Source of the DNA: a virus
Taxonomy: Duplodnaviria > Heunggongvirae > Uroviricota > Caudoviricetes
Reading direction: 5' to 3' (one strand)
IMG/VR virus record: IMGVR_UViG_2721755643_000006
Coordinates: 1-49,995 of that record
Length of the DNA stretch: 49,995 bases
Shown here: positions 1 to 49,995 of the stretch, piece after piece
Layout of the letters: every line of letters begins with the position of its first letter
Numbering within the stretch: position 1 is the first letter of the stretch
Notes under the pieces: model-generated
Seen by the model: the letters and a program-made list of their open reading frames with translations, nothing else
What the model was told of the DNA's origin: nothing
Database searches by the model: none
Translations under genes and position numbers: made by a program

Positions 1-9844: not shown

Positions 9845-12800
9845 TACCGGTATGCTCCACTTAACCGGCCACCATCACGGGCCTGCTGTTGCATAAAGTC
9901 CGCGGCCGCTTTTTTCCCGAGGTCATAAACCACCTTCAGGGCAGCCGGACCTATCTGCCCGTTCGTGCCGTCGTTATTGATCTCAATGTTGTACTGCGGG
10001 GCAAACATCACCATGCCTGAACCACCAGTATCCGCCACAACCCCCAGCTTACCATCAGCACCGCGACGCAGTGGCAGAATGGCTTCAGGTCCCGCTTCCC
10101 CCATCACACCCGCGCCTTTTGCAAAAGCAAAAAACGTCGGACGGTTAACCACCGTGCCACTGTAGCGACTCAAATCAGCAGACTGGTAAACACCGCCATC
10201 AGCATTAGTCGTGAAGCCGAATAAAGAACCGACGCCCTTTACCGCCTGCATCATGGCCATCTGTGCCATAATTCTGGCCATATCTGACAACAGGGAAGAG
10301 GTGAAGGATTTAAAATTCAGCTTACCGGTGGTACAGAATGTCGCCAGTGCATTACCGGCACTGCTGAATGCCACTGTAAACATCTGTTCTGCCGTTCCCG
10401 CCGCATTATCCGCATCCGCCGTAAAATTCTGAAACGCCCGCATGGCACCGTTTTTCCAGTCGCCCTGCGCCACTTCCAGTTCCTGCCAGTAGCGTTTGTT
10501 TTCATTCAGTTGTCGCTTCAGGCTCCCCTTCAGCACCTCCTCAGCCCTCCGGTAGTCCTCCGTCCCGTAAGTGCCTTTCTGGCGACTGTCATTCTCAAGC
10601 TGTTGCAACTGTTGCCGGTATTCCTGCCGGATGCGCAACTGTGCCTGGTAGCGCTGCCGCTGCTTATCCCCCATACCTGCAGTGGCAATATCCAGATTGT
10701 GCTGCTCACGCAGTGCACGTTCTTTGTCTGCCAGCTGGCTGGTCAGCTGAACCGTTTTTTTTCTCAGGTCGTTAAGCGCTGTCTGTTTCTGCAGCTCCTG
10801 CTGTTTCACATCCAGCAGCGTCAGCGCCTGAATCAGCTCATTCTTACGGGCCAGCACACTCTTTTCATCTGCCGTCAGCTTTTTCCCGTCCAGGTCGCTG
10901 ATGCGCTGCTGCAGGGCCAGAAGCTGTTTATGCGCTTCAGTCATCCTTTCAGTGGCAATGCCTGCTGACTGTCTGGCAGCAGCAATCTGCCCTTCCACCT
11001 GTGCCTGCTGCTGACTGTACTGCAGCAATAACCGGGTGGCCTCATCATTACGGGTTGCCCGTGTATTTTTCTTAATGGCTTTTTCGTAACGTTCATTTTC
11101 ACGCTGTATCGCCGCATCCCTGACAGCCTGGTCGGCGTACTGCATGGCATTAATACGCGCAATTTCCCGCTGATGTCGTGCAGCTTCCGTTTCATTCATC
11201 CGGTTCAGCGCGGCATTTTCAGCATTCCGGCGTTTCTGTTGCTCCTGGTAATTCCGTTCTGCCTGCGCTTTTGCATCCTGCAAATCCTTCCGGCGTTTTT
11301 TCTCCTGAAGATCGTTAAGACGCTGCTGATCGTACTCCACCTGTGTGGAGGCGTTTGTCCACGGATATTTTTTCGCGCGCTGAATTTTTTCCTGTAACGC
11401 ATCAATCTGCGCATCCAGCGAGTCTTCACGACCAATATTCATGGCCGCATCCCAGAACTGCTTCCACCAGTCAGACAAGGTTTGCAGCGTACTACCCAGC
11501 GCATTGAGATTATTATCAATATCAGATGTGCGTTTACCGGTTTCCTCTGCCAGCGCAGACATGGCGATCCGGGCCGCATCACTGGACCGCCCCTGCTCCC
11601 CAAGGACGCGTATCTGCTCAAGCTGAGTGGCAGTCAAAAAATGCAGCGCATTGTCCAGCGCCTTCGCGGCATTTACAGGATCATCCTTCAGCCGCTTAAA
11701 CTGATTTATGGTATCGCTGACCGACTGGCCAACCGATCGCTCCATCTGTGCGGCAGCTTTCGCCACCATACCAATATCGTTTCCATGAAATGCCCCACTG
11801 CCCACCACCTGTGCCAGCGCACCGGCTGCCGCATGTTGCGTGATACCATTCCCGGATATGGCCCGGCTGAGTTTCCACAACTGCCCGACAGTGACACCGG
11901 CATAATGTCCCGTCAGCGCCAGCTGACGGTTAAATTCCTCGCCCTCCTTCCGGCCGTCATGCCAGGCTTTACCCAGACCCAGGACCGCCGCGACAAGTCC
12001 GCCAATAACGCCGCCAGTCATCATGCCTTTCGGCGACATCAGTGCGCCTGTCCATCCGGCACGGTTAGCCAGCGTTATCCCGGATCCCCTCAGCGCACCA
12101 AAATTGCCGCGCGCCATCTGACTGATTAACACCCCCAGCTCCCGCCGGGCTGCCGCACTTTTCAGCCCCAGCGAATGTGTGGCTTTTCCTGCCCGCTCCA
12201 TTTTGCGGATATACACTTCTGCAGCACTGCTTACCCCCAGCTGAGCCGCCCTGGCGCGAAGCAACTCAGAAGACGACAGATTCTGGCGGGTTGCCTGCTC
12301 TTTAAGCTGGCGGATAAACGCCGCTTTCTGCCGGGTGGCCTGTTCCTCTGCCTGCGTCAGGGCACGGGTTTTCGCCGTGATCTCCGAAATCAGCGCCAGA
12401 TAATCCTGCTGACCAACCCCGCCACTGTTTCTGGCCTGTCGGATCTGCTGCTGAATACGCTGTAATTCCTGAAGCCCCGCACCGGCCTGTTTCACACTGT
12501 CAATCTGGCGATAAAAGGCGGCAGCCGCTTTATCCTGCGCCTCCGCCAGTGCCCTGGCCTGCGCCTGTTCCTCGAGCATTTTCTGATTCAGGGCATCCAC
12601 GCGCAGACGGGTTTGTTCCACCTCACGGGCCATGCGTTCATGAGCCCGTGCGTTCTTTTCCACCGTCTGCGCATGGGCTGATGCTGCTGTTGCAGCCGAA
12701 GAAGCCACCTGCATTGTCTGCCGGGCCGCCTGAGTCTGACGCTCCATAAAACGCTGCATACGGGCAGAAGACCGTTCTGCATCGCTGGCTGCACCATTCA

Positions 12801-12885
12801 GAAGGTTTTTGATACGGGGAATTTCATTTTTAAACTCTGCCGCATCAATCCCCAAATCAATGACCAGGTTGGCTATCTGGTCCAT
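9844..12885 (-). CDS. H: Tail tape measure protein H
   Basis: About 1013 aa, coiled-coil rich, C-terminus NNDGTNGQIGPAALKVVYDLGKKAAADFMQQQARDGG matches lambda gpH; start taken at MDQIANLVIDLG just after the T stop. Confidence 0.9.
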   Translation of the reverse strand: MDQIANLVIDLGIDAAEFKNEIPRIKNLLNGAASDAERSSARMQRFMERQTQAARQTMQVASSAATAASAHAQTVEKNARAHERMAREVEQTRLRVDALNQKMLEEQAQARALAEAQDKAAAAFYRQIDSVKQAGAGLQELQRIQQQIRQARNSGGVGQQDYLALISEITAKTRALTQAEEQATRQKAAFIRQLKEQATRQNLSSSELLRARAAQLGVSSAAEVYIRKMERAGKATHSLGLKSAAARRELGVLISQMARGNFGALRGSGITLANRAGWTGALMSPKGMMTGGVIGGLVAAVLGLGKAWHDGRKEGEEFNRQLALTGHYAGVTVGQLWKLSRAISGNGITQHAAAGALAQVVGSGAFHGNDIGMVAKAAAQMERSVGQSVSDTINQFKRLKDDPVNAAKALDNALHFLTATQLEQIRVLGEQGRSSDAARIAMSALAEETGKRTSDIDNNLNALGSTLQTLSDWWKQFWDAAMNIGREDSLDAQIDALQEKIQRAKKYPWTNASTQVEYDQQRLNDLQEKKRRKDLQDAKAQAERNYQEQQKRRNAENAALNRMNETEAARHQREIARINAMQYADQAVRDAAIQRENERYEKAIKKNTRATRNDEATRLLLQYSQQQAQVEGQIAAARQSAGIATERMTEAHKQLLALQQRISDLDGKKLTADEKSVLARKNELIQALTLLDVKQQELQKQTALNDLRKKTVQLTSQLADKERALREQHNLDIATAGMGDKQRQRYQAQLRIRQEYRQQLQQLENDSRQKGTYGTEDYRRAEEVLKGSLKRQLNENKRYWQELEVAQGDWKNGAMRAFQNFTADADNAAGTAEQMFTVAFSSAGNALATFCTTGKLNFKSFTSSLLSDMARIMAQMAMMQAVKGVGSLFGFTTNADGGVYQSADLSRYSGTVVNRPTFFAFAKGAGVMGEAGPEAILPLRRGADGKLGVVADTGGSGMVMFAPQYNIEINNDGTNGQIGPAALKVVYDLGKKAAADFMQQQARDGGRLSGAYR

Positions 12886-13186
12886 AACGCACACCTCCGG
12901 AAATACCTTCCCCAAGATGCATCAGTTCTTCGTCCGTTCGCTCCGGTATCCCGTTCTCTTCCGGTAAAAGGCTGAAATCAGCCACCGCAGCATCGCTGCT
13001 GCCGGACACCATTCTCACGATCAATGCCTTCAGCGAGGCAAACTGCGCATCCATCCACACATCACTGAAGCTCTGCATCCGGAAATAATCGCCCCACTCA
13101 CCAAGCTCAGTGGCCGACATTTCCGACAGCATCCGCCGCCAGTCTGCCCGCCGGAACTCCCGGGCAAGCCGCATGACAAACTGCAT
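12857..13186 (-). CDS. T: T segment of the tail assembly chaperone G-T fusion (reached by -1 frameshift from G)
   Basis: ORF overlaps the 3' end of G in the -1 frame and ends just before H, the conserved G/G-T arrangement of lambda-like siphophages. Confidence 0.6.
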   Translation of the reverse strand: MQFVMRLAREFRRADWRRMLSEMSATELGEWGDYFRMQSFSDVWMDAQFASLKALIVRMVSGSSDAAVADFSLLPEENGIPERTDEELMHLGEGISGGVRYGPDSQPGH

Positions 13187-13194
13187 TTCCCGCG

Positions 13195-13581
13195 TCAGGA
13201 CTTTTCCGGCGTCAGCGCCTCATGATCATCATCCCCGGCATTCTCAATGGTCCCCATACCGCTCAGCGACAGAACCCTCTCCGCCCCCGCGCCCAGCGCA
13301 TCATACGACCATGTTGTCATAATGGATGCGCAAAGCGTCTCAACATCCTGAGACTGCTCAGCATTCCACAGTGAGCGGGAAACCAGCCAGGCATTGATAT
13401 CCATTCCCATACGCAGAAAAGCAATCTGTCGTTCAGCCTCCGGCAGTTCTCCCTCCTGTGCATCAAACTTTGCCGTTCGCTGCTGAACAAACGTCAGATA
13501 TTCAATTCTCTGCAGCCCGGACAGCTCACTGAGCACCACGGACTGTTTTTCATAATTAAACGTATCCTGTTTCAGAAACAT
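13195..13581 (-). CDS. G: Tail assembly chaperone G
   Basis: MFLKQDTFNYEKQSVVLSELSGLQRIEYL resembles lambda gpG (MFLKTESFEHNGVTVTLSELSALQRIEHL); sits between V and H. Confidence 0.8.
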   Translation of the reverse strand: MFLKQDTFNYEKQSVVLSELSGLQRIEYLTFVQQRTAKFDAQEGELPEAERQIAFLRMGMDINAWLVSRSLWNAEQSQDVETLCASIMTTWSYDALGAGAERVLSLSGMGTIENAGDDDHEALTPEKS

Positions 13582-13639
13582 CATGTTCTCCGGATGCAAA
13601 AAGCCCCGGATAACCGGGGCAATGATGAGTATCGTCCTG

Positions 13640-14380
13640 TTATGGTGCGCTGACGGTCACCGCAGCCACTGCCACAAACTCTCCGTCAGAGGTCATGCCC
13701 ACGATGCTGACACTGCCCTGCTTCACGCCTTTCACCGTGGCCACAAGCCCGCTCAGGGTCACCGAAGCAGTCTGAGGATCTGACGAATGCACACTGATCG
13801 CTTTGTCACTGGCCCCGTCAGGTTTTACTGTAAAGGTCAGCGTGGTGGTTGCTCCCGCTTTGACACTGGCAGATGCCGGTGCCACCGTCAGCCCGGTAAC
13901 GCCCACGGTTTCAGCGCCCTCCTCTGCCAGATACGGACGCCCCACACCGCTGATTTTTACAGTACGGGTCATCACCTCTTTTGAGGTAATGGTTTTACCC
14001 AGTGAACTCAGCCAGCCACGGAAAACATCAACCGTACCGTTGGGGTATTTGATACGAAACGCGCAGACTTCACCGGAATCGAACAACTGAACCAGTTTTT
14101 TCTGCCCGCTGTCACCCGGACGCCAGGCCAGCGTCGCCAAAGTATCACCGACGGATTTCTGCCCCTGGGTTGTCGTTTTCCAGTCTGCATCTTCATCATC
14201 GAGATAAGTGTCATCTTCTGCATCAGCGGTCATCTCGCCAGGTTGCAGATCCTTCACCATCGCAAGACGCAGCCAGTCAGTGTCCGACAAAGGGTTCGCA
14301 AATGCGTCGCCGTTGCCGGTATACATCCAGAACGTCGTCCCCGCACCTTTCGTTTTTGCCAGTGGATTTGGTGTGGTCAT
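13640..14380 (-). CDS. V: Major tail protein V
   Basis: MTTPNPLAKTKGAGTTFWMYTGNGDAFANPLSD...YLDDEDADW...FPNGTVDVFRGW matches lambda gpV, including the C-terminal Ig-like region. Confidence 0.92.
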   Translation of the reverse strand: MTTPNPLAKTKGAGTTFWMYTGNGDAFANPLSDTDWLRLAMVKDLQPGEMTADAEDDTYLDDEDADWKTTTQGQKSVGDTLATLAWRPGDSGQKKLVQLFDSGEVCAFRIKYPNGTVDVFRGWLSSLGKTITSKEVMTRTVKISGVGRPYLAEEGAETVGVTGLTVAPASASVKAGATTTLTFTVKPDGASDKAISVHSSDPQTASVTLSGLVATVKGVKQGSVSIVGMTSDGEFVAVAAVTVSAP

Positions 14381-14390
14381 TGCCACCTCC

Positions 14391-14792
14391 TTAATTCGTG
14401 TACGTGATCTGGTACGTGATTTCCGCCATCGCCCAGGTGGCCATCTCATTATCACGTTGATAGTTAAAACCGAGTGGGATCAGGGTGTCGATGAGTCCGG
14501 AAAGTGCTGGTACATCATTCAGGGCCGGGAAAATGGTGCTCTCCATCCACATATCCAGCTCTGAATCCGGTGCCTGTGCCCGGATGAAGACAGCAATATG
14601 CAGAACAGCCTGCCAGTCATCTTCATCCGTCATTTTTCCGGTGTACAGAGCATCACTCAGCCACACCGCCACGGCAGGCAGTTCCTGCGCATCAACAAAT
14701 GCCGGAAGCCCGTCAAAAAACGTGGCGCTGTCTCCACACTGTTCCCGAAGGCGTGCCAGTACGACCTGGCGGATTTGTGTATGTCGGTTCAT
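14391..14792 (-). CDS. U: Tail terminator protein U
   Basis: ATFFDG...FPAVAV...PDSELDMWMES...PALSGLI...TYQITY matches lambda gpU. Confidence 0.85.
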   Translation of the reverse strand: MNRHTQIRQVVLARLREQCGDSATFFDGLPAFVDAQELPAVAVWLSDALYTGKMTDEDDWQAVLHIAVFIRAQAPDSELDMWMESTIFPALNDVPALSGLIDTLIPLGFNYQRDNEMATWAMAEITYQITYTN

Positions 14793-15373
14793 CGGGTCAG
14801 CCATAACCTCAGTTGTTGTTTCAGTGCATACCCCAGCTGTTTCGGCATTTCCGCAGCAATGATGCGGTCGCGGGCATCTTCAAATGCCTGTGTCAGCGGT
14901 CCGGACATCGGGATTTTCACCACATCAATGGGGTAACGATTTTTGCCGTCAATACGCCGCATCACATGCCAGCGACCATTCGCCAGTTGCTGAATAAACG
15001 CATCCCGGAAAAGGTATTTCCCCACTTTCAGTACGCTGCCACGATGACGTGAGTTGCTGCCATGCCGGGAGCGGGCCAGTCTGACCTGTGCGGTACCCAG
15101 CTTAATGGCGGGCAGGTTACCCCGGTTAACACGCATGCGGGCATACATTTTTCCTGAGGGGCTGGCTTTAAGCAGCCTGACACGCTCCCTGACCGTTTTC
15201 AGGGGAATACCTTTCACCTGGTTATCCCCGGCAACGGTATTCTGCGCAACCTGCCGTGTGGCGACAGAAATAATCTTTGCCGCCACACGGTTTACCGCCC
15301 ATGCGCTGGCCTGCGGTACCATACGGGTATCAAGGCTGTTCAGATTGCGGATGGCATTCTCAAGCCCCTTCAT
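14789..15373 (-). CDS. Z: Tail completion protein Z
   Basis: KGLENAIRNLNSLDTRMVPQASAWAVNRVA...GIPLKTVRERVRL...NGRWHVMRR...NRYPIDVVKIPM matches lambda gpZ. Confidence 0.85.
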   Translation of the reverse strand: MKGLENAIRNLNSLDTRMVPQASAWAVNRVAAKIISVATRQVAQNTVAGDNQVKGIPLKTVRERVRLLKASPSGKMYARMRVNRGNLPAIKLGTAQVRLARSRHGSNSRHRGSVLKVGKYLFRDAFIQQLANGRWHVMRRIDGKNRYPIDVVKIPMSGPLTQAFEDARDRIIAAEMPKQLGYALKQQLRLWLTR

Positions 15374-15731
15374 AATATCGTCCTGCCCTTACGTTTCCCG
15401 GCAGCCCCTCACGCCGCAACCGGATATAACTACATCCGCCATCATCAGGGGTGATACGATCCACACAGAAAGACTCACGACCAATCATCAGCGAATCATT
15501 GCGACACAGCCGTAAAATATCTGCTGTTTTCACAAACAGGGATGGTAAAGAGTCTTCAATACGCACACCGCCGGCCACCAGAGAAATATTTTCAGGATCA
15601 TCAAAAACCCCGGAAATCATGATCCCTTTTAGCCGGCCTGACGTAATGACCGCTCTAATCCCCATATTGCGAATAATGGCCTTGTCTGCGAGATCAAGTG
15701 CAACATCAAACAGATTATCGAAATCAGCCAC
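15360..15731 (-). CDS. FII: Head-tail joining protein FII
   Basis: MADFDNLFD...GVFDDPENIS...PSLFV...DRITPDDGG matches lambda gpFII. Confidence 0.9.
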   Translation of the reverse strand: MADFDNLFDVALDLADKAIIRNMGIRAVITSGRLKGIMISGVFDDPENISLVAGGVRIEDSLPSLFVKTADILRLCRNDSLMIGRESFCVDRITPDDGGCSYIRLRREGLPGNVRAGRYYEGA

Positions 15732-15742
15732 GCAGCCTCCCG

Positions 15743-16144
15743 TTATTGCATTCTGGCCAGGCCACGTTCTGTCATTCCGGCTGCCACACCGGCAGAGACA
15801 CGGAACGCCATTCCCGGCGGCACAAATGCCAGAGGTTCATCCCGCGTGGCATGAAGTGCATCGGTATGCAGCGTCACCAGTGCCACGACTGTAACCAGAT
15901 CATCCATATTCTGAATCACGGTCTCCGGCTGCGCTGATATCACCTCATTTTCATGTCCGGTCAGCGCATTTTCCGGGTGGGCAGACTTATCCCGGATGTC
16001 AGTGTCATCCATATTGGCAAGTTCCTCCTCCAGCTCAGCCACACGCTGCGCAATATCTGCTGCGCTTCCCGAGATATCCGGCTCACGTCCCAGCGATGCT
16101 GCCAGTTCTCTCAGACGTTTCAGGTTTTCTTCTTTCGTAGCCAT
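15743..16144 (-). CDS. FI: DNA packaging protein FI
   Basis: C-terminal LTGHENEV-SAQP-TVI...LVTVVALVTLHTDALHATRDEPLAF...FRVSAGVAAGMTERGLARMQ matches lambda gpFI; start at MATKEEN has AGGAG 6 nt upstream. Confidence 0.85.
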   Translation of the reverse strand: MATKEENLKRLRELAASLGREPDISGSAADIAQRVAELEEELANMDDTDIRDKSAHPENALTGHENEVISAQPETVIQNMDDLVTVVALVTLHTDALHATRDEPLAFVPPGMAFRVSAGVAAGMTERGLARMQ

Positions 16145-16195
16145 ACCCGCTCCTGATTGAATGAAAAACGGGAGCATTTAGCTCCCGCTCACGGA

Positions 16196-17224
16196 TTATT
16201 TCACCTGCACCACCACAAACTCATCCGGATCCGGCAGCACCATCAGCGGCGCGGACTGCGTCATGGTGAATTCACGCGCCGGATCACCCACGGTCAGCCA
16301 GTGTTTCGGATAACGGGAAGACGCCACCACGCCTTCAGACAATGCCTGCGCATCCTGAATGGCACCGTAGCAACGAATACCCTCTGCGGCCGTATTTCCC
16401 AGTACCAGTGTGCCGTCCGGCAGATAACGTTTTTCGGTACCGTCCTCTGCCACATAGGACGTTTTTGCCACCACGATTGCCAGATCACCATAATACCCTT
16501 TGAAGGACACCACCGCCCCCAGGTCTTTCACTGCCGTTTCCAGCTGTGAATTTGAGCCACGACGGGTATCCAGTTTTTCGCGGAACAGCTTAAAGCCATT
16601 CAGCAGACGCCAGACCTTACCATCCATAATGGCAATATTGATGGTGCCGGAAGCAAAATCACAGTACGCATCCAGATCATGCGTCGGATCAAAGGTATCG
16701 CGGTCCTGAGCGCTCCACTCCGTCCCTCCTGCCTGCGTAATGTTATTTTCCACCGACCGGCCAAAATCGACCTCAACAGTTTCAAACTGCTCTCCTTCCA
16801 TGGTGTATTTGCCATACAGCACGGCATTCACCGCCTGCATCTCTTCCACCTGGACAATGGCGTGCTCTTCCTGTTTGAGGTTATCGGTGATGATACGCAG
16901 GCGACGGTAAGCCGGGTCGTTCAGCTGGGCCGGATCTTCACCGGGAAGACGCTCCACCGCCTGCTGGTAATTAAATTCGTGTTTCGGCTTAACGTAGCCC
17001 GGGCGCAGTACACGAGTTTCACCGCCACGGTGACGCAACACCTTTCCTTCAACAACCGGGGAGACATAGGCCGCCACCGGCGTTTTTCCGGTAATTTTGT
17101 CCAGCATTACCTCTTCGGTATGGAAATTCACCGTACGGCGGAAAAACAGCTCCAGAAACAGCGCACGAAATTTAACTTTTTGTTCGGTATAACCGAGTAA
17201 CTGGCGGGTCGTAAACAATCCCAT
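16196..17224 (-). CDS. E: Major capsid protein E
   Basis: 342 aa colinear with lambda gpE (LFLELFFRR...PGYVKPKHE...EEMQAVNAVLYGKYTM...KLDTRRGSNSQLETAVKDLG...TMTQSAPLMVLPDPDEFV). Confidence 0.95.
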   Translation of the reverse strand: MGLFTTRQLLGYTEQKVKFRALFLELFFRRTVNFHTEEVMLDKITGKTPVAAYVSPVVEGKVLRHRGGETRVLRPGYVKPKHEFNYQQAVERLPGEDPAQLNDPAYRRLRIITDNLKQEEHAIVQVEEMQAVNAVLYGKYTMEGEQFETVEVDFGRSVENNITQAGGTEWSAQDRDTFDPTHDLDAYCDFASGTINIAIMDGKVWRLLNGFKLFREKLDTRRGSNSQLETAVKDLGAVVSFKGYYGDLAIVVAKTSYVAEDGTEKRYLPDGTLVLGNTAAEGIRCYGAIQDAQALSEGVVASSRYPKHWLTVGDPAREFTMTQSAPLMVLPDPDEFVVVQVK

Positions 17225-17281
17225 AAATCAGTTCCTTTCATTCAGAAATCAGTCAGGCCACCGCAGTGACCTGATAACGTG

Positions 17282-17629
17282 TTACGGCAGCGCCGCGTGA
17301 CTCAGGGCGCTGCCGGCAAAGGCATTCGCCTTTTTGTGTGTATCCACTCTCTCAGGCCAGTGGATGGCCTCCGTCGCAAAGGTCCCCGACTTGTAATACG
17401 TCAGCACCGTCTCTGTACCTTCAAGCGGCAGTACCAGTATGCCAACCGCATGGCCTGCCTTCTGTCCGTCCCAGACCACCAGTTTCCCGGTATCCTCATC
17501 CAGCATCAGGGGCGTCAGAGCCGGTGTTGCCGAGGAAATCCCGCTGCTGCCTGTGGCGGTATGGGCCGGATCATTACCGGCAAAAATACGTACTTCTGCA
17601 CGCTGTTCAGTGATGGTTTTCGTCACCAT
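17282..17629 (-). CDS. D: Capsid decoration protein D
   Basis: NDPAHTATG...PALTPLMLDEDTGKLVVWDG...AVGIL...TYYKSGTF matches lambda gpD. Confidence 0.9.
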   Translation of the reverse strand: MVTKTITEQRAEVRIFAGNDPAHTATGSSGISSATPALTPLMLDEDTGKLVVWDGQKAGHAVGILVLPLEGTETVLTYYKSGTFATEAIHWPERVDTHKKANAFAGSALSHAALP

Positions 17630-17663
17630 ATAGTTAACCTCGTATAGATGCTCAGCACTGATT

Positions 17664-19169
17664 TCATGGCATGGCCATGAGCATTTTCACGTCCGCATCA
17701 CCGTCTGCTGACGTCTGTGACATACCGCCCTGCAACGCAGTCGGTGAATGGTTCGCCATGAAGCGTTCAAACATGGCTGTTGTGGACGCAGAAACCGGTT
17801 CTGCTTTACCTGATGCAGCAGCCAGCACATCCCGGGCGTTCTCCACGGTCATTCCCGGGCAGGCAGCCAGTTTTTCAGCCTGCACCTCAGCCCCTTTTGC
17901 CTCATCCAGGGCCATGATCTGATCACGGAGTGATGGCCCGGCATCCGCCTGCGGTGAAGCAGCCAGGATCGGGCGGGCTTTTTCCACCGTCATATCCGGC
18001 ATCGCAGCCAGCGTTGCCGCCAGCTGTTCTCGGCCTTTCGCCTCTTCACATGCCATAATGCGATCGGCTTCACTCTGCGGGGATGCCACCGGCTGCTGCG
18101 GTGCCGCCGCGGCCAGAATCGCCCGGGCCTGTTCAACGCTCATGCCCTGTTGCCCTGCCAGCATCATGGCAAGCTGTTCACGTCCTTTCGCTTCCTGGCA
18201 TGTCAGGATCCCCATCACTCGCTGGTTCTCCTGCGCGACGGCTTCCGTTGCAGTTAATTGCGGCATAGTGCCTCCTGTATCATGTGTGTTCAGCGTCGCA
18301 GCCATCACGCTGATGGCGTCCGACGCATTGATTAATTCATCCGCCAGTCCGGCCTCAATACCGGACTGACCTTCAAAAACGGCGGCCTCTGTTCCCATAA
18401 CCGCATCCACAGATAAACCGGTATACATCGCCACTTTTTCAGCAAACATCCGGCGCGCCGCATCAATGCGCTGCTGCATGTCCTGGCGAACCTTTGCTGG
18501 CAGGGATTCAAACTGATTGCCATCCACCTTGTGCGATCCGGCGTAAATCAGCGTGATATCCACACCGGCCTGTGCCAGATGACCGGCATAGCTGACATGG
18601 CCCATCATCACCCCAATGGAGCCGATACGGGATGTCTGGGTAACCAGCCGTCGGGAGCAGGCCGATGCCAGTAACATGGCGGCTGAACAGGCCGTGTCAT
18701 TGCACAGTGCCCAGACAGGCTTCAGCTGCCGGAGACGGTAAATCATGTCAGCGCAGTCAAACGCGCCGGTGGCCTGCCCGCCAGGACTGTCAATGTCCAG
18801 CAGTACGCCCCGTACCTGAGTGTCCGCCATTGCCTGCTGAAGACAGGCGACAATGCCGTCATAGCCAGTCATTCCGGAAAATGGCCGCATGCCACCCAGC
18901 CGGTGTACCAGCGTGCCGGTCACCGGCAGTACAGCAATACCGTTCACCACCCGGTAAACACGGGCAGGTCGTTTGCCTCCGGCCATGTACTCGTCCGTTT
19001 CAGCCAGCATCCCGGGAGCGTCAAGCTGTACCTGCTGTTGCGGTACCGAAAGGCTTGCTGCGCCCATCTCACGCCCGAGCGCGCAAAAGAAAACCCGCGC
19101 ATAGGCGGGCTCCAGAAGCAGCGGCTCATTGAATGCCGCAGCGATAATATGTGAAAGATTACGTCTCAC
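17664..19169 (-). CDS. C: Head maturation protease C (S49/ClpP-like), with Nu3-like scaffold region in the 3' part
   Basis: N-terminal ClpP/SppA-like region followed by three tandem ~45-aa repeats (EAKGREQLA...VEQARAILAA), as in lambda C with nested Nu3. Confidence 0.88.
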   Translation of the reverse strand: MRRNLSHIIAAAFNEPLLLEPAYARVFFCALGREMGAASLSVPQQQVQLDAPGMLAETDEYMAGGKRPARVYRVVNGIAVLPVTGTLVHRLGGMRPFSGMTGYDGIVACLQQAMADTQVRGVLLDIDSPGGQATGAFDCADMIYRLRQLKPVWALCNDTACSAAMLLASACSRRLVTQTSRIGSIGVMMGHVSYAGHLAQAGVDITLIYAGSHKVDGNQFESLPAKVRQDMQQRIDAARRMFAEKVAMYTGLSVDAVMGTEAAVFEGQSGIEAGLADELINASDAISVMAATLNTHDTGGTMPQLTATEAVAQENQRVMGILTCQEAKGREQLAMMLAGQQGMSVEQARAILAAAAPQQPVASPQSEADRIMACEEAKGREQLAATLAAMPDMTVEKARPILAASPQADAGPSLRDQIMALDEAKGAEVQAEKLAACPGMTVENARDVLAAASGKAEPVSASTTAMFERFMANHSPTALQGGMSQTSADGDADVKMLMAMP

Positions 19170-20751
19170 GTGATGTTGTCTCCTCTTCCGGCCTGCGACT
19201 CTCCGCTATCTGCTGCTGATACGCCTGGGCTATCCACACCGGACGTGAGAGTCCGGCTTTTTCGCGCTCTGCGGATTCCCTGACCTGCTGGCGGAAAATG
19301 TCCTGATAATCTTCGCCCATCAGTGCCAGTTCTTTCTCATACGTGCTCAGTCCGGCCTCAATGCGCATCACCGATTCCTGGACCTCCTTGAGCCCGTCAA
19401 TGGCCATTCTTCCGGAGCCAATCCACTCTGCCCGTGACCAGGCTGAACGCGCCTGGTAAAAATCAAAACGCGCCCGTGGCGGACGAATAATCCCCCGAAG
19501 AAGCGCCTCTTCCAGCCAGCAGGAAAACATCTGCGTGGCCAGCCGGGCCGCAATAAATTTTCGCCGCCCCATAAAATAGCGCCACGACTCATTGGCGGAG
19601 GCGCGGGCACTTGAGTAACTGACCTTCGAGTAATCACGGGACAACTGTTCGTAGGAAACGCCAAGACCGGCTGCAATATACCGCAGCAGCGCCTGTTCAA
19701 GCGCCGAAAATCCATTGTCTGAATCCTGCGCTGTCTGCAGGTTCAGCGCATCGCCAGGAAAAAGGTGCGGAATTTTAACACCGCCCAGCGTCACGTTATT
19801 CGTGTCATACCAGCGGGTGAACTTCTCCAGAATATTAATAAGCGGATTATCCTGCTGACCTTGCGGTGCCCCCGCGATATATTCAAATGCCTTTTCGGTA
19901 TCAAGTTCACTTTCGATTGTGGCTGCATACATCGCCTTCACAATGGCCGACTGAAGCTGCGTGGCCTGCAGGGAGTCCAGCATCTTCATCCGCTCCATTA
20001 CGCTGTAAAACTGATTAGCCCCACGGGTCTGCCCGTCCTCCACCGGCTCAAAAATATGCAGCATGGCCGGACGCCCGGTGGGAAGCTCACGCGGGATCCG
20101 CTCCCAGCGTCCGGCACCAGAGAACGGAAAATCATCCTCACAGATATGGTACGCAATCGCCCGCCCATACCGATCGACCTCAACCCCGGCCCGCAGAAAG
20201 TGGTTCCCCATACCGTGTCCTGGCGTGTCCACCCGTTTCGGACTCACGGCTTTAAAACGCGTACGGAATAACTGCGTGGTTTCCGTATCCCAGACCGGCT
20301 GCACAAAGATTTCGCCGTTAAAGGCATGCACGCCCACCCCTTCACGGATAAATTCCGTAAACGTGCGTTTCCCTTCCACGTCGATCTCGCCAAACATTCC
20401 TTCTGCGTATTCCGACCAGGCTGCTTCCACCTCCCCGACAAAACTTTTTGCCGTGGTCTCCCGCATCCCCAGCCAACGCCAGTTCAGACGGTAGCTGATA
20501 AGAAACATGTGCCCGACGATATGATCCTTATGCAGGGCCACCGCATTAGCCGCGATACCGTTATTGCGCACCAGATCATCTGCCCGGGCATTCCCCAGAC
20601 GCAATGCAGGCAACAGGGCCGCATCGGCACTCTGCGCCGGTGGTAACCACTCTGCCATTTGCCCGCCAAATCCTGCGCCGCCTCCGTTGTAGCTGAGACT
20701 CTCACGAAGCGGAACGCCGTTCACATCAATCAGGACAGGCGTTCGTTTCAT
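19159..20751 (-). CDS. B: Portal protein B
   Basis: 530 aa colinear with lambda gpB (DDLVRNNG...NGEIFVQ..WDT...LFRT.F..VSPKR...FEPVEDGQTRGAN.FYSVME.MKMLD.LQ.TQLQSAIVKAMYAATIESELDT). Confidence 0.95.
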   Translation of the reverse strand: MKRTPVLIDVNGVPLRESLSYNGGGAGFGGQMAEWLPPAQSADAALLPALRLGNARADDLVRNNGIAANAVALHKDHIVGHMFLISYRLNWRWLGMRETTAKSFVGEVEAAWSEYAEGMFGEIDVEGKRTFTEFIREGVGVHAFNGEIFVQPVWDTETTQLFRTRFKAVSPKRVDTPGHGMGNHFLRAGVEVDRYGRAIAYHICEDDFPFSGAGRWERIPRELPTGRPAMLHIFEPVEDGQTRGANQFYSVMERMKMLDSLQATQLQSAIVKAMYAATIESELDTEKAFEYIAGAPQGQQDNPLINILEKFTRWYDTNNVTLGGVKIPHLFPGDALNLQTAQDSDNGFSALEQALLRYIAAGLGVSYEQLSRDYSKVSYSSARASANESWRYFMGRRKFIAARLATQMFSCWLEEALLRGIIRPPRARFDFYQARSAWSRAEWIGSGRMAIDGLKEVQESVMRIEAGLSTYEKELALMGEDYQDIFRQQVRESAEREKAGLSRPVWIAQAYQQQIAESRRPEEETTSRET

Positions 20752-20951
20752 AACCTCACTCCCAGCGGTCGGCGGCGTCGGGTCGTACCCAGAACCGACT
20801 CCGCATCGTTGATCGCACGGTTAAGCTCATTCAGGGACGCTGCCGTATATTCGATCCTGCGACCGTCTTTCTGTACCGACACAACCCGTTTACCGGTTAA
20901 TAAATCAAGGCGCGCCTGACGCAGCGCCTGCAGTTCAGCGACTGTAACCAT
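20748..20951 (-). CDS. W: Head-tail joining protein W
   Basis: 67 aa, position between A and B, lambda gpW-like. Confidence 0.85.
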   Translation of the reverse strand: MVTVAELQALRQARLDLLTGKRVVSVQKDGRRIEYTAASLNELNRAINDAESVLGTTRRRRPLGVRL

Positions 20952-22863
20952 TCACTCCTCCGGACAGCTTCGCTGCCAGTTCTTCAAGGGTCGGTTGTGC
21001 AGTTGCATCCTTGCGGGATGCCGCCAGCACAGCCAGATCAAGTTGCCAGCGTTGCACGGACACACGTAATGCCGCATAGGCATACACCAGGCAGTCCAGC
21101 GCTTCGTTACGCCGCTTTTTGTTATCCCACAACAGACGCATCTTTCCTTTTTCCCACTTTTCCACCAGTTCCTCCGCCACCAGTTGTTGTGCCTCTGTCT
21201 GCGAAAAAATCTCCGGATTATCAGGAAAGCGGATGGCATACGATGTGGCCTCATTCACAGGGGTGGGATCGGCCTTCATTCGGGCATAGAGAATTTCTTT
21301 TGCGGTATCCGTCCCCACCTCACACAGATACACACCCCGCTGATTACGGGTTTTCGGCATGGTGATAACTGGCTTGCCATAGACAGATGCGCCTTTCACC
21401 GGCAGCACCCGAAAAACACCGTGTTTTTTCGATCTCTGATAAACGATTTCGCCATCGATCCCCCCGATGTCCCAGCAGATACGGGAAATGGTCATTTCAG
21501 TTCCGTCTGCATGGCGGTATTTTTTGTTGATCGCCGCATCCACACGTAACAGCGTCTCTTCCTCATCAGGTCGTCCCATAATGATGATTTTATCCACCAG
21601 AAAGGCTTCCTCTCCCGGAGCCCATCCCCAGACATACATCTCAAAACGGTTTCGCTGCGAGTCAATACCAGCAGTCAGGTAAACCACCCGGACAGGCACC
21701 GCCGCCGGGTAATGCACAACCTTATCCATCAGCACCTGGTGATCGAGTTTTTCGCCCACGGCCTCTTCCCAGGTCTCCCCCAGTGTGGTGTTTACAAACG
21801 TCTTGACGCCGTTAGGATCCTTCAGTGCATCCAGCCAGTCATAAACAATCTGCGCCCAGGTAGTGAACGGGCTGTACGCCGTCCAGATGTGGAAAGTGAC
21901 AGAACGTGGCGGGGGTATCTCCTCATCACCGACGCTGTAAAATGTCAGGCCGTCACGCGTCCACATCCCGGTATTGTCACAAATCCAGCGCCCCCCGGTC
22001 TGATCAAGTTCAGACTGACGGATCACGCAACCATTATGTTCACACAGGTAATACACCGTTTCCGGTTTGCCTTTCTCCCATTTCAGGCCAAACGGCGTCG
22101 CATCATCGCCAAATTTCAGATACTGCTCCTCCCCGCAATGAGGGCAAGGAACATAAAACCGCATGAAATGTGCAGATTCATTCGCGGCTTTTTCAATCTG
22201 GCAGGAGCCTTTGATTTTTGGCGTTGAACCGCGTATGGATTTTGGCCATACCGAACCTTCAATACGTTTATCGCCAAGCAGTGTTGGCGAACCTTCTTTT
22301 TCCACATCCGGTTCAAACGAGGAGAGTTCGTCATAGCAGACCACATCGACAGATTTTTCACGGTAGTTTTTGGCAGCAGCACCACCCAAACACCAGAACC
22401 CCACACCAGAGGAAAAACGCTTCAGTGTGAGCGTATTATCCCGGTGTTTCCGGCCCAGCCAGGGAGAAAGTTTTTTCAGGCAAGGAACATCACGAATTGT
22501 TGCTTCCACGTGAGACTTCATAAAATCTTCAGCAGCTGAGTCCGTCGGCTGAAAAAGAAGAGTGTTGCGGGATTTGTGCTCAATAAAATACCCGATCACA
22601 CCAAGCACCATTTTTGTATAACCAACACGGGCAGATTTAATCAGGTTAACTGTACGAATCTCGTCATTGCCCATGCAGTTCATGATGGCGACCTGAAACG
22701 GCAGCGTTTTCCATTCCCCCTCACCGTATGACGATTCTTTAGGCAGGTAATAATTTTGATCGGCCCATTCTACAGCCGTCACCGGCAATACCCTGACCAG
22801 TGGCTGCAGTGCGATAGTGACTGCCACCATCATATTACTCAGTTGTTGTTCTGATATATTCAT
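20935..22863 (-). CDS. A: Terminase large subunit A
   Basis: From MNISEQQ the product is colinear with lambda gpA (TAVEWAD.NYYLPKES...FMRF.V.CPHCGEEQYLKFGD...FVNTTLGETWE...ICWDIGGID...EALDCLVYAYAALR). Confidence 0.95.
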   Translation of the reverse strand: MNISEQQLSNMMVAVTIALQPLVRVLPVTAVEWADQNYYLPKESSYGEGEWKTLPFQVAIMNCMGNDEIRTVNLIKSARVGYTKMVLGVIGYFIEHKSRNTLLFQPTDSAAEDFMKSHVEATIRDVPCLKKLSPWLGRKHRDNTLTLKRFSSGVGFWCLGGAAAKNYREKSVDVVCYDELSSFEPDVEKEGSPTLLGDKRIEGSVWPKSIRGSTPKIKGSCQIEKAANESAHFMRFYVPCPHCGEEQYLKFGDDATPFGLKWEKGKPETVYYLCEHNGCVIRQSELDQTGGRWICDNTGMWTRDGLTFYSVGDEEIPPPRSVTFHIWTAYSPFTTWAQIVYDWLDALKDPNGVKTFVNTTLGETWEEAVGEKLDHQVLMDKVVHYPAAVPVRVVYLTAGIDSQRNRFEMYVWGWAPGEEAFLVDKIIIMGRPDEEETLLRVDAAINKKYRHADGTEMTISRICWDIGGIDGEIVYQRSKKHGVFRVLPVKGASVYGKPVITMPKTRNQRGVYLCEVGTDTAKEILYARMKADPTPVNEATSYAIRFPDNPEIFSQTEAQQLVAEELVEKWEKGKMRLLWDNKKRRNEALDCLVYAYAALRVSVQRWQLDLAVLAASRKDATAQPTLEELAAKLSGGVNGYSR

Positions 22864-23344
22864 CGAGTAAATCCGGTAATTTATCCCCCGCACGCGCGCA
22901 CTGATTCGCTCCCTTAGCAATAAGGATTTTCAGATGATCAATATGACGCGGCGTTAAATCCGGGAACTGTCGTTGCATGGACAAAGGAATGGAGTCAAGC
23001 GTACTGGATAAAGCCATCGCCAGCTTACTAAGGGCAAAAATACAAAATCCGCTATCAATAAGATTTCCTTTTGACACCTGATTTTTTAACTGCTGTGCGA
23101 CAGCCTGTTCTGCGGTCAGTTCCCATCTCGCAATGAGTAGTTTCTCTTCATAATCCTCTTCCGGATCACCATCAGGCACATCGTTTTTACTTCTTCTCAG
23201 ATACGATATGTAAAAATCACGCCAGGCATCCAGATCCAGTTGTCCTCGCTTGTTCGAAACCGGGGCACCCGGCAGTTTCTGTAATCTGCGAAGCTGGCGA
23301 TCGGTCAGACTCAAATGCCTGGCAACTTCAGTCTGAGTAGCCAC
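22835..23344 (-). CDS. Nu1: Terminase small subunit Nu1
   Basis: N-terminal winged-HTH (EVARHLSLTDRQLRRL) and C-terminal similarity to lambda Nu1 (GFCIFALSKLA...LDSIPLSMQRQFPDL..RHIDHLK); GTG start with GAGGTG 5 nt upstream; overlaps A start. Confidence 0.8.
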   Translation of the reverse strand: MATQTEVARHLSLTDRQLRRLQKLPGAPVSNKRGQLDLDAWRDFYISYLRRSKNDVPDGDPEEDYEEKLLIARWELTAEQAVAQQLKNQVSKGNLIDSGFCIFALSKLAMALSSTLDSIPLSMQRQFPDLTPRHIDHLKILIAKGANQCARAGDKLPDLLDEYIRTTTE

Positions 23345-23414
23345 TGTTCACCTCGCCAAAAAATCTCCCCTCATGCGTTTTAAACATGCATCTTGCGAAC
23401 AACTTTATGAAACG

Positions 23415-23575
23415 CGGCATATATGTCCGGTTTGAGTGTTCAATTTTTGCGCATGTCCGGTTCGCAGAAAGCACATTTCTATATTTTTCAAATGGTTAAC
23501 CTTCAGAGAAACCGGACATGGTTTCCGAAAAATTTTCATAAATAGTGAAATTCTGCGCCGCTCCCGCCCCGTGGC
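23415..23575 (-). other. cos region: cosN-like end plus cosB-like segment with three CCGGACAT-type repeats
   Basis: Minus-strand sequence GGGGCGGGAGCGG-CGCAGAATTT-CACTATTTATGAAAATTTTT closely parallels the lambda left end (GGGCGGCGACCT-CGCGGGTTTT-CGCTATTTATGAAAATTTTCC), ~215 bp upstream of Nu1; repeats containing CCGGACAT at ~23426, ~23455, ~23511. Confidence 0.55.
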
Positions 23576-23705
23576 AGGCCACCCCACCGGGAGGACCCGT
23601 CAGCCTGACAGCCATGACGAACGTCTGATACAGCGCCCTGCATGAATGACATCGGGATAATCCAGAAAGGAATAGCATCGTACCCACAAGAATCAGTGTA
23701 AGTGT

Positions 23706-23882
23706 CCTGTTTCTTCCACCCCCGCACAGGACTGGCGAGCATGAGGGACAAACCCGCGAACCATAAACGCGGTAAAAACCCGGTGTGCATCGTTTTTGAT
23801 TATTCCCGCACACTCGCGCAGAAGGAGTTCCCCGTCGGGCTACGGTCATGGTTAATGCGGGAATACAGCGACGATACAGCGC
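23706..23882. repeat. 177-bp direct repeat, copy 1 (between cos and the IS)
   Basis: Near-identical to 26408-26584 by direct alignment, only a handful of mismatches. Confidence 0.85.
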
Positions 23883-24069
23883 ATGATGTGTCAGGCCTGA
23901 ATACCTTTATCCGTTAAAAGGGATATCAGTTAAGTTATCCCGTGTAGGGTATAAGCCATTATCAAAGCCACTCAGTAGCGAATGGCTTTTGTAATGGGCT
24001 ATTTAATTAGGCTGTGTCCCTTAATCATCTGAGCTATAGTAACTGTCTGTTTACACAACATATTGAACT

Positions 24070-24519
24070 ATGGCTCGCTACGACCTTCCCGATGAGGCAT
24101 GGACCATCATCAAGCCCCTGTTACCTCCTGAACCCGCCACACCACGGGCCGGACGCCCATGGGCTGAGCACCGTAAAATCATCAATGGCATGTTCTGGGT
24201 GTTATGTTCCGGTGCACCATGGCGCGATTTACCCGAACGATATGGGTCATGGAAAACTGTTTATAACCGCTTTAACCGATGGTCAAAGTCAGGCGTGATT
24301 AATATTATTTTCAACAGGTTGCTTTCGCTACTTGATGCAAACGGCTTTATTGACTGGTCTGCCACCGCGCTGGATGGCAGTAATATCCGGGCGCTGAAAT
24401 GTGCCGCCGGTGCTCAAAAAAACATCCCGATATCGACGGAGATAATGGGCTGGGTCGCTCTCGCGGCGGTTTTGGCACCAAAATCCATCTGGCAACAGAC
24501 GGAAGTGGCCTCCCGTTAA
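24070..24519 (+). CDS. IS transposase OrfA (DUF4096-type N-terminal domain)
   Basis: MARYDLPDEAWTIIKPLLPP...RPWAEHRKIINGMFWVLCSGAPWRDLPERYGSWKTVYNRFNRWSKSGV is the characteristic N-terminal domain of IS5-family transposases. Confidence 0.8.
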   Translation: MARYDLPDEAWTIIKPLLPPEPATPRAGRPWAEHRKIINGMFWVLCSGAPWRDLPERYGSWKTVYNRFNRWSKSGVINIIFNRLLSLLDANGFIDWSATALDGSNIRALKCAAGAQKNIPISTEIMGWVALAAVLAPKSIWQQTEVASR

Positions 24520-24914
24520 ATATCGTGCTAAGCCCCGGACAAGCTCATGAAAGCCAGTTCGCGCAACGACTTCTGGACGGGATTGGCGTTCAGCGTCAGA
24601 ACGGCAGCATGAAACGCCGTGGACATGCGGTACTGGCTGATAAAGCGTATTCAGGGCGCGCATTGCGCAACGAGCTGAAAAATAACGGTATAAAGGCAGT
24701 AATCCCCCGAAAGTCAAATGAGAAAATGGCATCGGATGGACGTGCACAGCTTGATCGTGATGCGTACCGCAATCGTAATGTCGTTGAACGGTGCTTTGGG
24801 CGGCTGAAAGAATATCGCCGCATCGCCACGCGTTACGACAAAACGGCGAGAAATTACCTGGCGATGGTGAAACTGGGCTGCATCCGACTCTTTTATCAAC
24901 GCTTACGTAATTAA
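24399..24914 (+). CDS. IS transposase OrfB (DDE domain), expressed by -1 frameshift fusion
   Basis: DDE-type C-terminal domain ORF overlapping orfA; fusion predicted at the A7 slippery run. Confidence 0.75.
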   Translation: MCRRCSKKHPDIDGDNGLGRSRGGFGTKIHLATDGSGLPLNIVLSPGQAHESQFAQRLLDGIGVQRQNGSMKRRGHAVLADKAYSGRALRNELKNNGIKAVIPRKSNEKMASDGRAQLDRDAYRNRNVVERCFGRLKEYRRIATRYDKTARNYLAMVKLGCIRLFYQRLRN

Positions 24915-25366
24915 GGGACACAGCCTAGTGATGCTGCGTATTCGATTAGATATAACTTAGGTGCCAGCCAGATTTTTAACCATGTCATATTGGCTACTAT
25001 AGAAATAATAAAACTTAACCATAGAATAAAAACTGCTACTAATGGTAAGACAAAAGCACTTAACCTACCGTCACTTTCCCAAATCATAGTCGGTTTGTAT
25101 TTAGGCTGTCCATTATCACATGAGCGTCCGTCATTATCGAACTTACCAATTTCAACTTTTTTGCACTGTTTCTTCATAAACCAAATAACCAGCGGGATTG
25201 TTGAAATGGCTATTAATGTTTTAATCAGGCTATCAACTATATTCCATACCAGCAACTGATGAACAACATCCGGAATCTGAGCCTGACTGAATGCAATGGC
25301 GGAATCAATTCCATCGCTGGCATTGTTCAATAAATCAACAAGAATTTTCTTTGCTTCTTCTTGCAT
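24911..25366 (-). CDS. Small membrane protein with two predicted TM helices; 3' end altered by the IS insertion
   Basis: 151-aa ORF with hydrophobic stretches LIKTLIAISTIPLVIWFM and LSAFVLPLVAVFILWLSFIISIVANM; AGGA 8 nt upstream of ATG; last codons and stop lie inside the IS right inverted repeat; AT-rich. Confidence 0.6.
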   Translation of the reverse strand: MQEEAKKILVDLLNNASDGIDSAIAFSQAQIPDVVHQLLVWNIVDSLIKTLIAISTIPLVIWFMKKQCKKVEIGKFDNDGRSCDNGQPKYKPTMIWESDGRLSAFVLPLVAVFILWLSFIISIVANMTWLKIWLAPKLYLIEYAASLGCVP

Positions 25367-25489
25367 GTATATATCCTGTAAGTTGTAAGCCTGTTCGAAA
25401 AAATAAACAACTACGAGAGACAGAAAAAAATATCTCAGGCTCTCTTTCTATAAGCTTTTAGTTGAGGATGTTCTGCAAAACAAAACTGG

Positions 25490-26350
25490 TTAGTTATGTA
25501 ACTGCTTCTGGAATACAACAGCCGACGTGCTACAACGTAAAATTCGTTTGATTGTGGCAGTTGAGGAAACAGACTTGCATTTCTCAATATCATCAATGAT
25601 GACCACATCCGGTACAGGCATGATGCGGGTATGCAATGTTTTTGCACTAATAACATCACAGCCATTCAGTGGACGAATATCTGCATCTTCAGGCACTACC
25701 AGAAGCACACGTTTCTCCGTTGCAGAAAAGCCAGCAGCAAGAGTTCGCGACAATAAAGTCATTCCACTACGTGGCTTCATACAAATTTCAGAAATATGAT
25801 TTTTTTCGTCCAAATGATGCTGGCCATCATTTTTATCATCACTCAACAACTCTGCTGTTAATACAATCCCTGCTGTCTCAGATTTCCAGGAAATGCTGAT
25901 ATCCTGATCATCTGCATCAACATCATATTTCATCGAGTAAGGACTAAAGCAACGTCCAACGAACGCATCGTTTACCAGTACACGCCCACCCTGTCTGACC
26001 TGAAAGTCAACGCGCCCTGAAAGCTGATTTACTGTTACAAGCAATGCCTTTTTTCTTTTTGTTTTATTACTCATTGCCACAAACTGTTCAGCCATCTCTC
26101 TTGTCACACTACCAGAAACTCTTTCTTGAATTTTCACAGTAAATTTTCTGGATGTAGTAGCATCGACATTAAAAAATCTGGATGTCATTAGGCAGTTATT
26201 AACAATTGGCATCAGCTCACTTACAATTGTAACAAATTCCCGGTAAAGCTCATTTTGCTTTTCAGCACACAGTTTTCCGCAATCGGCCAGCTTAAGCTCA
26301 AGAGCAATTAATCGTTCCATTATTGAATTAATTTTTTGCAACTCTTTCAT
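25490..26350 (-). CDS. Hypothetical 286-aa soluble protein, first gene of cos-proximal cassette
   Basis: ATG at 26348-26350 preceded by AGGAGG with 5-nt spacing; N-terminal coiled-coil-like region; no family recognised; the longer ORF-track version (to 26650) reads through the 177-bp repeat and is an artefact. Confidence 0.65.
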   Translation of the reverse strand: MKELQKINSIMERLIALELKLADCGKLCAEKQNELYREFVTIVSELMPIVNNCLMTSRFFNVDATTSRKFTVKIQERVSGSVTREMAEQFVAMSNKTKRKKALLVTVNQLSGRVDFQVRQGGRVLVNDAFVGRCFSPYSMKYDVDADDQDISISWKSETAGIVLTAELLSDDKNDGQHHLDEKNHISEICMKPRSGMTLLSRTLAAGFSATEKRVLLVVPEDADIRPLNGCDVISAKTLHTRIMPVPDVVIIDDIEKCKSVSSTATIKRILRCSTSAVVFQKQLHN

Positions 26351-26407
26351 CAAAACCTCCTGACAAAGATACCGTGCGACCACGGTCGCACGCTCCTGAA
26401 TACATGC

Positions 26408-26584
26408 CCTGTTTCTTCCACCCTCGCACAGGACTAGCGAGCATGAGGGACAAACCCGCGAATCATTAGCGCGGTAAAAACCCGGTGTGCATCGTTTTTG
26501 ATTATTCCCGCACACTCGCGCAGAAGGAGTTCCCCGTCGGGCTACGGTCATAGTTAATGCGGAAATACGGCGACGATGCAGCGC
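26408..26584. repeat. 177-bp direct repeat, copy 2 (upstream of the cassette)
   Basis: Near-identical to 23706-23882; flanked by two copies of CGACCACG[G/A]TCGCAC (26380-26394, 26599-26613). Confidence 0.85.
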
Positions 26585-26631
26585 GGAATTTAGCGAGCGA
26601 CCACGATCGCACACGAGAAACAAAGAGATTT

Positions 26632-26943
26632 TTATACTGCAGAGGAACAAGCTGGCGGGTAATTCAGCGTAGTGAATACCGGCATCTCCATCTTGTATGC
26701 GTAATGATACTCAGCAGTTGCTCCAGCAGACGCTTTCCAGCCAGGAAGCATCAAAATAGCATCCGCACAACGAAGCATTGCAAAGCAAATATCCATGTAT
26801 TCACGTTGTGTCAGACCATTAGGCAAAGTGGCTGGATTCAAGACAGAGTGACCATGTCGTGACAAACGATCTGCCTCTTTATTAAAGGCGTCACGATTAA
26901 AGTTCTCATATCCCGTCATTGGCCCGGCAATATAAATTTTCAT
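26632..26943 (-). CDS. DUF4406-like protein (nucleoside 2-deoxyribosyltransferase-like fold)
   Basis: MKIYIAGPMTGYENFNRDAF...ADAILMLPGW resembles the phage-associated DUF4406 family; immediately downstream of Rz. Confidence 0.65.
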   Translation of the reverse strand: MKIYIAGPMTGYENFNRDAFNKEADRLSRHGHSVLNPATLPNGLTQREYMDICFAMLRCADAILMLPGWKASAGATAEYHYAYKMEMPVFTTLNYPPACSSAV

Positions 26944-26984
26944 TCACTATCCAACAAATTGAGTTCGTTTTTGATACAGAGGGA

Positions 26985-27452
26985 TTAATTCAGGCATTGC
27001 GTATTGATGTATTCCTGAAGCGTTCTCAGTGCTGTTTGGTCGCGGATAATTCCGTCCCGGATACCGAGAACGTTTCGTCCAGCAACTGAAGAGAGTTCGA
27101 CGGTGGCATCATTGCCCATGCCGGAGGCGCTGGAGGTTTTGGCTGAGGCTGGCACAGGGCATTTTCCTTTGACGAGCACCCGACCACCATTATCAAGCTT
27201 GCGCCGAAGAGCATCATTTTCAGCTTTCGCATCAGCTAACTCCTTCGTGTATTTAGCATCGAGTGCATCAACAGAACGCTGGCGCTGCTGCATGTCAGTA
27301 ATGGTTGCGTTCGCCAGCTTCAGTTCTCTTGCGTTTTTGTCGCGCTGCTCTTTGTAGGTAATGGCGTTATCACGGTAATGATTAACAGCCCATGACAGGC
27401 AGACGATGATGCAGATAACCAGAGCGGAGATAATCGCGGTGACTCTGCTCAT
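26985..27452 (-). CDS. Rz: Spanin inner-membrane subunit Rz
   Basis: [53 protein letters not shown]...[19 protein letters not shown] matches lambda Rz. Confidence 0.92.
27026..27232 (-). CDS. Rz1: Spanin outer-membrane lipoprotein Rz1, embedded in Rz in the +1 frame
   Basis: [21 protein letters not shown] (lipobox) followed by Pro-rich [16 protein letters not shown], as in lambda Rz1. Confidence 0.75.
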
Positions 27453-27982
27453 TGATCTATCCCCCAACAGGCTAATGCGCTTTCCTGGTCACGACGAATA
27501 ACCTGTCCATAGCAGTTATTTGAACGTATGCGGCAATCGCGCCCAACATCTTTTATCCACCAGCGAATCGCCTCGCATGCGCCCTTACGATCACCGGCAT
27601 TCAGCCGCTTATAAAACGTCGACGGGAAACACTTACCGGGGCCAATGTTATAGGGGCAAAATGACGCTATACCCGCTTTTTGTGGTTCGGTCAGTGGTAC
27701 TTTAATATTGCGCTCCACCCATGCCAGCGCCTTATCACGTTCAATGGCGTTAACCTGGTCGCATTTTTCCTTCGACAGTTTCATACCGGGAAAAACGGGT
27801 TTACCATCCACCATCGTGGCACCCCGACAGATGGTCCAGATGCCGGAACCATCGCGGTATGCCGTAGTGTGGTTACCTTCTTTTTCATCCAGAAACTGGT
27901 CGAGAATATCAGGCGCAGGCGCACCGATAGCAATCAGTGCCAGAACGGCAGCCGACAGGCCATATCTGATTTTTACGTTCAT
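27449..27982 (-). CDS. R: Endolysin R, T4-lysozyme-like with N-terminal SAR/signal-anchor segment (phage 21 R-type)
   Basis: Hydrophobic N-terminus then lysozyme-like region ([20 protein letters not shown]); stop overlaps Rz start. Confidence 0.88.
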
Positions 27983-28303
27983 GGATATTTATCAGGATTT
28001 ATCGGCTTCAAATCCCCGGATATGTTAAATCTTACCTCGCCAGTGATGGGCACTGGCGGGAGGAGGATGTCAATCTGATAAACACAGAGGTGACTACGGA
28101 TTACACAAATCTACCAAAACAAACTTTTGCTGATTTAATCGCACTCAGGCAAGCAGTCGTAGCTCTAATCAACTTGTTGCCGGAGAAGGAAAAGGAATTA
28201 GTTAAAGCGCTTCTTAACAGAACTGCCGCCGATTTTTCATCATATCCACTGACAGATGACCTTGCGGACCTTCCTGAATTAATTGCAGCGTCCGCCATTA
28301 AGC

Positions 28304-28834
28304 TTACTGAAGAGATTTACCCTCCTCAAAAATCTTCACAAAATTCCTGCGAGTAACTTCAATGCAATAATCGTAAAACGCCGCAAACTGCTCATCGCGG
28401 CGTTTTTTTTCATCTTCAGAAGGAATCAGCACCGACAATTTTTTCTCCAGTTTTTCAATGGGCGATTCAATATCATCTTTTTCTGACCGCAATGCCGTCG
28501 GTGGCGTCTTCAGAGAACCAGTAATTCTTCCCGGTAGCTTTCCTTTGTAGGTTATCCACACATTCTGCGCCTCTAAAATTATGGGGCGCTTTTCCGGCGA
28601 CTGCTCATCCCCTTCACATAACCCGGCAGCAACATCCAGGAATACCTGTCTGATTCTCATTCTGGCCGCTGCCTCATAAAACTCCAGCGCGGCACCTTCA
28701 ACACGGTCCAGCGAGATGTCCAGGTCAAAAATTTCACCGTCAAAGCGTTTTTTGTCCCGTAACGCTAAAGTTACCGCAACTTTATTCTCAAAATTGCGGA
28801 TCCCTTTCACAATCAGTTCATAGTTTTGTGTCAT
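28304..28834 (-). CDS. Conserved lysis-cassette protein between holin and endolysin (YdfR-like), function unknown
   Basis: 176-aa ORF; N-terminus MTQNYELIVKGIRNFENKVAVTLALRDKKRFDGEIFDLDISLDRVEGAALEFYEAAAR resembles E. coli Qin YdfR as far as memory allows; position mirrors essQ-ydfR-rrrQ. Confidence 0.55.
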   Translation of the reverse strand: MTQNYELIVKGIRNFENKVAVTLALRDKKRFDGEIFDLDISLDRVEGAALEFYEAAARMRIRQVFLDVAAGLCEGDEQSPEKRPIILEAQNVWITYKGKLPGRITGSLKTPPTALRSEKDDIESPIEKLEKKLSVLIPSEDEKKRRDEQFAAFYDYCIEVTRRNFVKIFEEGKSLQ

Positions 28835-28838
28835 TGAA

Positions 28839-29054
28839 TTACTCTCCCCGCGCAGCCTTACGCTTGTCTTCTCTTATTTTGAAATACAGATTCGTCAGAT
28901 AAGTCAGAAGCCCCAGAAGCAGACTTCCCAGCACACCAATCGCAGCCCACTGTGATGGACTGACCTGATCCAACCACTGCAAAAACCAGTAGCCGGCACT
29001 GCCGGCGGAGGTGCCGTAGGCAATGCCTGTTGATATTTTTTCCATCTGATACAT
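28839..29054 (-). CDS. S: Pinholin, phage 21 S-type, with dual-start motif
   Basis: 71 aa; [62 protein letters not shown] matches S21; Met1 and Met4 (MYQMEK) as in S71/S68. Confidence 0.88.
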
Positions 29055-29091
29055 ATCCCGCCCCCCGACAGACCTGTGCTATCGGAAAGAA

Positions 29092-29125
29092 AAAAGGCCA
29101 TCAGCAAAACTCTGATGGCCTGAAT
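29092..29125 (-). terminator. Rho-independent terminator just upstream of the lysis genes
   Basis: Minus-strand hairpin GGCCATCAG-AGTTTTG-CTGATGGCC followed by TTTTTTCTTTCC, ~40 bp upstream of the holin start. Confidence 0.6.
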
Positions 29126-29734
29126 CACCTTTACCAATATTGTATGAAAAAACACGCACGACTAATTGACAATAATTTTCATTTCCATTAAAAAAGATCG
29201 CGTAGCATTCTTAATTCATGAGGAACTTTACCCGCCAGCAATCTGAGTAGCGAAAGCTGTTCATCCCCAATGTTTTTGCTGGCGGGTCCTTTTTTCTACG
29301 GTCCTCCTCCCCGGAGGGGGGCATTTCATTATTTTTCTAATCGTTACTGGTGAGAAGGCGGAAGAAAAAGCCAGTTCTTCGCCCCTAAATAACAGCATGA
29401 TTCCAGTCCATGCAAAATCTGATTTCCAGCTCACACATACCGAGCGCTGTACAAAAAACCGCCAGCCAAGGCAGTTAAGAGTGTGTTCCCGGGGTTTGCT
29501 TAGAATATTTTGTAAGTTGTCCGAAGAGATATTTACAACACCAGAATGATGAATCATCAGTCCCCTGCCAGAGGTTCACTACGTAACCTGACCGACAATG
29601 CACCATTCTGGTGCTGAAAAAAGAGCACTGGAACTGCAACAAAACAACATCACAGAACAGGAGATGGTAAGGAGTCAGACATTCCCACACAATATTGTGT
29701 CAGTGCAAATAACAACCTTCGTCTCAAATCTCGC

Positions 29735-29809
<75 letters not shown>

Positions 29810-29812
29810 ATA

Positions 29813-29888
<76 letters not shown>

Positions 29889-29890
29889 GC

Positions 29891-29967
29891 TGGCCCACCA
29901 CCGAGGACTCGAACCTCGCACCGTCAACTTAGAAGGTTGATGCTCTATCCGGATGAGCTAGTGGTGG
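29891..29967 (-). tRNA. tRNA-Arg (anticodon TCT)
   Basis: 77-nt cloverleaf: anticodon stem TCAAC/GTTGA, loop CTTCTAA, T-arm CGAGG-TTCGAGT-CCTCG, CCA end. Confidence 0.75.
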
Positions 29968-29968
29968 T

Positions 29969-30044
29969 TGGTGGCCCTTGCTGGACTTGAACCAGCGACC
30001 TGGCGATTATGAGTCGCTCGCTCTCACCACTGAGCTAAAGGGCC
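29969..30044 (-). tRNA. tRNA with CAT anticodon, ileX/ileZ-like (Ile2 or Met)
   Basis: GGCCCTTTAGCTCAGTGGT.AGAGC...GACTCATAATCGC...GGTCGCTGGTTCAAGTCCAGCA.GGGCCACCA is nearly identical to E. coli tRNA-Ile2 as recalled. Confidence 0.8.
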
Positions 30045-30084
30045 GATAACATAATGATAACGTTACAGAATAAATTCAGCAATA

Positions 30085-31143
30085 TCACTCTCTCTTTCTG
30101 ATTGAATTCTGTACATCTCTTGCGGTCTGCTCAAAACGTTCAGCCTCCAGCTCGACACCAATTGCACGACGCCCCAGCGCCATCGCTGCTTTGACTGTCG
30201 AACCGGACCCCATGAAGAAATCTGCAACCAGGTCACCCGGACGACTGCTGGCGGTAATCATTTGCCGCAACATATCTGCCGGTTTTTCACAGGGATGTTT
30301 GCCCGGATAATACTGCACAGGCTTGTGCGTCCAGACATCCGTATAAGGAACGGCTGCCGATACGGAAAAATAACGCCGCAGGGATTTGTACTCTTCCAGC
30401 AGGCTGGCATACTGCCGGTTCAGCTCACTGTATGTGCTGACCAGTTGGTGATGTGGCTTTTCCAGTTCACCCCGCTGATGTTTCTCTTCTGCCACCCGGG
30501 CAAACAGCACCTGAAGTTTTCTGTAATCATCCTCGTTCGGTAACTGCCACTGGCTGGCACTGAACCAGTGCGACACCATGTTTTTCTTTCCTGAGACATC
30601 AGCAATCTGTTTTGCCGTTATCCCCAGAGCCGCACGCGCATCACGAAAGTAAGAAATCAGCGGAGCCATCACATGCTGTTTCAGTGCCCTGCCCTTCGCC
30701 TCATAGCCATCATCTTTTGGACGATACGGCCCCTGATAATGTTCCGCGAACAGAATGCGCTCTGTGGCGGGGAAATACGCCCGCAGGCTTTCCTTGTTGC
30801 ACCCGTTCCAGCGCCCGGACGGCTTCGCCCAGATAATGTGGTTCAGCACATTAAAGTGCTCACGCATCATGATTTCGATATCAGATGCCAGGCGATGACC
30901 ACAGAACAGGTAGAGACTTCCGGCAGGCTTCAGTACCCGCCAGAATTGCGCCAGACACTGATCCAGCCATTTCAGGTAATCCTCGTCGCCCTTCCACTGG
31001 TTATCCCAGCCCTCGGGCTTCACTTTAAAGTATGGCGGGTCTGTGACTATCAGATCGACAGAGTTTTCCGGTAAGGTCTGGATAAATTCCAGGCAATCAG
31101 CGTTGATTAACTCACAACTGGATATTTTTACAGTATTAGTCAT
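30085..31143 (-). CDS. Orphan DNA methyltransferase (N6-adenine/N4-cytosine, DPPY motif)
   Basis: N-terminal motif IV VTDPPYF followed later by SAM-binding FFMGSGST; no adjacent restriction gene. Confidence 0.85.
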   Translation of the reverse strand: MTNTVKISSCELINADCLEFIQTLPENSVDLIVTDPPYFKVKPEGWDNQWKGDEDYLKWLDQCLAQFWRVLKPAGSLYLFCGHRLASDIEIMMREHFNVLNHIIWAKPSGRWNGCNKESLRAYFPATERILFAEHYQGPYRPKDDGYEAKGRALKQHVMAPLISYFRDARAALGITAKQIADVSGKKNMVSHWFSASQWQLPNEDDYRKLQVLFARVAEEKHQRGELEKPHHQLVSTYSELNRQYASLLEEYKSLRRYFSVSAAVPYTDVWTHKPVQYYPGKHPCEKPADMLRQMITASSRPGDLVADFFMGSGSTVKAAMALGRRAIGVELEAERFEQTARDVQNSIRKRE

Positions 31144-31293
31144 AGATCAATAAGCACTTCTCTGATAGGCTCATTCTGCTTTTGCGCAAAGCAGATGGGC
31201 CTGAGGTTTGCTTGTGATCCCAACGCATGAGCAGATGGCTGGCAGGTGCCGCTAACACCCACCAGCCGCCCATTACCACAAATAAAAAAGCCT

Positions 31294-31473
31294 TCACTGC
31301 GGAAGGCGTCTGTAACAACCGAACTGATAATCTGCCAGACCCGCCATAACAAGCTGGGTCAGTATTAACTGGCAGCGTTCGCGTGAAAGATAAATGTTCT
31401 GCGCAATTTCCCCGACGGTCGCCGGTTCGGTGACGCTTAATTCATTAAACACCACTCTGGCGGTTTCGGTCAT
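31294..31473 (-). CDS. Small hypothetical protein, possible winged-helix DNA-binding
   Basis: Short ORF between antirepressor-like gene and methyltransferase; weak call. Confidence 0.3.
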   Translation of the reverse strand: MTETARVVFNELSVTEPATVGEIAQNIYLSRERCQLILTQLVMAGLADYQFGCYRRLPQ

Positions 31474-31715
31474 ATCCTGCTGTTTTAGCATGTCTTTTCC
31501 CTTTTCTGGTTAACGTGACATACCAATAACTCTTGTCTAAAAAGCCAGCAAGCTGAAAGACCGATATTCTCAACCACCAGCGCGTTTAACGTCCTGTACC
31601 GCTTTTCGGGCACAAAAAAAACCCGCTCATCGGCGGGTTTAAGCTGTGTGGCGTAGTAACCACTCTTAACAGGATATTCAACTTTTTACGATCGTAAAGC
31701 GTTCGGGGAAAATTT

Positions 31716-32276
31716 TTAAAGCCGCATCAGTCGTTCCACCAGCTGCTCTTTACGGGCAACGATCCAGCCGCGTTGTTCCAGATAAAATTTGAACCGTTCC
31801 AGAGTGCATACCATCACATCGGCAGGTACTTTTTCCGTGAAGTCGACCTGACCGTGTTTATCGAAGTGGATCAGTAATGCGCATCCATCATTTTCGGTGG
31901 GGGAATTTTGTGTTGCTGGTGGCTGTTTCTGGCTGAAATAACAGTCTTCCAGTTTTTCGAATACTTCCCACGCCTGATCGGTTTCGAGCATTTTGGCGTG
32001 ACGGGCTGCTCCGCGTTCTGTCCAGAGGATGAGGTGCTTTGTACGCGGTGCAACTAAGTTACTTTGAGTAACCTTGTTCTTAAATTCCCGCAATTCAGCC
32101 CCTTCCAATTTGAAGTAGTGTTTCCCACAAACAAAACGCTCGGCATTGCGTGTATAGTTCACTTTGATGTTATTAGTTTCGGTGCCATAAAGTTGTGCCA
32201 AAAGCTCGGTAGTAATGACAGGGATTTGGTTATGGGTAATCGGGGAAAGAGTTTCAACTGAGATTTGAATAGCCAT
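31716..32276 (-). CDS. Phage antirepressor-like protein (N-terminal Ant/ORF6N-type domain plus C-terminal domain shared with the Rha-like gene at 45098)
   Basis: LAQLYGTETNNIKVNYTRNAERFVCGKHYFKLEG; C-terminal LIHFDKHGQVDFTEKVPADVMVCTLERFKFYLEQRGW parallels VVHFDKFGNVEFTETVPDGALVCTLETFRFYLEKQGW in the other gene. Confidence 0.7.
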   Translation of the reverse strand: MAIQISVETLSPITHNQIPVITTELLAQLYGTETNNIKVNYTRNAERFVCGKHYFKLEGAELREFKNKVTQSNLVAPRTKHLILWTERGAARHAKMLETDQAWEVFEKLEDCYFSQKQPPATQNSPTENDGCALLIHFDKHGQVDFTEKVPADVMVCTLERFKFYLEQRGWIVARKEQLVERLMRL

Positions 32277-32352
32277 AGGATGATCCTTTTTCTATGTGAA
32301 TCATCACCAACCTGAGACCAATCAGGGTGGTGAGCTGGCGGCGTTGGTCTTA

Positions 32353-32384
32353 CCGGGAAAAAGGAACCGGCGCGCCGGAGCGCC
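32353..32384 (-). terminator. Candidate tR'-like terminator downstream of Q
   Basis: Minus-strand GC hairpin (GGCGC-loop-GCGCC within CCGGCGCGCCGG) followed by TTCCTTTTTCC. Confidence 0.3.
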
Positions 32385-32510
32385 ACCGCCAACCCACCAT
32401 AATGCGAGTGTGGCTATGCAAACGACAATAAAAAAGACGCGAGCGCGCCTATTGCCGCCTTTTTCATCCGGGAGACCAATCCCGACGCCAGATTTTGCTG
32501 ACGCGTGAGG

Positions 32511-32540
32511 AATATAGCCCCGGACAATGTGTCTGGTCAA
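32511..32540 (-). promoter_or_regulatory. Candidate late promoter (pR'-like) just after Q
   Basis: Minus-strand TTGACC, 18-bp spacer, TATATT, beginning 5 bp after the Q stop. Confidence 0.3.
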
Positions 32541-32544
32541 GCTA

Positions 32545-32940
32545 CTACATGATTCGTTCTACGTATCTGTCCATCTCCAGTCGGATATCAAGCATCATCA
32601 ACATGCCATCAATAACCCCTTCCGCTTTCTGCAGGCGCTTGCCAATACAGGTATCCGAACACCCATGCTTTCGTGCCAGCCCCATAAAAGTCATTCCACC
32701 TACGTAATAATCCACCAACAAATCGTGCAAATCCTGATTTTTCTTGTTCAACCGGGCCATACAGCCACAAATTATCATTGCATCATCATCAGAACACTGA
32801 GGGCGTGATTTCACTTTCGGCGGGATTAATCCTTTAAAACCAGCAGCTATTGACGCCCATGACACATCTTCGTGATTGTTTGCAGCCCATGCTCCCCACC
32901 GCTCCATAACCTGCTGAATATCACGCACCATCGTTATCAC
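32545..32940 (-). CDS. Q: Late-gene antiterminator Q (DLP12 QuuD-type)
   Basis: [60 protein letters not shown]...[37 protein letters not shown] matches QuuD as recalled. Confidence 0.8.
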
Positions 32941-33299
32941 CTGTAATTTCGTAAATCTTCACACCCAGCCGCCCCCCCAGGAACGAGCTGACCGCGCACA
33001 ATATTGATTTCATCAAACTGCTCGTCGTCTATGAGAAGTCCGGCATGCGTCAGCGCATCCAGTGGTGCTTTCAGGATATTGTCCAGGTCACGACGACGTT
33101 TATCCGGTGGCTCTGCAATCACCTTTATCGCCAGCCTTCCGGACAGGCTTAATTTCAACTGCTGCTGGCGAACAATAAGCGCCACATCACGGCGATAACG
33201 CTTTCCGGCTTCCGAGATGAAATACGTATTGCCATGACGTCGCCAGTAGGTATTCACCGTCGGCGGGTAAGGCAAAACAAATTCTATGCGTTCGGTCAT
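32937..33299 (-). CDS. rusA: Holliday junction resolvase RusA
   Basis: 120 aa; [28 protein letters not shown] matches the RusA active-site region. Confidence 0.88.
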
Positions 33300-34358
33300 T
33301 CATGCTTTCCACTTCAGGACACCCGAATTTCTCGCGTGCATTAAAAAACGAATCAGCAACAACAGCTGGCTGCCGTGTTTTTCTTCAAAATCTTTTACCC
33401 CGGTGTGCAGTTCGTTATGACATTTACGGCACAACGGAATAACAAACAAATCGTCAGCCTTTGTTCCCATCCCTCCCAGTCCATGACCAATGATGTGATG
33501 CGGATCATCTGCCTGATTGCCACACGTCATGCATTTCTGCGTTTTTACCCAGCGCGTGTATACAGGCATCTCTTCCCGTTGTGGTTTCTGGCGCTGGAGA
33601 TACTGAGCCGGAGATTCCGGATCAACGGCAATGCTGACCACCGTCTCTTCCTGTGGTGGATTCTGTTGCTGGTGGACGTGAGGCGGTAGCGCAATATTTT
33701 TTGTGCGCTGCTTTAGTATGCTGGTGGCAGTCTGCTCTCCCGGTATGATGTCGCTTTCGCGGTACACTGAGCGGATTTTTTCCGCACGCAACCCCAGAGA
33801 ACGACGTAATACTGCCTCCGGTAGCGCGTCCGCCACCTGATTGCAGACCGCCCACCAGGATAATTCAGCCAGCGATAATTCCCGCTCCTGCGTGCCATTC
33901 ACTGCATGGCGTATGACGTCAATCATCCATGCTGACAGGTTTTGATGAGCAAGTTGCCCGAGTGATTCGGATGTCTGGTCACGCAGCTGGTTGTCGCAGT
34001 GCCAGCACAACACCATCGCGCCGGTACCATAACGATGTATGACGATTTCACTGTGATGATAGTCACCATGAGGCCACTGGCAGGATTTAACATGACGCAG
34101 GAGCCAGTCAGACAGTGCACCAGCGCCGCAGGCAGCACGAACCACCCGCTCATCGCTGAAAAATGGCAGCAGAGATTTGTCTTCCGCCAGCGGCTGGCGA
34201 ACGGCAGGAACGACCCCGGACGGCAGACCGCGCATGCTTTTTGGTTCCGGTTCAACCAGCACTCTGCCGTTATGGAATACCTGCATGGATTCACGGCCTG
34301 GCTTAACGATAACCACCCCAAGTTCCGGTACCAGAACAGGTCGAAGTAATACCCGCAC
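33300..34358 (-). CDS. DUF968-family protein with HNH-like Cys/His C-terminus (YdfU-like)
   Basis: C-terminal CMTCGNQADDPHHIIGHGLGGMGTKADDLFVIPLCRKCHNELH; typical nin-region gene. Confidence 0.65.
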   Translation of the reverse strand: MRVLLRPVLVPELGVVIVKPGRESMQVFHNGRVLVEPEPKSMRGLPSGVVPAVRQPLAEDKSLLPFFSDERVVRAACGAGALSDWLLRHVKSCQWPHGDYHHSEIVIHRYGTGAMVLCWHCDNQLRDQTSESLGQLAHQNLSAWMIDVIRHAVNGTQERELSLAELSWWAVCNQVADALPEAVLRRSLGLRAEKIRSVYRESDIIPGEQTATSILKQRTKNIALPPHVHQQQNPPQEETVVSIAVDPESPAQYLQRQKPQREEMPVYTRWVKTQKCMTCGNQADDPHHIIGHGLGGMGTKADDLFVIPLCRKCHNELHTGVKDFEEKHGSQLLLLIRFLMHARNSGVLKWKA

Positions 34359-34359
34359 G

Positions 34360-34638
34360 TTACCTCCAGATGCGTTGCTGGAATATGCGGGACGGACGCG
34401 GTGGGCGTTCGGAGTAAGGGAGTCTGACTGAGATTATCCAGTGACGGTAGTCGAGGCTAAGAGCTTTCTTAACCTCGTATCCGCGCCTGCGGTAACACTG
34501 AATTATCCATTCCGCCTGCTCTTCAGTGCATGGAGGATGCTGGAACCAGTCTGATTTGAATGCGTGAAAACGCCGTCCGCACCTACTGGCAAAGACGGCA
34601 GAATCATTAGAATTGTGTAATTTGGTATCGTGCGCCAT
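34360..34638 (-). CDS. Hypothetical protein (nin-region)
   Basis: 92-aa ORF from MAHDTKLHNS; weak ribosome-binding site; no family recognised. Confidence 0.4.
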   Translation of the reverse strand: MAHDTKLHNSNDSAVFASRCGRRFHAFKSDWFQHPPCTEEQAEWIIQCYRRRGYEVKKALSLDYRHWIISVRLPYSERPPRPSRIFQQRIWR

Positions 34639-34805
34639 CGGTTGTCTCTGCTGGCGCAGCAGGTGCCAGTTGTTCAGGCTGGCGTGCGAATTGTAAACCA
34701 GAATGCCAGGAAAAAACAAAACCCGCCGAAGCGGGTTACGTGCGGGTGCGTTGAGGATGCCTGACACATCAGAGGTGGCGAGGGATTTCTCCCTCGCCTG
34801 GTCTC

Positions 34806-34961
34806 TTACTCCTCAGGTTCGTAAGCTGTGAAGACAGCGACCTCCGTCTGGCCGGTTCGGATTCGTACCTCGCAGAGGTCTTCCCTCGTTACCAGTGCCG
34901 TCACTATGACGGTTAAACAGATGACGATCAGGGCGACTAACATCGCCTTTTGCTGCTTCAT
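34806..34961 (-). CDS. hok: Hok/Gef-family type I toxin
   Basis: MKQQKAMLVALIVICLTVIVTALVTREDLCEVRIRTGQTEVAVFTAYEPEE is nearly identical to E. coli HokD/RelF. Confidence 0.88.
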   Translation of the reverse strand: MKQQKAMLVALIVICLTVIVTALVTREDLCEVRIRTGQTEVAVFTAYEPEE

Positions 34962-35296
34962 AGCCTGCTTCTCCTTGCCTTCCGGCACGTAAGAGGCTAA
35001 CCTACATTTGTGAGACATAGATTGGGCCTCAGATTAATGTTAAGCGTCCTGCAAGACGCGTAATGTTAACTGGGGCTTTTCTCTGTCTGCCTTACAGTGG
35101 CATGCCCGAGGCAGACAGCCTCAAGCACCCGCAGCCATTCTACTTAACCTTTTAGCTGTTTCCAACATTTTATCTTTGCACCAAAATTCGCTCGCAACCT
35201 ATCGATAAATCTAGAATTTTTAAATTAATAGATTGCAATAACATGCGATGTTCTCTTTAACCAAAATCAGGTCACACAAAAACCATTCTACAATTT

Positions 35297-35331
35297 TTGT
35301 TGACTAATTATCTGATAATGGTTTAATGTAT
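35297..35331 (+). promoter_or_regulatory. Candidate sigma70 promoter for the XRE/ImmA cassette
   Basis: TTGACT, 17-bp spacer, TTAATG/TAATGT in a very AT-rich leader ~45 bp upstream of the AGGAGG site. Confidence 0.4.
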
Positions 35332-35376
35332 CTTCAATGGTAGTAAAAGACTACCTCCCTTGATTAGGAGGTCACA

Positions 35377-35733
35377 ATGCAAGTTACAGCTCTTGGTAGG
35401 TTCTTACGGAAAATCCGTATTGATAAAGATCAGATATTGAAAGACATGGCAGAAAAACTTGGTGTGAGTGTCGCTCAACTTTCTGCAATTGAATTAGGTA
35501 AGCGTTCAATATCTGCTGATTTTGTAGACAAATTCATGAACGTTTATGCAGACACAGTCATCAGCAGAGATGATTTTCAATGTCTGGTGGACGTATCTCA
35601 ACCAGTTCATAAAGAAGATTTTAAGAATACTTCTTACAAGCACCGAGAATTGTTCGTCACCTTTGCGCGTAAGTATAAAGAGCTTCCAGAAAGTGAAGCA
35701 AATGACTGGCTTGAGAAGATAAAAAAAATGTAA
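35377..35733 (+). CDS. XRE-family helix-turn-helix transcriptional regulator
   Basis: N-terminal HTH (LRKIRIDKDQILKDMAEKLGVSVAQLSAIELGKRSIS); AGGAGG 7 nt upstream of ATG. Confidence 0.8.
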   Translation: MQVTALGRFLRKIRIDKDQILKDMAEKLGVSVAQLSAIELGKRSISADFVDKFMNVYADTVISRDDFQCLVDVSQPVHKEDFKNTSYKHRELFVTFARKYKELPESEANDWLEKIKKM

Positions 35734-35747
35734 GGTCAAAGTCAAAG

Positions 35748-36305
35748 ATGAAACAAAAGCGATTACTGTGTAATAAAGTAAATTTTATTGCTCCTCAAAC
35801 CATATGGAAAGTTGCTGCCGCCGCGCGCCAAAAAGCAAGGCAGTATCTCCCAGCGACATCGGATCCTTCAATTGACATTGTTAGGTTATTAGACAGGCTA
35901 AACGATACCGGTGCAATTTCGATGGAAATTTGTGAAATTCATGAAATGCCGCATGAGTATGCTAAGGCAAGACCTGCATTAGGCGAGTTATACGTACGTA
36001 AAGACACTTACATTAATGCAGCAAACGGCGTACCACGTGATCGTTTTACTCTGGCTCACGAATTAGGGCATTTAATTCTTCATGCGGATGTTACGCCTGA
36101 ATTTGCTTTCTCACAGACATCCTCCAATCATGACTTTAGAGAGGACGCAGAATGGCAAGCAAACGAATTTGCCGCTTGGTTCCTGGTTGATCCGCAAGAG
36201 AAAGAGATGATCAAAACCCCAAAAGAAATTGCTGTTAACTTCAAAGTTAGCCATGAAGTCGCAGGGATCTTGTGGAGGAAATTTCGTGAAAACCAGATCA
36301 TTTAA
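35748..36305 (+). CDS. ImmA/IrrE-family zinc metallopeptidase (COG2856-like)
   Basis: HEXXH motif in LAHELGHLILH with a downstream conserved Glu region (EWQANEFAAWFL); immediately follows the XRE gene. Confidence 0.8.
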   Translation: MKQKRLLCNKVNFIAPQTIWKVAAAARQKARQYLPATSDPSIDIVRLLDRLNDTGAISMEICEIHEMPHEYAKARPALGELYVRKDTYINAANGVPRDRFTLAHELGHLILHADVTPEFAFSQTSSNHDFREDAEWQANEFAAWFLVDPQEKEMIKTPKEIAVNFKVSHEVAGILWRKFRENQII

Positions 36306-36466
36306 TCGGCAAAAGAGCGCCAACTCTTTTGCCGATAAGGATAACGATTCTGAGAGCTTACTCACCGCTCTTAGAGCATCACTACCCGCCTACTTAATGA
36401 TTCACACCTTTAGTGTAGGCGTTTTGGTGATGACTTGTAAAGGTGAGATTTACAGGAAATCAAACC

Positions 36467-36610
36467 ATGACTACAGAAATGAACGCCAAAGGCGAAGAAG
36501 TTGTGATTGTGTTTACCCCGTACATTACTCGTGGTGGTAAACGTATTTTTAAGAAAGATGGTGGATATTATCGTCTAGAAATTCCTAAAGACAAGTACCG
36601 CCAGCGATGA
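36467..36610 (+). CDS. Small basic protein (47 aa), third ORF of the XRE/ImmA cassette
   Basis: MTTEMNAKGEEVVIVFTPYITRGGKRIFKKDGGYYRLEIPKDKYRQR; AGGAAA upstream; followed by a terminator; below the ORF-track length cutoff. Confidence 0.4.
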   Translation: MTTEMNAKGEEVVIVFTPYITRGGKRIFKKDGGYYRLEIPKDKYRQR

Positions 36611-36627
36611 GCAGCTAATGATGATCT

Positions 36628-36650
36628 AAGGGGCATTCGCCCCTTTTTAT
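36628..36650 (+). terminator. Rho-independent terminator closing the plus-strand cassette
   Basis: AAGGGGC-ATTC-GCCCCTT followed by TTTAT. Confidence 0.6.
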
Positions 36651-36659
36651 GTAGTCATA

Positions 36660-36854
36660 TCACTCCCATTTAATTTGCTGAGAACCGTGATTTCTCCAGC
36701 GGTTTTGTGTCGCGCTGGGCTTGTTGAGGGAACACATCACAATATCAGTTGTGTTTGTGAACAATCCCATTCTGCGGTTACTGAGTTTTAACCATTGCTG
36801 GACGCCGCGAGCGTTTCTACAGGTCAAAAGAATTTTTGCTTTACGGTTTTTCAT
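36660..36854 (-). CDS. Small hypothetical protein (64 aa)
   Basis: MKNRKAKILLTCRNARGVQQW... with AGGAGAG upstream; AT-rich. Confidence 0.4.
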   Translation of the reverse strand: MKNRKAKILLTCRNARGVQQWLKLSNRRMGLFTNTTDIVMCSLNKPSATQNRWRNHGSQQIKWE

Positions 36855-37193
36855 CGTTTTGCTCTCCTGCGTTTCTTTGCTGCACGTCGTGCCGCGGCAA
36901 TACCGGTATGGCGATTTGGTGCCGGGATGACGTTGCCAGCCATCAGGACATGCGGCATAACTATTAATGCTGCCCCATGAAACCAGACCAGATAAGGCGA
37001 TATCAGCATTACTCACCCCAACACCCATTCTTTAGTTAATTCTGTCATTTTTATTGCCGCCCTTTCGGGCGACCACCTGATGTATTGAGGGTGCAGGAAC
37101 CCCTCCGGTTAAGGATTAAATTTTATTTACAGAACTGAATTTAATTATTCAGATATACGTATCTGTAACCTTACGAACAAACTCACTGGATGC

Positions 37194-37667
37194 CTATTTC
37201 ATAAAAATAATCCAGTGGGTTTTATCGTTTTTTCCTGTTCGTTGACCGATAACAGGTTTTCTGTCGGTCAGTACCAATATTTGGCGAACAGGTATTTGCG
37301 TTTCATTCCATTTAAAAATCAGAACGCCGGATGGACGCAACACACGAAAGGCTTCTTTAAATCCCTGCCGCAAATCATCACGCCAGGTATCTTTATTCAG
37401 CCGTCCATATTTCTTTCCCATCCAGGCGTTATCACCAACACGCTCAAGATGCGGAGGGTCGAATATAACCATCGAAAAAGATGCGTCTGCAAATGGTAGT
37501 GCACGAAAATCAGCTATCAGATCAGGACTGATAATCAGGCATCGTCCATCACACAATGTGTGCTCTTCCTTTCTGATATCGCTAAATATCGCCCGGTCGT
37601 CATTCTTATCGAACCAGAACATACGGCTGCCACAGCACATATCAAGAATGGTTACCGGTGTACTCAC
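37194..37667 (-). CDS. Small putative methyltransferase (DPPH motif)
   Basis: VIFDPPHLER resembles motif IV of amino-methyltransferases; only 157 aa. Confidence 0.5.
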   Translation of the reverse strand: MSTPVTILDMCCGSRMFWFDKNDDRAIFSDIRKEEHTLCDGRCLIISPDLIADFRALPFADASFSMVIFDPPHLERVGDNAWMGKKYGRLNKDTWRDDLRQGFKEAFRVLRPSGVLIFKWNETQIPVRQILVLTDRKPVIGQRTGKNDKTHWIIFMK

Positions 37668-38086
37668 AGCATCACCTCCTGAAAGTTACCCTGATAGAAC
37701 GCCAGCACACGCTGCATAACCTTGCTTTTCCGGCACTCGCGACAGATTATGTTCTGACGCCTGTCGTAGCGGCGTATTTCTCCGTCAGGTAATGACCAGA
37801 TAAGGTCCGGATCAACAACAACCGGTTTCCTCACCTTTACTCTCAAGAGTTTTTTGCGGGCGCTTTGCCAGTCCTTGCGAGCCTGTTCAGACGGGAATAA
37901 GCCGTAGCCAGAATTATATACATCACCACTTGCGACCAGTTCCATGCATAAGCGACCGACAGACGCACGACTGATACCTGTTTCATCTGACAACTGCCGA
38001 ATCGTGACCCGACCGTCCTGATGCACGAGTTCCACAATTCGCGTCTTCAGTTCTTCCCGCTGTTCGGGAGTAAAAGGTTTCGCCAT
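37664..38086 (-). CDS. Hypothetical protein with predicted HTH and C-terminal Cys motif
   Basis: IRQLSDETGISRASVGRL HTH-like segment; CRECRK motif; downstream of the DnaC-like gene. Confidence 0.45.
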   Translation of the reverse strand: MAKPFTPEQREELKTRIVELVHQDGRVTIRQLSDETGISRASVGRLCMELVASGDVYNSGYGLFPSEQARKDWQSARKKLLRVKVRKPVVVDPDLIWSLPDGEIRRYDRRQNIICRECRKSKVMQRVLAFYQGNFQEVML

Positions 38087-38100
38087 AAATCCTCCTGAAA

Positions 38101-38847
38101 CTACTTAACAACCCTCGAATGGCTAACATTCGGACGCCAGCTCTCCCAGTTAAAATTCACCCAGCGCCCGCCGTTCATGACCATGCGATCCATCACCCGC
38201 TCGCCGAGAAGTGTATTCATCGCTGCATGGTTAATATTTGTCAGCATCCCCACACCGCGTAACGATGCCGTCCGGCGATCAACAATCTGGTTCAGTACCA
38301 CCTGCTCGTTTTTCGTATCCCGCTGCATGCCAATTTCATCCAGGACCAGCAGGTCAACACCACAAAGCTCCTGTAAAAATTTTTCACCGGATTTGCCGTT
38401 GTCGTAGCTCTCATGCAACACGCTCATGACATCGGACACGGTGACGATAATCACGCTACGCCCCTTCGCCATCAGCCGGTTGCCAATCGCGGCTGCAAGA
38501 TGATTTTTTCCGGTGCCGGGCTTACCGCTGAACACAAAATTCGTACAGCCTGTCATCAGTTCGTCAGCTATGGATTTCGCCTGACTCAGTGCATGTCGCT
38601 GACCGTCGTTCTGCGCCCGGTAATTCGCAAACGAACACTTCCGGTGCAACGGCTGGATGCCGGAGCGGTTCAGGATTTTTTCCACCCGCAACTGACGATT
38701 CTGACGGTTAATCTCCCTGCAACGCTTCCGACCTTCAGCAAGCTGCCACTCCTGCCATTCTTCCGCCGTCCGGAACAACGGTGTCACGTGCTGCGGTACC
38801 AGCCTGCGAATACGTTCCAGAGCGCCCCCTGACGCAATGTTTTTCAT
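38101..38847 (-). CDS. DnaC-like helicase loader (IstB-type AAA+ ATPase)
   Basis: Walker A FVFSGKPGTGKNHLAAAIG and Walker B LLVLDEIG; Rac YdaV-like. Confidence 0.9.
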   Translation of the reverse strand: MKNIASGGALERIRRLVPQHVTPLFRTAEEWQEWQLAEGRKRCREINRQNRQLRVEKILNRSGIQPLHRKCSFANYRAQNDGQRHALSQAKSIADELMTGCTNFVFSGKPGTGKNHLAAAIGNRLMAKGRSVIIVTVSDVMSVLHESYDNGKSGEKFLQELCGVDLLVLDEIGMQRDTKNEQVVLNQIVDRRTASLRGVGMLTNINHAAMNTLLGERVMDRMVMNGGRWVNFNWESWRPNVSHSRVVK

Positions 38848-38853
38848 GGTACG

Positions 38854-39963
38854 CTACCCCCTGAACCCCGGCGGTATTTCAGTATCCGGTTCAGAAATTT
38901 GATTCACACAACGCTGGTTGTTCGTACCGCTTACCGGGAGCAACCAGGGGTTTTCAAAATTCCGGTCCGGTCCAAAAAACGTCGTCGCTCGCTGAACAAA
39001 TTCCGTTCCCGTTTTCCCGGTAGCCGCCAGATATCTTGCGTAACGCCTCACGCCATCCAGCATGGCCTCTGGTGGCACCCCCTCGCGTAATCTGGCCTTC
39101 CAGGCACTGAAAGCGGATTTCTTCGGGTTTGCCCCGGCACGCAACGGGTACTCCCGCCAGACCTGTTCGAACACGTCCGGATAATCCACTCGTCCCACAG
39201 GCTGCCCGGTGTTTTCCGGGACTACCCAATCGGCTTCCCGCTGAATGGCGGAATCGGCTTCAGGCTGCTGCAGTTGGTGTGATTGCTCCGGCCTTGCGGT
39301 CATCACCTGCTGCACAGCGCCCGAATCGGCTTTCAGCGCATACGCTGAATCGGCTTCCGGTGTCGTGCCTGCTGGCTGACCAGGATTGACGGTCTGAACA
39401 TCCCCTGCCTGGTTCGTGGCGATTTTTTCGCCATGAACCATAGTGTTTTTGTCCTGTTCCTGTTCTTTCTCCTGTTCCTGTTCTTGGCTTCGAAGCCCCT
39501 TTAAAGCCCCTTCGAAGCCCCTTACCGTATTTCGGTTGTTATTTCGCCTTACATCCAGATGAAAATCCGTCTTATATCTGTCATAAAACGCTGAAAGAAA
39601 AGCGTTTTCAGGTAATGACGCATATTCACTCCTGACACCTGCACAACGGTTATCGCCAGGCTTTAACTTTCCCCCAACCTGCCAGGCTGCCATTTCATGG
39701 ACCCAGACCATCTCGGAATCATGGTCATAACTGCAAAAACCCACTTCGACAGCCCTTCGAAGCCCCTTCGAAGCCCCTTCCGGACCAAGCCCGGTTTCAT
39801 GAGCAAGGTACAAAACCGGCAGGTAATACAGGCCCAGCATGTTTGCGTGAGGGGATGTCATCAGGTAAAAAGCAACCACCTGCGCTTCTGCGCCTGCCTT
39901 TCTGAGTTCTTTCCCCGTTTCTCCCAGCCAGAATCGCGGGGAAACTTTTGCGTAATCACGCAT
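38854..39963 (-). CDS. Replication initiation protein (lambda O-like N-terminal domain, YdaU-like)
   Basis: N-terminus MRDYAKVSPRFWLGETGKELRKAGAEAQVVAFYLMTSPHANMLGLYYLPV typical of phage replication initiators; GAGGTG 4 nt upstream; contains iteron-like repeats. Confidence 0.7.
   Translation of the reverse strand: MRDYAKVSPRFWLGETGKELRKAGAEAQVVAFYLMTSPHANMLGLYYLPVLYLAHETGLGPEGASKGLRRAVEVGFCSYDHDSEMVWVHEMAAWQVGGKLKPGDNRCAGVRSEYASLPENAFLSAFYDRYKTDFHLDVRRNNNRNTVRGFEGALKGLRSQEQEQEKEQEQDKNTMVHGEKIATNQAGDVQTVNPGQPAGTTPEADSAYALKADSGAVQQVMTARPEQSHQLQQPEADSAIQREADWVVPENTGQPVGRVDYPDVFEQVWREYPLRAGANPKKSAFSAWKARLREGVPPEAMLDGVRRYARYLAATGKTGTEFVQRATTFFGPDRNFENPWLLPVSGTNNQRCVNQISEPDTEIPPGFRG
39449..39784. 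repeat. Iteron-like repeats inside the O-like gene (candidate origin)
   Basis: Two clusters of CCTTCGAAGCCCC-type repeats (39488-39523 and 39751-39784) plus a CTGTTCCTGTTC repeat (39449-39487). Confidence 0.5.
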
Positions 39964-40184
39964 GTCCACCTCATCTGGTGCCGAACCTTCCTCCGGATAT
40001 AATCTGTGATTCCCCAATCAACAGAACCAGAGGAGGTTCGACATGTCTTTTTTGAAAAGCCTTTATCGGGCTCATATATTAAAAGTTGCAGCAACAAATC
40101 ACTGGCAAGAAGGAACAGATGAAATGTTGCCGGATTACCGGGCATGGCTGCGCGCCGAAACATACCTTCGTCTCGATATGCTGA

Positions 40185-40694
40185 TTAACGATCTTCAAAA
40201 AGAGGCTCCATCCACTCAAACCCTTCAGGGTGTCGGCGCTGTTCGCGTTCTGGTATCTCGCCATAACGCTCTCTCAGTAACTGAAGTGCGTCAGCTTTCT
40301 TTTGCTGAACTGATTTTCTTGCTTCAGCCAGCTCTGGAATCAGTGAATATCCCATCGGAGGTGTTCCGGTATCCGCCCCACGTGAACCAACAGCTACAAG
40401 CTGCACAAGACAACAGGCATGCTGGATTGACTCCCTGCTCAGAGGCTGAATGGGATCATTCTCTGCTGAAGAGATACCAAGATTTGTATAATCCTCAATA
40501 AGCCGGGCGCACGCTTCAGCATCAGCCAGTTTTTTTCTGGTTTCCTTGCGCTGTTCTCTGACGGACAAACGCCAGAGCAGCGCATTGGCTTTATGCATCA
40601 GCCACTCTGCCAGTTCCACATCAGATAAACCGCCACGCCAGATGTGTGGACTGTTTTCGTAAACGCTCAGTGTCAGTTTTTTGTCATTGGTCAT
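40185..40694 (-). CDS. Hypothetical early-right protein
   Basis: 169-aa ORF from MTNDKK in the operon strand; overlapped antisense by ORF 40043-40501, see findings. Confidence 0.45.
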   Translation of the reverse strand: MTNDKKLTLSVYENSPHIWRGGLSDVELAEWLMHKANALLWRLSVREQRKETRKKLADAEACARLIEDYTNLGISSAENDPIQPLSRESIQHACCLVQLVAVGSRGADTGTPPMGYSLIPELAEARKSVQQKKADALQLLRERYGEIPEREQRRHPEGFEWMEPLFEDR

Positions 40695-40707
40695 ATTTAT
40701 TGCCCCG

Positions 40708-41133
40708 TCAATGCACAGCCAGAGTATTTCCTGCCGGACCACCACGATTCATCTGATCGAACAGAACGATCGCTGATGCAACGAAATCATCGATATCTTT
40801 CACCAGCTGTTCCTGCGTCTCCAGCAGTTCCCGAAAATAAACTGAACTGTGGCTGCGCATTCGGGCCACCAGCGGAGGCGGCATTGCCTTTTCGATCGCT
40901 GGTAACAACGCCTGAATTTTTTTAACAGCATCAGGGGTGTCTTTCTCTATCCAGCGGAAAATTTTCTGAGTATTGCGAGCCAGGGCTTCCGGATGGCTGT
41001 CGTCATATAGCTCCGGGAACGTCATACCCAGCTCAAAATAAGCCCAGGTTATTTCAGCTGCCGGAACTTTTTCACCGTCCGGATGCGCCCAGGCATTCAT
41101 CGCCATGCGGATGTGTTCATGCTTGATTTTCAT
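40708..41133 (-). CDS. YdaT-like protein (Rac prophage family)
   Basis: Begins MKIKHEHI and ends ...AVH as remembered for Rac YdaT; follows the Cro-like gene. Confidence 0.55.
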   Translation of the reverse strand: MKIKHEHIRMAMNAWAHPDGEKVPAAEITWAYFELGMTFPELYDDSHPEALARNTQKIFRWIEKDTPDAVKKIQALLPAIEKAMPPPLVARMRSHSSVYFRELLETQEQLVKDIDDFVASAIVLFDQMNRGGPAGNTLAVH

Positions 41134-41136
41134 GAA

Positions 41137-41418
41137 TCAACCTCCATCAGCCTTTTTGGTGTTAAGTTCATATTTGTGACGTGAAGGAGACGTGATTCCA
41201 GTGTATTCGGGCCATATAAGATCCCAGTCATTAGGTCTCAATTCTCGTCTTGTAACATGTCCTCCAGTTTCTGCTTCTATCATCAACGCACGAACAGGAG
41301 ACACAGGTGAAGTTCCAGATGCCATTTGGGACAAGAAAGACGGAGACACACCAAGATTGGTCGCAAATTTTTTTGCTTCTCCAGTTTTTAATGATTTGAT
41401 GAATTCCTTTAGCGTCAT
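41137..41418 (-). CDS. Cro/DicC/YdaS-like HTH protein, first gene of the early-right operon
   Basis: 93 aa with HTH (ATNLGVSPSFLSQMASG), divergent from the DicA-like repressor. Confidence 0.7.
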   Translation of the reverse strand: MTLKEFIKSLKTGEAKKFATNLGVSPSFLSQMASGTSPVSPVRALMIEAETGGHVTRRELRPNDWDLIWPEYTGITSPSRHKYELNTKKADGG

Positions 41419-41520
41419 AATTTTTATCTCAGCACATTTAGAACAAGTAAAAGTTTATACGCAACTAAATAAACCAGTCAAGTATTTGCTTGTTTTGCGA
41501 TTACTAAAGATAATGCATGT

Positions 41521-41892
41521 ATGGAAACAAAAGAGATTCGGCGTTTACGCCTCAAAGAGTGGTTCAAAGACAGGACTTTGCCGCCTAAAGAGAAAAGTTA
41601 CTTATCTCAGTTAATGAGTGGTAAAGCTACGTTTGGCGAAAAGGCAGCTAGACGTATTGAGCAAACATATGGGATGCCTGGGGGGTATCTTGATATGGAA
41701 CCTGAAGATACAACAGAATCTCCGTCATCAAGATCTATGGCATTAACTCCTAACCAATTGGAATTGTTGCAAATATTTAGTGCTTTTCCTGACGCTGAGC
41801 AGCAGGAAATCATAAAAGAGCTAAGAAACAAAAAAGAGGCAATGGAAGATCTTGTTGCACGTTGGTTGGCGCGGCAAGGTCGCCGAGCCTGA
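41521..41892 (+). CDS. DicA-like prophage repressor (HTH_XRE plus DicA-type C-terminal domain)
   Basis: HTH segment and C-terminal LTPNQLELLQIFSAFPDAEQQEIIKELRNKKEAMEDLVARWLA parallel to Qin DicA. Confidence 0.75.
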   Translation: METKEIRRLRLKEWFKDRTLPPKEKSYLSQLMSGKATFGEKAARRIEQTYGMPGGYLDMEPEDTTESPSSRSMALTPNQLELLQIFSAFPDAEQQEIIKELRNKKEAMEDLVARWLARQGRRA

Positions 41893-41922
41893 CGTGATAC
41901 TTACTAAAACAAGAGATATCAG

Positions 41923-42384
41923 ATGGGCGTACTCGAAATCAGTGCTCTTAGAATTAAGATGCTTCTATTGGCAAAAGGCTGGAGCCAAGCAGAACTTGCG
42001 CGCAGAATTGGTATTGCTCAACAATCCGTCCAAAGGTGGGTTTGTGGCATCTCAAGCCCTACAGCAGCCAACCTAGATAAACTATCTGATGTGACTGGAT
42101 TTCCTCAGTATTGGTTTTTCTTACCATTAAATGAAGAAAATAAGGACAGGGCACAGGATATATTAAAAATAACCCCTACGCAAAAGGAACTACTTCAAAC
42201 ATTTGAGGCATTTCCAGAGGAAGAGCAACAGCAAATGCTTAAAGATATGAAGGAGAAAAAAGAGACAATGGATCGTATAGTTGCAAAGTGGCTAGCAGCA
42301 CAACAAAAAGTTCCTAGGCAGGATTACCAGTACTTACAAGACGAGGTTCACCATGAACACGGCCCTTTCACCAATGGTTTCTGA
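41923..42384 (+). CDS. paaR2: PaaR2-like regulator of the three-component TA system (DicA paralogue)
   Basis: HTH (LLLAKGWSQAELARRIGIAQQSVQRWV) plus C-terminal domain paralogous to the upstream repressor; directly precedes paaA2-parE2. Confidence 0.75.
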   Translation: MGVLEISALRIKMLLLAKGWSQAELARRIGIAQQSVQRWVCGISSPTAANLDKLSDVTGFPQYWFFLPLNEENKDRAQDILKITPTQKELLQTFEAFPEEEQQQMLKDMKEKKETMDRIVAKWLAAQQKVPRQDYQYLQDEVHHEHGPFTNGF

Positions 42385-42544
42385 ATTTGAAACCGTCGAG
42401 CAAGAAAATAGTTATAACGAATGGCTGCGTGCAAAAGTGGCCGCAAGCCTTGCTGATCCACGTCCAGCCATTCCCCATGACGAAGTTGAACGCAGAATGG
42501 CTGAACGCTTTGCTAACATGCGCAAGGAACGGAGCAAACAGTAA
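42353..42544 (+). CDS. paaA2: PaaA2 antitoxin
   Basis: MNTALSPMVSEFETVEQENSYNEWLRAKVAASLADPRPAIPHDEVERRMAERFANMRKERSKQ nearly identical to E. coli O157 PaaA2 as recalled. Confidence 0.82.
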   Translation: MNTALSPMVSEFETVEQENSYNEWLRAKVAASLADPRPAIPHDEVERRMAERFANMRKERSKQ

Positions 42545-42832
42545 ATGTTACCGGTTTTATGGCTCGAAAGCGCAGATGCCGACCTAGATAATATAACCAG
42601 CTATATTGCACGTTTTGACATAGATGCGGCAGAACGTTTGTGGAAACGCTTAAGGACTTGCGTCCTGCCATTATCTGAACATCCGTATTTATACCCGCCA
42701 AGCGACAGAGTGCCTGGTTTGCGTGAAATTGTAGCTCACCCCAATTACATCATTCTGTACCGCGTGACAATTTCAGGCATTGAAATTGTTAACGTAGTTC
42801 ACGCCCGCCGACAGTTCCCTGTAACACCTTAA
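42545..42832 (+). CDS. parE2: ParE2 toxin (RelE/ParE superfamily)
   Basis: 95-aa ORF whose start abuts the antitoxin stop (TAAATG). Confidence 0.82.
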   Translation: MLPVLWLESADADLDNITSYIARFDIDAAERLWKRLRTCVLPLSEHPYLYPPSDRVPGLREIVAHPNYIILYRVTISGIEIVNVVHARRQFPVTP

Positions 42833-42843
42833 TCCCCCTAAGC

Positions 42844-42867
42844 CCCTCTCAAGAGGGGTTATTCCTG
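42844..42867 (+). terminator. Possible weak terminator after parE2
   Basis: CCCCTCT-CA-AGAGGGG hairpin followed by TTATTCC. Confidence 0.3.
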
Positions 42868-43097
42868 CCAAAGAGTTAAGTTAAATATTGACTGTTTAGT
42901 TTATTTTTGCATAAACTAGTTTTACCAACCCACTCCGCCCCACAGAACGCAGGGCAATACTTCGAGTTACCAGGCAGTGGTCAGGGGGTAAGTAGCCAGC
43001 CCGAGGCGTAAGAACATGACGGCAGGGTTCAACTTTAATAACTATGCAGCAGGTTTTTTGTTCCGCCACCCCGGCGTTAAGGGGAAATGAGGTCAGC

Positions 43098-43253
43098 ATG
43101 GATACTATCGATCTTGGCAACAACGAATCTCTGGTGTGCGGCGTGTTTCCCAACCAGGACGGCACGTTCACGGCGATGACGTATACCAAAAGCAAAACGT
43201 TTAAAACCGAAAATGGTGCCCGTCGCTGGCTGGAAAGAAACTCAGGCGAGTGA
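43098..43253 (+). CDS. ydfA: YdfA-like small protein
   Basis: MDTIDLGNNESLVCGVFPNQDGTFTAMTYTKSKTFKTENGARRWLERNSGE nearly identical to Qin YdfA. Confidence 0.8.
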   Translation: MDTIDLGNNESLVCGVFPNQDGTFTAMTYTKSKTFKTENGARRWLERNSGE

Positions 43254-43254
43254 T

Positions 43255-43383
43255 ATGGATTTCGACGCAGTCATGGAAAAGGCTTACGAAGAATACTTCG
43301 AAGGCCTTGCCGAAGGCAAAGAAGCTCTCAGCTTCAGTGAGTTTAAACAGGCGCTTTCCAGTTCGGCAAAATCTAACGGCTGA
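43255..43383 (+). CDS. ydfB: YdfB-like small protein (42 aa)
   Basis: MDFDAVMEKAYEEYFEGLAEGKEALSFSEFKQALSSSAKSNG; start overlaps ydfA stop; below ORF-track cutoff. Confidence 0.7.
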   Translation: MDFDAVMEKAYEEYFEGLAEGKEALSFSEFKQALSSSAKSNG

Positions 43384-43412
43384 TAAGCGAAACAGCACCG
43401 CGAGGAATCAGT

Positions 43413-43631
43413 ATGCAGAAACGAGAACCCGTCATCATCGCGCCAGACTATACCGATGATGAACTTTATGAGTGGATGCGCCAGAAAATTAATGCAGCGC
43501 AGGATCTGAAATGGGCCAATGAAGCCAGGGCTAAGCAGGCTGAAAATCTGTCCGCTCTGGAGCAGGATATCACCAATCTGGAAAAAGCAGCGGCATTAAG
43601 CATTGCCAGAATGATTGCATACCCGCGTTAA
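43413..43631 (+). CDS. ydfC: YdfC-like protein
   Basis: 72 aa in the Qin ydfA-ydfB-ydfC order. Confidence 0.75.
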   Translation: MQKREPVIIAPDYTDDELYEWMRQKINAAQDLKWANEARAKQAENLSALEQDITNLEKAAALSIARMIAYPR

Positions 43632-43653
43632 TAGCTAACCAACGAGGCTAATA

Positions 43654-43983
43654 ATGGAATTTAAAGATTTACCAATGCCATTCCAGGAAATGGCAGCGAA
43701 TATAGTTCGTTCCCAACTGGCGACTCTTGACCTGAGTACCGTAGAAAAAGAAACCATCGATACTATATCCGGTAACGTGCGTCGTGCCTTTATCGGTCTG
43801 TACGAAGAGAAGCAGCTCTCTGATAACCAGGATTTACATGAAAAATACTTCCTGGATCTAATGGACATCATTGATAAGGGGTTTGGCTTGTTAATGAAAA
43901 AGAAAGGGATTCGAATAGAACCCCTTGAAAATTACTTTGCAACAAAAAGCATTAATTCTTTTGATTCAAAACAAGAGAATTAA
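43654..43983 (+). CDS. Hypothetical protein (109 aa)
   Basis: GAGG 8 nt upstream of ATG; AT-rich; no family recognised. Confidence 0.5.
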   Translation: MEFKDLPMPFQEMAANIVRSQLATLDLSTVEKETIDTISGNVRRAFIGLYEEKQLSDNQDLHEKYFLDLMDIIDKGFGLLMKKKGIRIEPLENYFATKSINSFDSKQEN

Positions 43984-44227
43984 TTACAGATTTAACATGC
44001 TCTTTCTCATGATTGAAGCTCTCATGATTGAAAGTGCCTGGTTGAAGCGAGTCGATATAATCAACAAGACTCTGTCGTACGACTTCATTTTTATCCATTA
44101 CAGATGCAAGAAATGAAATTGCTAAAAGAGTTATATCACTACGCGCCGCAGCATGCTGCAATGCTTTATCAAAATTATTAATCTGGCGTATCAGGGAGTT
44201 AATGATTTCATCATTTTCAGTCGACAT
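43952..44227 (-). CDS. Hypothetical protein (91 aa), antisense to the early-left operon
   Basis: ATG at 44225-44227 preceded by AGGAGGG with 5-nt spacing; 3' ends of this and the preceding + gene overlap. Confidence 0.5.
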   Translation of the reverse strand: MSTENDEIINSLIRQINNFDKALQHAAARSDITLLAISFLASVMDKNEVVRQSLVDYIDSLQPGTFNHESFNHEKEHVKSVINSLVLNQKN

Positions 44228-44554
44228 TTCACCCTCCTGAGGGTTGGTGATTAAGGAGTTCTCCACGGGTGAGGTGGAGTGCGTGCGCCGGACACGGGTG
44301 AGCATCCGGCACTGACAGTTTACTGAAAGGATATTTCCCTGAAAAGTCAGACCATAACGCGAAAGCGCACGGCGAGGTAGCTGGTTCATAGATAGCCTGT
44401 CGTTAAATTATCGTCGACCGTACGCTTCCGGTTGTGGCAATCCGCGAAATGGCGCGGCGGTAAGTATGGCAGGGGTACTATTCTCCCTCCCCTGTGGAGC
44501 ACCGGGTTGTCAGGTTGACCATACGCTTAAGTGACAACCCCGCTGCAACAACCC

Positions 44555-44616
44555 ATGTTGATTACCTTTTGGCGGGTATCCGTTTTTTGTTTTCCCTTGT
44601 GATACCCGCCCTTTTT
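44555..44616 (+). ncRNA. dicF: DicF-like small RNA with intrinsic terminator
   Basis: TTTGGCGGGTATC...GATACCCGCCCTTTTTAAAGTGAATTTTGTGATG resembles E. coli dicF and its 3' flank as recalled; hairpin 44571-44610 followed by CTTTTT; upstream of dicB; 5' boundary uncertain. Confidence 0.5.
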
Positions 44617-45097
44617 AAAGTGAATTTTGTGATGCGGTGAATGCGGCTCAGCGCACGCGGAACAGTTAAAAAGCGATTAGTTCCCACGTATCGGGTGGTT
44701 ATGGGTATCCCTGTATCCGGCGTTAATTGTTAACTGGTTAACGTCACCTGGAGGCACCAGGCACCGCATCAACAAAGTTCACTTCGGTGATGAAAGGAAA
44801 GAGAAAATGTTGAATGTAGCTATTGAAAACCAGAACGGGTGGAATTATAGTGCACCTGCACCTCATAAAACGGGTGCCGGGATTGGCCTCCTGTTAATCA
44901 CATTGGTGCCTGAACACGCGCCAAAAGCGTGTTTTTTGTTGCCTGCATTTCATCATTCAATGGCAGCTCAGGCGGGAGCTTCTCACGAAGCGCCGGGTTC
45001 CGATGTGACCGGTAAGGCCAATCCCGTCTGGGCTACCACCAATCGGATTGGCCTCTGCGGTGGTGGCAGTACTGCTTTCACATCGGAGGATGCCGTT

Positions 45098-45655
45098 ATG
45101 GCTACTATCACTACCCTTTCTCACCCTTGTGTAACCATCGAAAATGGTCGCGCTGTCACCACATCTGTCGCCATTGCGGAATTCTTCCGCAAAATGCATA
45201 AAGACGTTCTGAAAAAAATAGACAACCTAGAATGCTCTGAGAAATTTAGCGGGCGCAATTTTGCGCCCGCCGAATATCTTGATGAGCAAGGCAAAAAACG
45301 CCCAATGTACCAGATCACCAAAAACGGCTTCGTTTTCCTGGTGATGGGCTTCACAGGCAAAAAAGCCGCTGCATTCAAGGAAGCCTACATTGCTGAGTTC
45401 GACCGCATGGAGGCCGAACTGCGCCAGAATAACACCCCACCTGCTGACAAGATGATTCCGGGTGATGGTCGCACTCTGGTTGTTCACTTCGACAAATTCG
45501 GCAATGTCGAATTCACCGAAACCGTTCCTGATGGCGCACTGGTCTGTACCCTGGAGACTTTCCGGTTTTATCTGGAAAAACAGGGATGGACTCTTGTTAA
45601 CCGGGGCGCAATTAAAAATATGACTGTGGAACAATTACTCAAAATTCATTGTTGA
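45098..45655 (+). CDS. Rha-family phage regulatory/antirepressor protein
   Basis: Rha-like N-terminus (VTTSVAIAEFFRKMHKDVLKKIDNL) and the C-terminal domain shared with 31716-32276; GGAGGA 7 nt upstream; the longer ORF-track N-terminus is probably not translated. Confidence 0.72.
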   Translation: MATITTLSHPCVTIENGRAVTTSVAIAEFFRKMHKDVLKKIDNLECSEKFSGRNFAPAEYLDEQGKKRPMYQITKNGFVFLVMGFTGKKAAAFKEAYIAEFDRMEAELRQNNTPPADKMIPGDGRTLVVHFDKFGNVEFTETVPDGALVCTLETFRFYLEKQGWTLVNRGAIKNMTVEQLLKIHC

Positions 45656-45665
45656 GGACGCAATA

Positions 45666-45854
45666 ATGGAGACGTTATTACCAAACGTTAATACGTCTGA
45701 AGGTTGTTTTGAAATTGGTGTCACTATCAGTAACCCTGTATTTACTGAAGATGCCATTAACAAGAGAAAACACGAACGGGAGCTATTAAATAAAATATGC
45801 ATTGTTTCAATGCTGGCTCGTTTACGTCTGATGCCAAAAGGATGTGCACAATGA
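45666..45854 (+). CDS. dicB: Cell division inhibitor DicB
   Basis: METLLPNVNTSEGCFEIGVTISNPVFTEDAINKRKHERELLNKICIVSMLARLRLMPKGCAQ nearly identical to E. coli DicB. Confidence 0.9.
   Translation: METLLPNVNTSEGCFEIGVTISNPVFTEDAINKRKHERELLNKICIVSMLARLRLMPKGCAQ

Positions 45855-49995: not shown

Follow-up and report, generated by a model that had tools for sequence, protein, structure and literature searches.

The direct repeat in a lambdoid prophage of Escherichia coli RMDEC364/VL46 is formed by two copies of a discrete non-coding module of about 180 nt (about 210 nt if the 5′ extension that it usually has is included), here called U, which ranks with the most widespread conserved non-coding segments in E. 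coli prophages. Comparative sequence data indicate that U most likely forms a folded RNA domain within the late transcript, and the sequences of cassette-free alleles show that its two copies, U1 and U2, have recombined with each other. Our preferred reading, which we regard as probable, is that U is an RNA-domain module that doubles as portable homology, and that the cassette between the copies was gained and lost by recombination, with ISSfl7 arriving afterwards. The duplication as such is ordinary phage mosaicism; the putative structured RNA, so far undescribed, would be of greater interest.

The repeat pair and its setting

Within the window, the whole analyzed stretch of 49,995 nucleotides, a repeat search of the region yielded a single family of direct repeats, 180 nt long (23703-23882 and 26405-26584), and no other family comparable to it, so that chance is no concern. 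The copies are 94% identical and align without gaps, with 10-11 mismatches and a spacing of 2702; a first-pass annotation had described them as near-identical repeats of 177 bp, which holds with 3 nt added on the left. Between them lie an insertion of ISSfl7 and a low-GC cassette of two genes. The features of the locus are as follows:

20935-22920, minus strand: TerL, beyond cosN (from the ORF list)
22835-23344, minus strand: Nu1, beyond cosN (from the ORF list)
about 23558-23569, minus strand: cosN cohesive-end region, recognized by similarity to the lambda left end (..ACG/GGGCGGGAGCGG.. on the minus strand)
23703-23882, minus strand: U1, conserved non-coding late-operon module, putative structured RNA in the minus-strand sense
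23883-24009, minus strand: x segment, comprising the 5′ extension of U, a hairpin and the native stop of the 149-aa gene
24010-24925, plus strand: ISSfl7 (IS5 family), 916 bp, two ORFs with a frameshift
24911-25366, minus strand: cassette gene 2, membrane protein, phrog_3054
25490-26350, minus strand: cassette gene 1, 286 aa, Escherichia-restricted, phrog_2571
26374-26391, unstranded: pal, a perfect 8+2+8 palindrome of 18 bp (GTGCGACCACGGTCGCAC) between U2 and the cassette start
26392-26404, minus strand: linker of 13 nt (GCTCCTGAATACA on the plus strand), holding the short repeat CCTGAATAC
26405-26584, minus strand: U2, lacking the usual 5′ extension, with pal′ in its place
26595-26612, unstranded: pal′, a degenerate copy of pal (GAGCGACCACGATCGCAC, 16/18), 19 nt after the stop of the DUF4406 gene
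26632-26943, minus strand: DUF4406 gene (nucleoside 2-deoxyribosyltransferase-like), between Rz and U2

In the late-transcript sense, cosN lies about 134 nt downstream of U1. The x segment begins with the common 5′ extension (23883-23911, ATGATGTGTCAGGCCTGAATACCTTTATC on the plus strand), found in most upstream contexts of U, and contains a hairpin at 23964-23989 and the native stop codon of the 149-aa gene (23999-24001, placed with the help of PhiR46_1); it matches the single-copy phage mEp460 as far as 23997. The hairpin, which follows cassette gene 2, has no clear U-run in the gene sense. The short repeat of the linker, CCTGAATAC, also occurs on the other side of U at 23896-23904.

The true start of cassette gene 1 is the ATG at 26350, as annotated in PhiR46_1 and RefSeq, and the long ORFs at 23496-23849 and 25490-26650 are read-through artifacts, as had been suspected. 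Cassette gene 2 encodes 149 aa in intact alleles and 151 aa here, with an IS-derived tail, ISSfl7 having deprived it of its last 3 codons. The element was identified from its inverted repeats, Pfam DUF4096 and DDE_Tnp_1, its RefSeq name and alleles that lack it, among them that of the induced phage PhiR46_1; its target duplication is TA (24008-24009 and 24926-24927). The cassette has a GC content of 34-43%, against 46-54% in its surroundings, and occurs on both integrated lambdoid prophages and N15-like phage-plasmids. Its proteins matched nothing in Pfam, NCBIfam or PADLOC 2.0 and only PHROGs of unassigned function, and a PDB sequence search was empty. For the 286-aa protein, an exhaustive HMMER search gave only Escherichia relatives and fragments, and the AlphaFold model has a pLDDT of 47.7. 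No integrase is found among the ORFs of 20500-30500 or the annotated neighbors. The cassette promoter that had been placed next to U2 was not recovered: the 54 nt between U2 and the cassette start codon consist of a hairpin and an RBS, and a consensus promoter scan of 23300-27100 gave none on the minus strand in or beside either U, with counts at the shuffle expectation.

A 15-bp motif had been reported to flank the second copy and not the first. The motif is real, with coordinates off by 1-3 nt, and a motif scan agrees that U1 has no pal-like flank; it is, however, not peculiar to U2 but part of pal, a dispersed intergenic hairpin often found beside U. Matches to pal with at most three mismatches number 4 in the window, against 0.01 expected, and N15-like genomes carry 3-4 copies each. 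In the RNA sense pal lies 13 nt downstream of U2 and 23 nt upstream of the cassette start codon. In these phages it abuts U ahead of at least five different cargos and stands on both sides of U in 18 occurrences, and pal′ is present in the cassette-free allele as well. The palindrome resembles an insertion of about 30 nt into GTATTCAGG^TCTGTCAGA. Both pal and the helices of U form stable hairpins without a U-run, although the scan flags pal as terminator-like, with the tail GTATCTTTGT.

Conservation and putative folding of U

U was found in 436 phage records, among them those of lambda-like, N15-like and Stx phages, and in 3853 of 5426 complete E. coli genomes (71%), in up to six places per genome because a genome may hold several prophages. 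It lies at about 46.87-47.05 kb in lambda (46,869-47,049) and at 579010-579191 in the DLP12 prophage of K-12, and is also found in packaging contexts of the HK97 and 933W types. A GTDB-wide pattern scan matched Escherichia only, apart from lambda or control-DNA contamination. The gene order is constant: U follows the lysis genes, precedes the packaging genes and is oriented as the late operon is. Among 363 occurrences, 319 have co-oriented lysis genes upstream and 219 have co-oriented packaging genes downstream, and in none of the 363 is either set opposite in orientation to U; the sole gene-order exception (1/363) has lysis genes downstream. About 30 distinct contexts on each side are combined in combinatorial fashion, and conservation directly beyond the edges of U drops to 0.4-0.57. 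The suggestion that the repeat is a conserved cos-proximal segment that was duplicated is thus right as to conservation among lambdoid phages and duplication, but not as to cos: what U accompanies is the end of the lysis module, and in lambda it lies 1.5 kb from cos. In one genome (L082), two copies of U 6 kb apart looked like a second kind of bracketed cargo, a reading that was rejected since each belongs to its own Rz-bearing late region in a tandem pair, with Rz followed by U.

This distribution bears on whether U is an independent mobile module, as had also been proposed. A small non-autonomous element inserted twice, with pal or short repeats as its target or ends, would explain the sharp edges of U, the imperfect short direct repeats (C)TGACAGRCYTGAATAC on both sides in 22 occurrences, the 18 with pal on both sides and the genomes with up to six copies. 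We consider it very unlikely. Among 363 occurrences there is one exception in gene order and none in orientation, multi-copy genomes reflect multiple prophages, no terminal inverted repeats are reported for U, and no transposase or integrase accompanies it. Measured against the definition of a MITE, U has no inverted repeats at its ends, only 22 of the 356 occurrences scored have the direct repeats on both sides, and dispersal to unrelated sites or in both orientations is not seen in the 363. The strand-specific conservation of G.U pairs described below points instead to selection on an RNA.

That U encodes a small protein is hardly credible. Features are annotated over it (mEp460_059, VT2-Sakai orf48 and several 'hypothetical protein' entries) and U1 holds a plus-strand ORF of 71 codons, but U2 has in-frame stops in that frame, and the annotated ORFs differ in strand and frame between records. 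At most 21 of 50 representatives keep any given frame open, most indels are of 1-2 nt, and searches of Pfam and NCBIfam with U gave no match.

The evidence for RNA structure comes from about 50 related, recombining sequences, which formed the covariation sample. The RNAalifold consensus has 30 pairs; 98.3% of the cells at these positions are paired in the late-transcript sense, and 8 pairs are altered on both sides (compensatory changes). None of 500 shuffles reached the observed values, a count that is not a probability, and slid controls of the consensus were 33-61% paired. In the opposite sense 87.3% of cells are paired. G.U cells in the stems number 173 in the late sense, where A·C cells number 10, against 10 in the opposite one, and the alifold energies are -33.5 and -10.1 kcal/mol, respectively. 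Single sequences fold no better than shuffles on either strand (z = -0.25 and -0.02), so the structural case is a comparative one. The modeled fold would have three parts, namely a long P1/P2 stem interrupted by a CU-rich internal loop that is conserved, and two hairpins, of which one is variable and the other has GGAAGAAAC as its invariant loop. Conserved pairing with compensatory and strand-specific G.U changes is what a generic structured cis-acting or processed RNA displays, and the view that the repeat is a regulatory module is upheld to the extent that U looks like one.

Several conserved blocks of U are unpaired and would fit a protein-binding DNA site equally well. U could accordingly be kept for a function of the DNA, as a promoter or operator for leftward morons such as bor or as a protein site, with the fold incidental to inverted repeats bound by a dimer. 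These long unpaired blocks speak for it, as does the annotation in HK629 of a near-consensus bor promoter (TGGACA-N15-TACAAT) on the other strand inside the U homolog, and bor or iss adjoins U in opposite orientation in 64 of the 363 occurrences. However, the promoter hexamers are not conserved beyond the lambda-type variant (the window has CGGTCA...TACAGC), and bor is absent beside most copies. A symmetric site also predicts no strand asymmetry, whereas the G.U cells are divided 173:10 in favor of the late sense and the unpaired columns have no C/T versus G/A bias. We judge such a DNA function unlikely.

An RNA domain thus remains our preferred reading of U. That this RNA is functional is an inference, as is its role. 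At the lysis/packaging boundary it would govern processing, stability or expression; alternatively, it would be excised from the late transcript and then act in trans. Where copies of pal flank U, they are predicted to pair as a 21-bp RNase III-like stem, and our guess is that RNase III would there release a processed RNA. The fullest form of the proposal, in which U is a new functional late-operon RNA of lambdoid phages (lambda and DLP12 included), controlling in cis or acting in trans, and also a landing pad for cassettes, is plausible, and we hold it tentatively. An Rfam 15 covariance-model search of 22500-27500 on both strands gave no match at E≤1, while sok, isrK, C4 and tRNAs were recovered elsewhere in the window. 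The literature searched gave no description of U as an element, and nothing relevant on a borD/ybcV sRNA, on lambda late-transcript processing or on the cassette protein accessions. U would therefore combine a folded-RNA signature in the late sense with absence from Rfam and the searched literature, and a functional RNA between Rz and the packaging genes, if true, would be a surprising addition to the very well-studied lambda genome.

Recombination and the history of the cassette

The prophage of RMDEC332 has flanks identical to those of the window and a single U, in which the left 6 diagnostic sites are those of U1 and the right 4 those of U2. A second chimeric empty allele, in an N15-like genome (L103), has a different crossover point. 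Since cassette-free alleles on two backbones thus carry a chimeric single U, recombination must have taken place between U1 and U2, which bears out the earlier suspicion of a recombination scar. Overall, the RMDEC332 prophage is 98% identical to that of the window, but identity rises to about 100% at the locus, which must therefore be mosaic in its own right. Neither the chimeric U nor the whole-prophage comparison gives a polarity between gain and loss.

We infer the direction and mechanism of the original cassette acquisition as follows. Conserved at the nucleotide level in otherwise unrelated phage backbones, U serves as a portable patch of homology, at which crossovers would reassort modules and insert cargo. 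The cassette unit, whose 3′ end carries the x segment and whose 5′ end carries the pal hairpin, sits between diverged copies of U and would have come from another lambdoid genome by recombination, either through break repair in which U supplied both homology arms or through a single crossover of the Campbell type. It can be lost again through recombination between U1 and U2, and the insertion of ISSfl7 at the 3′ end of the membrane-protein gene would be a later step.

A local tandem duplication in this prophage, with the cassette and the IS inserted later, is highly improbable. Although CCTGAATAC on both sides of U would suit an old tandem array of extension plus U, the copies are 6% apart whereas their flanks match relatives at about 100% identity. 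U1 shares 97-98% identity with the mEp460 and 2B8 types, the U of another prophage of the same genome matches it fully (100%), and the same cassette with U2 is present on at least four different backbones.

The combination of cassette, pal and U2 is found in at least four lysis-side contexts, and the cassette is found once without U2: TUM1886 has it with a variant of pal and no second U, and the duplication is therefore not required for carrying it. This allele also figures in a rather unlikely account of the origin, in which the duplication was made by a crossover at pal and not within U. The parents would have been cos-U-x-cassette-pal-... (TUM1886-like) and ...-pal-U-pal′-DUF4406-Rz, with U doubled as a by-product. 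Joining them at the 18-bp palindrome yields the exact order of the window; TUM1886 supplies the cassette with its pal variant and single U, pal is seen on the cos side of U before at least five different cargos, and its copies are dispersed (3-4 per N15-like genome) and insertion-like, at about 30 nt. Yet the second parent, a cassette-free pal-U-pal′-DUF4406 arrangement, is not seen in the sample, the flank toward cos is plain in those cassette-free alleles that bear pal′, and 18 bp is a very short homology. A crossover at pal would concern the origin alone and is compatible with later recombination between U1 and U2.

With U read as an RNA module and portable homology, the locus offers a clean natural case of a conserved regulatory patch serving in the gain and loss of cargo, with filled, empty and IS-hit alleles and two independent crossover points. 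The lysis-packaging junction would then be a place to seek accessory or anti-phage genes. If true, U would be a landing pad for the exchange of accessory and possibly defense cassettes, such as the pair encoding 286 and 149 aa, among lambdoid phages, N15-like phage-plasmids and Stx phages.

Comparison with known systems

REP and BIME elements are intergenic palindromic hairpins, with a REP-associated transposase. Like them, pal is short, GC-rich, intergenic and present in several copies per genome, and its predicted stable RNA hairpin could protect or process mRNA. It differs in its distinct sequence, in its few copies, in its restriction to these phages and in implying no REP-associated transposase. 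The cassette also recalls those of integrons: no promoter was detected for it, an imperfect palindromic site lies at its edge, and it stands beside other cargo in one orientation; however, no integrase is nearby, and pal is a near-perfect palindrome of 18 bp and not attC. The mapped crossovers lie inside the 180 nt of U homology, which argues that the exchanges are homologous and not site-specific.

Classic lambdoid morons such as bor and lom bring their own promoter and terminator, so that they can be expressed in a repressed prophage, and the module theory of Susskind and Botstein holds that modules are exchanged at conserved boundary sequences. The lysis-cos region of lambda carries bor, lambdap78 and lambdap79. 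The cassette resembles a moron in lying between conserved phage genes, in its filled and empty alleles and in its deviant GC content; it is likewise a low-GC accessory cassette at the lysis-cos junction, with mosaic joints at conserved sequence. The consensus scan detected no promoter or terminator for it. It departs from the type in that a boundary sequence with RNA-type conservation stands in duplicate on either side of the cargo.

Prophage sRNAs (StxS, 6S/LPR2, PreS/LPR1, HnrS, PasA-D, AgvB, AsxR, STnc100, IsrK, C4, DicF and IpeX) share with U that they are non-coding and encoded by lambdoid prophages, some of them in late regions. U differs in being about 180 nt long, in lying downstream of Rz and in its presence in 71% of E. 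coli genomes. PreS is located between ea10 and ral, and LPR2/6S/StxS adjoin pR′ (10.1101/2024.10.31.621285); HnrS has 66 nt, an intrinsic terminator and a 99% restriction to EHEC/EPEC (PMC13502914); the Pas sRNAs lie beside Q, esterase and holin (10.64898/2026.05.13.724894). Identity of U with HnrS, PreS/LPR1, LPR2 or the Pas sRNAs was rejected on location or on size and distribution, HnrS being set apart by its description.

The PeSLs of T4-type phages, known as mobile regulatory cassettes, consist of a sigma-70 early promoter and a terminator stem-loop in about 100 nt and populate hyperplastic regions, where a genome has many of them (Arbiol et al., 2010, PMC2839356; Comeau et al., 2014, PMC4122927). 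Recombination between nearby copies inserts, deletes or replaces the intervening genes and can release circles (PMC2839356; PMC4122927). Unlike a PeSL, U showed no promoter and no clear terminator in the consensus scan, would form a larger, multi-helix RNA domain, and is normally present once per phage at a fixed position, in lambdoid and not T4-type phages. The likeness lies in short conserved non-coding modules repeated around non-essential ORFan genes: the copies of U flank an ORFan cassette, and recombination between them alters the cargo, as in the chimeric empty alleles on two backbones.

Layout of the repeated locus

The repeat search returned a single direct-repeat family, consisting of two ungapped copies of 180 nt that are 94% identical and lie 2702 nt apart, which bears out the near-identical direct repeats claimed in the first-pass annotation. 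The repeat unit is referred to here as U, and the two genes between its copies as the cassette. The features of the locus are:

20935-22920, minus strand, TerL
22835-23344, minus strand, Nu1
near 23558-23569, cos cohesive-end region, read directly from the sequence
23703-23882, minus strand, U copy 1 (U1)
23883-24009, x segment, 127 nt between U copy 1 and the IS
24010-24925, ISSfl7 (name from RefSeq), 916 bp, with a TA duplication and DUF4096 and DDE domains
24911-25366, minus strand, membrane-protein gene of the cassette (149 aa in intact alleles)
25490-26350, minus strand, 286-aa gene of the cassette
26374-26391, pal, the 18-bp palindrome GTGCGACCACGGTCGCAC
26405-26584, minus strand, U copy 2 (U2)
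26595-26612, pal', a 16/18 copy of the palindrome
26632-26943, minus strand, DUF4406 gene, followed by Rz and R

Since the genes around the repeats are all on the minus strand, late transcription passes through R, Rz, DUF4406, pal', U2, pal, the 286-aa gene, the membrane-protein gene, x, U1, cos and Nu1. E. coli RMDEC364 and VL46 are 100% identical to the window. The RMDEC364 genome (NZ_CM177020.1) matches U in five places, one of which, in another prophage (1719589-1719768), shares 100% identity with copy 1; resident prophages may therefore undergo gene conversion.

The motif reported to flank copy 2 was correctly described, but its coordinates were 1-3 nt off; copy 1, as had been stated, has no adjoining palindrome match (≤3 mismatches). 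At the same threshold the window contains four palindrome matches against 0.01 expected, and N15-like genomes carry three to four dispersed pal copies each. Pal lies 13 nt past the 3′ end of U in the RNA sense, precedes at least five different cargos and, compared with pal-less relatives, resembles an insertion of ~30 nt into GTATTCAGG^TCTGTCAGA. A short imperfect repeat, (C)TGACAGRCYTGAATAC, flanks U on both sides in 22 occurrences. The minimum-free-energy fold of copy 2 (26360-26625, minus strand) pairs pal' with pal in a 17+4-bp stem around the whole of U (z = -2.25), a predicted structure that could possibly act as an RNase III-like substrate releasing U from the late transcript.

Recombination between the copies and the cassette they bracket

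The first interpretation of the repeat pair as a recombination scar is largely right. The RMDEC332 prophage lacks the cassette and carries a single U, and its sequence on either side is essentially that of the window (5 and 6 mismatches in 1082 and 1196 nt, nearly all within U). This U is chimeric: its six left diagnostic sites are those of copy 1 and its four right ones those of copy 2, with the switch point within an 82-nt stretch identical in both copies. On an N15-like phage-plasmid backbone, the cassette-free locus L103 also has a chimeric U relative to the filled loci L099, L089 and L127, with its switch point near the left end. Judged by their sequences, these are two independent U1 × U2 events, and the duplication itself is an ordinary scar. 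The chimeras cannot tell gain of the cassette from loss, because loop-out deletion and Campbell-type or break-repair insertion yield the same product. Nor was the direction polarized by whole-prophage comparison with VL7S7 (cassette present, IS absent; 99.93-99.97% identical around the locus) and RMDEC332 (~100% identical at the locus, 98% overall). Possibly the duplication arose when two parents of different organization crossed over at pal, but the second parent that this requires was not found in the sample.

The VL7S7 sister prophage, the closest relative, has its portal gene split by an ~11-kb element (L360, 3445-15934) encoding integrase, primase, Icd-like, major capsid, head decoration and small terminase proteins. 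The element resembles a capsid-forming (PICI-like) satellite integrated into a prophage structural gene. This prophage also carries insertion sequences, IS600 within TerL and IS911 close to the holin gene.

The cassette, pal and the lysis-side U adjoin DUF4406-Rz in the window, PhiR46_1, YDC107_1 and plasmid-borne N15-like phages, and in this context the first cassette gene is truncated in some. Phages with both copies are viable, as the induced, complete phage PhiR46_1 shows. The same set stands beside iss/bor-Rz in AR_0085 and beside a KilA-N module in EC12, where x also follows U2; in TUM1886 the cassette adjoins an HNH pseudogene and the second U is absent. ISSfl7 took the place of the last three codons of the 149-aa gene. 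E. coli AR_0085 carries a different IS, ISKpn26, as an independent IS5-family insertion in x close to the ISSfl7 position (L008, 2883-3863), and this short AT-rich part of x may preferentially attract IS5-family elements.

The GC content of the cassette is 34-43%, against 46-54% in its surroundings. Its 286-aa protein (phrog_2571) is restricted to Escherichia and has no relatives in Pfam, PADLOC, NCBIfam or the PDB; its predicted structure model was too poor to use. The 149-aa membrane protein (phrog_3054) is frequent in enterobacterial prophages, where it occurs without the 286-aa partner in the PL operon, beside sieB or after N. Homologues 56-70% identical, from Salmonella and E. coli prophages of the P22-like and lambdoid kinds (L361-L368), lie directly after N and beside sieB; the genes that come next vary (pentapeptide-repeat protein, HNH, P22 Y8K6-like). 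The 286-aa partner is confined to the lysis-cos location. This part of the PL operon is the classic exclusion-gene site, so by analogy a superinfection-exclusion or defence role for the cassette membrane protein is no more than a reasonable guess.

U as an apparently structured RNA at the lysis/packaging junction

U matches 436 phage records (lambda-like, N15-like and Stx1/Stx2 phages, and a few Salmonella and Shigella phages) and is found in 3853 of 5426 complete E. coli genomes, in up to six places per genome. Lambda carries it between bor and lambdap78 (46,869-47,049), with the first ~70 nt diverged. In the K-12 prophage DLP12 it lies between borD and ybcV (579010-579191), where the annotation has no RNA gene. 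In VT2-Sakai, Rz, U and the terminase genes directly adjoin, and in Stx phage 1717 U precedes an HK97-type HNH/terS module. Unrelated GTDB representatives (Cohnella, Pedobacter, Flavobacterium, Polaromonas, Aeromicrobium, Arcanobacterium, Kitasatospora and others) carry the lambda version on contigs of ~3.5 kb or, in some, ~48 kb (L136, L138, L140, L142, L151, L153, L157, L159, L164 and others), most likely as lambda or sequencing-control DNA contamination.

Synteny was sampled in 363 occurrences (168 distinct sequences) from 357 loci. Co-oriented lysis genes precede U in 319 occurrences, and lysis genes follow it in one; co-oriented packaging genes follow it in 219, and genes of either kind oriented against U were found in none of the 363. 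The flanking 500 nt fall into ~30 unrelated classes per side that combine almost freely, and conservation drops immediately beyond the sharp edge of U. Fixed synteny, freely combining flanks and sharp edges show that U goes with the lysis module, at its end. The earlier suggestion of a duplicated cos-proximal segment thus holds as to conservation in lambdoid phages, but not as to cos. At U, lysis and packaging modules have been joined in new combinations many times. Two U copies lie 6 kb apart on one IMG/VR contig (L082, 893-7245), in the order Rz-U, NanS-like esterase, DUF826, holin, lysozyme, Rz, Rha, U; a second kind of bracketed cargo was rejected here, and the two late regions in tandem point to adjacent or rearranged prophages.

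The best reading frame is open in at most 21 of 50 representatives, indels are predominantly of 1-2 nt, the plus-strand ORF of copy 1 is interrupted by stops in copy 2, and neither Pfam nor NCBIfam matches U. By these signs U is non-coding, and so not simply part of a conserved gene, the outcome that had been set as a refutation. In HK629 (L130, 1567-1593) and lambda (~46.9 kb), TGGACA-N15-TACAAT lies inside U on the strand opposite to late transcription and is annotated as the bor promoter; it sits in the 5′ part of U in the RNA sense (U positions ~140-166 on the window plus strand). The hexamers are not kept in other U variants, so it seems that the lambda-type lineage evolved this moron promoter within U.

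Folding was examined in an alignment of 50 U sequences, pairwise <97% identical except for the two window copies. RNAalifold predicts a bipartite long stem (P1, columns 6-12/91-97; P2, columns 18-28/73-83) around a highly conserved loop, two mini-hairpins, and a 3′ hairpin (columns 157-162/180-185) with the invariant loop GGAAGAAAC; a hairpin lying between these elements is swapped in sequence among variants. In this consensus 98.3% of cells are paired, with both-sided changes at 8 pairs. None of 500 shuffles reached any of the five measures, and a slid-partner control gave only 33-61% pairing; the shuffle control is not a probability, and the sequences are related and recombine. The late sense has 173 G·U cells against 10 in the opposite sense (87.3% paired), 14 pairs switch between Watson-Crick and G·U, and the alifold energy is -33.5 versus -10.1 kcal/mol. 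C/T and G/A polymorphism is balanced in unpaired columns, so mutational bias does not explain this strand asymmetry, which is the strongest argument for RNA structure in U. Single sequences fold no better than shuffles, and much of the conservation lies in unpaired blocks. On the modelled consensus, U looks like a folded RNA in the late-transcript sense.

U has no match in Rfam 15 at E≤1, in a search that detects sok, isrK, C4 and tRNAs elsewhere in the window. The gathering-threshold matches of that search, at 34956-35130 (minus), 32323-32504 (minus), 44858-45043 (plus) and 29738-30044 (minus), comprise the sok antitoxin RNA, two adjacent pairs of isrK and C4 antisense RNA, one pair on each strand, and four clustered tRNAs that precede the lysis genes. 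No description of U was found in the literature searched. Very widespread and sharply bounded, U is apparently a structured RNA module where the lysis and packaging genes of lambdoid phages meet, lambda included, and it merits follow-up more than its duplication does.

Comparison with known systems

Described prophage sRNAs (PreS/LPR1, LPR2, 6S), HnrS, and PasA-D, AgvB, AsxR and STnc100 were each rejected as counterparts of U on location, size or distribution. The small mobile element proposed earlier was not borne out, since a MITE would not keep one orientation and, with a single exception in gene order, one place across 363 occurrences. An integron cassette was likewise rejected for the cassette, which fits the moron in the broad sense as a lysis-cos insertion; a scan of 23300-27100 found no consensus promoter for it.

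The closest functional analogue is the PeSL of T4-type phages, in which repeated promoter and stem-loop cassettes flank ORFans, and recombination between copies shuffles genes and releases mini-circles (PMC2839356; PMC4122927). As there, the copies of U flank ORFan genes, and U1 × U2 recombination adds or removes the cassette. Unlike PeSL, U has no detectable promoter or terminator, is predicted to form a larger multi-helix RNA domain, and is normally single, at a fixed place.

Follow-up and report, generated by a model that had tools for sequence, protein, structure and literature searches.

What lies between 24008 and 24927 in this prophage, where exactly does the inserted DNA begin and end, can its two transposase frames give a single enzyme, and what has become of the gene in which it landed? 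The window we have analyzed is a stretch of 49,995 nt (IMG/VR virus record IMGVR_UViG_2721755643_000006). A first-pass annotation had described an IS5-family element at these positions, and related elements are indeed abundant, with 99-100% identity in 44 E. coli and 153 plasmid records. Sequence comparison leaves us almost certain that the element is an intact copy of ISSfl7, of the IS5 family (IS427-type), which occupies 916 bp, from 24010 to 24925 (+).

Full-length matches to a 920-bp query were found by megablast in the 44 E. coli records, two of them at 100% and two at 99.9%. The 100% copies are those of FDAARGOS_943, which has the element in 36 places, 32 of them chromosomal. The 99.9% copies, which carry an ISSfl7 annotation, are those of RMDEC364 and VL46. 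All 153 plasmid matches are also full-length: 130 of them correspond to Shigella, mostly to large virulence (pINV) plasmids, with 99.3-99.5% identity. RefSeq calls the 99.9-100% copies 'IS5-like element ISSfl7 family transposase' and adds the remark 'programmed frameshift', the CDS equivalent to 24070-24914 being given as two joined pieces. The name ISSfl7 thus comes from the NCBI annotation of near-identical DNA, used as a proxy for the ISfinder reference, to which a member of the same IS species should by convention show at least 95% nucleotide identity. An identical element is labelled ISSfl1 ORF1/ORF2 in the S. flexneri 2a plasmid pCP301 (AF386526). ISSfl7 is a catalogued IS, frequent in Shigella and in enteroinvasive E. 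coli, and is also known as an insertion in the fimD gene of S. boydii (PMC4374849). No match to it was found among deposited phage genomes (50,697 records).

The window copy does not differ from ISSfl7 in any substantive way. It is 99.3-100% identical to the known copies over the full 920-bp query, with the same ends, the same two ORFs and the same run of seven A (A7), and only its insertion site is particular. A single base change, T instead of C at 24451, separates it from the other chromosomal copy in RMDEC364. Even the insertion is already known, as RefSeq has annotated the same one in E. coli RMDEC364.

The transposase is coded in two overlapping frames. The first, orfA (24070-24519, +), would give 149 amino acids if ended in frame 0. 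It contains the DUF4096 DNA-binding region (Pfam PF13340, E=1.5e-30) and an aspartate, D102, in an ALDGS motif. The orfB frame (24399-24914, +), -1 relative to orfA, codes for the DDE catalytic domain (Pfam PF01609 DDE_Tnp_1, E=1e-21) with D191 and E240, and LADKAY and VVERCF motifs were located for this part. After a -1 shift, the orfAB fusion coding region (24070-24914, +) corresponds to 281 amino acids, which score 321.5 bits (cutoff 110) against the NCBIfam model NF033580 (transpos_IS5_3). The match covers model positions 2-257 of 258 in a single stretch, therefore both frames together form one uninterrupted IS5-type transposase. The shift site falls between D102, on its 5' side, and both D191 and E240, on its 3' side, so that the DDE triad is complete in the fusion alone. 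The two transposase ORFs linked by an A7 run which had been noticed at first sight are thus real, the run being found at 24416-24422. A DDE_Tnp_1/IS5-type transposase and two 0/-1 overlapping ORFs with a slippery motif are features of the IS5 family. An antisense ORF of 197 amino acids (24328-24921, -) also runs through most of the IS. This ORF is not annotated in the copies of RefSeq and probably results from codon composition.

The size of the element, 916 bp with transposase frames only, is in line with the IS427 type of the IS5 family, about 0.8-1.0 kb without passenger genes. We have placed it in the IS427 group on the basis of shared features and the NF033580 match, and its structure follows the IS427-type pattern without departure. 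Elements of this group are about 830-870 bp long, their two ORFs overlap and show a conserved frameshift motif, and their direct repeats have 2 bp (PMC3281130). Their DDE triad is complete in the fusion only, and frameshifting has been proposed to limit the supply of transposase (PMC3281130). IS1248, ISPpa2 and ISPaes1 of Paracoccus are good examples: Like ISSfl7, they are small, with two ORFs and a frameshift motif, their inverted repeats have 13-21 bp, the direct repeat has 2 bp and the triad is found in the fusion (PMC3281130). ISSfl7 differs from them in being longer (916 versus 832-865 bp) and enterobacterial.

Closer relatives can be aligned end to end with the window copy: ISEhe2 of Pantoea agglomerans (Erwinia herbicola) with 88% identity, and elements of Rahnella (84%) and Arsenophonus (78%), as well as an E. 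coli variant with 91%. The first three have 916 bp and the same 16-bp repeats as ISSfl7, and share with it the TA flanks, the A7C site and the ORF layout. Nevertheless, an identity of 78-88% makes them separate IS species by the ISfinder convention. The 91% relative is found in E. coli R32_14_1F (L009), beside ompC, and in 32 other E. coli records (90-95%). It is an annotated pseudogene, with A8 replacing A7C and an internal stop, and appears to occupy a fixed chromosomal site. Much shorter elements have the same 16-bp repeats and TA flanks. Many of them, with 265 bp, are found in Serratia aquatilis (NZ_CP173186.1), and others, still shorter (151-155 bp and 244 bp), in Symbiopectobacterium, Serratia aquatilis and Xenorhabdus. 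All of these look like non-autonomous MITE derivatives of the ISSfl7 lineage.

The left terminal inverted repeat (IRL), GGCTGTGTCCCTTAAT, lies at 24010-24025 (+) and the right one (IRR) at 24910-24925 (-), both detected by the repeat finder (pair I1). A TA is present at both junctions, as had been annotated, at 24008-24009 on the left and 24926-24927 on the right, and the element with its flanks reads TA-GGCTGTGTCCCTTAAT...ATTAAGGGACACAGCC-TA across 24008-24927. In fact, the reverse complement of 24910-24927 matches TAGGCTGTGTCCCTTAAT (24008-24025) perfectly, and the first-pass annotation had accordingly proposed perfect 18-bp inverted repeats. Their symmetry is indeed perfect, but their length must be corrected to a 16-bp repeat plus a 2-bp TA duplication. 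Eighteen bp read as a perfect repeat because TA is palindromic. Within the 50 kb of the window there are exactly two occurrences of the 16-mer GGCTGTGTCCCTTAAT, one at each end of the element and in opposite orientations, where 0.01 would be expected by chance. IRL is constant across five aligned elements, save one base in one decayed copy. The 16-bp ends, a feature expected in the IS5 family, coincide with the break of homology at the empty site and in four relatives. The repeats are therefore, as had been supposed, at the ends of the homologous unit, which stops there in Pantoea, Rahnella and Arsenophonus.

The limits of the element can be seen at the empty site. A query of 1083 bp, in which both flanks were joined by one TA, was searched against E. 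coli genomes. In VL7S7 this reconstruction is present whole, with 100% identity and a single TA between the flanks. In FDAARGOS_943 the flanks are also parted by exactly one TA at the homologous site. RMDEC364 and VL46 contain the reconstruction in two pieces spanning 2001 bp, which corresponds to the same insertion as in the window. The occupied site exceeds the empty one by 918 bp, which corresponds to the 916-bp element plus 2 bp. As the empty site has one TA and the occupied site has one on each side, TA is a 2-bp target-site duplication, as usual in the IS5 family, and the element proper extends from 24010 to 24925. A partial match to the query is present in over 4,000 E. coli genomes. 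Most of these probably matched a 180-bp segment which is repeated in the window and will be discussed below.

In order to survey the target, the 16-mer was scanned in species-representative genomes, giving 120 loci, mostly in Enterobacterales. We compared 161 non-redundant ends from other genomes: TA lies next to 155 of them, and position -3 is C or T in 153. When the ends could be paired, TA was found on both sides in 31 elements or MITEs, and the next base was mostly A or G. Taken together, these positions define YTAR as the target consensus, the TA at its centre being duplicated, and the site in the window, TTAG (+) or CTAA (-), agrees with it. Viewed through occupied sites alone, such a high proportion of ends next to TA could also suggest that TA is part of the element, with 18-bp repeats and insertion without duplication. 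From sequence alone, an element which duplicates TA and one which carries one TA and inserts beside a TA look alike, and the few ends without TA in the survey are unpaired, so they do not decide the matter. However, the empty site already has one TA, and a difference of 918 bp, with a TA on either side, is what the duplication of a preferred TA target would leave. Furthermore, when IS427-group elements were captured in trap plasmids, their direct repeats measured 2 bp (PMC3281130). We consider it very improbable that TA belongs to the element, and keep the duplication of TA as our reading.

How the two frames may give one protein depends on the A7 run. The slippery heptamer A_AAA_AAC (24417-24423, +), whose A residues lie inside this run, is in phase with orfA: The codons of the orfA frame at this point are GCT CAA AAA AAC, a canonical X_XXY_YYZ site for -1 ribosomal frameshifting. 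A7C is unchanged in three intact relatives with 78-88% identity, and the stretch GCCGGTGC-CAAAAAAACATCCCGATAT shows a single base difference among them, in Rahnella. No significant stimulatory RNA structure was found 3' of the heptamer, the fold of 24410-24520 having z=-0.88 versus shuffles, and no independent signal of a stimulator, be it a downstream structure or an upstream Shine-Dalgarno-like sequence, was obtained. This does not disqualify the site, because an IS cluster without known stimulator has A_AAA_AAC as its proven motif for -1 frameshifting (PMC4066793). The result is consistent with a low-efficiency, stimulator-less site. This cluster, A_AAA_AAC_1, is IS1, which is also cited in PMC3281130. 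The insA-insB' frameshift of IS1 uses the same type of heptamer and no established downstream stimulator (PMC4066793). The low-level fusion product of IS1 is the active transposase, a likeness which we propose for ISSfl7. IS1 is different in other respects, with an unrelated transposase family and target duplications of 8-9 bp. Frameshifting is listed as in use in the IS5 family, and both ribosomal and transcriptional slippage are documented for IS elements (PMC5009743). A programmed -1 frameshift in ISSfl7 may thus be proposed on good grounds: the motif, its conservation and the precedent in the family.

The two ORFs could also be what is left of a transposase gene that has decayed through an ordinary frameshift mutation, in which case the window copy would be a dead relic. 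Such decay does occur in this lineage, since the 91% E. coli relative beside ompC, with its A8 and internal stop, is a true pseudogene, and the absence of a stimulatory structure at the slippery site would fit it as well. Against this, the 0/-1 layout and A7C are kept in intact elements of four genera with 78-100% identity, the element is present in many copies, whose ends are intact and whose target duplications are fresh, and its insertion sites vary among sister strains. Moreover, a two-ORF arrangement is normal for the IS427 group (PMC3281130). A relic is, in our opinion, extremely improbable. A different case is a fusion made by transcriptional slippage, in which RNA polymerase adds an A in A7, rather than by ribosomal -1 frameshifting. 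The presence of a homopolymeric run and the lack of a downstream stimulator agree with it, while the exact phase of the run, as the A_AAA_AAC motif proven for ribosomes in a stimulator-less IS cluster (PMC4066793), argues for the ribosomal route. Both routes would give the same protein save one residue and are not mutually exclusive. Efficient transcriptional slippage usually requires runs of at least nine, which also counts against the polymerase. We regard slippage of the polymerase as unlikely and ribosomal frameshifting as the more probable route.

With ribosomal frameshifting, translation would start at 24070, and most ribosomes would stop at 24519 to give OrfA, with the DNA-binding domain and the first aspartate only. 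A minority would slip -1 on the heptamer and continue to give the 281-amino acid OrfAB with D102, D191 and E240. The same OrfAB might be obtained by an alternative route, from mRNA with an extra A due to polymerase slippage in A7. OrfAB would then bind the 16-bp terminal repeats and insert the element at YTAR sites, with the 2-bp TA duplication. We infer that the window copy may be active. No promoter-like site upstream of orfA was reported in a promoter scan of 23300-25600, with counts at chance level. At this locus, Rfam gave nothing save a chance-level microRNA match, either at the gathering threshold over the whole window or with permissive settings over 23350-24010.

The comparison with sister prophages gives an idea of the age of the insertion. 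Along 7.2 kb which include the insertion site, the VL7S7 prophage has 99.9-100% identity with the window and does not contain ISSfl7 there. The insertion is therefore recent and strain-specific. RMDEC364 shows one base difference from the window in 10 kb around the IS. There are small indels elsewhere, and the window does not have the ISCro1 insertion which RMDEC364 presents near 43 kb. ISCro1 belongs to the IS66 family and lies in the early region of the RMDEC364 prophage (L005 43064-45762). The VL7S7 prophage contains IS600 in the large terminase gene (L002 634-1790) and IS911 near the lysis genes. The different IS insertions found in prophages of sister strains suggest an ongoing IS expansion in this lineage. 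The counterpart in RMDEC364 of positions ~1-1100 of the window (window coordinates derived from RMDEC364, with an offset of ~32 bases) contains ipaHd, an ipaH-type gene for a type 3 secretion effector E3 ligase, which adjoins the tail-fibre end of the prophage. The presence of ipaHd beside the prophage points to a Shigella-like or enteroinvasive E. coli as the host. The prophage itself is lambdoid.

The element lies within a gene coding for a phage membrane protein with two hydrophobic segments, centred near residues 52-56 and 108-123. The interrupted gene is a chimeric allele coding for 151 amino acids (24911-25366, -), which belongs to phrog_3054 (E=6.5e-54), described as 'unknown function'. 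This was its only match, no Pfam or NCBIfam family being found for the protein. Many temperate phages have homologues, whose annotations are hypothetical or 'TM helix-containing', and nearly all of the 120 homologues listed have 149 amino acids. The insertion took place between codons 147 and 148 of the 149-codon gene, and the last four codons of the chimeric allele and its stop (24911-24925) are drawn from the right end of the IS. The native allele, WP_001542481.1, has 149 amino acids and ends in ...EYAASLIK. The ending reconstructed in the first-pass annotation for the gene before the insertion agrees residue for residue with this uninterrupted VL7S7 allele, and the current ending it had given, ...EYAASLGCVP, is the one found in the minus-strand ORF. 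I-K at the C-terminus has thus been swapped for G-C-V-P. Conservation in the family is highest in the tail, WLKIWLAPKLYLIEYAASL(I/V/M)K: All 25 aligned native sequences have an aliphatic residue next to last, and 22 of them end in lysine. This is a small change in a constrained place, and it is plausible that the protein may still work.

According to the annotation of the near-identical RMDEC364 region, from which we have taken the order of the late genes, the IS lies antisense in the late transcription unit of the prophage, between the lysis genes (holin, lysozyme and Rz-like) and the terminase genes. An imperfect hairpin (23951-24002, repeat pair I2, with 23-nt arms, 78% complementary) is found directly 3' of the native stop codon of the membrane-protein gene, and the IS now parts the gene from it. 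Inside the IS, a scan of 23300-25600 found one terminator-like hairpin on the minus strand, which is not above expectation. We find it unlikely, but conceivable, that the insertion alters a moron protein or damps the expression of late genes, as a snapshot of IS-driven prophage domestication.

The surroundings contain other repeats and small RNA genes. A direct repeat of 180 bp with 94.4% identity (23703-23882 and 26405-26584) brackets a 2.5-kb module which includes two hypothetical phage genes and the IS. Its first copy overlaps a small annotated ORF on the plus strand (23741-23917). We have considered whether this repeat might be a structured RNA, but there was no fold signal in either strand and no match in Rfam. 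Elsewhere in the window, Rfam detects two pairs of isrK and C4 antisense RNAs in opposite orientations (32323-32504, - and 44858-45043, +), a sok antitoxin RNA which adjoins hokD (34956-35130, -) and a cluster of four tRNA genes (29738-30044, -) downstream of the Q antiterminator gene.

In summary, the importance of this locus goes very little beyond its correct annotation. The empty and occupied sites in near-identical prophages provide a clean natural demonstration of the 16-bp ends and the TA duplication of the element, and the survey of 161 ends yields a YTAR target consensus. The insertion is also a strain-level marker, which separates closely related E. coli isolates of the enteroinvasive type. 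It has placed 0.9 kb of antisense DNA a short way upstream of cos and the terminase genes, and has replaced the aliphatic-lysine pair of the conserved motif. If it does affect the prophage, then, together with IS600 and ISCro1 in the sister strains, it would represent live domestication of a prophage in an emerging Shigella-like lineage.

What the first reader, a model, noticed from the sequence alone, without database searches (positions are those of the whole stretch)
24911..26350. AT-rich two-gene cassette (286-aa soluble protein plus 2-TM membrane protein) between the lysis genes and cos: candidate undescribed exclusion/defence module
Between Rz/DUF4406 and cos, where lambdoid phages carry variable cargo, there is an AT-rich operon on the late strand. 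The first gene (25490-26350) has AGGAGG 5 nt from its ATG and a coiled-coil-like N-terminus but no motif I can assign to any enzyme or known defence family (no nucleotidyltransferase GS..DxD, no Walker box, no nuclease motif). The second gene (24911-25366) encodes a 151-aa protein with two clear TM helices. A cytoplasmic protein plus a small membrane protein is the architecture of abortive-infection pairs such as RexA/RexB or cyclase plus 2-TM effector systems, yet neither protein resembles those by eye. A perfect palindrome GTGCGACC-AC-GGTCGCAC (26377-26394) sits ~25 bp upstream of the start, suggesting repressor control. The cassette is bracketed by 177-bp direct repeats and an IS, consistent with horizontally acquired cargo.
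Basis: partly seen in the sequence, partly recalled or inferred. Interest (0 to 1): 0.82.

Follow-up and report, generated by a model that had tools for sequence, protein, structure and literature searches.

The report
Two stacked orphan phage cargo genes
The AT-rich cassette is real, but it is two separate accessory genes stacked in a decaying lambda-like prophage rather than a matched defence pair: a small membrane protein common in many phages, and a rare E. coli-only protein inserted just upstream of it; neither has a known function.

Summary
The sequence features are there. Gene A (25490-26350, 286 aa, soluble) and gene B (24911-25366, two transmembrane helices) lie on the late strand between Rz/DUF4406 and cos. 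The cassette is 38% GC against 51% for the window. An IS5-family element has replaced the last three residues of B.

Neither protein matches Pfam, NCBIfam or PADLOC. Both fall in PHROGs of unknown function.

The two-gene-system reading does not hold.
- B belongs to a large family (1289 clusters, including Sf6 gene 34). Without A it occurs in the early-left operon of P22-like and lambda-like phages, at the slot where sieB sits, and in virulent N4-like, phi92-like and Vibrio phages.
- A is confined to Escherichia/Shigella. It is a discrete 959-bp insertion into the leader of B, and a B-only locus carries an identical B protein.
- The palindrome lies at the module boundary upstream of B and is imperfect elsewhere.
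- A ends in a small P-loop-fold domain whose Walker A lysine is methionine.

Both genes are under purifying selection.

Best guess (inferred): B acts alone at the inner membrane during lytic growth, possibly in superinfection exclusion, and A is an accessory late protein. This is an ordinary moron locus with untested candidates.

The parts
25490..26350 (-). Gene A, 286 aa, soluble. It has an N-terminal helical hairpin (residues 1-56), a beta-sandwich (about 100-170) and a C-terminal minimal P-loop-fold domain (about 186-286) with PRSGMT and VVIIDD motifs. PHROG 2571, function unknown. Restricted to Escherichia/Shigella.
26356..26361 (-). Shine-Dalgarno AGGAGG of gene A, 5 nt before the ATG.
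26374..26391 (.). Perfect 18-nt palindrome GTGCGACC-AC-GGTCGCAC. On the late strand it forms a hairpin followed by GTATCTTTGT, 11 nt before A's RBS. It is the boundary element that lies upstream of B in A-less loci.
   Evidence: Exact coordinates; terminator-like call; the same element, imperfect, lies upstream of B in L013 and upstream of A in L021.
26591..26612 (.). Second, imperfect copy (86%) of the palindromic 22-mer, just after the DUF4406 stop codon. With the 22-mer at 26370-26391 it brackets repeat copy 2.
   Evidence: family D4; sequence read
26405..26584 (.). Upstream copy of the 180-nt direct repeat. It is a duplicate of the conserved pre-cos segment and is absent from cassette loci of the HNH type.
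25367..25489 (-). 123-nt A-B spacer. Its distal 87 nt belong to the A insertion. The proximal part is B's native leader, with RBS AGGA.
24926..25366 (-). Native part of gene B (residues 1-147 of 149), a two-pass inner-membrane protein. PHROG 3054 / Sf6 gene 34 family. The N-terminal segment (1-42) and C-terminal segment (125-149) are conserved; the TM1-loop-TM2 region is variable.
   Evidence: (6.5e-54)
24911..24925 (-). IS-derived tail of the B ORF (GCVP plus stop), replacing the native IK-stop.
24010..24925 (+). IS5-family (ISSfl7-like) insertion sequence. It has terminal inverted repeats, a two-ORF transposase with a programmed frameshift, and a TA target duplication at 24008-24009 and 24926-24927.
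   Evidence: Inverted repeats (I1); Pfam DUF4096 and DDE_Tnp_1; RefSeq annotation; junctions; the identical insertion is present in 3 genomes.
23964..23989 (-). Weak hairpin (AAAGCCA...TGGCTTT) that natively follows B's stop codon. The IS has displaced it from B. It did not meet the terminator scan's criteria in the window or in the intact B-only locus.
   Evidence: Sequence read. The equivalent position in early-left-operon copies carries a clear GC hairpin plus T-run.
23703..23882 (.). Downstream copy of the 180-nt repeat. This is the conserved segment about 100 nt before cos, present in most lambdoid prophages.
   Evidence: (4140 of 5426 genomes matched the 3.7-kb query, most of them through this segment)

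Best explanation
SHOWN: the region is a composite of two independent accessory (moron-type) genes in the variable Rz-cos slot of a defective lambdoid prophage.

Gene B is a self-contained module. It consists of a short leader, a 149-aa two-pass membrane protein and a trailing hairpin. It belongs to a large uncharacterised phage family that also sits in the early-left operon of P22-like and lambda-like phages (the position sieB occupies) and in virulent N4-like, phi92-like and Vibrio phages.

Gene A is an Escherichia-restricted orphan inserted as a 959-bp unit between the boundary hairpin and B's leader. It combines a helical hairpin, a beta-sandwich that it shares with another late-region chimera, and a minimal P-loop-fold domain whose Walker A lysine is methionine.

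Both genes are under purifying selection. In this window an IS has clipped B's conserved C-terminus, and the prophage is decaying.

INFERRED:
- Both genes lack promoter-like sites and, in the early-left copies, lie between terminator-like hairpins. They are therefore probably expressed only from antiterminated lytic transcripts (Q-dependent here, N-dependent in the early-left copies).
- B most likely works alone at the inner membrane during lytic development, through its conserved N- and C-terminal juxtamembrane segments. The most probable role is superinfection exclusion or membrane protection. I put that functional reading at about 0.3 on its own.
- A is a non-catalytic accessory late protein of unknown role. 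It is not an obligate partner of B.
For: Family sizes:
- B: 481 hits with the single sequence and 1289 with a profile, across Enterobacteriaceae; 176-179 phage records, including virulent phages.
- A: 15 hits, all Escherichia; 12 among 1.84 billion representatives.

Contexts of B without A:
- N, SieB (opposite strand), B, then variable genes, in Salmonella prophages.
- N, B, then a P22_Y8K6 gene.
- Sf6: N, ral, gene 34, tL2A.
- Lambda-like: N, ral, B, DUF2528, cIII.
- Rz, HNH remnant, B, TonB_C-domain gene, Nu1.
- Early region of an N4-like phage; phi92-like and Vibrio phages.

A as an indel: L013 against L021 differ by a 959-nt insertion flanked by TGTC(TCTC). B is WP_059328172.1 in both.

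Expression signals: hairpins flank Sf6 gene 34 (5 terminator-like sites against 0.8 expected). No promoter-like site precedes B or A.

Conservation: the N- and C-terminal segments of B are conserved down to the 42%-identical N4-like homologue.

Selection: dN/dS is 0.25 for A and 0.1-0.3 for distant B pairs.

Against: - No phenotype, expression or topology data exist. The exclusion role rests only on genomic position and analogy.
- Every intact copy of A is followed by B, which is also what a functional dependence of A on B would give.
- In phi92-like phages the B homologue is followed by an AAA+ ATPase. Recurrent pairing of B with NTPase-type partners therefore cannot be ruled out.
- The consensus promoter scan is crude and could miss weak or non-sigma-70 promoters.
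- Close cassette-linked B alleles show dN/dS of 0.5-1.2 and a mosaic structure. That pattern would suit an arms-race (defence) gene.
- The P-loop assignment rests on a model with mean pLDDT 70 and on sequence matches that are not significant (E 0.4-0.7).
Confidence: 0.45

Rival explanations
1. A and B form a two-gene abortive-infection or exclusion system. Cytoplasmic A senses infection and gates the membrane protein B, as in RexA/RexB or cyclase plus 2-TM effector systems.
For: The genes are adjacent on the same strand in AT-rich cargo. Every intact A is followed by B. A has an NTPase-like fold, which is common in sensors. In phi92-like phages a B homologue sits next to an AAA+/STAND-like ATPase. 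The cassette-linked B alleles are fast-evolving and mosaic.
Against: B is found without A in the great majority of contexts and hosts, including virulent phages. A is a 959-bp indel, and the B protein is identical with or without it. There is no PADLOC hit. A's Walker A lysine is methionine in all homologues. No promoter-like site for lysogenic expression was found. A is frameshifted or truncated in several carriers.
Confidence: 0.12
2. Lysis accessory. B (and perhaps A) modulates holin, endolysin or spanin action or lysis timing, given its place at the end of the lysis cassette.
For: The cassette lies directly downstream of S-R-Rz in the late operon. B is a small two-TM protein, like class II holins and antiholins. 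A's beta-domain recurs in a protein encoded next to holin genes.
Against: Most B homologues are in early operons (next to N, ral or sieB) or in early regions of virulent phages. A holin-like activity there would be premature. There is no holin-family Pfam or PHROG match. The carrier phages have their own complete lysis genes.
Confidence: 0.12
3. A is a phage counter-defence or host-takeover protein: a catalytically dead P-loop decoy expressed late. B is an unrelated neighbour.
For: A has a degenerate Walker A in a P-loop fold. By inference it is expressed only late. It is a narrow, recently spread orphan, which is typical of anti-defence genes.
Against: There is no similarity to any known anti-defence protein. 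Late expression is a poor time to counter most defences. A decays often in prophages. The idea is purely speculative.
Confidence: 0.08
4. Functionless passenger DNA. The cassette hitch-hikes between two 180-nt repeats and is simply decaying.
For: The prophage is defective (J, tail fibre, lom and rusA are frameshifted). An IS sits in B. A is frameshifted in FDAARGOS_943. There are deletion remnants elsewhere. The flanking repeats allow easy gain and loss.
Against: dN/dS is well below 1 for both genes. B's terminal segments are conserved across very distant phages. Intact copies occur in the deposited phage genome PhiR46_1 and on 42-48 kb plasmids of the size of N15-like plasmid prophages.
Confidence: 0.1

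Closest known systems
Sf6 gene 34 protein / PHROG 3054 (also in HK639, HK633, CUS-3, SPN9CC, N4-like and phi92-like phages)
   Same: B is a sequence member (6.5e-54 to the PHROG; 40-45% identity to Sf6 gp34). It shares the two TM helices and the conserved N-terminal and WLKIWxAPKLxLIEYAASL motifs.
   Different: Here the gene sits in the late Rz-cos slot instead of the early-left operon, is preceded by gene A, and is clipped by an IS. The family has no known function.
SieB (lambda/P22 superinfection exclusion, Pfam PF14163)
   Same: B occupies the slot where sieB sits, downstream of N and ral in the early-left operon, or lies next to SieB. Both are small membrane proteins.
   Different: There is no homology (hhalign probability 0.3%; no Pfam hit). 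I recall SieB as a prophage-expressed abortive system. No expression or phenotype data exist for B.
RexA/RexB of lambda
   Same: A soluble protein plus a membrane protein encoded side by side in a lambdoid phage.
   Different: No sequence match in PADLOC or Pfam. As I recall, RexB has four TM helices and rexAB are co-transcribed with cI in the lysogen. Here the partners are not co-inherited and no promoter-like site was found.
Small inner-membrane exclusion proteins such as T4 Imm and HK97 gp15 (moron-encoded)
   Same: Analogy only. These are short membrane proteins, carried as accessory genes by temperate or virulent phages, that act at the DNA-entry step (from my own knowledge; the moron concept is reviewed in PMC3594210).
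   Different: No sequence relationship was tested or found. The function of B is untested.
P-loop NTPases (RecA-like helicase domains; cystovirus P4; BY-kinase Wzc)
   Different: The domain is only about 100 residues. The Walker A lysine is methionine in every homologue. No Pfam P-loop family matches. The sequence matches are not significant.
Classical lambdoid morons (for example lambda bor/lom and the HK97 morons)
   Same: AT-rich inserts that are present or absent at a fixed slot between conserved genes and are bounded by hairpins.
   Different: No promoter of its own was detected. Two morons are nested here, and one carries an IS.

Membership tests
Two-gene abortive-infection/defence system (RexAB-like, sensor plus 2-TM effector) | The two genes are co-inherited across genomes | tested here: not met
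   B occurs without A in hundreds of contexts. A is a 959-bp indel next to a gene for an identical B protein. Only the reverse holds: every intact A has B.
Two-gene abortive-infection/defence system (RexAB-like, sensor plus 2-TM effector) | Homology to a catalogued defence protein | tested here: not met
   PADLOC-DB 2.0.0 gave no hit at E<=1 for either protein. Six accession numbers were absent from the DefensePredictor supplements. Newer catalogues were not available.
Two-gene abortive-infection/defence system (RexAB-like, sensor plus 2-TM effector) | Expression in the lysogen from its own promoter | tested here: inconclusive
   The consensus scan finds no promoter-like site upstream of A or B. 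Only 11 nt separate the hairpin from A's RBS. The scan is crude and there are no RNA data.
Two-gene abortive-infection/defence system (RexAB-like, sensor plus 2-TM effector) | Protects cells against phage | not testable with these tools
   Needs cloning and a phage challenge.
Moron (independent accessory insert in a phage genome) | Present in some and absent in other related phages at the same site | tested here: met
   Full cassette in 28 of 5426 genomes; B-only and empty variants occur in the same Rz-cos slot.
Moron (independent accessory insert in a phage genome) | Base composition unlike the flanking phage DNA | tested here: met
   38.4% GC against 51.0%.
Moron (independent accessory insert in a phage genome) | Its own promoter and terminator | tested here: inconclusive
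   A clear terminator-like hairpin follows B in the early-left-operon copies. The late-slot hairpin is weak and was not called by the scan. No sigma-70-like promoter was found.
PHROG 3054 / Sf6 gp34 family (gene B) | Significant full-length sequence match | tested here: met
   6.5e-54 over residues 1-147. tblastn to Sf6 gene 34 gives 2e-22 to 1e-26.
PHROG 3054 / Sf6 gp34 family (gene B) | Two TM helices with conserved N- and C-terminal segments | tested here: met
   Hydropathy; alignment. In this window the C-terminal three residues are replaced by IS-derived residues.
Active P-loop NTPase (gene A, C-terminal domain) | P-loop/RecA-like alpha-beta fold | tested here: met
Active P-loop NTPase (gene A, C-terminal domain) | Walker A GxxxxGK[ST] | tested here: not met
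   The sequence is KPRSGMT. M197 and T198 are invariant in all homologues. The methionine aligns with the Walker A lysine of cystovirus P4.
Active P-loop NTPase (gene A, C-terminal domain) | Walker B hhhhD[DE] | tested here: met
   VVIIDD is invariant and aligns with the Walker B of cystovirus P4.
Holin / antiholin | Encoded in the lysis cassette and expressed late only | tested here: not met
   Most family members lie in early operons or in early regions of virulent phages. No holin-family match.
SieB family | Sequence or profile similarity to PF14163 | tested here: not met
   No Pfam hit. hhalign probability 0.3% against a Salmonella SieB.

The most novel reading that the evidence does not exclude
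The B family (Sf6 gp34 / PHROG 3054) is a widespread, undescribed class of phage inner-membrane proteins that block entry or development of competing phages. It would be used by both temperate and virulent phages. In the Escherichia cassette, the catalytically dead P-loop protein A has been recruited as an adaptor that gates or retargets B. The B-plus-AAA+ ATPase pair in phi92-like phages would be a parallel case. That would make the cassette a new modular membrane-effector system.
Probability: 0.12. Interest if true: 0.65.

Novelty: new member of a known kind. Interest (0 to 1): 0.3.

Why it matters
If B proves to be an exclusion or membrane-protection factor, a family of more than a thousand protein clusters would gain a function. 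The family spans lambdoid, P22-like, N4-like, phi92-like and Vibrio phages and is annotated everywhere as hypothetical. A natural series already exists for testing whether A modifies B: loci with B alone, with A plus B, and with an IS-clipped B. As it stands, the locus mainly illustrates how morons nest inside one another at the Rz-cos hotspot, and it shows that gene adjacency alone is weak evidence for a two-gene defence system.

Tried and rejected
- Pfam, NCBIfam and PADLOC scans of A and B, whole and by domain, gave nothing usable.
- The afdb50 Foldseek library was unavailable.
- An HMM search of PDB sequences with A and B profiles gave only non-significant hits.
- B against SieB by hhalign: unrelated.
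- A against the phi92 gp221 AAA+ ATPase by BLASTP: unrelated.
- Rfam on 22000-30500 found only the four tRNAs, plus antisense-tRNA artefacts.
- RNA folding of the 180-nt repeat on both strands gave z-scores of about 0, so I dropped the structured-RNA idea.
- The palindrome as an operator: rejected. It is imperfect through changes in one arm only in other loci, and it precedes B where A is absent.
- The 386-aa upstream TTG start for A: rejected. Homologues start at MKELQK, and the upstream sequence differs in L021.
- Literature searches for Sf6 gp34, for sieB-slot genes and for the RefSeq accession numbers found no functional study.
- The Brenes and Laub 2025 paper on ECOR prophage defences could not be retrieved.
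- The DefensePredictor supplements do not list six of the accession numbers.
Full report
ORIGIN. The window is the reverse complement of E. coli CFSAN029787 chromosome NZ_CP011416.1, 4109354-4159348. It holds a lambdoid prophage whose late genes run on the window's minus strand. In order these are Q, a methyltransferase, four tRNAs, a holin, a DUF1327 gene, a lysozyme, Rz, DUF4406, the cassette, cos, Nu1/terminase, and the head and tail genes. RefSeq marks J, a tail-tip gene, lom, a tail-fibre gene and rusA as frameshifted, so the prophage is defective.

OBSERVATION. A is 25490-26350 (286 aa). AGGAGG lies 5 nt before its ATG. B is 24911-25366 (151 aa). A has no hydrophobic segment, and B has two (residues 43-65 and 99-132). 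The cassette is 38.4% GC against 51.0% for the window.

There are four corrections.
- The perfect palindrome is at 26374-26391, 3 nt from the stated position.
- The direct repeats are 180 nt at 94% identity (23703-23882 and 26405-26584).
- A 916-bp IS5-family (ISSfl7-like) element (24010-24925, TA duplication) has replaced B's last three residues. The intact protein ends ...EYAASLIK.
- A and B are 123 nt apart, so 'operon' is an assumption.

DATABASE STATUS. Neither protein matches Pfam, NCBIfam or PADLOC, even at permissive thresholds. Both belong to PHROGs of unknown function: A to phrog_2571 (4.3e-156) and B to phrog_3054 (6.5e-54). Every public annotation I saw reads 'hypothetical protein'. 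I found no functional literature.

THE TWO GENES HAVE VERY DIFFERENT DISTRIBUTIONS. A has 15 relatives among 5.8 billion clustered proteins. All those named are from Escherichia, and the full-length ones are at least 80% identical. An exhaustive HMMER pass over 1.84 billion representatives found only 12 hits, mostly fragments.

B has 481 relatives with the single sequence and 1289 with a profile. They come from Salmonella, Cronobacter, Citrobacter, Klebsiella, Pantoea and other genera. It also matches 176-179 phage records, including Sf6 gene 34, CUS-3, HK639, HK633, SPN9CC, virulent N4-like (Schitoviridae) phages, phi92-like myoviruses and Vibrio phages.

CONTEXT OF B WITHOUT A.
- In Salmonella P22-like prophages, B (66% identical) follows the N gene. 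SieB lies between them on the opposite strand, and B is followed by different genes in different prophages: a pentapeptide-repeat protein or an HNH endonuclease.
- In E. coli P22-like prophages, B follows N and precedes a P22_Y8K6 gene.
- In Sf6 the order is N, ral, gene 34, tL2A.
- In a lambda-like prophage the order is N, ral, B, DUF2528, cIII, kil, gam, bet, exo.
- At the same Rz-cos slot in strain 135, B follows an HNH remnant and precedes a TonB_C-domain gene. A is absent.
- In the N4-like phage FSL SP-076, B lies among early-region genes near the phage RNA polymerase genes.

B is therefore an autonomous module that moves between accessory slots.

A IS AN INSERTION INTO B'S LEADER. TUM1886 (HNH remnant, A, B) and strain 135 (HNH remnant, B) encode the identical B protein, WP_059328172.1. 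They align continuously except for 959 nt that hold A.

At the junction, strain 135 reads ...GTGCGACCGTGGTTGCTCGGTATCTTTGTCTCTCTTGG..., followed by B's leader. TUM1886 reads ...GGTATCTTTGTC[AGGAGG-A-...TTTTTTCTG]TCTCTCGTAG..., followed by B's leader. The indel is thus flanked by a short TGTC(TCTC) repeat.

The scan scores it as terminator-like, although such sites are no more frequent in the region than in shuffled sequence. Only 11 nt separate it from A's RBS, and no promoter-like site precedes A or B.

Wherever B is missing, A is 3'-truncated, which points to deletion remnants. In FDAARGOS_943, A is split by a frameshift.

THE REPEATS. The downstream 180-nt copy is the conserved segment about 100 nt before cos that most lambdoid prophages carry. 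The upstream copy exists only in DUF4406-type carriers and is missing from HNH-type carriers. The repeats therefore reflect how the cassette recombined into this backbone and are not part of the cassette itself. The segment shows no unusual RNA folding (z about 0 on both strands) and has no Rfam match.

EXPRESSION (INFERENCE). In the early-left copies, B is bracketed by terminator-like hairpins. Sf6 has five such sites in 1.1 kb against 0.8 expected, and no promoter-like site on the gene's strand. Together with B's presence in virulent phages, this suggests expression from antiterminated lytic transcripts: N-dependent in the early-left operon and Q-dependent here. It does not suggest expression in the repressed lysogen.

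SELECTION. A in the window against the other alleles has 17 synonymous and 16 non-synonymous differences (dN/dS 0.25). Distant B pairs give 0.1-0.3. Close cassette-linked B alleles give 0.5-1.2. They are mosaic: the TM1-loop-TM2 region varies, while residues 1-42 and 125-149 are conserved even in the 42%-identical N4-like homologue. Lys and Arg counts weakly favour a cytoplasmic loop, which would place both conserved ends in the periplasm. This is not decisive.

- A beta-sandwich (residues about 100-170).

HMM alignments to PDB sequences are not significant (E 0.4-0.7). They do place SGMT on the Walker A of cystovirus P4 (GGKT) and on IGMT in the Wzc chain of 3LA6, which I recall as the K540M mutant. 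They also place VVIIDD on P4's Walker B. M197 and T198 are invariant. A thus carries a P-loop-fold domain with a natural Lys-to-Met change and is unlikely to hydrolyse ATP.

The beta-sandwich is homologous (E 5.6e-7, 34% identity) to the N-terminus of a 181-aa chimera. The C-terminus of that chimera matches the tail of the window's own DUF1327 protein (28304-28834), and the chimera is encoded between Q and the holins of another prophage.

INTERPRETATION. The data establish two nested, independently inherited accessory genes. They do not establish a co-evolved pair. The most likely function is inferred only: B acts alone at the inner membrane during lytic development, for example in superinfection exclusion. 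This would fit its sieB-slot location and its spread among virulent phages. A would be a non-catalytic late accessory protein.

Every intact A has B, and phi92-like phages place an AAA+ ATPase next to their B homologue. It is disfavoured by the distribution data.

A lysis role is unlikely, given how often B sits in early operons. Pure junk is unlikely, given purifying selection.

Distribution of the full cassette: 28 of 5426 complete E. coli genomes, and 19 of the 25 matching plasmids. All 25 plasmids are non-mobilizable and 38-81 kb, and many are of the size of N15-like plasmid prophages. Their hosts are E. coli, E. albertii and S. sonnei.

Noticed in passing
window 23703-23882 and 26405-26584: The 180-nt repeat is a conserved segment just before cos. 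It occurs in lambda-type, mEp460-type and Stx phages, and 4140 of 5426 complete E. coli genomes matched the 3.7-kb query, most of them through this segment. RefSeq annotates a 58-aa ORF on the opposite strand (WP_001205133.1) that has no family. RNA folding is unremarkable and there is no Rfam hit. Its role is unknown.
   Followed up: partly
window 28304-28834 (-): A DUF1327/YdfR-type gene between holin and lysozyme has a long C-terminal extension. RefSeq calls it an incomplete pseudogene. Its last ~60 residues recur in P0144, a chimera that carries the beta-sandwich of gene A and is encoded between Q and the holins in another prophage (L016). This suggests domain shuffling among late-region accessory proteins.
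   Followed up: partly
window 26632-26943 (-): A DUF4406 protein (3.7e-34), with weaker matches to nucleoside 2-deoxyribosyltransferase families, is encoded in the late operon right after Rz. It is present in only some cassette carriers.
   Followed up: no
L023 2483-4059 (Escherichia phage Paula, phi92-like): The B homologue (Phi92_gp220) is immediately followed by an AAA+ ATPase (Phi92_gp221; Pfam AAA 1.5e-9, with sub-threshold STAND NTPase matches). It is unrelated in sequence to gene A. This is a second case of a B-family gene next to an NTPase-fold protein.
   Followed up: partly
L001/L002/L018/L019/L020, gene B: B alleles linked to nearly identical A genes differ strongly. dS reaches 0.25 and dN/dS is 0.5-1.2, concentrated in the TM1-loop-TM2 region. 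This suggests recombination with early-left-operon alleles or diversifying selection.
   Followed up: partly
window 29738-30044 (-): Four tRNA genes (Ile, Arg, Thr and Gly by RefSeq) lie upstream of the holin. The Rfam 'Plastid-ycf2' hits on the + strand are antisense-tRNA artefacts below the gathering score.
   Followed up: yes
window 24010-24925: The ISSfl7-like IS5-family insertion into the 3' end of B is shared, at 100% identity, by three genomes only (CFSAN029787, RMDEC364, VL46). It is therefore recent. FDAARGOS_943 and VL7S7 carry the same cassette without it.
   Followed up: yes
window 1-7470 and 32900-45000: RefSeq marks J, tail-tip, lom, tail-fibre and rusA genes as frameshifted. A frameshifted ipaH effector gene abuts the prophage. 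The early region carries relBE, hokD, a YdaT-family toxin, ImmA/IrrE plus an HTH protein, and dicB.
   Followed up: no
window 23480-23600 (-): The sequence CACTATTTATGAAAATTTTTCGG resembles, from memory, lambda's CGCTATTTATGAAAATTTTCCGG next to cosN. It was not tested with a tool.
   Followed up: no

Follow-up and report, generated by a model that had tools for sequence, protein, structure and literature searches.

The adenine methyltransferase M.EcoGII is a commercial enzyme that is used in chromatin footprinting. It is a beta-class protein of 349 residues from a prophage of Escherichia coli O104:H4, is identical to M.EcoGI at 333 of 349 positions and is closely related to an enzyme of phage 1720a-02 (PMC5778455). 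M.EcoGII methylates adenine in any context in double-stranded and single-stranded DNA and, in vitro, in RNA; the lysogen does not express it, and over-expression is toxic and slows growth (PMC5778455). M.EcoGI and M.EcoGII have been described as orphans (PMC5778455, PMC6602927), and homologues at 92-99% identity have been taken as non-specific and silent in methylome studies (PMC4659465, PMC6602927). The anti-restriction role of these enzymes was proposed by the original authors and is not a demonstrated phenotype (PMC5778455). Phage-borne, partner-less methyltransferases with nearly sequence-independent m6A activity and a proposed anti-restriction function have also been described from Mu-like prophages, namely Hia5, Hin1523 and Nme1821 (PMC3299994). 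In addition, Stx phages have a 16S rRNA methyltransferase, M.EcoPA8orf6770P-PNB-2; this prophage 'DNA adenine methyltransferase' depends on a winged-helix partner (PMC10810198).

In this study, the window, that is, the whole stretch of 49,995 nucleotides that was analysed, was found to be 100% identical to E. coli strain RMDEC364 (NZ_CM177020.1, 2898604-2948598). It is a lambdoid prophage that reads mostly on the minus strand, with tail, head and terminase genes at 1-23344 and lysis genes at 26985-29054, followed by four tRNA genes, gene 1, the Q antiterminator, RusA, DUF968, hokD, gene 2, replication genes and the immunity region. Here gene 1 is the 352-aa ORF at 30085-31143 and gene 2 the 157-aa ORF at 37194-37667, and both are present on the minus strand at the positions given by the earlier reading of this DNA from its letters (the sequence-only reading). 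The two genes together are most probably explained by a lambdoid prophage carrying two unrelated, partner-less methyltransferases in separate transcription units.

Gene 1 (30085-31143, minus strand; WP_046881165.1) encodes a 352-aa beta-class N6-adenine DNA methyltransferase, assigned to the M.EcoGI/M.EcoGII family from its ORF, its PF01555 match and its identity to M.EcoGII. Residues 29-340 match N6_N4_Mtase (PF01555) in Pfam with an E value of 4e-45 and 154.9 bits (cut-off 26.7), the catalytic motif IV DPPY at residues 35-38 (31030-31041, minus strand) is the same in M.EcoGII, and the SAM-binding motif I FMGSG occupies residues 310-314 (30202-30216, minus strand). The amino-methyltransferase of 352 aa with DPPY before FxGxG that had been read from the letters is thus borne out, and the succession of DPPY, central recognition domain and FxGxG is the beta-class order. 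The target-recognition domain, with limits taken from PMC11551740, covers residues 160-237 (30433-30666, minus strand); this central segment aligns with the recognition domain of M.EcoGII, a four-helix bundle with a helix-turn-helix (PMC11551740), and residues 167-195 of gene 1 gave a faint HTH_3 match in Pfam.

Gene 1 is identical to the 349-aa prophage enzyme of O104:H4 strain 2009EL-2071 at 314 of 348 positions, and to published M.EcoGII at 311 of 349, the latter counted against the sequence printed in the supplement of PMC11551740, in which three obvious machine-reading errors slightly affect identity counts. Against the same printed sequence the 2009EL-2071 protein is identical at 330 of 350 positions (~16 of 349 positions differ), and since the corrected identity equals the published 333/349, this protein is of the M.EcoGI type. 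Compared with the 349 residues of M.EcoGI and M.EcoGII, the 352-residue gene 1 product has ~35 substitutions, of which 7 fall in the recognition domain (71 of 78 residues identical to M.EcoGII). Residue 179, which is Gln in M.EcoGII and Glu in the engineered SUPREM variant (PMC11551740), is Gln in gene 1. Judged by its full-length identity of ~89-90% and the 71/78 identity of its recognition domain, gene 1 is a member of the M.EcoGI/M.EcoGII family and adds a new allele to these well-known enzymes; given the 7 of 78 differing residues, this allele may have some sequence preference. At the DNA level the gene 1 region is ~87-90% identical to 'DNA methylase' genes of many Stx-converting phages, phiP27 and phage 1720a-02, and a 1.6-kb gene 1 region was matched in 4,512 of 5,426 complete E. 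coli genomes, at a median of two places per genome.

Other methyltransferase families are more distant. CcrM, M.RsrI, M.MboIIA and other solved beta-class enzymes share both halves of the catalytic domain with gene 1 (PDB matches with E values from 5e-25 to 3e-16), but they are sequence-specific enzymes whose recognition domains are unrelated to that of gene 1, so that the N- and C-terminal blocks alone align. Hia5, Hin1523 and Nme1821, while alike in being phage-borne and partner-less, are alpha-class enzymes of ~281 aa with FxGxG first and DPPY last and are unrelated in sequence to both gene 1 and gene 2 (PMC3299994); Hia5-type non-specific methyltransferases, alpha-class proteins of 281 aa, were accordingly ruled out as relatives. 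Neither gene 1 nor gene 2 matched the phage Dam family PF05869 (e.g. M.EcoVT2Dam) at E <= 0.1 in Pfam. Nor was there a Pfam match of either gene to MT-A70, and their motifs are DPPY and DPPH, not DPPW. Like M.EcoPA8orf6770P-PNB-2, gene 1 and gene 2 are each immediately preceded by a winged-helix gene; the Stx-phage enzyme (PMC10810198) was nevertheless rejected as a relative, being of a different family (MT-A70, DPPW), and the DUF977 gene that precedes gene 2 is not a conserved neighbour of it.

The gene 1 locus also resembles those of M.EcoGI and M.EcoGII in its site, downstream of Q and upstream of phage tRNAs, with the same small ORF upstream. The Q-family late antiterminator (RefSeq annotation) lies at 32545-32928 on the minus strand, and its position makes gene 1 a late-region gene; the earlier placing of gene 1 in the late region was correct, as the gene stands between Q and the lysis genes. 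Four tRNA genes (Ile/Met-CAT, Arg-TCT, Thr-TGT and Gly-TCC; 29735-30044, minus strand) follow directly downstream, and the order of Q, small ORF, methyltransferase, tRNAs and holin is common to the RMDEC364 and O104:H4 prophages. The locus differs from that of M.EcoGI and M.EcoGII by an anti-repressor module with isrK/C4-like RNAs (Rfam) between Q and the gene 1 cassette. A promoter-like site at 32540-32511 was considered as pR' and dropped, since it overlaps the Rfam matches to c4-a1b1 and isrK; it is more likely to drive the anti-repressor module. Inspection for promoter consensus did not locate the true late promoter. Consensus matches to terminator-like hairpins were found between Q and gene 1 at 32450, 32385, 31640 and 31307 on the minus strand. 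The strong, predicted intrinsic-terminator-like hairpin upstream of the cassette (31612-31640, minus strand), where homology with the O104:H4 prophage starts, is taken as a candidate tR'-type terminator.

Between this hairpin and gene 1 lies a 65-aa winged-helix ORF (31294-31491, minus strand) of the function-unknown family PHROG 331 (E 8e-37; weak TrmB match, E 0.0023), followed by a conserved leader of 150 nt (31144-31293, minus strand) that includes the terminator-like hairpin at 31290-31307 with its T-run. The leader fold is predicted at -72.4 kcal/mol (z -4.7), and the leader is conserved in 42 sequence variants, in which pairing is maintained via G-U changes. The 65-aa ORF, which accompanies gene 1, stands upstream of the methyltransferase in all 77 of 77 related viral loci at a gap of 114-181 nt, mostly 154-161 nt, and its copies across these loci are mostly 92-98% identical; all 77 are closely related, their methyltransferases being at least 89% identical. 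The M.EcoGII-type gene, the small winged-helix gene and the structured leader between them travel together as one fixed cassette, an arrangement that goes unmentioned in the bioinformatic section of the M.EcoGII paper (PMC5778455).

Such constant company raises the question of whether gene 1 works in vivo with the 65-aa winged-helix protein, either through control of its expression or through retargeting, e.g. to rRNA, comparable to PNB-2 with the Stx-phage MT-A70 methyltransferase. The 77 of 77 linkage and the high identity of the small protein would fit this, as would the methylation of RNA by M.EcoGII in vitro (PMC5778455) and the precedent of a phage methyltransferase that acts with a winged-helix subunit on 16S rRNA (PMC10810198). 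However, M.EcoGII needs no helper for full activity on DNA (PMC5778455), the two genes here are set apart by 150 nt and a terminator-like hairpin whereas the PNB-2 pair is co-transcribed, the precedent enzyme belongs to another family, and linkage among such close relatives may be merely inherited. We thus regard a winged-helix partner of gene 1 as improbable.

The absence of a neighbouring restriction endonuclease claimed for gene 1 held up. None is annotated in the window by RefSeq, and none was found among its unannotated ORFs with Pfam, PADLOC and PHROGs; a partner elsewhere in the window, which the sequence-only reading had named as the finding that would speak against it, was looked for in this search as well and did not appear. 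The neighbours of gene 2 homologues at 80 viral loci vary and include no nuclease family. Candidates for a hidden endonuclease would be the ORFs at 24911-25366 and 25490-26350, which have no assigned function, and the DUF968/HNH-like gene at 33300-34358 (HNHc_6, E 2.3e-7). Yet none of them matched a restriction-enzyme family in Pfam, PADLOC or PHROGs, DUF968 recurs in the related O104:H4 prophage, a non-specific methyltransferase offers an endonuclease no cognate site, and both M.EcoGI and M.EcoGII have been described as orphans (PMC5778455, PMC6602927). It is thus scarcely credible, and already largely refuted, that gene 1 serves as the methylating partner of an endonuclease encoded elsewhere in the window, the two forming one restriction-modification system.

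For gene 1 we infer the timing of expression, the non-specific activity of this allele and the anti-restriction role as follows. The enzyme would flip out adenines and methylate N6 in essentially any sequence context. Sitting behind several putative terminators in a Q-dependent late operon, the gene would be off in the lysogen and, judged by its position, made in late lytic growth only. It would then blanket progeny DNA with m6A before packaging, and phage DNA coated in this way would be safe, in the next host, from most adenine-sensitive restriction enzymes. If gene 1 is read under Q antitermination only, the reported silence in lysogens would be explained. The sequence-only reading had suggested an orphan enzyme with an anti-restriction or epigenetic role; the orphan and anti-restriction part agrees with the publication on M.EcoGI and M.EcoGII (PMC5778455), but the known family was not recognised, and in the lysogen an epigenetic role is hardly to be expected, because enzymes of the M.EcoGI/M.EcoGII type lack sequence specificity and are silent there. 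Methylation by gene 1 would probably not show in the methylome of an uninduced lysogen.

Gene 2 (37194-37667, minus strand) encodes a 157-aa stand-alone class I SAM methyltransferase without a target-recognition domain, as indicated by PHROG 954, PADLOC, AlphaFold2 and Foldseek. Motif I, LDMCCGS, lies at residues 8-14 (37626-37646, minus strand), and motif IV, DPPH, at residues 70-73 (37449-37460, minus strand). The gene starts with GTG, 7 nt downstream of AGGAGG, and this codon shares bases with the stop codon of the preceding gene (GTGA). RefSeq places the start at 37622, which yields 143 aa without motif I; since this removes the SAM-binding loop, the RefSeq start is probably wrong, and the N-termini of all 42 aligned close homologues lie a few residues ahead of LDMCCGS. 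Gene 2 matches the PHROG 954 'DNA methyltransferase' family end to end (E 1.5e-85), as it does the PADLOC models MTase_II (E 6.5e-73) and orphan MTase, oMTase (E 4.9e-50; PDLC03288, PDLC03730), whereas Pfam gave generic Methyltransf_11/25 matches only (Methyltransf_11 at 23.7 bits, cut-off 21.2). The literature on DPPH-motif and DUF977-linked methyltransferases yielded no experimental characterisation of this family.

The family is large, with 7,438 proteins at E <= 0.001 in a 90%-identity collection and ~2,060 clusters at 50% identity. The same core of 155-170 aa makes up most of the closest homologues, and more distant ones add N- or C-terminal extensions that are unrelated to one another and absent from gene 2. 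Compared with the members of PHROG 954 and of PDLC03288 and PDLC03730, many of which carry such extensions, gene 2 shares every invariant residue, and nothing sets it apart. Copies occur in 254 deposited phage genomes, most of them 45-66% identical to the E. coli copy, in phages of Streptococcus, Vibrio, Acinetobacter, Porphyromonas, Listeria, Gordonia, Lactobacillus, Enterococcus and Staphylococcus, and thus in phages of Proteobacteria, Firmicutes, Actinobacteria and Bacteroidetes; the O104:H4 genome (2009EL-2071) encodes a 93% identical copy. Across 74 homologues at 40-92% identity, D9, D30, R32, P48, DPPH at 70-73, E105, R108, W120 and P138 are invariant, and D49 and D53 are conserved in at least 90% of the sequences.

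The sequence-only reading had offered for gene 2 a second, degenerate methyltransferase or a different SAM-dependent enzyme. The latter is conceivable, although the catalytic block of gene 2 is homologous to that of beta-class DNA amino-methyltransferases. 'Second methyltransferase' is supported by PHROG 954, PADLOC and the fold, but 'degenerate' is not, in view of SAM-binding and catalytic motifs that are invariant in 74 homologues and of a model at pLDDT 94.4. An inactive remnant might be suspected from the length of merely 157 aa, from the His that replaces the usual aromatic residue of motif IV, and from the 143-aa RefSeq version that lacks motif I. The invariance of DPPH and of SAM-binding acidic residues across diverse members, the number of homologues and clusters, the shared core length of the closest of them, the 45-66% identity to copies in phages of Gram-positive hosts, the well-supported start codon with its strong Shine-Dalgarno sequence and the confidently predicted fold all contradict such a reading already, and we hold it to be very improbable. 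From the alignments, DPPH is the hallmark of the gene 2 family and not a decayed DPPY, and gene 2 is clearly under selection.

Gene 2 opens the nin-equivalent region, immediately behind the replication genes, and is the last gene of a tight minus-strand run of cro-like, YdaT, O-like, DnaC-like, DUF977 and methyltransferase genes. From the O-like gene through the DnaC-like and DUF977 genes to gene 2, the first two junctions are gaps of 6 and 14 nt, and at the last one the genes overlap by 4 nt. The consensus match to a pR-like promoter lies at 41481-41452, with no strong minus-strand terminator between there and gene 2. On the strength of its position at the end of the early rightward operon, this promoter and the lack of a strong intervening terminator, we infer early lytic expression of gene 2 and its repression in the lysogen. 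The DUF977/Ren-like winged-helix protein at 37664-38086 (minus strand; Pfam DUF977 E 1.5e-35 plus HTH_24; PHROG 142) is translationally coupled to gene 2, as is also the case in O104:H4. It was discarded as the recognition subunit or obligate partner of gene 2, with a homologue in 11 of 80 viral loci and directly upstream in 9. There was no other conserved neighbour of gene 2 homologues at the 80 loci. A C5-cytosine-methyltransferase-like ORF lies just downstream of the homologue in 8 of the 80.

The AlphaFold2 model of gene 2, built with 74 diverse homologues, reached a pLDDT of 94.4 and assigned all 157 residues to the catalytic core; it replaced a model from 43 close homologues, discarded at a pLDDT of 64. 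A Foldseek search of the PDB with this model gave 90 matches at E <= 0.001, and the best 50 of the 90 all have the class I methyltransferase fold, with neighbours at TM ~0.5-0.6 that include Trm11, M.TaqI, TrmM, HemK, Bud23, nucleomethylin and a lipid N-methyltransferase. Foldseek against the PDB and viral models thus confirms the fold and does not discriminate the substrate. With a single sequence and two profiles, no solved structure similar to gene 2 in sequence was found, and the matches were generic and mostly non-significant methyltransferases. The LDMCCGS motif, the invariant D30, the conserved D49 and D53 and the predicted Rossmann fold are all those of class I SAM enzymes, while at the motif IV position, where amino-methyltransferases have (D/N/S)PP(Y/F/W), gene 2 has DPPH, invariant in 74 sequences, with His in place of the aromatic residue.

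Residues 46-118 of gene 2 align with residues 13-79 of gene 1, i.e. with the catalytic block from DPPY to RVLKPxG (hhalign probability 90.5%, E 1.4e-6). Because of this homology of the catalytic block, gene 2 resembles a DNA amino-methyltransferase reduced to its catalytic core, with the SAM motif shifted to the N-terminus and without a recognition domain; no target-recognition domain or partner subunit was found in the model, which consists of the core only, or at the 80 viral loci. In early lytic growth gene 2 would methylate the exocyclic amino group of a nucleic-acid base, its likeliest target being adenine-N6 in DNA with little or short sequence specificity. DNA adenine-N6 as the substrate is our best guess, somewhat favoured.

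Alternatively, gene 2 may act off DNA, on RNA (tRNA or rRNA guanine-N2 or adenine-N6), on protein glutamine or on a small molecule, which we regard as possible yet rather unlikely. The top Foldseek matches (Trm11, Bud23, TrmM, HemK, nucleomethylin, lipid N-methyltransferase), the generic Methyltransf_11/25 result in Pfam, the RefSeq name 'class I SAM-dependent methyltransferase' (in one genome 'TRM11 family methyltransferase') and the lack of a DNA-recognition domain point in this direction. So does the absence of the family from the C227-11 homologues named in PMC6602927, an enzyme list that is second-hand through PMC4659465 and PMC6602927. On the other hand, the catalytic block aligns with beta-class DNA amino-methyltransferases, the homologue P0134 weakly matches PF01555 (E 0.003), gene 2 matches the PADLOC Type II and orphan methyltransferase models, and it adjoins replication genes and sometimes C5 DNA methyltransferases. 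The C227-11 absence could reflect either silence in the lysogen or a non-DNA substrate, and a repressed early gene that is silent in the lysogen would explain why the family is missing from methylomes.

A further, tentative reading is that gene 2 represents an unstudied class of minimal nucleic-acid amino-methyltransferases, with a motif order circularly permuted relative to the beta class and a substrate that is perhaps not ordinary sequence-specific duplex DNA; such enzymes may act on replicating or single-stranded phage DNA without sequence specificity, or on host RNA. In a lesser variant of the same reading, the 65-aa winged-helix protein and the structured leader may regulate or retarget the M.EcoGII-type enzyme.

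Coming back to the favoured reading of two partner-less enzymes, with adenine in DNA as the best guess for gene 2, the placing of one gene in the early and the other in the late operon would give the phage a two-stage protection across lytic growth, if both methyltransferases act on DNA. Gene 1 is nothing new in kind; it serves as a reminder that methylomes of uninduced lysogens probably miss M.EcoGII-type genes. The modest value of the finding lies in the gene 2 family, which is very widespread and strongly conserved.

The M.EcoGI/M.EcoGII-type adenine methyltransferase gene of the prophage (30085-31143, minus strand) is preceded by a 65-aa winged-helix ORF (31294-31491, minus strand; PHROG 331, function unknown), and such an ORF was identified upstream of the M.EcoGII-type gene in all 77 related viral loci, mostly with 92-98% identity and at a distance of 114-181 nt, mostly 154-161 nt. 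The 150-nt spacer between the two (31144-31293) is also conserved, with a terminator-like hairpin at its start, and its predicted folding is strong (z -4.7). Across 42 variants, pairing in the long hairpin of the spacer is preserved via G-U changes, while compensatory changes were confined to three predicted pairs, two of which lie within the terminator-like hairpin.

Further upstream, isrK (70.8 bits), a C4 antisense RNA (60.3 bits) and a c4-a1b1 target element with a score near threshold were identified by Rfam directly behind the late antiterminator gene Q (32323-32517, minus strand), followed by an ORF6N anti-repressor gene (31716-32276, minus strand; PHROG 2379, E 2e-90). Together they form a module between Q and the late terminator that resembles P1 immI and Gifsy-1 IsrK; the anti-repressor gene was found in none of 80 related loci.

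The region between phage tRNAs and holin is the position of stx in Stx-converting phages; while a related prophage of E. coli O104:H4 strain 2009EL-2071 carries a SASA-family esterase gene there, the window has no gene in this slot (29055-29734), which contains several terminator-like hairpins. The site between lysis genes and terminase, typical for phage cargo genes, holds ORFs of 151 aa (24911-25366) and 286 aa (25490-26350), both on the minus strand and adjoined by an ISSfl7 copy; these had no match in Pfam or PADLOC, and their sole matches were PHROGs 3054 and 2571, function unknown.

The prophage may be partly defective, since an ipaH-type T3SS effector gene (ipaHd, window 1-1093) flanks it, an IS66-family element (43117-45732) breaks its early-left region and its rusA is frameshifted.

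For the second, DPPH-containing methyltransferase gene (37194-37667, minus strand), the RefSeq start at 37622 gives a 143-aa protein without the SAM-binding motif LDMCCGS. A GTG at 37667 on the minus strand is preceded by a strong Shine-Dalgarno sequence, and the N-termini of homologues favour the 157-aa form. Among IMG/VR loci with a homologue of this gene, the downstream ORF carries C5-cytosine methyltransferase motifs in 8 of 80 viral loci (679-764 aa where complete), which suggests that the early region of these phages is a methyltransferase hot-spot.

Follow-up and report, generated by a model that had tools for sequence, protein, structure and literature searches.

A hok-type locus in a lambdoid Escherichia coli prophage: anatomy, conservation and probable completeness of a hok/mok/sok module

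Is a reading frame that closely resembles HokD of Escherichia coli K-12 the last piece of a toxin-antitoxin module, or does the whole module still stand around it? The question is raised by a stretch of 49,995 nucleotides of caudoviral DNA (IMG/VR record IMGVR_UViG_2721755643_000006), referred to here as the window. An earlier note, made from the sequence alone, had recognised a toxin frame near-identical to HokD/RelF in a box at 34806-35100, had placed it in the nin region on the early-right strand, next to an AT-rich island, and had expected, by analogy with hok/sok, an overlapping mok frame and an antisense Sok gene somewhere within about 34950-35100. Our answer, given with high confidence, is that the type I toxin-antitoxin module hok/mok/sok is complete here, that it belongs to the prophage hokD/hokW lineage, and that it occupies the equivalent of the nin region in a lambdoid E. 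coli prophage. The locus is already known: it is the textbook hok/mok/sok module, and the exact protein has previously been annotated as HokD.

At this locus the window is 100% identical to the RefSeq chromosomes of two E. coli strains, RMDEC364 and VL46. According to the annotation of the 100%-identical RefSeq record, the minus strand carries the replication genes, hokD, a small ORF, a DUF968 gene, a frameshifted RusA gene, Q, four tRNAs, and the holin, lysozyme and Rz genes. With hok between the replication genes and Q, and the minus strand used throughout, the placement in a nin region on the early-right strand holds. The neighbouring island is also borne out by base composition: the GC content is 0.33-0.45 between about 35150 and 36650, and 0.51-0.57 in the DNA to the left. 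Homologous loci occur in 4734 of 5426 complete E. coli genomes (about 87%) and in 101 phage records, with a median of 2 and a maximum of 10 matches per E. coli genome, and the relatives are annotated as hokD, MokW or "host killer". As an ordinary module that is widespread in E. coli, the locus has little discovery value.

The toxin gene, the mok frame and the antisense RNA

The hok toxin gene occupies 34806-34961 on the minus strand (51 amino acids plus a stop codon; MKQQKAMLVALIVICLTVIVTALVTREDLCEVRIRTGQTEVAVFTAYEPEE) and is preceded by the Shine-Dalgarno (SD) sequence AAGGAG at 34976-34971. The frame that contains it matches Pfam HOK_GEF (PF01848) with E=9.5e-23 and 80 bits against a cut-off of 22, and PHROG 251, "MokW-like host killing", with E=9e-32. 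The protein is identical to K-12 HokD at 49 of 51 positions (96%), the two differences being I9V and K27E, so the near-identity that had been read from the translation is confirmed; its identity to HokW of prophage Sp5 is 45 of 51 (88%). It has what is expected of a small membrane toxin of the Hok/Gef family, namely a length of about 50 residues, an N-terminal hydrophobic helix and a conserved cysteine. The exact 51-residue protein is found on 73 contigs, under the NCBI name "type I toxin-antitoxin system toxin HokD".

The overlapping frame that had been predicted is present as well. In the list of open reading frames, mok spans 34806-35018 on the minus strand and encodes 70 amino acids, the same length as Mok of plasmid R1. 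It starts from an AUG at 35018-35016 behind the SD sequence GAGG at 35030-35027, runs on across the hok start codon, and ends at the same stop codon as hok. Both the ATG and the GAGG are conserved across an alignment of 30 homologues, and the exact 70-residue Mok protein is found on 45 contigs.

Near the end of the shared coding region lies a UACG motif (34820-34823, minus strand) in which the codon for Tyr46, TAC, is followed by G. This is a candidate site for A-to-I editing by TadA, with the editable A at 34822, that would convert Tyr46 to Cys. In K-12, hokD is edited by TadA at Tyr46 within TACG, giving Cys, and toxins of the HokC/D/E subgroup have one hard-coded cysteine and need editing for the second (PMC5630033). 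The window has the features of this subgroup: the sequence at the motif is identical to that of K-12 hokD, and the A is predicted to be unpaired with a probability of 0.98. By analogy, TadA editing of Tyr46 is likely to be a further layer of control at the window locus.

The Sok RNA gene lies on the plus strand at 35010-35086, within the interval in which it had been guessed, and is about 77 nt long. It was placed by transferring the RefSeq coordinates of sokC and sokB through an alignment with Sp5 hokW, a Rac-type hok, and K-12 hokD, hokC and hokB; the two annotated K-12 RNAs fall on this same interval, and homology provides the putative ends. The RNA would consist of a 5′ tail (35010-35023), a hairpin (35024-35078) and a U-rich tail. 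It spans both the SD and the AUG of mok, and its 5′ tail is complementary to the mok AUG and to the loop of the Sok-target (sokT) hairpin described below. Its predicted fold has a free energy of − 31.9 kcal/mol (z = − 4.6), a stability that none of 200 shuffled sequences reached. At the sequence level, this is a cis-antisense gene with a promoter and a terminator hairpin, complementary to the region where mok translation begins.

The Sok promoter (34975-35003, plus strand) consists of a − 35 hexamer TTGCCT (34975-34980), a spacer of 17 nt and a − 10 hexamer TAACCT (34998-35003), and is assigned by positional homology in 30 loci. Its − 35 hexamer overlaps the hok SD on the opposite strand, both hexamers are identical in Sp5 sokW, and the position of the promoter, like the architecture of the RNA, is common to all 30 homologues. 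A generic sigma-70 scan reported no plus-strand Sok promoter, because TAACCT matches the consensus at just 3 of 6 positions and falls under the threshold. We do not read this miss as absence, since mutation of the same − 10 hexamer inactivates sokW: its change from TAACCT to GAGCCG (primer YO-421, Table 2) abolished antitoxin activity, which sokW supplied in trans partially restored (PMC8621323). The lack of a Sok-like antisense promoter, or of fold-back elements in the 5′ region, had been named in the earlier note as the observation that would speak against its reading; the promoter is in place, and so is the pairing between the two ends of the hok mRNA, tac and fbi, that is described in the next section.

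Among the homologues, the recognition tail of Sok and the sokT loop are the most variable part of the leader. This variability fits a need for specificity in genomes that harbour several hok copies.

The hok messenger and its structural constraint

The boundaries of the hok mRNA were derived from promoter and terminator predictions and from the Rfam match. A promoter scan finds, on the minus strand at 35137-35165, a − 35 hexamer TTGGAA (35165-35160), a spacer of 17 nt and a − 10 hexamer TAGAAT (35142-35137), with 9 of 12 positions matching and a predicted start at about 35130. This predicted + 1 coincides exactly with the start of the match to the Rfam model RF01794, which covers 34956-35130 on the minus strand at full model length (116.9 bits, E=4.7e-26). 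Of the 18 homologues inspected, 17 have a − 10-like hexamer placed 7 nt upstream of GGGTGC, but the − 35 region shows no conservation. Resemblance to other hok loci breaks off at about 35148-35150, within the spacer of the hok promoter, and the − 35 of hok is therefore in island DNA. The full-length mRNA would thus run from 35130 to 34711 (about 420 nt, minus strand), from the 5′ end GGGUGCUUGAGG to an intrinsic terminator found by a terminator scan at 34711-34737, where the hairpin (34737-34720; AACCCGCUUCGGCGGGUU) is followed by a U tract and is conserved in close homologues. Measured against these limits, the box at 34806-35100 holds hok, mok and Sok but stops short at both ends: on the 5′ side it lacks the leader's first 30 nt and the hok promoter, which reaches to 35165, and on the 3′ side it lacks the UTR down to 34711, in which fbi and the terminator lie.

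The predicted fold of the full-length mRNA is very stable, with a minimum free energy (MFE) of − 179.5 kcal/mol (z = − 6.95 against shuffled sequences). In this structure the first 12 nucleotides, the tac element (35119-35130; GGGUGCUUGAGG), pair with the complementary fbi element close to the 3′ end (34744-34756, both minus strand; CCUCAACGCACCC). When the 3′ end is removed in silico, tac refolds into a local 5′ hairpin, and the predicted probability that the mok AUG is unpaired rises from 0.06 in the full-length mRNA to 0.7-0.96 in the truncated one. The mok SD, GAGG, is paired in both ensembles, so that only the AUG opens; the release of the SD that the ucb/dcb rearrangement would bring on truncation is thus not reproduced by thermodynamic folding, a method that cannot settle the point. 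Between the two ends lie three further hairpins on the minus strand. The long leader hairpin (35026-35076), identified from the Rfam alignment, corresponds, in sense orientation, to the terminator hairpin of Sok and carries an insertion of about 20 nt that occurs in the Sp5, Rac442 and Kluyvera loci, is absent from hokC and hokB, and is typical of the prophage hokD/hokW lineage. The sokT hairpin (34999-35023), assigned by fold and coordinates, has the mok AUG in its 5′ arm and the loop CUCACAA (35014-35008). In such systems the target hairpin reportedly offers a YUNR (U-turn) loop to the 5′ tail of Sok; here the loop begins with the YUNR-type CUCA, which, checked at the level of sequence, is complementary to the GUGAG at the Sok 5′ end. 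A third hairpin, GGCGAGGGAGAAAUCCCUCGCC, is predicted in the 3′ UTR at 34777-34798.

Is this structure maintained by selection, or is it a property of one sequence? A scan of one genome per species yielded 40 loci in Escherichia, Shigella, Kluyvera, Citrobacter, Pseudocitrobacter and others. From tac to fbi, 30 non-identical hok mRNAs were aligned, and the MFE structure of the window was projected onto them. Paired cells make up 87.6% of the projected structure; sliding the partners by 1-3 columns lowers the share to 40-46%, a contrast inflated by the origin of the structure, which comes from a single aligned sequence. That choice bears less on the compensatory counts: 33 pairs are changed on both sides, compared with 22.3±2.6 in shuffles, and none of 500 shuffles reached 33. 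The tac/fbi helix is paired in 97.8% of cells and has two compensatory pairs, the GAGG/CCUC of the window being replaced by GAGA/UCUC in Kluyvera and by GAAG/CUUC in Citrobacter. The long leader hairpin is 88% paired with five pairs changed on both sides, and the 3′-UTR hairpin (helix 14) is 93.9% paired with two. On the global alignment the sokT helix is poorly supported, at 59% paired; this low score is probably due to misalignment of the hypervariable region, because the Sok of each homologue folds well alone. The anatomy of the module, its conservation and its structural covariation are thus demonstrated here, and conservation of the regulatory elements under structural constraint argues for ongoing selection.

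Proposed mechanism, possible silence and the neighbouring island

Two known systems indicate how such a module would work. According to the summary of the R1 paradigm by Le Rhun et al., the hok mRNA is closed, is processed at its 3′ end, is bound by Sok at the mok translation initiation region, and is cleaved by RNase III, with hok translation coupled to that of mok. [quoted passage not shown] 2021, PMC8621323). There, sokW vanishes on treatment with mitomycin C; synthesis of HokW, which depends on RecA, follows, and the toxin arrives at the inner membrane. Phage yield is halved without the hokW-sokW locus (PMC8621323).

Of the two, hokW-sokW (Stx2 prophage Sp5 / VT2-Sakai / 933W) belongs to the same lineage as the window locus, the DNA being about 92% identical over 88% of the query. 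It shares the leader with the hairpin insertion, the identical Sok hexamers, the lambdoid prophage setting and the early/late strand, and it scores 113.5 bits with RF01794. The 5′ recognition tail of Sok and the sokT loop differ between the window and sokW at about 6 of the first 17 nt, and the two antitoxins are therefore probably not interchangeable; the toxin ends in FTAYEPEE in the window and in FVDYESEK in HokW; and the two loci have different neighbouring genes and a different sequence in the upstream − 35 region. The R1 hok/sok (parB) locus is the paradigm. It has in common with the window a Hok/Gef toxin, the 70-residue Mok, an antisense Sok whose promoter lies across the region of the hok SD, tac/fbi pairing, and the logic of 3′ processing. 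R1 Sok is about 64 nt long, and the window Sok is longer because of the hairpin insertion. The distance of the window toxin from R1 Hok is given by transfer from HokW, which is only 44% identical to R1 Hok (PMC8621323) and matches the window toxin at 45 of 51 positions. R1 hok/sok is plasmid-borne, whereas the window locus is prophage-borne, with a Hok that has one hard-coded cysteine and an editable Tyr46.

Carrying the mechanism over from the R1 paradigm and from hokW-sokW, we infer the following course for the window locus. A stable hok mRNA of about 420 nt would be made from its own promoter and kept closed and untranslatable by the pairing of its 5′ tac with its 3′ fbi. Slow trimming of the 3′ end would remove fbi, the 5′ end would refold, and the mRNA would become open both to translation of mok and to binding of Sok. 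The short-lived, 77-nt Sok would be made by convergent transcription, its promoter lying where mok and hok overlap, and would pair with the RBS and start codon of mok, blocking mok translation and the coupled translation of hok, and the resulting duplex would be marked for RNase III. With no more Sok being made, the stock of processed hok mRNA would be translated. The trigger may be loss of the prophage, shut-off of transcription by an infecting phage, or prophage induction, the last of which has been shown for hokW. Hok would then insert into the inner membrane and depolarise or lyse the cell, and TadA recoding of Tyr46 to Cys may raise its toxicity. By analogy with hokW-sokW, the module may aid prophage-mediated lysis or prophage retention, roles not peculiar to the window; retention of the prophage and exclusion of other phages are alternatives to lysis as the role within a prophage.

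An intact module need not be an active one. The locus could be physiologically silent, with no killing upon depletion of Sok, like the chromosomal hokA, hokB and hokC loci tested by Pedersen and Gerdes, and as cited in the Hok diversity preprint, the chromosomal hok loci tested earlier gave no post-segregational killing. Silence could come from weak toxin expression, the − 35 having been replaced by island DNA beyond the homology break, or from lower toxicity, given the dependence of HokC/D/E toxins on editing for the second cysteine and the substitution K27E, a charge reversal beside the membrane helix. The main text of the FASTBAC-Seq paper offers no R1 counterpart of K27E. However, Glu27 recurs naturally, in two Kluyvera loci of the 30-locus alignment and on the 73 contigs that carry the exact protein, and 42 of 45 diverse Hok homologues tested were toxic, HokD among them (Hok diversity preprint). 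All regulatory elements are conserved and structurally constrained, and the close relative hokW-sokW is active in its native prophage context. We regard silence as unlikely.

The − 35 in island DNA leads to a second alternative. Immediately beyond the homology break lies about 1.5 kb of AT-rich DNA that is present beside hok in only 2 of 5426 E. coli genomes. It encodes, divergently from hok, an HTH protein (35377-35733; Pfam HTH_3; PADLOC capH, E=4.3e-6) and an ImmA/IrrE M78 peptidase (35748-36305; Pfam Peptidase_M78; PADLOC capP, E=3.9e-13), the pairing of repressor and M78/ImmA peptidase genes that is the feature of CapH/CapP-type systems, followed by an ORF of 47-55 amino acids (36443/36467-36610) and a terminator (36628-36645). 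The intergenic region between hok and this cassette is about 210 bp long and AT-rich; boxes of the form TCTA(G/C)AATTTTT recur in it, and 35208-35234 is an imperfect palindrome. One could imagine from the divergent arrangement, the boxes and the palindrome that transcription of hok has been captured by the CapH/CapP-like pair, with Hok as a DNA-damage-inducible effector: the cassette is inserted exactly in the spacer of the hok promoter and supplies its − 35, so that hok might be controlled by a DNA-damage-sensing repressor and protease. If this were true, a type I toxin would have become an inducible effector on top of its control by Sok.

We consider such capture very improbable. The boxes adjoin the promoter of the cassette itself, about 45 bp upstream of the hok − 35, and not the hok promoter; the cassette is self-contained, ending in its own terminator; and hok loci elsewhere function without it. 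Relatives of the three-gene cassette (49-84% identity) stand in other prophage slots, between Q and the holin gene or beside a methylase, or between IS elements in Pantoea chromosomal DNA, and in the 8 loci examined no hok-sized gene was called beside them. Together with the 2 genomes in which cassette and hok meet, this autonomy led us to reject regulation of hok by the island as the main reading; the island is a separate, rare, self-contained HTH/ImmA/47-aa cassette, and its adjacency to hok appears incidental.

K-12 hokD, the Rfam model and existing annotation

That the window holds a decayed remnant, a toxin ORF without mok, sok or leader of its own like hokD (relF) of the K-12 Qin prophage, was suggested by the near-identity of the two proteins and by the downstream DUF968 gene, which is 78% identical to K-12 ydfU, but it has next to no chance of being right: the full-length RF01794 match and the alignment with K-12 hokD refute it, the mok frame, the Sok promoter and hairpin, tac and fbi all being present in the window. 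The alignment to the Qin locus had been proposed as a check in the earlier note, and it works for only part of the locus. The ORF aligns, as does the 3′ UTR together with its fbi and terminator, the TACG at Tyr46 is shared, and the synteny with ydfU (DUF968) and Q is kept. In contrast, K-12 hokD diverges immediately upstream of the hok SD, where relBE (the end of relE) abuts; tac and the rest of the leader, the mok start and sok have been lost, and a search of K-12 hokD with RF01794 gave no match. The window locus is therefore the intact form and K-12 Qin hokD the degenerate one, which makes it a clean example of the intact ancestral form of hokD (relF), with leader, mok and sok kept.

Two further correspondences with this K-12 region were tried and rejected. 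The window has relB and RelE/ParE-like genes at 42353-42832, and these were considered as the K-12 relBE that abuts Qin hokD; they have no similarity to it, and therefore no evolutionary link. The small ORF downstream of hok was considered as Rem, since K-12 has rem there, and again no similarity was found.

The other chromosomal relatives in K-12 are hokC/sokC (gef) and hokB/sokB. They have a homologous leader, mok and Sok, and score 118 and 110 bits with RF01794, respectively. They differ from the window locus in being chromosomal rather than prophage-borne and in their leaders, which are without the insertion of about 20 nt; in hokC the 3′ end with fbi is disrupted by IS186.

These two loci also explain how the Rfam match must be read. 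RF01794 is named "sok", and a scan with it had been proposed as a means of finding Sok; the scan does give a full-length match, but on the hok-sense strand, where it ends at the hok AUG and corresponds to the hok leader, with Sok as the reverse complement of its central part. In K-12 the model likewise matches the hok strand of hokC and hokB over 150-175 nt up to the hok AUG, and the annotated sokC and sokB are antisense within these matches. The consensus of the model ends in an SD-like AAGGCAAgG and then an AUG that is aligned to the hok start codon. RF01794 thus describes the hok leader and not Sok, and its name is misleading; automated annotation with a "sok" model on the hok-sense strand will therefore misplace the antitoxin, in strand as well as in extent. 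Taken literally, the name of the model ("sok antitoxin") and its minus-strand match would make the antitoxin a 175-nt minus-strand transcript at 34956-35130, a reading that the K-12 annotations, the start codon at the end of the consensus and the antisense orientation of the sokW probes and primers (PMC8621323) leave practically untenable.

The RefSeq record that is identical to the window annotates the hok CDS only, without mok, Sok or the RNA elements. The coordinates of mok, Sok and the RNA elements given here can supplement it.

Orientation of the Rfam model and variability of Sok

The Rfam family RF01794, named "sok antitoxin (CssrC)", matches the window at 34956-35130 (-) and the two K-12 comparison loci at 602-754 (L005) and 767-918 (L006). 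The model is written in the hok-sense orientation and covers the entire hok leader as far as the hok AUG; reverse-complementing the middle portion of the model gives the true Sok. Annotation pipelines that use RF01794 therefore place the antitoxin on the wrong strand.

Among loci that are otherwise 92-96% identical, two short segments are hypervariable: the 5′ recognition tail of Sok, at 35010-35026 (+) in the window, and the loop of sokT, the Sok-target hairpin in the hok leader. Compared with sokW of the Sp5 locus, about 6 of the first 17 nucleotides are different. This variability suggests selection against cross-reaction, favoring hok/sok copies that act separately inside one genome.

The Hok reading frame and the ORF downstream

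At Tyr46 of Hok, the sequence contains a UACG motif (34820-34823 (-)) of the type recognized by TadA for A-to-I editing, which is the same sequence as the edited site in K-12 hokD. If edited, Tyr46 would become Cys, and the toxin would thereby gain a second cysteine. Directly 3′ of the hok terminator lies a 92-aa ORF of PHROG 1212 (34360-34638 (-); unknown function), which occupies the same position as rem in the K-12 cryptic prophage Qin, yet is not related to Rem. A longer variant of 135 aa, with a GTG start and reaching 34767, would overlap both the hok terminator and fbi, the 3′ fold-back element of the hok mRNA.

The AT-rich cassette beside hok

The AT-rich cassette at 35150-36650 (+), with relatives at eight examined loci (L047-L054), encodes an HTH protein of 118 aa, an ImmA/IrrE M78 peptidase of 185 aa that PADLOC calls capP-like, and a conserved basic ORF of 47 aa with no family match, and has its own terminator (36628-36645). 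Just 2 of 5426 E. coli genomes carry this rare cassette. The three-gene unit also turns up at varied lambdoid prophage slots, such as the Q-holin gap and beside a methylase, and in Pantoea DNA flanked by IS. The cassette could be a moron or a defence cassette, with the 47-aa protein as effector or target.

Other RNAs and genes of the prophage

Rfam finds two pairs of isrK and C4-antisense RNA (60-71 bits), in opposite orientation and about 12 kb apart. The first (32323-32504 (-)) has Q on one side and an antirepressor-like ORF6N gene on the other, a placement resembling the IsrK/anti-Q arrangement of Gifsy-1; the second (44858-45043 (+)) lies beyond an IS66 element and may be part of another prophage remnant.

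Close to the immunity region, a type II toxin-antitoxin pair is annotated at 42353-42832 (+), comprising a RelB-family antitoxin (63 aa) and a RelE/ParE-family toxin (95 aa). Kinship with the relBE-hokD fusion of Qin was rejected, because comparison with K-12 relBE detected no similarity. In the 100%-identical RefSeq record, a four-tRNA cluster (Ile/Arg/Thr/Gly; 29738-30044 (-)) is annotated between the lysis genes and the methyltransferase/Q region, as in Stx-type lambdoid phages. Between DUF968 and Q, the same record marks the gene for a RusA-family resolvase (32921-33299 (-)) as frameshifted, which suggests that the prophage is decayed in part.

What the first reader, a model, noticed from the sequence alone, without database searches (positions are those of the whole stretch)
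40017..40745. Two long overlapping ORFs on opposite strands in the replication region, both with credible signals
The operon-strand ORF (40185-40694, 169 aa) overlaps by ~316 bp an antisense ORF (40043-40501, 152 aa). The antisense ORF has an AGGAGG site 7 nt from its ATG and a consensus TATAAT at 39998-40003, just upstream. Both translations look protein-like. Either the antisense gene is a real embedded accessory gene or it is a striking chance ORF; I cannot decide from sequence alone.
Basis: seen in the sequence. Interest (0 to 1): 0.45.

Follow-up and report, generated by a model that had tools for sequence, protein, structure and literature searches.

The report
Two real genes sharing one DNA stretch
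Both opposite-strand ORFs are conserved protein-coding genes, and about 250 bp of their 317-bp overlap is under selection in both reading frames across prophages of several Enterobacteriaceae genera, a dual coding that I found neither in the annotations I examined nor in my literature searches.

Summary
In detail: ORFs at 40043-40501 (+, 152 aa) and 40185-40694 (-, 169 aa) overlap tail-to-tail by 317 bp. Neither is a chance ORF.

- **Databases disagree.** The + ORF is NCBIfam NF033230 (ECs1072 family) and is the only one RefSeq annotates in E. coli. The - ORF is PHROG 8304. In Klebsiella the - family protein carries RefSeq (WP_) accessions as a hypothetical protein.
- **Both ORFs are kept.** Both are intact in at least 12 divergent lineages, down to 33-46% amino-acid identity.
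- **Non-overlapping parts.** Each N-terminal part shows the single-frame coding signature of its own frame. Identity at codon positions 1/2/3 is 55/69/37 for + and 61/67/44 for -.
- **Core overlap (40253-40498).** All three positions are about equally conserved (61/57/53).
- **Natural controls.** In two lineages that lost the - gene, + third positions fall to saturation (28% and 34%) and stops appear in the - frame.
- **Selection estimates.** OLGenie-style dN/dS is below 1 for both frames: + 0.33-0.37, - 0.47-0.50. Single-coded flanks give the expected null for the phantom frame.
- **Structure.** AlphaFold models the + protein confidently (pLDDT 88.7).

Function is unknown for both proteins. 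The best guess is a lytic-operon gene and an independently expressed antisense gene whose convergent transcription makes them mutually exclusive. Expression was not tested.

The parts
40043..40501 (+). Gene A: ECs1072-family protein, 152 aa, antisense to the early (pR-type) operon, with its own strong Shine-Dalgarno sequence
   Evidence: NCBIfam NF033230 scores 100.6 bits against a cut-off of 70. RefSeq annotates it. It is intact in every lineage examined except recent nonsense variants, one decayed copy and one truncated remnant. Codon-position identity in its private part is 55/69/37, with dN/dS 0.20 there. AF2 gives pLDDT 88.7 and pTM 0.86.
40185..40694 (-). Gene B: PHROG 8304-family protein, 169 aa, co-directional with the cro-like, YdaT/CII-like and replication genes; its ATG lies 13 nt after the YdaT-like stop
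   Evidence: PHROG 8304 E = 1.7e-91 over the full 169-position profile. A profile search of 1.84 billion representatives gives 24 hits, 18 at E <= 1e-10, mostly about 146-163 aa (alignment A4). Codon-position identity in its private part is 61/67/44, with dN/dS 0.12 there. AF2 gives pLDDT 70.3, long helices.
40253..40498 (.). Core overlap, about 82 codons, constrained in both frames (dual coding)
   Evidence: + frame identity at positions 1/2/3 is 61/57/53 in 45 deep pairs of lineages that keep both genes. It is 51/51/28 (L005) and 39/56/34 (L097) against lineages lacking gene B (sliding windows). dNN/dSN = 0.33 and dNN/dNS = 0.50. Pooled moderate pairs over the whole overlap give 0.37 and 0.47, with no bootstrap replicate reaching 1.
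40185..40252 (-). Variable C-terminal tail of gene B, which overlaps a variable linker of gene A
   Evidence: The tail differs in length and sequence after the conserved 'YGEIP'. + third positions are saturated here (42/48/32). Neither dN/dS differs significantly from 1.
39978..40044 (.). Conserved ~65-nt imperfect inverted repeat just upstream of gene A. It contains TATAAT (39998-40003) in its loop region and the SD (40031-40036) and the ATG in its 3' arm
   Evidence: Conserved in about 16 lineages whatever the neighbouring gene. Predicted hairpin is -26 kcal/mol on + (z = -2.6) and -34.5 kcal/mol on - (z = -3.6). 87.7% of cells are paired against 37-46% when partners are slid, with almost no covariation. 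The strand is undecided.
40708..41133 (-). Upstream neighbour in the operon: YdaT / CII-like regulator
   Evidence: Pfam PF06254, PHROG 163 CII-like, RefSeq annotation.
38854..39963 (-). Downstream neighbour in the operon: DnaD/O-like replication initiator. The RefSeq start is at 39963; the mechanical TTG ORF runs to 40017
   Evidence: PHROG 1701 and 3729. RefSeq CDS at L001 2155-3264.

Best explanation
The region holds a mobile two-gene cassette of temperate Enterobacteriaceae phages. Two convergent protein-coding genes overlap tail-to-tail. Gene B (- strand, 169 aa, PHROG 8304) is part of the early lytic operon: cro-like, YdaT/CII-like, gene B, then the replication genes. Gene A (+ strand, 152 aa, ECs1072 family) is read in the opposite direction from its own strong ribosome-binding site behind a conserved leader. 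Their 3' halves share 317 bp, and about 250 bp (40253-40498) encodes conserved parts of both proteins, so that stretch is truly dual-coding.

Shown here: both frames are conserved, both are under purifying selection, and both ORFs are kept open across deep divergence.

Inferred: gene B is made from the pR-type early transcript during lytic growth. Gene A is transcribed convergently from its own promoter, probably in the lysogen, since it points the same way as the cI-like repressor genes. The overlap would then make expression of one interfere with the other, through colliding polymerases and complementary mRNAs. The biochemical function of both proteins is unknown.
For: 1. Independent family support. 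NF033230 matches gene A and PHROG 8304 matches gene B. Homologues of both reach about 35-55% identity.

2. Co-inheritance. Sixteen loci retrieved through distant gene-B relatives (33-46% identity) all encode a full-length gene-A relative on the opposite strand, and both ORFs were read through as intact in the 10 inspected. The Klebsiella oxytoca locus L099 also has both.

3. Frame-specific signatures in the private parts. The + only segment gives 55/69/37 identity at + positions 1/2/3. The - only segment gives 61/67/44 at - positions 1/2/3.

4. The core overlap gives 61/57/53. + third positions (= - second positions) are protected only in lineages that keep gene B. In L005 and L097, where gene B is gone, they fall to 28% and 34%.

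5. OLGenie-type estimates. Overlap: dNN 0.091, dSN 0.246, dNS 0.194, so + dN/dS is 0.37 [0.23-0.64] and - dN/dS is 0.47 [0.30-0.75]. By segment, with controls: + only gives + 0.20 and phantom - 1.10; - only gives - 0.12 and phantom + 18; the core gives + 0.33 (P = 0.002) and - 0.50 (P = 0.035).

6. Stop codons. There are none in the gene-B frame of the core in 14 lineages, against 2 and 6 in the two gene-B-less lineages and 1-7 in the other antisense frames.

7. Structure. Gene A gets a confident all-helical AF2 model over its whole length, including the overlapped half.

8. Context. Gene B always runs with the early operon and gene A always against it, in lambdoid (YdaT, CII/CP76) and Cox/Ash-type contexts.
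Against: - No transcription or translation data were available. The only literature trace is a microarray table listing ECs1072 as changing 2.1-fold in Sakai.
- The gene-B dN/dS in the core is only modestly below 1 within the E. coli cluster alone (upper bootstrap bound 1.06).
- The gene-B AF2 model is mediocre (pLDDT 70).
- The handful of polymorphisms in the O157-type prophage look relaxed: 5 nonsynonymous to 1 synonymous in the gene-B private part, and two nonsense alleles of gene A.
- Each gene is broken in a few lineages. Gene B is frameshifted in L010-12 and L091. Gene A carries stops in L040, L043 and L096.
- A good sigma-70 promoter for gene A is not conserved.
- The mutual-exclusion mechanism is inference only.
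- Neither protein matches any fold, Pfam or defence family of known function.
Confidence: 0.8

Rival explanations
1. Only the + gene (ECs1072 family) is real. The operon-strand ORF is a 'shadow' ORF kept open and apparently conserved as a by-product of constraint on the + protein.
For: RefSeq annotates only the + ORF in E. coli. The + gene survives where the - ORF is lost or frameshifted (L005, L097, L010, L091). The + AF2 model is much better than the - model.
Against: The 64 N-terminal codons of the - ORF lie outside the + gene. They show a - frame coding signature (61/67/44) and dN/dS 0.12. A profile search finds 24 gene-B relatives. + third positions are conserved in the core only where the - ORF exists. 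dNN/dNS is below 1 in the overlap, while the same script gives 1.10 for a phantom - frame in the + only segment. The - frame has 0 stops in 14 lineages, and the chance of staying open is 1-2% per sequence.
Confidence: 0.05
2. Only the operon-strand gene (PHROG 8304) is real. The + ORF with its AGGAGG is a chance antisense ORF.
For: The - ORF sits in the natural operon position, 13 nt after the YdaT-like stop. Given the - protein, the + frame stays open in 7-19% of synonymous shuffles. Nonsense alleles of the + ORF exist in O157-type prophages.
Against: The 47-codon private part of the + gene has a + frame signature (55/69/37) and dN/dS 0.20. The + ORF is full-length in all deep lineages. That includes two lineages with no - gene, where it shows a normal single-gene signature along its whole length. 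It matches a curated NCBIfam model above cut-off. Its AF2 model has pLDDT 88.7 from only 14 sequences. Its SD and leader are conserved.
Confidence: 0.03
3. Both genes are real, but only the N-terminal domain of the - protein (about 65-80 aa) is functional. The extra conservation of + third positions in the overlap would reflect an RNA-level constraint, such as antisense pairing between the two mRNAs or an mRNA structure, and not selection on the - protein's C-terminal two-thirds.
For: The - protein's C-terminal tail is variable and its AF2 confidence is low after about residue 70. L010-12 carry an 83-aa frameshifted version whose conserved motifs have begun to degenerate. The core dNN/dNS in the E. 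coli cluster is only borderline (upper bound 1.06).
Against: The - frame is free of stops over the 82-codon core in 14 lineages, while the other antisense frames carry 1-7. Protein motifs are conserved across 18 family representatives, for example 'Y..LG.S...DPI..LS.E.I' and 'P.GYS.LP.L.E'. The pooled dNN/dNS of 0.47 has no bootstrap replicate at or above 1. Changes concentrate at - synonymous sites rather than being evenly suppressed, as a purely RNA-level constraint would predict.
Confidence: 0.1

Closest known systems
Antisense (opposite-strand) overlapping protein-coding gene pairs in bacteria, e.g. the EHEC pairs laoB/ECs5115 and ano/ECs2385 and the long Pseudomonas aeruginosa pairs
   Same: Two proteins are encoded on opposite strands of the same DNA. 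Annotation pipelines keep only one of them. Support comes from purifying selection measured with OLGenie-type dNN/dNS (papers PMC5810103, PMC5960689, PMC8850804, seen as titles and abstracts).
   Different: As their abstracts describe them, those cases are antisense ORFs embedded, or almost completely embedded, within an annotated gene. laoB is described as arising by overprinting and the P. aeruginosa pair as evolutionarily novel. Here the overlap is partial and tail-to-tail. Each partner has a private N-terminal part. Both partners are conserved and co-inherited to about 35% amino-acid identity across several Enterobacteriaceae genera. Neither can be called the younger. There is no expression evidence here, whereas those studies have Ribo-seq.
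Lambda oop antisense RNA (promoter pO between cII and O, transcribed against the pR transcript and overlapping the 3' end of cII); stated from my own knowledge of lambda biology
   Same: In this window, gene A starts next to the start of the O-like replication gene. It is read towards the CII-like gene, against the early-right transcript. That is the same position and orientation as oop.
   Different: oop is a 77-nt non-coding RNA. Gene A is a 152-aa ORF under protein-level selection with a confident fold. No Rfam family matches the region. The cassette also occurs in non-lambdoid positions: after cro and before CII in Klebsiella-type loci, and in Cox/Ash-type early regions. It is therefore not a positional homologue of oop.
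Face-to-face (convergent) lytic and lysogenic promoters of P2- and 186-type phages, which act by transcriptional interference; stated from my own knowledge
   Same: Convergent transcription units of opposite developmental programmes overlap, so activity of one can suppress the other. Several cassette copies sit in Cox-type (P2-like) early regions.
   Different: In P2 and 186 the overlap is a short untranslated stretch between promoters. Here the overlap is about 317 bp of coding sequence at the 3' ends of two genes. Interference was not tested.
NCBIfam NF033230 'ECs1072 family phage-associated protein' and PHROG 8304 (unknown function)
   Same: Gene A is a member of the first and gene B a member of the second.
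   Different: Each library's scan returned a family for only one of the two ORFs, and neither family has a known function. I did not inspect the family records themselves for any mention of the overlap.

Membership tests
NCBIfam NF033230 (ECs1072 family phage-associated protein) | HMM score at or above the curated cut-off (70 bits) over the full model length | tested here: met
   100.6 bits, residues 4-146 on profile positions 3-141 of 142.
PHROG 8304 | Full-length profile match | tested here: met
   E = 1.7e-91, profile positions 1-169 of 169 on residues 18-186 of the GTG-extended ORF, which corresponds to the ATG-40694 protein.
Antisense overlapping gene pair (functional dual coding) | Both ORFs kept intact in divergent homologues | tested here: met
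   Both are intact in L001, L002, L003/4, L007, L013, L014, L049, L093, L094, L099, L131 and L133-L146. Exceptions are listed in the report.
Antisense overlapping gene pair (functional dual coding) | Purifying selection on each frame inside the overlap, with the other frame held constant (dNN/dSN < 1 and dNN/dNS < 1) | tested here: met
   0.37 [0.23-0.64] and 0.47 [0.30-0.75]. Core overlap 0.33 and 0.50, with correct nulls in the single-coded flanks. My own re-implementation of the method, on few sequences.
Antisense overlapping gene pair (functional dual coding) | Loss of one partner relaxes the sites that were synonymous only in the surviving partner | tested here: met
   + third-position identity in the core is 53% with gene B present, against 28% (L005) and 34% (L097) with gene B absent.
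Antisense overlapping gene pair (functional dual coding) | Transcription and translation of both frames | not testable with these tools
   No RNA-seq, Ribo-seq or proteomics data were accessible. The only trace is a microarray entry for ECs1072.
Lambda oop-type antisense RNA | Short non-coding RNA with its own promoter and intrinsic terminator, complementary to the 3' end of cII | tested here: not met
   No Rfam match. The antisense unit is a 152-codon ORF under protein-level selection. It overlaps gene B, not the YdaT/CII-like gene.
Known anti-phage defence or toxin-antitoxin proteins | Match to a PADLOC, Pfam or NCBIfam defence or TA model | tested here: not met
   No PADLOC hit for either protein at E <= 1. 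No meaningful Pfam hit.

The most novel reading that the evidence does not exclude
The overlap is itself the mechanism. The cassette would be a self-contained convergent switch in which gene A (prophage-expressed) and gene B (early-lytic) are functional antagonists, made mutually exclusive by colliding transcription and mRNA duplex formation over the shared 317 bp. The conserved 65-nt SD-sequestering inverted repeat would gate gene A translation. On this reading the pair is an ancient, co-evolving, dual-coded regulatory or exclusion module, carried between unrelated temperate-phage early regions as a single unit because the two genes cannot be separated physically.
Probability: 0.25. Interest if true: 0.8.

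Novelty: new member of a known kind. Interest (0 to 1): 0.62.

Why it matters
Long antisense overlaps between protein-coding genes in bacteria and their phages are still disputed. The cases I found described are antisense ORFs embedded in an annotated gene. They are supported mainly by expression data, and two are described as evolutionarily young.

This pair supplies the complementary kind of evidence. Both partners are conserved to about 35% identity across several Enterobacteriaceae genera. Each has a single-coded flank that serves as an internal control. Two lineages that lost one partner act as natural knock-outs and show the expected relaxation.

It also exposes a concrete annotation problem. 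RefSeq names the + gene in 458 of 5,426 complete E. coli genomes and omits the - gene there. In Klebsiella the - family protein is the one that carries RefSeq accessions. PHROGs has a family only for the - protein.

The cassette sits in the decision and replication region of widespread prophages, including O157:H7 prophages. It could therefore bear on lysis-lysogeny control or prophage-conferred traits, and it is directly testable with frame-specific silent and stop mutations.

Tried and rejected
- **Function by sequence.** Pfam, NCBIfam, PHROGs and PADLOC give only the two unknown-function families. PDB sequence searches give nothing meaningful.
- **Known RNA.** No Rfam match in 39500-41600.
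- **Isolated phages.** tblastn of both proteins against 50,697 phage records gave no match. A blastn search found only the flanking YdaT and O-like genes.
- **Genome contigs.** Two scans matched patterns but none was confirmed by tblastn. I do not know why, since Salmonella and Klebsiella clearly carry the cassette.
- **Leader structure.** RNAalifold kept only a 5-bp SD-loop hairpin, with no covariation. The long inverted repeat is conserved but shows almost no compensatory change, and G-U counts do not settle the strand.
- **Gene A promoter.** The TATAAT is real in this window, but the -35 is poor and the -10 is not conserved outside the E. coli cluster. Sigma-54 and sigma-E consensus motifs, checked by eye, do not fit.
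- **Polymorphisms within O157-type prophages.** Too few sites to be informative. The L015 rows are misregistered and must be ignored.
- **Literature.** No description of this pair was found. ECs1072 appears once, in a microarray table. One paper reading failed on a too-short search term.
Full report
**1. What is there**

The window region 38-42.5 kb is the immunity and replication region of a lambdoid prophage. Its early-right-type operon lies on the minus strand:
- a cro-like gene (41137-41418);
- a YdaT/CII-like gene (40708-41133);
- the 169-codon ORF of the finding (40185-40694);
- a DnaD/O-like initiator (38854-39963);
- a DnaC-like loader (38101-38847).

Repressor-like HTH genes and a relBE pair lie on the plus strand to the right.

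- a 152-codon ORF on the plus strand (40043-40501), preceded by AGGAGG (40031-40036) and TATAAT (39998-40003);
- a 317-bp overlap with the minus-strand ORF.

The frames are related as 'sas11' in the OLGenie nomenclature. Plus codon position 1 faces minus position 1, plus position 2 faces minus position 3, and plus position 3 faces minus position 2. This makes the case very discriminating. A change at a plus third position always hits a minus second position, and the reverse holds for minus third positions.

**2. The databases disagree**

- The plus ORF matches NCBIfam NF033230, 'ECs1072 family phage-associated protein' (100.6 bits, cut-off 70).
- It is the only one of the two annotated in RefSeq E. 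coli genomes. 458 of 5,426 complete genomes carry the unit, mostly an O157-type version 87.4% identical.
- The minus ORF matches PHROG 8304 over the full 169 positions (E = 1.7e-91). It is not annotated in the E. coli records I inspected.
- In Klebsiella the minus-family protein carries RefSeq (WP_) accessions as 'hypothetical protein'.
- No annotation I inspected shows both genes.

**3. Both ORFs persist across deep divergence**

- Protein searches found plus-family homologues down to about 41-46% identity.
- They found minus-family homologues down to about 25-39% identity. A profile search of 1.84 billion representatives gave 24 hits, 18 at E <= 1e-10, mostly 146-163 aa.
- I gathered 146 loci. 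An interim set of 96 loci gave 32 distinct DNA versions.
- Both ORFs are intact in the window type, three other E. coli types, Salmonella (L003/4), Klebsiella oxytoca (L099) and metagenomic lineages (L007, L013, L014, L049).
- Sixteen IMG/VR loci were retrieved through distant minus-family relatives at 33-46% identity. All encode a full-length plus-family relative on the opposite strand (35-46% identity in the 15 that are distant). Both ORFs were read through as intact in the 10 inspected.
- Host names attached to family members are Escherichia, Salmonella, Klebsiella spp., Yokenella and Enterobacter.

Exceptions:
- The minus ORF is absent in L005/6 and L097/98 (Salmonella).
- It is frameshifted in L010-12 and L091.
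- The plus ORF has recent nonsense alleles in two O157-type variants (L040, L043).
- It is decayed in L096.
- It is 5'-truncated at a junction with an integrase gene in L015.

No deep lineage was found with the minus gene but without the plus gene.

**4. Codon-position test**

Each gene has a private N-terminal part, which acts as an internal control.

| Segment | Frame used | Identity at pos 1/2/3 | Reading |
|---|---|---|---|
| Plus-only, 40043-40184 | plus | 55/69/37 | Single-gene signature in the plus frame |
| Minus-only, 40502-40694 | minus | 61/67/44 | Single-gene signature in the minus frame |
| Overlap with variable minus tail, 40188-40250 | plus | 42/48/32 | Plus third positions still saturated |
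| Core overlap, 40253-40498 | plus | 61/57/53 | All three positions about equally conserved |
| Core, L005 against the others (no minus gene) | plus | 51/51/28 | Plus third positions saturated |
| Core, L097 against the others (no minus gene) | plus | 39/56/34 | Plus third positions saturated |

The plus-frame rows use 45 pairs of 10 deeply diverged lineages that keep both genes. The minus-only row uses 14 deep pairs from six lineages.

Sliding windows show plus third positions at 32-39% identity up to about 40250. They then rise to 42-64% through the core overlap; among the five closer lineages the rise is to 48-73%. The transition coincides with the end of the conserved core of the minus protein ('YGEIP', about residue 148).

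L005 and L097 behave as natural knock-outs. In them, plus third positions stay at saturation along the whole gene. The constraint on those sites therefore depends on the presence of the minus gene.

**5. dN/dS with the partner frame held constant**

I re-implemented the OLGenie logic for sas11.

Moderately diverged pairs (four E. coli types, L013-L014, L007-L091), whole overlap:
- dNN 0.091, dSN 0.246, dNS 0.194;
- plus dN/dS = 0.37 [0.23-0.64];
- minus dN/dS = 0.47 [0.30-0.75];
- no bootstrap replicate reached 1.

By segment in the E. coli cluster:

| Segment | Plus dN/dS | Minus dN/dS |
|---|---|---|
| Plus-only | 0.20 | 1.10 (phantom frame) |
| Minus-only | 18 (phantom frame) | 0.12 |
| Core overlap | 0.33 (P = 0.002) | 0.50 (P = 0.035) |

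The script gives the correct null where only one frame codes. It gives values below 1 for both frames only in the overlap.

**6. Stop-codon tests**

- With the plus protein held fixed, shuffling its synonymous codons leaves the minus frame open over 40188-40498 in 1-2% of trials.
- The reciprocal figure is 7-19%.
- In the 82-codon core the minus (sas11) frame has no stop in any of 14 lineages. The other two antisense frames have 1-7 each.
- The two minus-less lineages have 2 and 6 stops in the sas11 frame.

**7. Proteins**

- With only 14 sequences, AlphaFold2 gives the plus protein a confident all-helical globular model (pLDDT 88.7, pTM 0.86). Confidence is high over the overlapped C-terminal half too.
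- The minus protein is modelled as long helices with moderate confidence (pLDDT 70.3).
- The minus protein has strongly conserved motifs: N-terminal 'KVTLTVFK.SPHIW.GGL', central 'Y..LG.S...DPI..LS.E.I', and 'P.GYS.LP.L.E'.
- Neither protein matches any structure, Pfam family or defence model of known function. Function is unknown for both.

**8. Context and signals**

- The minus gene always runs with the surrounding early operon and the plus gene always against it.
- This holds next to YdaT and different replication modules in E. coli.
- It holds between cro and a CP76-type CII in Klebsiella-type loci, and after Bro/Ant and Lar genes.
- It holds in Cox/Ash/RecE-type early regions of Salmonella prophages.
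- The cassette therefore moves as a unit.

Upstream of the plus ATG, about 65 nt are conserved whatever the neighbouring gene. They form an imperfect inverted repeat (39978-40044) whose 3' arm contains the SD and the ATG:
- 87.7% of cells are paired in 16 lineages, against 37-46% when partners are slid;
- there is little covariation;
- the strand is undecided.

The TATAAT of this window lies in the loop of that repeat. It is not conserved outside the E. coli cluster, so the promoter of the plus gene is not established. The minus ATG lies 13 nt after the YdaT-like stop, as expected for an operon gene.

**9. Interpretation**

Shown: two genuine, co-inherited protein-coding genes share about 250 bp of doubly constrained sequence.

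Inferred:
- The minus gene is expressed from the early lytic transcript.
- The plus gene is expressed convergently from its own signals. It points the same way as the repressor genes, and it is the partner retained when prophages decay, so the lysogen is the likely setting.
- The overlap would make the two expression states interfere with each other.

In lambdoid copies the plus gene occupies the position and orientation of lambda's oop RNA (my own knowledge). It is a protein gene, however, and it occurs in other positions too. The biochemical roles are unknown, and a partner or antagonist relationship between the two proteins is speculation.

**10. Novelty**

Both protein families already exist in databases. 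Antisense overlapping genes are a known, if contested, category (PMC7531306, PMC8850804, PMC5810103). My searches found no description of this pair. It is a new and unusually well-controlled member of that category: a partial tail-to-tail overlap, both partners conserved to about 35% identity, single-coded flanks as internal controls, and two lineages that lost one partner.

**11. Weaknesses**

- There are no expression data.
- The dN/dS estimates come from my own script and few sequences.
- The minus-frame estimate within the E. coli cluster alone is borderline.
- Lineages are not phylogenetically independent.
- Hosts of the IMG/VR loci were not determined directly.

Noticed in passing
window 39978-40044: A ~65-nt imperfect inverted repeat just upstream of the + gene is conserved in about 16 divergent lineages whatever the neighbouring gene. 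Its 5' arm (GGTGCCGAACCTTCCTCC) pairs with the SD and ATG arm (GAGGAGGTTCGACAT). It could sequester the ribosome-binding site, or act on the opposite-strand early transcript or on the DNA.
   Followed up: partly
whole cassette, window 40043-40694: Neither protein has any tblastn match in 50,697 deposited phage genomes. Yet the unit is in 458 of 5,426 complete E. coli genomes and in Salmonella, Klebsiella, Yokenella and Enterobacter assemblies. In the collections searched it turned up only in prophages and proviral contigs.
   Followed up: partly
window 41521-41892 and 41923-42384 (+): Two adjacent repressor-side HTH genes have visibly similar C-terminal halves (...TPNQLELLQIFSAFPDAEQQEIIKELRNKKEAMEDLVARWLA... 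against ...TPTQKELLQTFEAFPEEEQQQMLKDMKEKKETMDRIVAKWLAA...). This suggests a tandem duplication in the immunity region. They are followed by a relB/relE-type pair at 42353-42832.
   Followed up: no
window 40633-40649 (+): A terminator-like hairpin with a T-run lies on the + strand about 130 nt past the + gene's stop. It falls exactly on the codons of the most conserved motif of the - protein (SPHIWRGG). It may be coincidence, or a terminator embedded in coding sequence.
   Followed up: no
L015 (E. coli, GCA_054592975.1) 2602-4494: In a prophage remnant an integrase gene abuts the cassette. The junction removes the first ~56 codons of the + gene and alters the last residues of the - protein. About 70 member sequences share this form.
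   Followed up: partly
L010-L012 3001-3705: In another lambdoid type the cassette sits to the left of the cI-like repressor, not in the replication operon. There the - family gene is co-directional with cI, is frameshifted to an 83-aa product and has degenerating motifs (SHHIW, GRL), while the + gene is intact.
   Followed up: partly
window 39963-40017 (-): The mechanical ORF for the O-like initiator starts at TTG 40017 and would overlap the TATAAT and leader region. RefSeq starts it at ATG 39963, behind a GAGGTG SD. The conserved inverted repeat thus lies in the short spacer between the - gene and the initiator gene.
   Followed up: no
Genome-contig scans: Both scans of the species-representative genome collection matched peptide patterns (29 and 61 stretches), but none was confirmed by tblastn. 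Salmonella, Klebsiella and E. coli assemblies clearly carry the cassette. Unexplained; possibly the representative genomes lack it.
   Followed up: no

What the first reader, a model, noticed from the sequence alone, without database searches (positions are those of the whole stretch)
41521..42832. Tandem DicA-type repressor paralogues; the second heads a paaR2-paaA2-parE2 three-component toxin-antitoxin
Two adjacent plus-strand genes (41521-41892, 41923-42384) share an HTH and a conserved C-terminal domain (LTPNQLELLQIFSAFPDAEQQ vs ITPTQKELLQTFEAFPEEEQQ). The first is positioned as the prophage repressor, divergent from the Cro-like gene. The second is followed by a PaaA2-like antitoxin and ParE2-like toxin with a TAAATG stop/start junction. 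The immunity region thus doubles as a TA addiction module.
Basis: established knowledge. Interest (0 to 1): 0.45.

Follow-up and report, generated by a model that had tools for sequence, protein, structure and literature searches.

The report
Two-repressor variant of paaR2-paaA2-parE2 locus
This is the immunity region of an E. coli lambda-like prophage carrying the already published PaaA2-ParE2 toxin-antitoxin pair, unusual only because a second, PaaR1/DicA-like repressor gene sits between the true PaaR2 repressor gene and the antitoxin gene.

Summary
In detail: four co-directional genes lie at the stated coordinates. The toxin-antitoxin call is correct. PaaA2 is 94% and ParE2 90% identical to the solved E. 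coli O157:H7 proteins.

The gene assignment is reversed. The first gene (41521-41892) is the PaaR2 orthologue: 77% identical over its full length, and its N-domain matches PDB 7NKV at E 1.5e-31. It keeps the leaderless PRM layout, the matching OR/OL operator regions, and the divergent ydaS (Cro analogue) and ydaT (CII analogue).

The second gene (41923-42384) is an extra regulator. It has an XRE helix-turn-helix domain plus the PaaR/DicA C-terminal helical domain. It is 54% identical to the Sakai Sp4 regulator, which I take to be PaaR1, and 31% identical to K-12 DicA.

Three locus architectures exist:
- PaaR2-A-E, the published form.
- XRE-regulator-A-E.
- The four-gene form seen here, found in 16 of 5426 complete E. 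coli genomes and in some metagenome contigs.

The extra gene is under purifying selection, strongest in its helix-turn-helix domain. No operator for it was found in the prophage, so its target is unknown; heteroimmunity is the leading guess.

The toxin-antitoxin module and its role within the immunity region are already published. Only the two-repressor arrangement is a modest new variant.

The parts
40708..41133 (-). ydaT, the CII-analogue regulator
   Evidence: Pfam YdaT_toxin E 1e-9. phrog_163 'CII-like transcriptional activator' E 3.9e-44. Function assigned by analogy with CP-933P YdaT (PMC8630535, PMC9986795).
41123..41140 (.). YdaT operator OM, TTGATTTTCATGAATCAA, at the ydaS/ydaT junction
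   Evidence: Exact match to the published 5'-TTGATTN6AATCAA-3' YdaT site (PMC9986795). It is the only zero-mismatch hit in the window.
41137..41418 (-). ydaS, the Cro analogue, divergent from gene 1
   Evidence: Pfam YdaS_toxin E 1.9e-9. phrog_35 E 2.7e-17. 99% DNA identity to the ydaS of the three-gene locus L001.
41419..41520 (.). OR-like intergenic control region (102 bp). PR on the - strand: TTGACT 41481-41476, 18-nt spacer, TAAACT 41457-41452. PRM on the + strand: TTGCTT 41486-41491, 17-nt spacer, GATAAT 41509-41514, then 6 nt to the ATG, giving a leaderless layout.
   Evidence: PR was found by the promoter scan. The PRM hexamers and their spacing to the ATG are identical to Sakai Sp12/CP-933P, where 5' RACE mapped the transcription start to the A of the paaR2 ATG (PMC8630535).
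41521..41892 (+). Gene 1: the PaaR2 orthologue, the CI-analogue immunity repressor (123 aa)
   Evidence: PDB 7NKV/8C3K/8C3L E 1.5e-31 over residues 1-63. 77% identity over full length to O157 PaaR2. dN/dS 0.06-0.10.
41893..41922 (+). 30-nt spacer between gene 1 and gene 2; no room for an independent promoter
   Evidence: The spacer is 19-34 nt in other four-gene loci. No promoter-like site was found there.
41923..42384 (+). Gene 2: an extra PaaR1/DicA-architecture regulator (153 aa). It has an XRE HTH domain (residues ~3-66), a linker, two C-terminal helices (85-128) and a low-confidence 3' tail (134-153) that overlaps paaA2.
   Evidence: Pfam HTH_3 E 2.7e-12. 54% identity to Sakai Sp4 ECs_1069, E 2e-51. 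31% identity to K-12 DicA, E 4e-15. AF2 model with mean pLDDT 72 and tail below 50. dN/dS 0.13-0.21 overall and 0.05-0.22 in the HTH domain. The tail arises from a 2-nt indel relative to the 132-aa forms.
42353..42544 (+). paaA2 antitoxin (63 aa, no DNA-binding domain)
   Evidence: Pfam PaaA2 E 1.1e-20. PDB 3ZBE E 1.3e-34. 94% identity to Sakai PaaA2 and 63% to the Sp4 antitoxin.
42545..42832 (+). parE2 toxin (95 aa); its start follows the paaA2 stop directly (TAAATG)
   Evidence: Pfam ParE_toxin E 4.6e-16. PDB 5CW7 E 2.2e-55. 90% identity to Sakai ParE2 and 67% to the Sp4 toxin.
42841..42860 (+). Terminator-like GC hairpin ending the operon
   Evidence: Terminator scan. RNA fold -13.4 kcal/mol, z-score -2.1. 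The T-run is weak.
42888..42917 (+). PL-like promoter with the OL-like region. Its hexamers (TTGACT, 18-nt spacer, TAAACT) are identical to those of PR.
   Evidence: This is the same property reported for PL933P versus PR933P (PMC8630535). The sequence is shared with the three-gene locus L001.

Best explanation
The region is the immunity switch of an E. coli lambdoid prophage of the CP-933P/Sp12 type, and it carries four co-directional genes. Gene 1 is the PaaR2 orthologue, the CI analogue. By analogy with CP-933P it is transcribed without a leader from a PRM-like promoter. It should bind the OR region (41419-41520) and the OL/PL region (about 42888-42917), repressing the divergent ydaS (Cro analogue) and ydaT (CII analogue) genes. 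Gene 2, paaA2 and parE2 follow with no room for a promoter of their own, so I infer one four-gene operon that ends at the hairpin at 42841-42860. PaaA2-ParE2 is the published addiction module occupying the lambda rexAB position. Gene 2 is a second repressor of the same PaaR/DicA family. Its N-terminal domain is a different, canonical XRE helix-turn-helix, of the type that serves as the sole CI analogue in 'type B' prophages such as Sakai Sp4 and strain RM11911. It is maintained by selection, most strongly in its DNA-binding domain, yet the prophage has no operator set of either type B kind that I could define. My best guess is that it acts in trans, for example repressing heteroimmune type B phages. 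Shown: gene identities, homologies, conserved promoter and operator layout, rarity, and purifying selection. Inferred: co-transcription, and every statement about what gene 2 does.
For: Identity of the toxin-antitoxin pair. Gene 1 is PaaR2. Regulatory scaffold conserved with CP-933P: PRM hexamers and leaderless spacing; identical PR and PL hexamers; exact YdaT OM site. Gene 2 is of PaaR1/DicA architecture. Three architectures exist. Type A is L001, L005 and L006. Type B is L003 and L007. Type C is the window plus L002, L004, L013-L015 and metagenome contigs L008 and L009. Relative to type A, gene 2 is an exact cassette between the gene 1 stop codon and the paaA2 start codon. The OR and OL regions of type C loci match those of type A locus L001, not type B. 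Gene 2 is under purifying selection: dN/dS 0.13-0.21 overall, 0.05-0.22 in the HTH domain and 0.20-0.38 in the linker plus C-domain. The addiction and immunity role of the module is published (PMC8630535).
Against: No experiment on this locus exists. Co-transcription of four genes is inferred only from the 30-nt spacer and the lack of a promoter hit. No binding site for the gene 2 product was found. The operator motif I derived from RM11911 (ACTTTnnAAGT) and the Sp4-type motif (AACTGTn8ACAGTT) are absent from the immunity region and occur no more often than chance in the window. A scan for palindrome clusters found nothing relevant. Gene 2's specificity cannot be predicted, because RM11911 and Sp4 have different operators despite similar recognition helices, so the heteroimmunity idea is untested. 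The dN/dS values rest on small counts (2-18 changes per comparison). The 3' end of gene 2 is unstable, with three tail variants among type C loci and tail dN/dS around 0.45. The terminator has a poor T-run.
Confidence: 0.75

Rival explanations
1. Gene 1 is a separate DicA-type prophage repressor. Gene 2 is PaaR2, the dedicated regulator heading a self-contained three-gene paaR2-paaA2-parE2 unit.
For: Gene 2 lies directly upstream of paaA2 and overlaps it. Regulators with gene 2's architecture do head three-gene loci whose PaaA and ParE are 95% and 91% identical to those of the window (L003). The gene 2-paaA2 junction (GAGGT Shine-Dalgarno context) resembles type B loci rather than type A.
Against: PaaR2 as defined in O157:H7 is the 123-aa protein, and gene 1 is its orthologue. 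Gene 2 has no similarity to the PaaR2 N-domain. In all three-gene loci the 'PaaR' gene is itself the CI analogue, facing ydaS. There is no promoter or operator region between gene 1 and gene 2.
Confidence: 0.1
2. Gene 2 is a functionless relic. It is a stranded type B repressor gene left behind by recombination between heteroimmune lambdoid phages and is now decaying.
For: No cognate operators are present in the prophage. The 3' end is frameshifted, giving three tail variants. The arrangement is rare, at 16 of 5426 genomes. The region is a gene-by-gene mosaic.
Against: The ORF is intact in every type C locus examined, across dS up to about 0.44-0.5. dN/dS is 0.13-0.21 overall and lowest in the HTH domain at 0.05-0.22. 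The tail changes leave the two predicted domains untouched.
Confidence: 0.1
3. Gene 2 works through its shared C-terminal domain. It forms mixed oligomers with the PaaR2 orthologue and so tunes the bistable switch or the OR-OL looping, rather than acting as an independent repressor.
For: The two C-domains are homologous: 36% identity, E 9e-17. PaaR2 is reported to octamerise in solution (PMC8630535). Fused proteins with two HTH domains and one C-domain occupy the cI position in other prophages.
Against: Selection is stronger on the HTH domain than on the C-domain, which argues that DNA binding by gene 2 matters. At 36% identity, co-assembly is not guaranteed. That the C-domain is the oligomerisation domain is my inference; the relevant paper could not be read.
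Confidence: 0.15

Closest known systems
paaR2-paaA2-parE2 with divergent ydaS-ydaT in E. coli O157:H7 cryptic prophage CP-933P / Sakai Sp12 (Hallez et al. 2010, cited from reviews; Jurenas et al. 2021, PMC8630535)
   Same: Gene order ydaT-ydaS <-> paaR2 ... paaA2-parE2, followed by PL. PaaR2 is 77% identical, PaaA2 94% and ParE2 90%. The PRM hexamers and leaderless spacing are identical, the PR and PL hexamers match each other, and the YdaT OM site is exact.
   Different: An extra 462-nt regulator gene lies between paaR2 and paaA2. In CP-933P only 20 nt separate them. The operator sequences differ from the CP-933P GTTTAGTAA consensus, so immunity specificity probably differs too.
Sakai Sp4 locus ECs_1069-1068-1067. 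I take it to be paaR1-paaA1-parE1 of CP-933M; the Sp4 = CP-933M equivalence is from my own knowledge.
   Same: Gene 2 has the same architecture as ECs_1069 (XRE HTH plus PaaR C-domain) and is 54% identical to it. The ydaT of the window is 92% identical in DNA to the Sp4 ydaT.
   Different: In Sp4 the XRE regulator is the only CI analogue. It faces ydaS and has its own OR/OL motif, AACTGTn8ACAGTT. Its PaaA and ParE are only 63% and 67% identical to those of the window.
DicA-DicC of the K-12 Qin prophage
   Same: The position in the prophage map is the same: divergent Cro-like gene, then repressor, ydfA, ydfC and dicB. The C-terminal domain is shared. DicA is 31% identical to gene 2 (E 4e-15) and 32% identical to the C-terminal part of gene 1 (E 1e-9).
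   Different: Qin has one repressor and no toxin-antitoxin pair. Both window proteins score far below the NCBIfam DicA cut-off (56.6 and 32.8 bits against 101).
Lambda cI-rexA-rexB immunity operon
   Same: A leaderless repressor gene expressed from PRM, followed by accessory host-affecting genes, flanked by OR and OL, with Cro and CII analogues opposite (PMC8630535).
   Different: There is no sequence similarity and no S24 peptidase domain, so the repressor is not cleavable through RecA. There are two repressor genes, and a toxin-antitoxin pair stands in place of rexAB.

Membership tests
PaaR-PaaA-ParE tripartite toxin-antitoxin system (PaaA2-ParE2 type) | ParE-fold toxin closely related to ParE2 | tested here: met
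   Pfam ParE_toxin E 4.6e-16. PDB 5CW7 E 2.2e-55. 90% identity to Sakai ParE2.
PaaR-PaaA-ParE tripartite toxin-antitoxin system (PaaA2-ParE2 type) | Small PaaA antitoxin with no DNA-binding domain, encoded immediately upstream of the toxin | tested here: met
   Pfam PaaA2 E 1.1e-20. PDB 3ZBE E 1.3e-34. 94% identity to Sakai PaaA2. TAAATG junction.
PaaR-PaaA-ParE tripartite toxin-antitoxin system (PaaA2-ParE2 type) | A separate PaaR regulator gene upstream in the same operon | tested here: met
   Two such genes are present, not one: gene 1 (PaaR2 orthologue) and gene 2 (PaaR1-like). Co-transcription is inferred, not shown.
PaaR-PaaA-ParE tripartite toxin-antitoxin system (PaaA2-ParE2 type) | Toxicity of ParE, neutralisation by the cognate PaaA, and plasmid stabilisation (addiction) | not testable with these tools
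   Shown for the O157:H7 proteins only (PMC8630535; review PMC4803016).
PaaR2 (CI analogue of CP-933P): membership of gene 1 | PaaR2-type N-terminal DNA-binding domain plus the C-terminal domain, 123 aa, leaderless, facing ydaS | tested here: met
   7NKV E 1.5e-31. 77% identity over full length. PRM layout conserved.
PaaR2 (CI analogue of CP-933P): membership of gene 2 | PaaR2-type N-terminal domain | tested here: not met
   The PDB search with gene 2 returns only generic XRE repressors (3VK0 E 8e-4; 434 repressor E 9e-3) and not 7NKV. Only the C-terminal 75 residues align with gene 1.
DicA (NCBIfam NF007257) | Score at or above the curated cut-off of 101 bits | tested here: not met
   Gene 2 scores 56.6 bits and gene 1 scores 32.8 bits. 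Pairwise identity to K-12 DicA is 31-32%. The architecture is shared, but they are not equivalogs.
Lambdoid immunity switch of the CP-933P type | Divergent PR/PRM with shared operators, a distal PL/OL with the same hexamers, and a CII-analogue site at the ydaS/ydaT junction | tested here: met
   Protein binding itself is not testable here.

The most novel reading that the evidence does not exclude
The four-gene locus is a dual-specificity immunity region. The prophage expresses its own PaaR2-type repressor and, from the same transcript, a second repressor with a different DNA-binding domain. This second repressor may silence heteroimmune (type B, XRE-repressor) lambdoid phages. Alternatively it may co-assemble with PaaR2 through the shared C-domain and so change the bistable switch that controls the toxin-antitoxin pair. 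The single-chain proteins with two HTH domains seen at the cI position of other prophages would then be the fused form of the same design.
Probability: 0.25. Interest if true: 0.5.

Novelty: new variant of a known kind. Interest (0 to 1): 0.28.

Why it matters
The toxin-antitoxin pair and its embedding in a lambda-like switch are already described, so most of this finding is confirmation. Two things are worth keeping.

First, a correction for annotation. In this family 'PaaR' is simply whichever CI analogue the prophage carries, and PaaR2 is the unannotated 123-aa 'hypothetical protein', not the gene with the recognisable HTH domain.

Second, a rare but selected arrangement places two repressors with a common C-terminal domain and different DNA-binding domains in tandem. 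If the second one confers cross-immunity or modifies the switch, it would be a simple natural example of how lambdoid phages stack immunity specificities. It would also be a handle on how the three-gene PaaR-PaaA-ParE forms arose.

Tried and rejected
1. I looked for operators for gene 2. I derived the repeated palindrome of the type B locus L003 (ACTTTnnAAGT in both OR and OL) and of Sakai Sp4 (AACTGTn8ACAGTT). Neither occurs in or near the immunity region, and neither exceeds chance in the window.

2. I scanned the whole window for clustered exact palindromes (5-nt arms, spacer 0-12). The only cluster lies inside a large ORF (9844-12915) on the late-gene side of the prophage.

3. The CP-933P half-site GTTTAGTAA gave 4 hits at one mismatch or fewer, against 5.8 expected. 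Two fall at 41501-41509 and 41901-41909, which is suggestive but not significant.

4. I tried to decide whether the four-gene form is ancestral or recombinant, using segment-wise identity. paaA2-parE2 is about 89% identical to both type A and type B loci, so there is no signal.

5. I rejected an internal promoter at 41690-41719 flanked by ATCTTGAT/ATCAAGAT repeats. The same sequence is present in three-gene locus L001, and the number of promoter-like hits is at the chance level.

6. The deposited-phage collection holds only one related locus, Escherichia phage Evi. Its match is in two pieces spanning about 1290 nt, so I take it to be three-gene. No four-gene form was found.

7. The De Bruyn et al. 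2019 paper on PaaR2 oligomerisation could not be read.

Full report
**Observation**

- 41521-41892, 123 aa ('gene 1')
- 41923-42384, 153 aa ('gene 2')
- 42353-42544, 63 aa
- 42545-42832, 95 aa

A divergent Cro-like gene lies at 41137-41418, with a further minus-strand gene at 40708-41133. The two regulators share a C-terminal domain, with 36% identity over 75 residues and BLASTP E 9e-17. Both match the same phage regulator profile, phrog_5736, over most of their length. The antitoxin stop codon and toxin start codon are adjacent (TAAATG). The one qualification is that a 'shared HTH' is not visible at sequence level. Pfam HTH_3 finds only gene 2, and gene 1 has an 8-residue gap where gene 2 has HTH helix 2.

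**The toxin-antitoxin pair**

- The 63-aa protein matches Pfam PaaA2 (E 1.1e-20) and the solved PaaA2 of E. coli O157:H7 (3ZBE, E 1.3e-34).
- The 95-aa protein matches ParE_toxin (E 4.6e-16) and the solved ParE2 (5CW7, E 2.2e-55).
- Against the Sakai Sp12 proteins the identities are 94% and 90%. Against the second O157 system in prophage Sp4 they are 63% and 67%.

**Which gene is PaaR2**

The N-terminal 63 residues of gene 1 match PDB 7NKV/8C3K/8C3L at E 1.5e-31. The PDB entries are named 'phage repressor protein CI'.

The locus in strain E2855 encodes PaaA2 and ParE2 that match the solved sequences residue for residue over the aligned regions. The gene in front of them encodes a 123-aa protein starting MQKKE. 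That is the N-terminal sequence determined for PaaR2 by Jurenas et al. 2021 (PMC8630535). Sakai ECs_2279 is essentially the same protein.

Gene 1 is 77% identical to it over the full length. Gene 1 is therefore the PaaR2 orthologue. In the published system PaaR2 is itself the CI analogue of the prophage.

**Gene 2**

Gene 2 has a canonical XRE HTH domain (HTH_3, E 2.7e-12) followed by the PaaR/DicA C-terminal domain. Its similarities are:
- 54% identity (E 2e-51) to ECs_1069, the regulator heading ECs_1069-1068-1067 in Sakai Sp4. I take that locus to be paaR1-paaA1-parE1 of CP-933M. The paper says only that a homologue lies on CP-933M; the Sp4 = CP-933M equivalence is my own knowledge.
- 65% identity to the regulator of strain RM11911.
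- 31% identity to K-12 DicA (E 4e-15).

Gene 2 scores 56.6 bits against the NCBIfam DicA model, whose cut-off is 101, so it is DicA-like in architecture but not a DicA equivalog.

An AlphaFold2 model (mean pLDDT 72) shows three parts:
- a five-helix N-domain (residues 3-66, pLDDT about 80-89);
- a poorly defined linker region, followed by two helices (85-95 and 99-128);
- a low-confidence tail (134-153).

The tail results from a 2-nt indel relative to the 132-aa relatives. The indel extends the ORF 21 codons into paaA2.

**Three architectures**

Comparison with annotated E. coli genomes shows three forms:
- Type A: ydaT-ydaS <-> PaaR2-PaaA2-ParE2 (STEC17-183, E2855, Sakai Sp12).
- Type B: ydaT-ydaS <-> XRE-regulator-PaaA-ParE (RM11911, Sakai Sp4).
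- Type C, the window: PaaR2-type, then XRE-type, then PaaA2-ParE2 (RMDEC364, GF60, SCU-171, 00-3076, O157:H16 98-3133).

Only 16 of 5426 complete E. coli genomes hold the whole type C stretch. The same four-gene order occurs on two metagenome contigs. No deposited phage has it.

Relative to type A, gene 2 is an exact cassette between the gene 1 stop codon and the paaA2 start codon. The gene 2-paaA2 junction resembles type B. Segment-wise identities show an ordinary lambdoid mosaic and do not reveal which form came first.

**Regulatory scaffold**

The 102-bp intergenic region carries a PR-like promoter for ydaS (TTGACT, 18-nt spacer, TAAACT).

It also carries a PRM-like promoter: TTGCTT at 41486-41491, a 17-nt spacer, GATAAT at 41509-41514, then 6 nt to the ATG. 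The hexamers and spacing are the same as in Sp12. In CP-933P the transcription start was mapped to the A of the start codon, giving a leaderless mRNA.

Downstream of parE2 there is a hairpin at 42841-42860. Beyond it is a PL-like promoter at 42888-42917 whose hexamers equal those of PR, as reported for PL933P.

The published YdaT site TTGATTN6AATCAA occurs exactly once without mismatch, at the ydaS/ydaT junction, 41123-41140 (PMC9986795).

OR and OL of type C loci match those of type A locus L001, not those of type B loci. The cis elements therefore belong with gene 1 and ydaS. The spacer between genes 1 and 2 is 19-34 nt in all type C loci and holds no promoter-like site. From this I infer a single four-gene operon.

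**Is gene 2 functional, and what does it do?**

Across type C loci (dS up to about 0.5) the ORF is always intact. The dN/dS values are:

| Region | dN/dS |
|---|---|
| Gene 1 | 0.06-0.10 |
| Gene 2, whole (first 127 codons) | 0.13-0.21 |
| Gene 2, HTH domain | 0.05-0.22 |
| Gene 2, linker plus C-domain | 0.20-0.38 |
| Gene 2, tail | about 0.45 (three length variants) |

Counts are small, but the pattern argues for a maintained DNA-binding protein rather than a relic.

I could not find its target. The type B operators I derived are absent from the immunity region and at chance frequency in the window. These were ACTTTnnAAGT in RM11911 and AACTGTn8ACAGTT in Sp4. A palindrome-cluster scan found nothing relevant.

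The leading hypothesis is therefore a trans-acting role, meaning heteroimmunity against type B phages. The alternative is co-assembly with PaaR2 through the shared C-domain; PaaR2 is reported to octamerise. Both are inferences.

**Comparison with what is known, and novelty**

The window adds a close orthologue whose operator sequences differ from those of CP-933P, so its immunity specificity probably differs too.

The only element I did not find described in the papers I could read is the tandem of a PaaR2-type and a PaaR1/DicA-type regulator in one locus. I rate it a new variant of a known kind, of modest interest.

Noticed in passing
L010:4001-4735, L011:1512-2246, L012:865-1599 (proteins P0027, P0040, P0041, P0055, P0061): These roughly 244-aa proteins fuse three parts in one chain: a lambda-CI/P22-C2-like HTH domain (my reading of the sequence), a second PaaR1-type XRE HTH domain, and the PaaR/DicA C-domain. 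In the three loci fetched for P0027 (L010-L012) the gene occupies the cI position opposite ydaS/ydaT-like genes and is followed by HipA_2 (PF20613) plus DUF3037 instead of paaA-parE. They look like a fused counterpart of the two-gene tandem in the window.
   Followed up: partly
window 44858-45043 (+) and 32323-32504 (-): There are two isrK plus C4 antisense RNA pairs (Rfam, above gathering score). The first overlaps the 5' part of the long ORF 44807-45655, which corresponds to the gene annotated as a Rha-family regulator in strain RMDEC364. The layout looks like a P1/P7-style antisense-controlled antirepressor module inside a lambdoid prophage.
   Followed up: no
window 34956-35130 (-) and 29738-30044 (-): A sok antitoxin RNA (116.9 bits), implying a hok/sok type I toxin-antitoxin locus, and a cluster of four tRNA genes lie in the same prophage.
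   Followed up: no
window 42304-42384; L013:2323-2718; L004:3828-4226: The 3' end of gene 2 exists in three forms among four-gene loci. One is 153 aa and overlaps paaA2 by 32 nt. One is 131 aa ending QQKVT. One is 132 aa ending GHRA. They differ by small indels near an A-rich stretch. A PaaR1-like protein frameshifted in a comparable way was also seen (P0060).
   Followed up: partly
window 40043-40501 (+): A 152-aa ORF is annotated in RefSeq relatives as 'ECs1072 family phage-associated protein'. It sits on the opposite strand between ydaT and the replication genes, as in Sakai Sp4. It has no PHROG hit, and Pfam was not run on it.
   Followed up: no
L002:8018-10633 versus window 42833-43043: Strain RMDEC364 is 100% identical to the window over 41100-42900, but it has an IS66-family element (ISCro1) annotated between parE2 and ydfA. 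The window has only about 210 nt of non-IS-like sequence there, so it appears to lack that insertion.
   Followed up: no
window 40708-41133 versus L007 (Sakai Sp4): The ydaT of the window is 92% identical in DNA to the Sp4 ydaT, while the adjacent ydaS has no detectable DNA match to Sp4. This is a sharp mosaic boundary at the gene border, where the YdaT operator lies.
   Followed up: no
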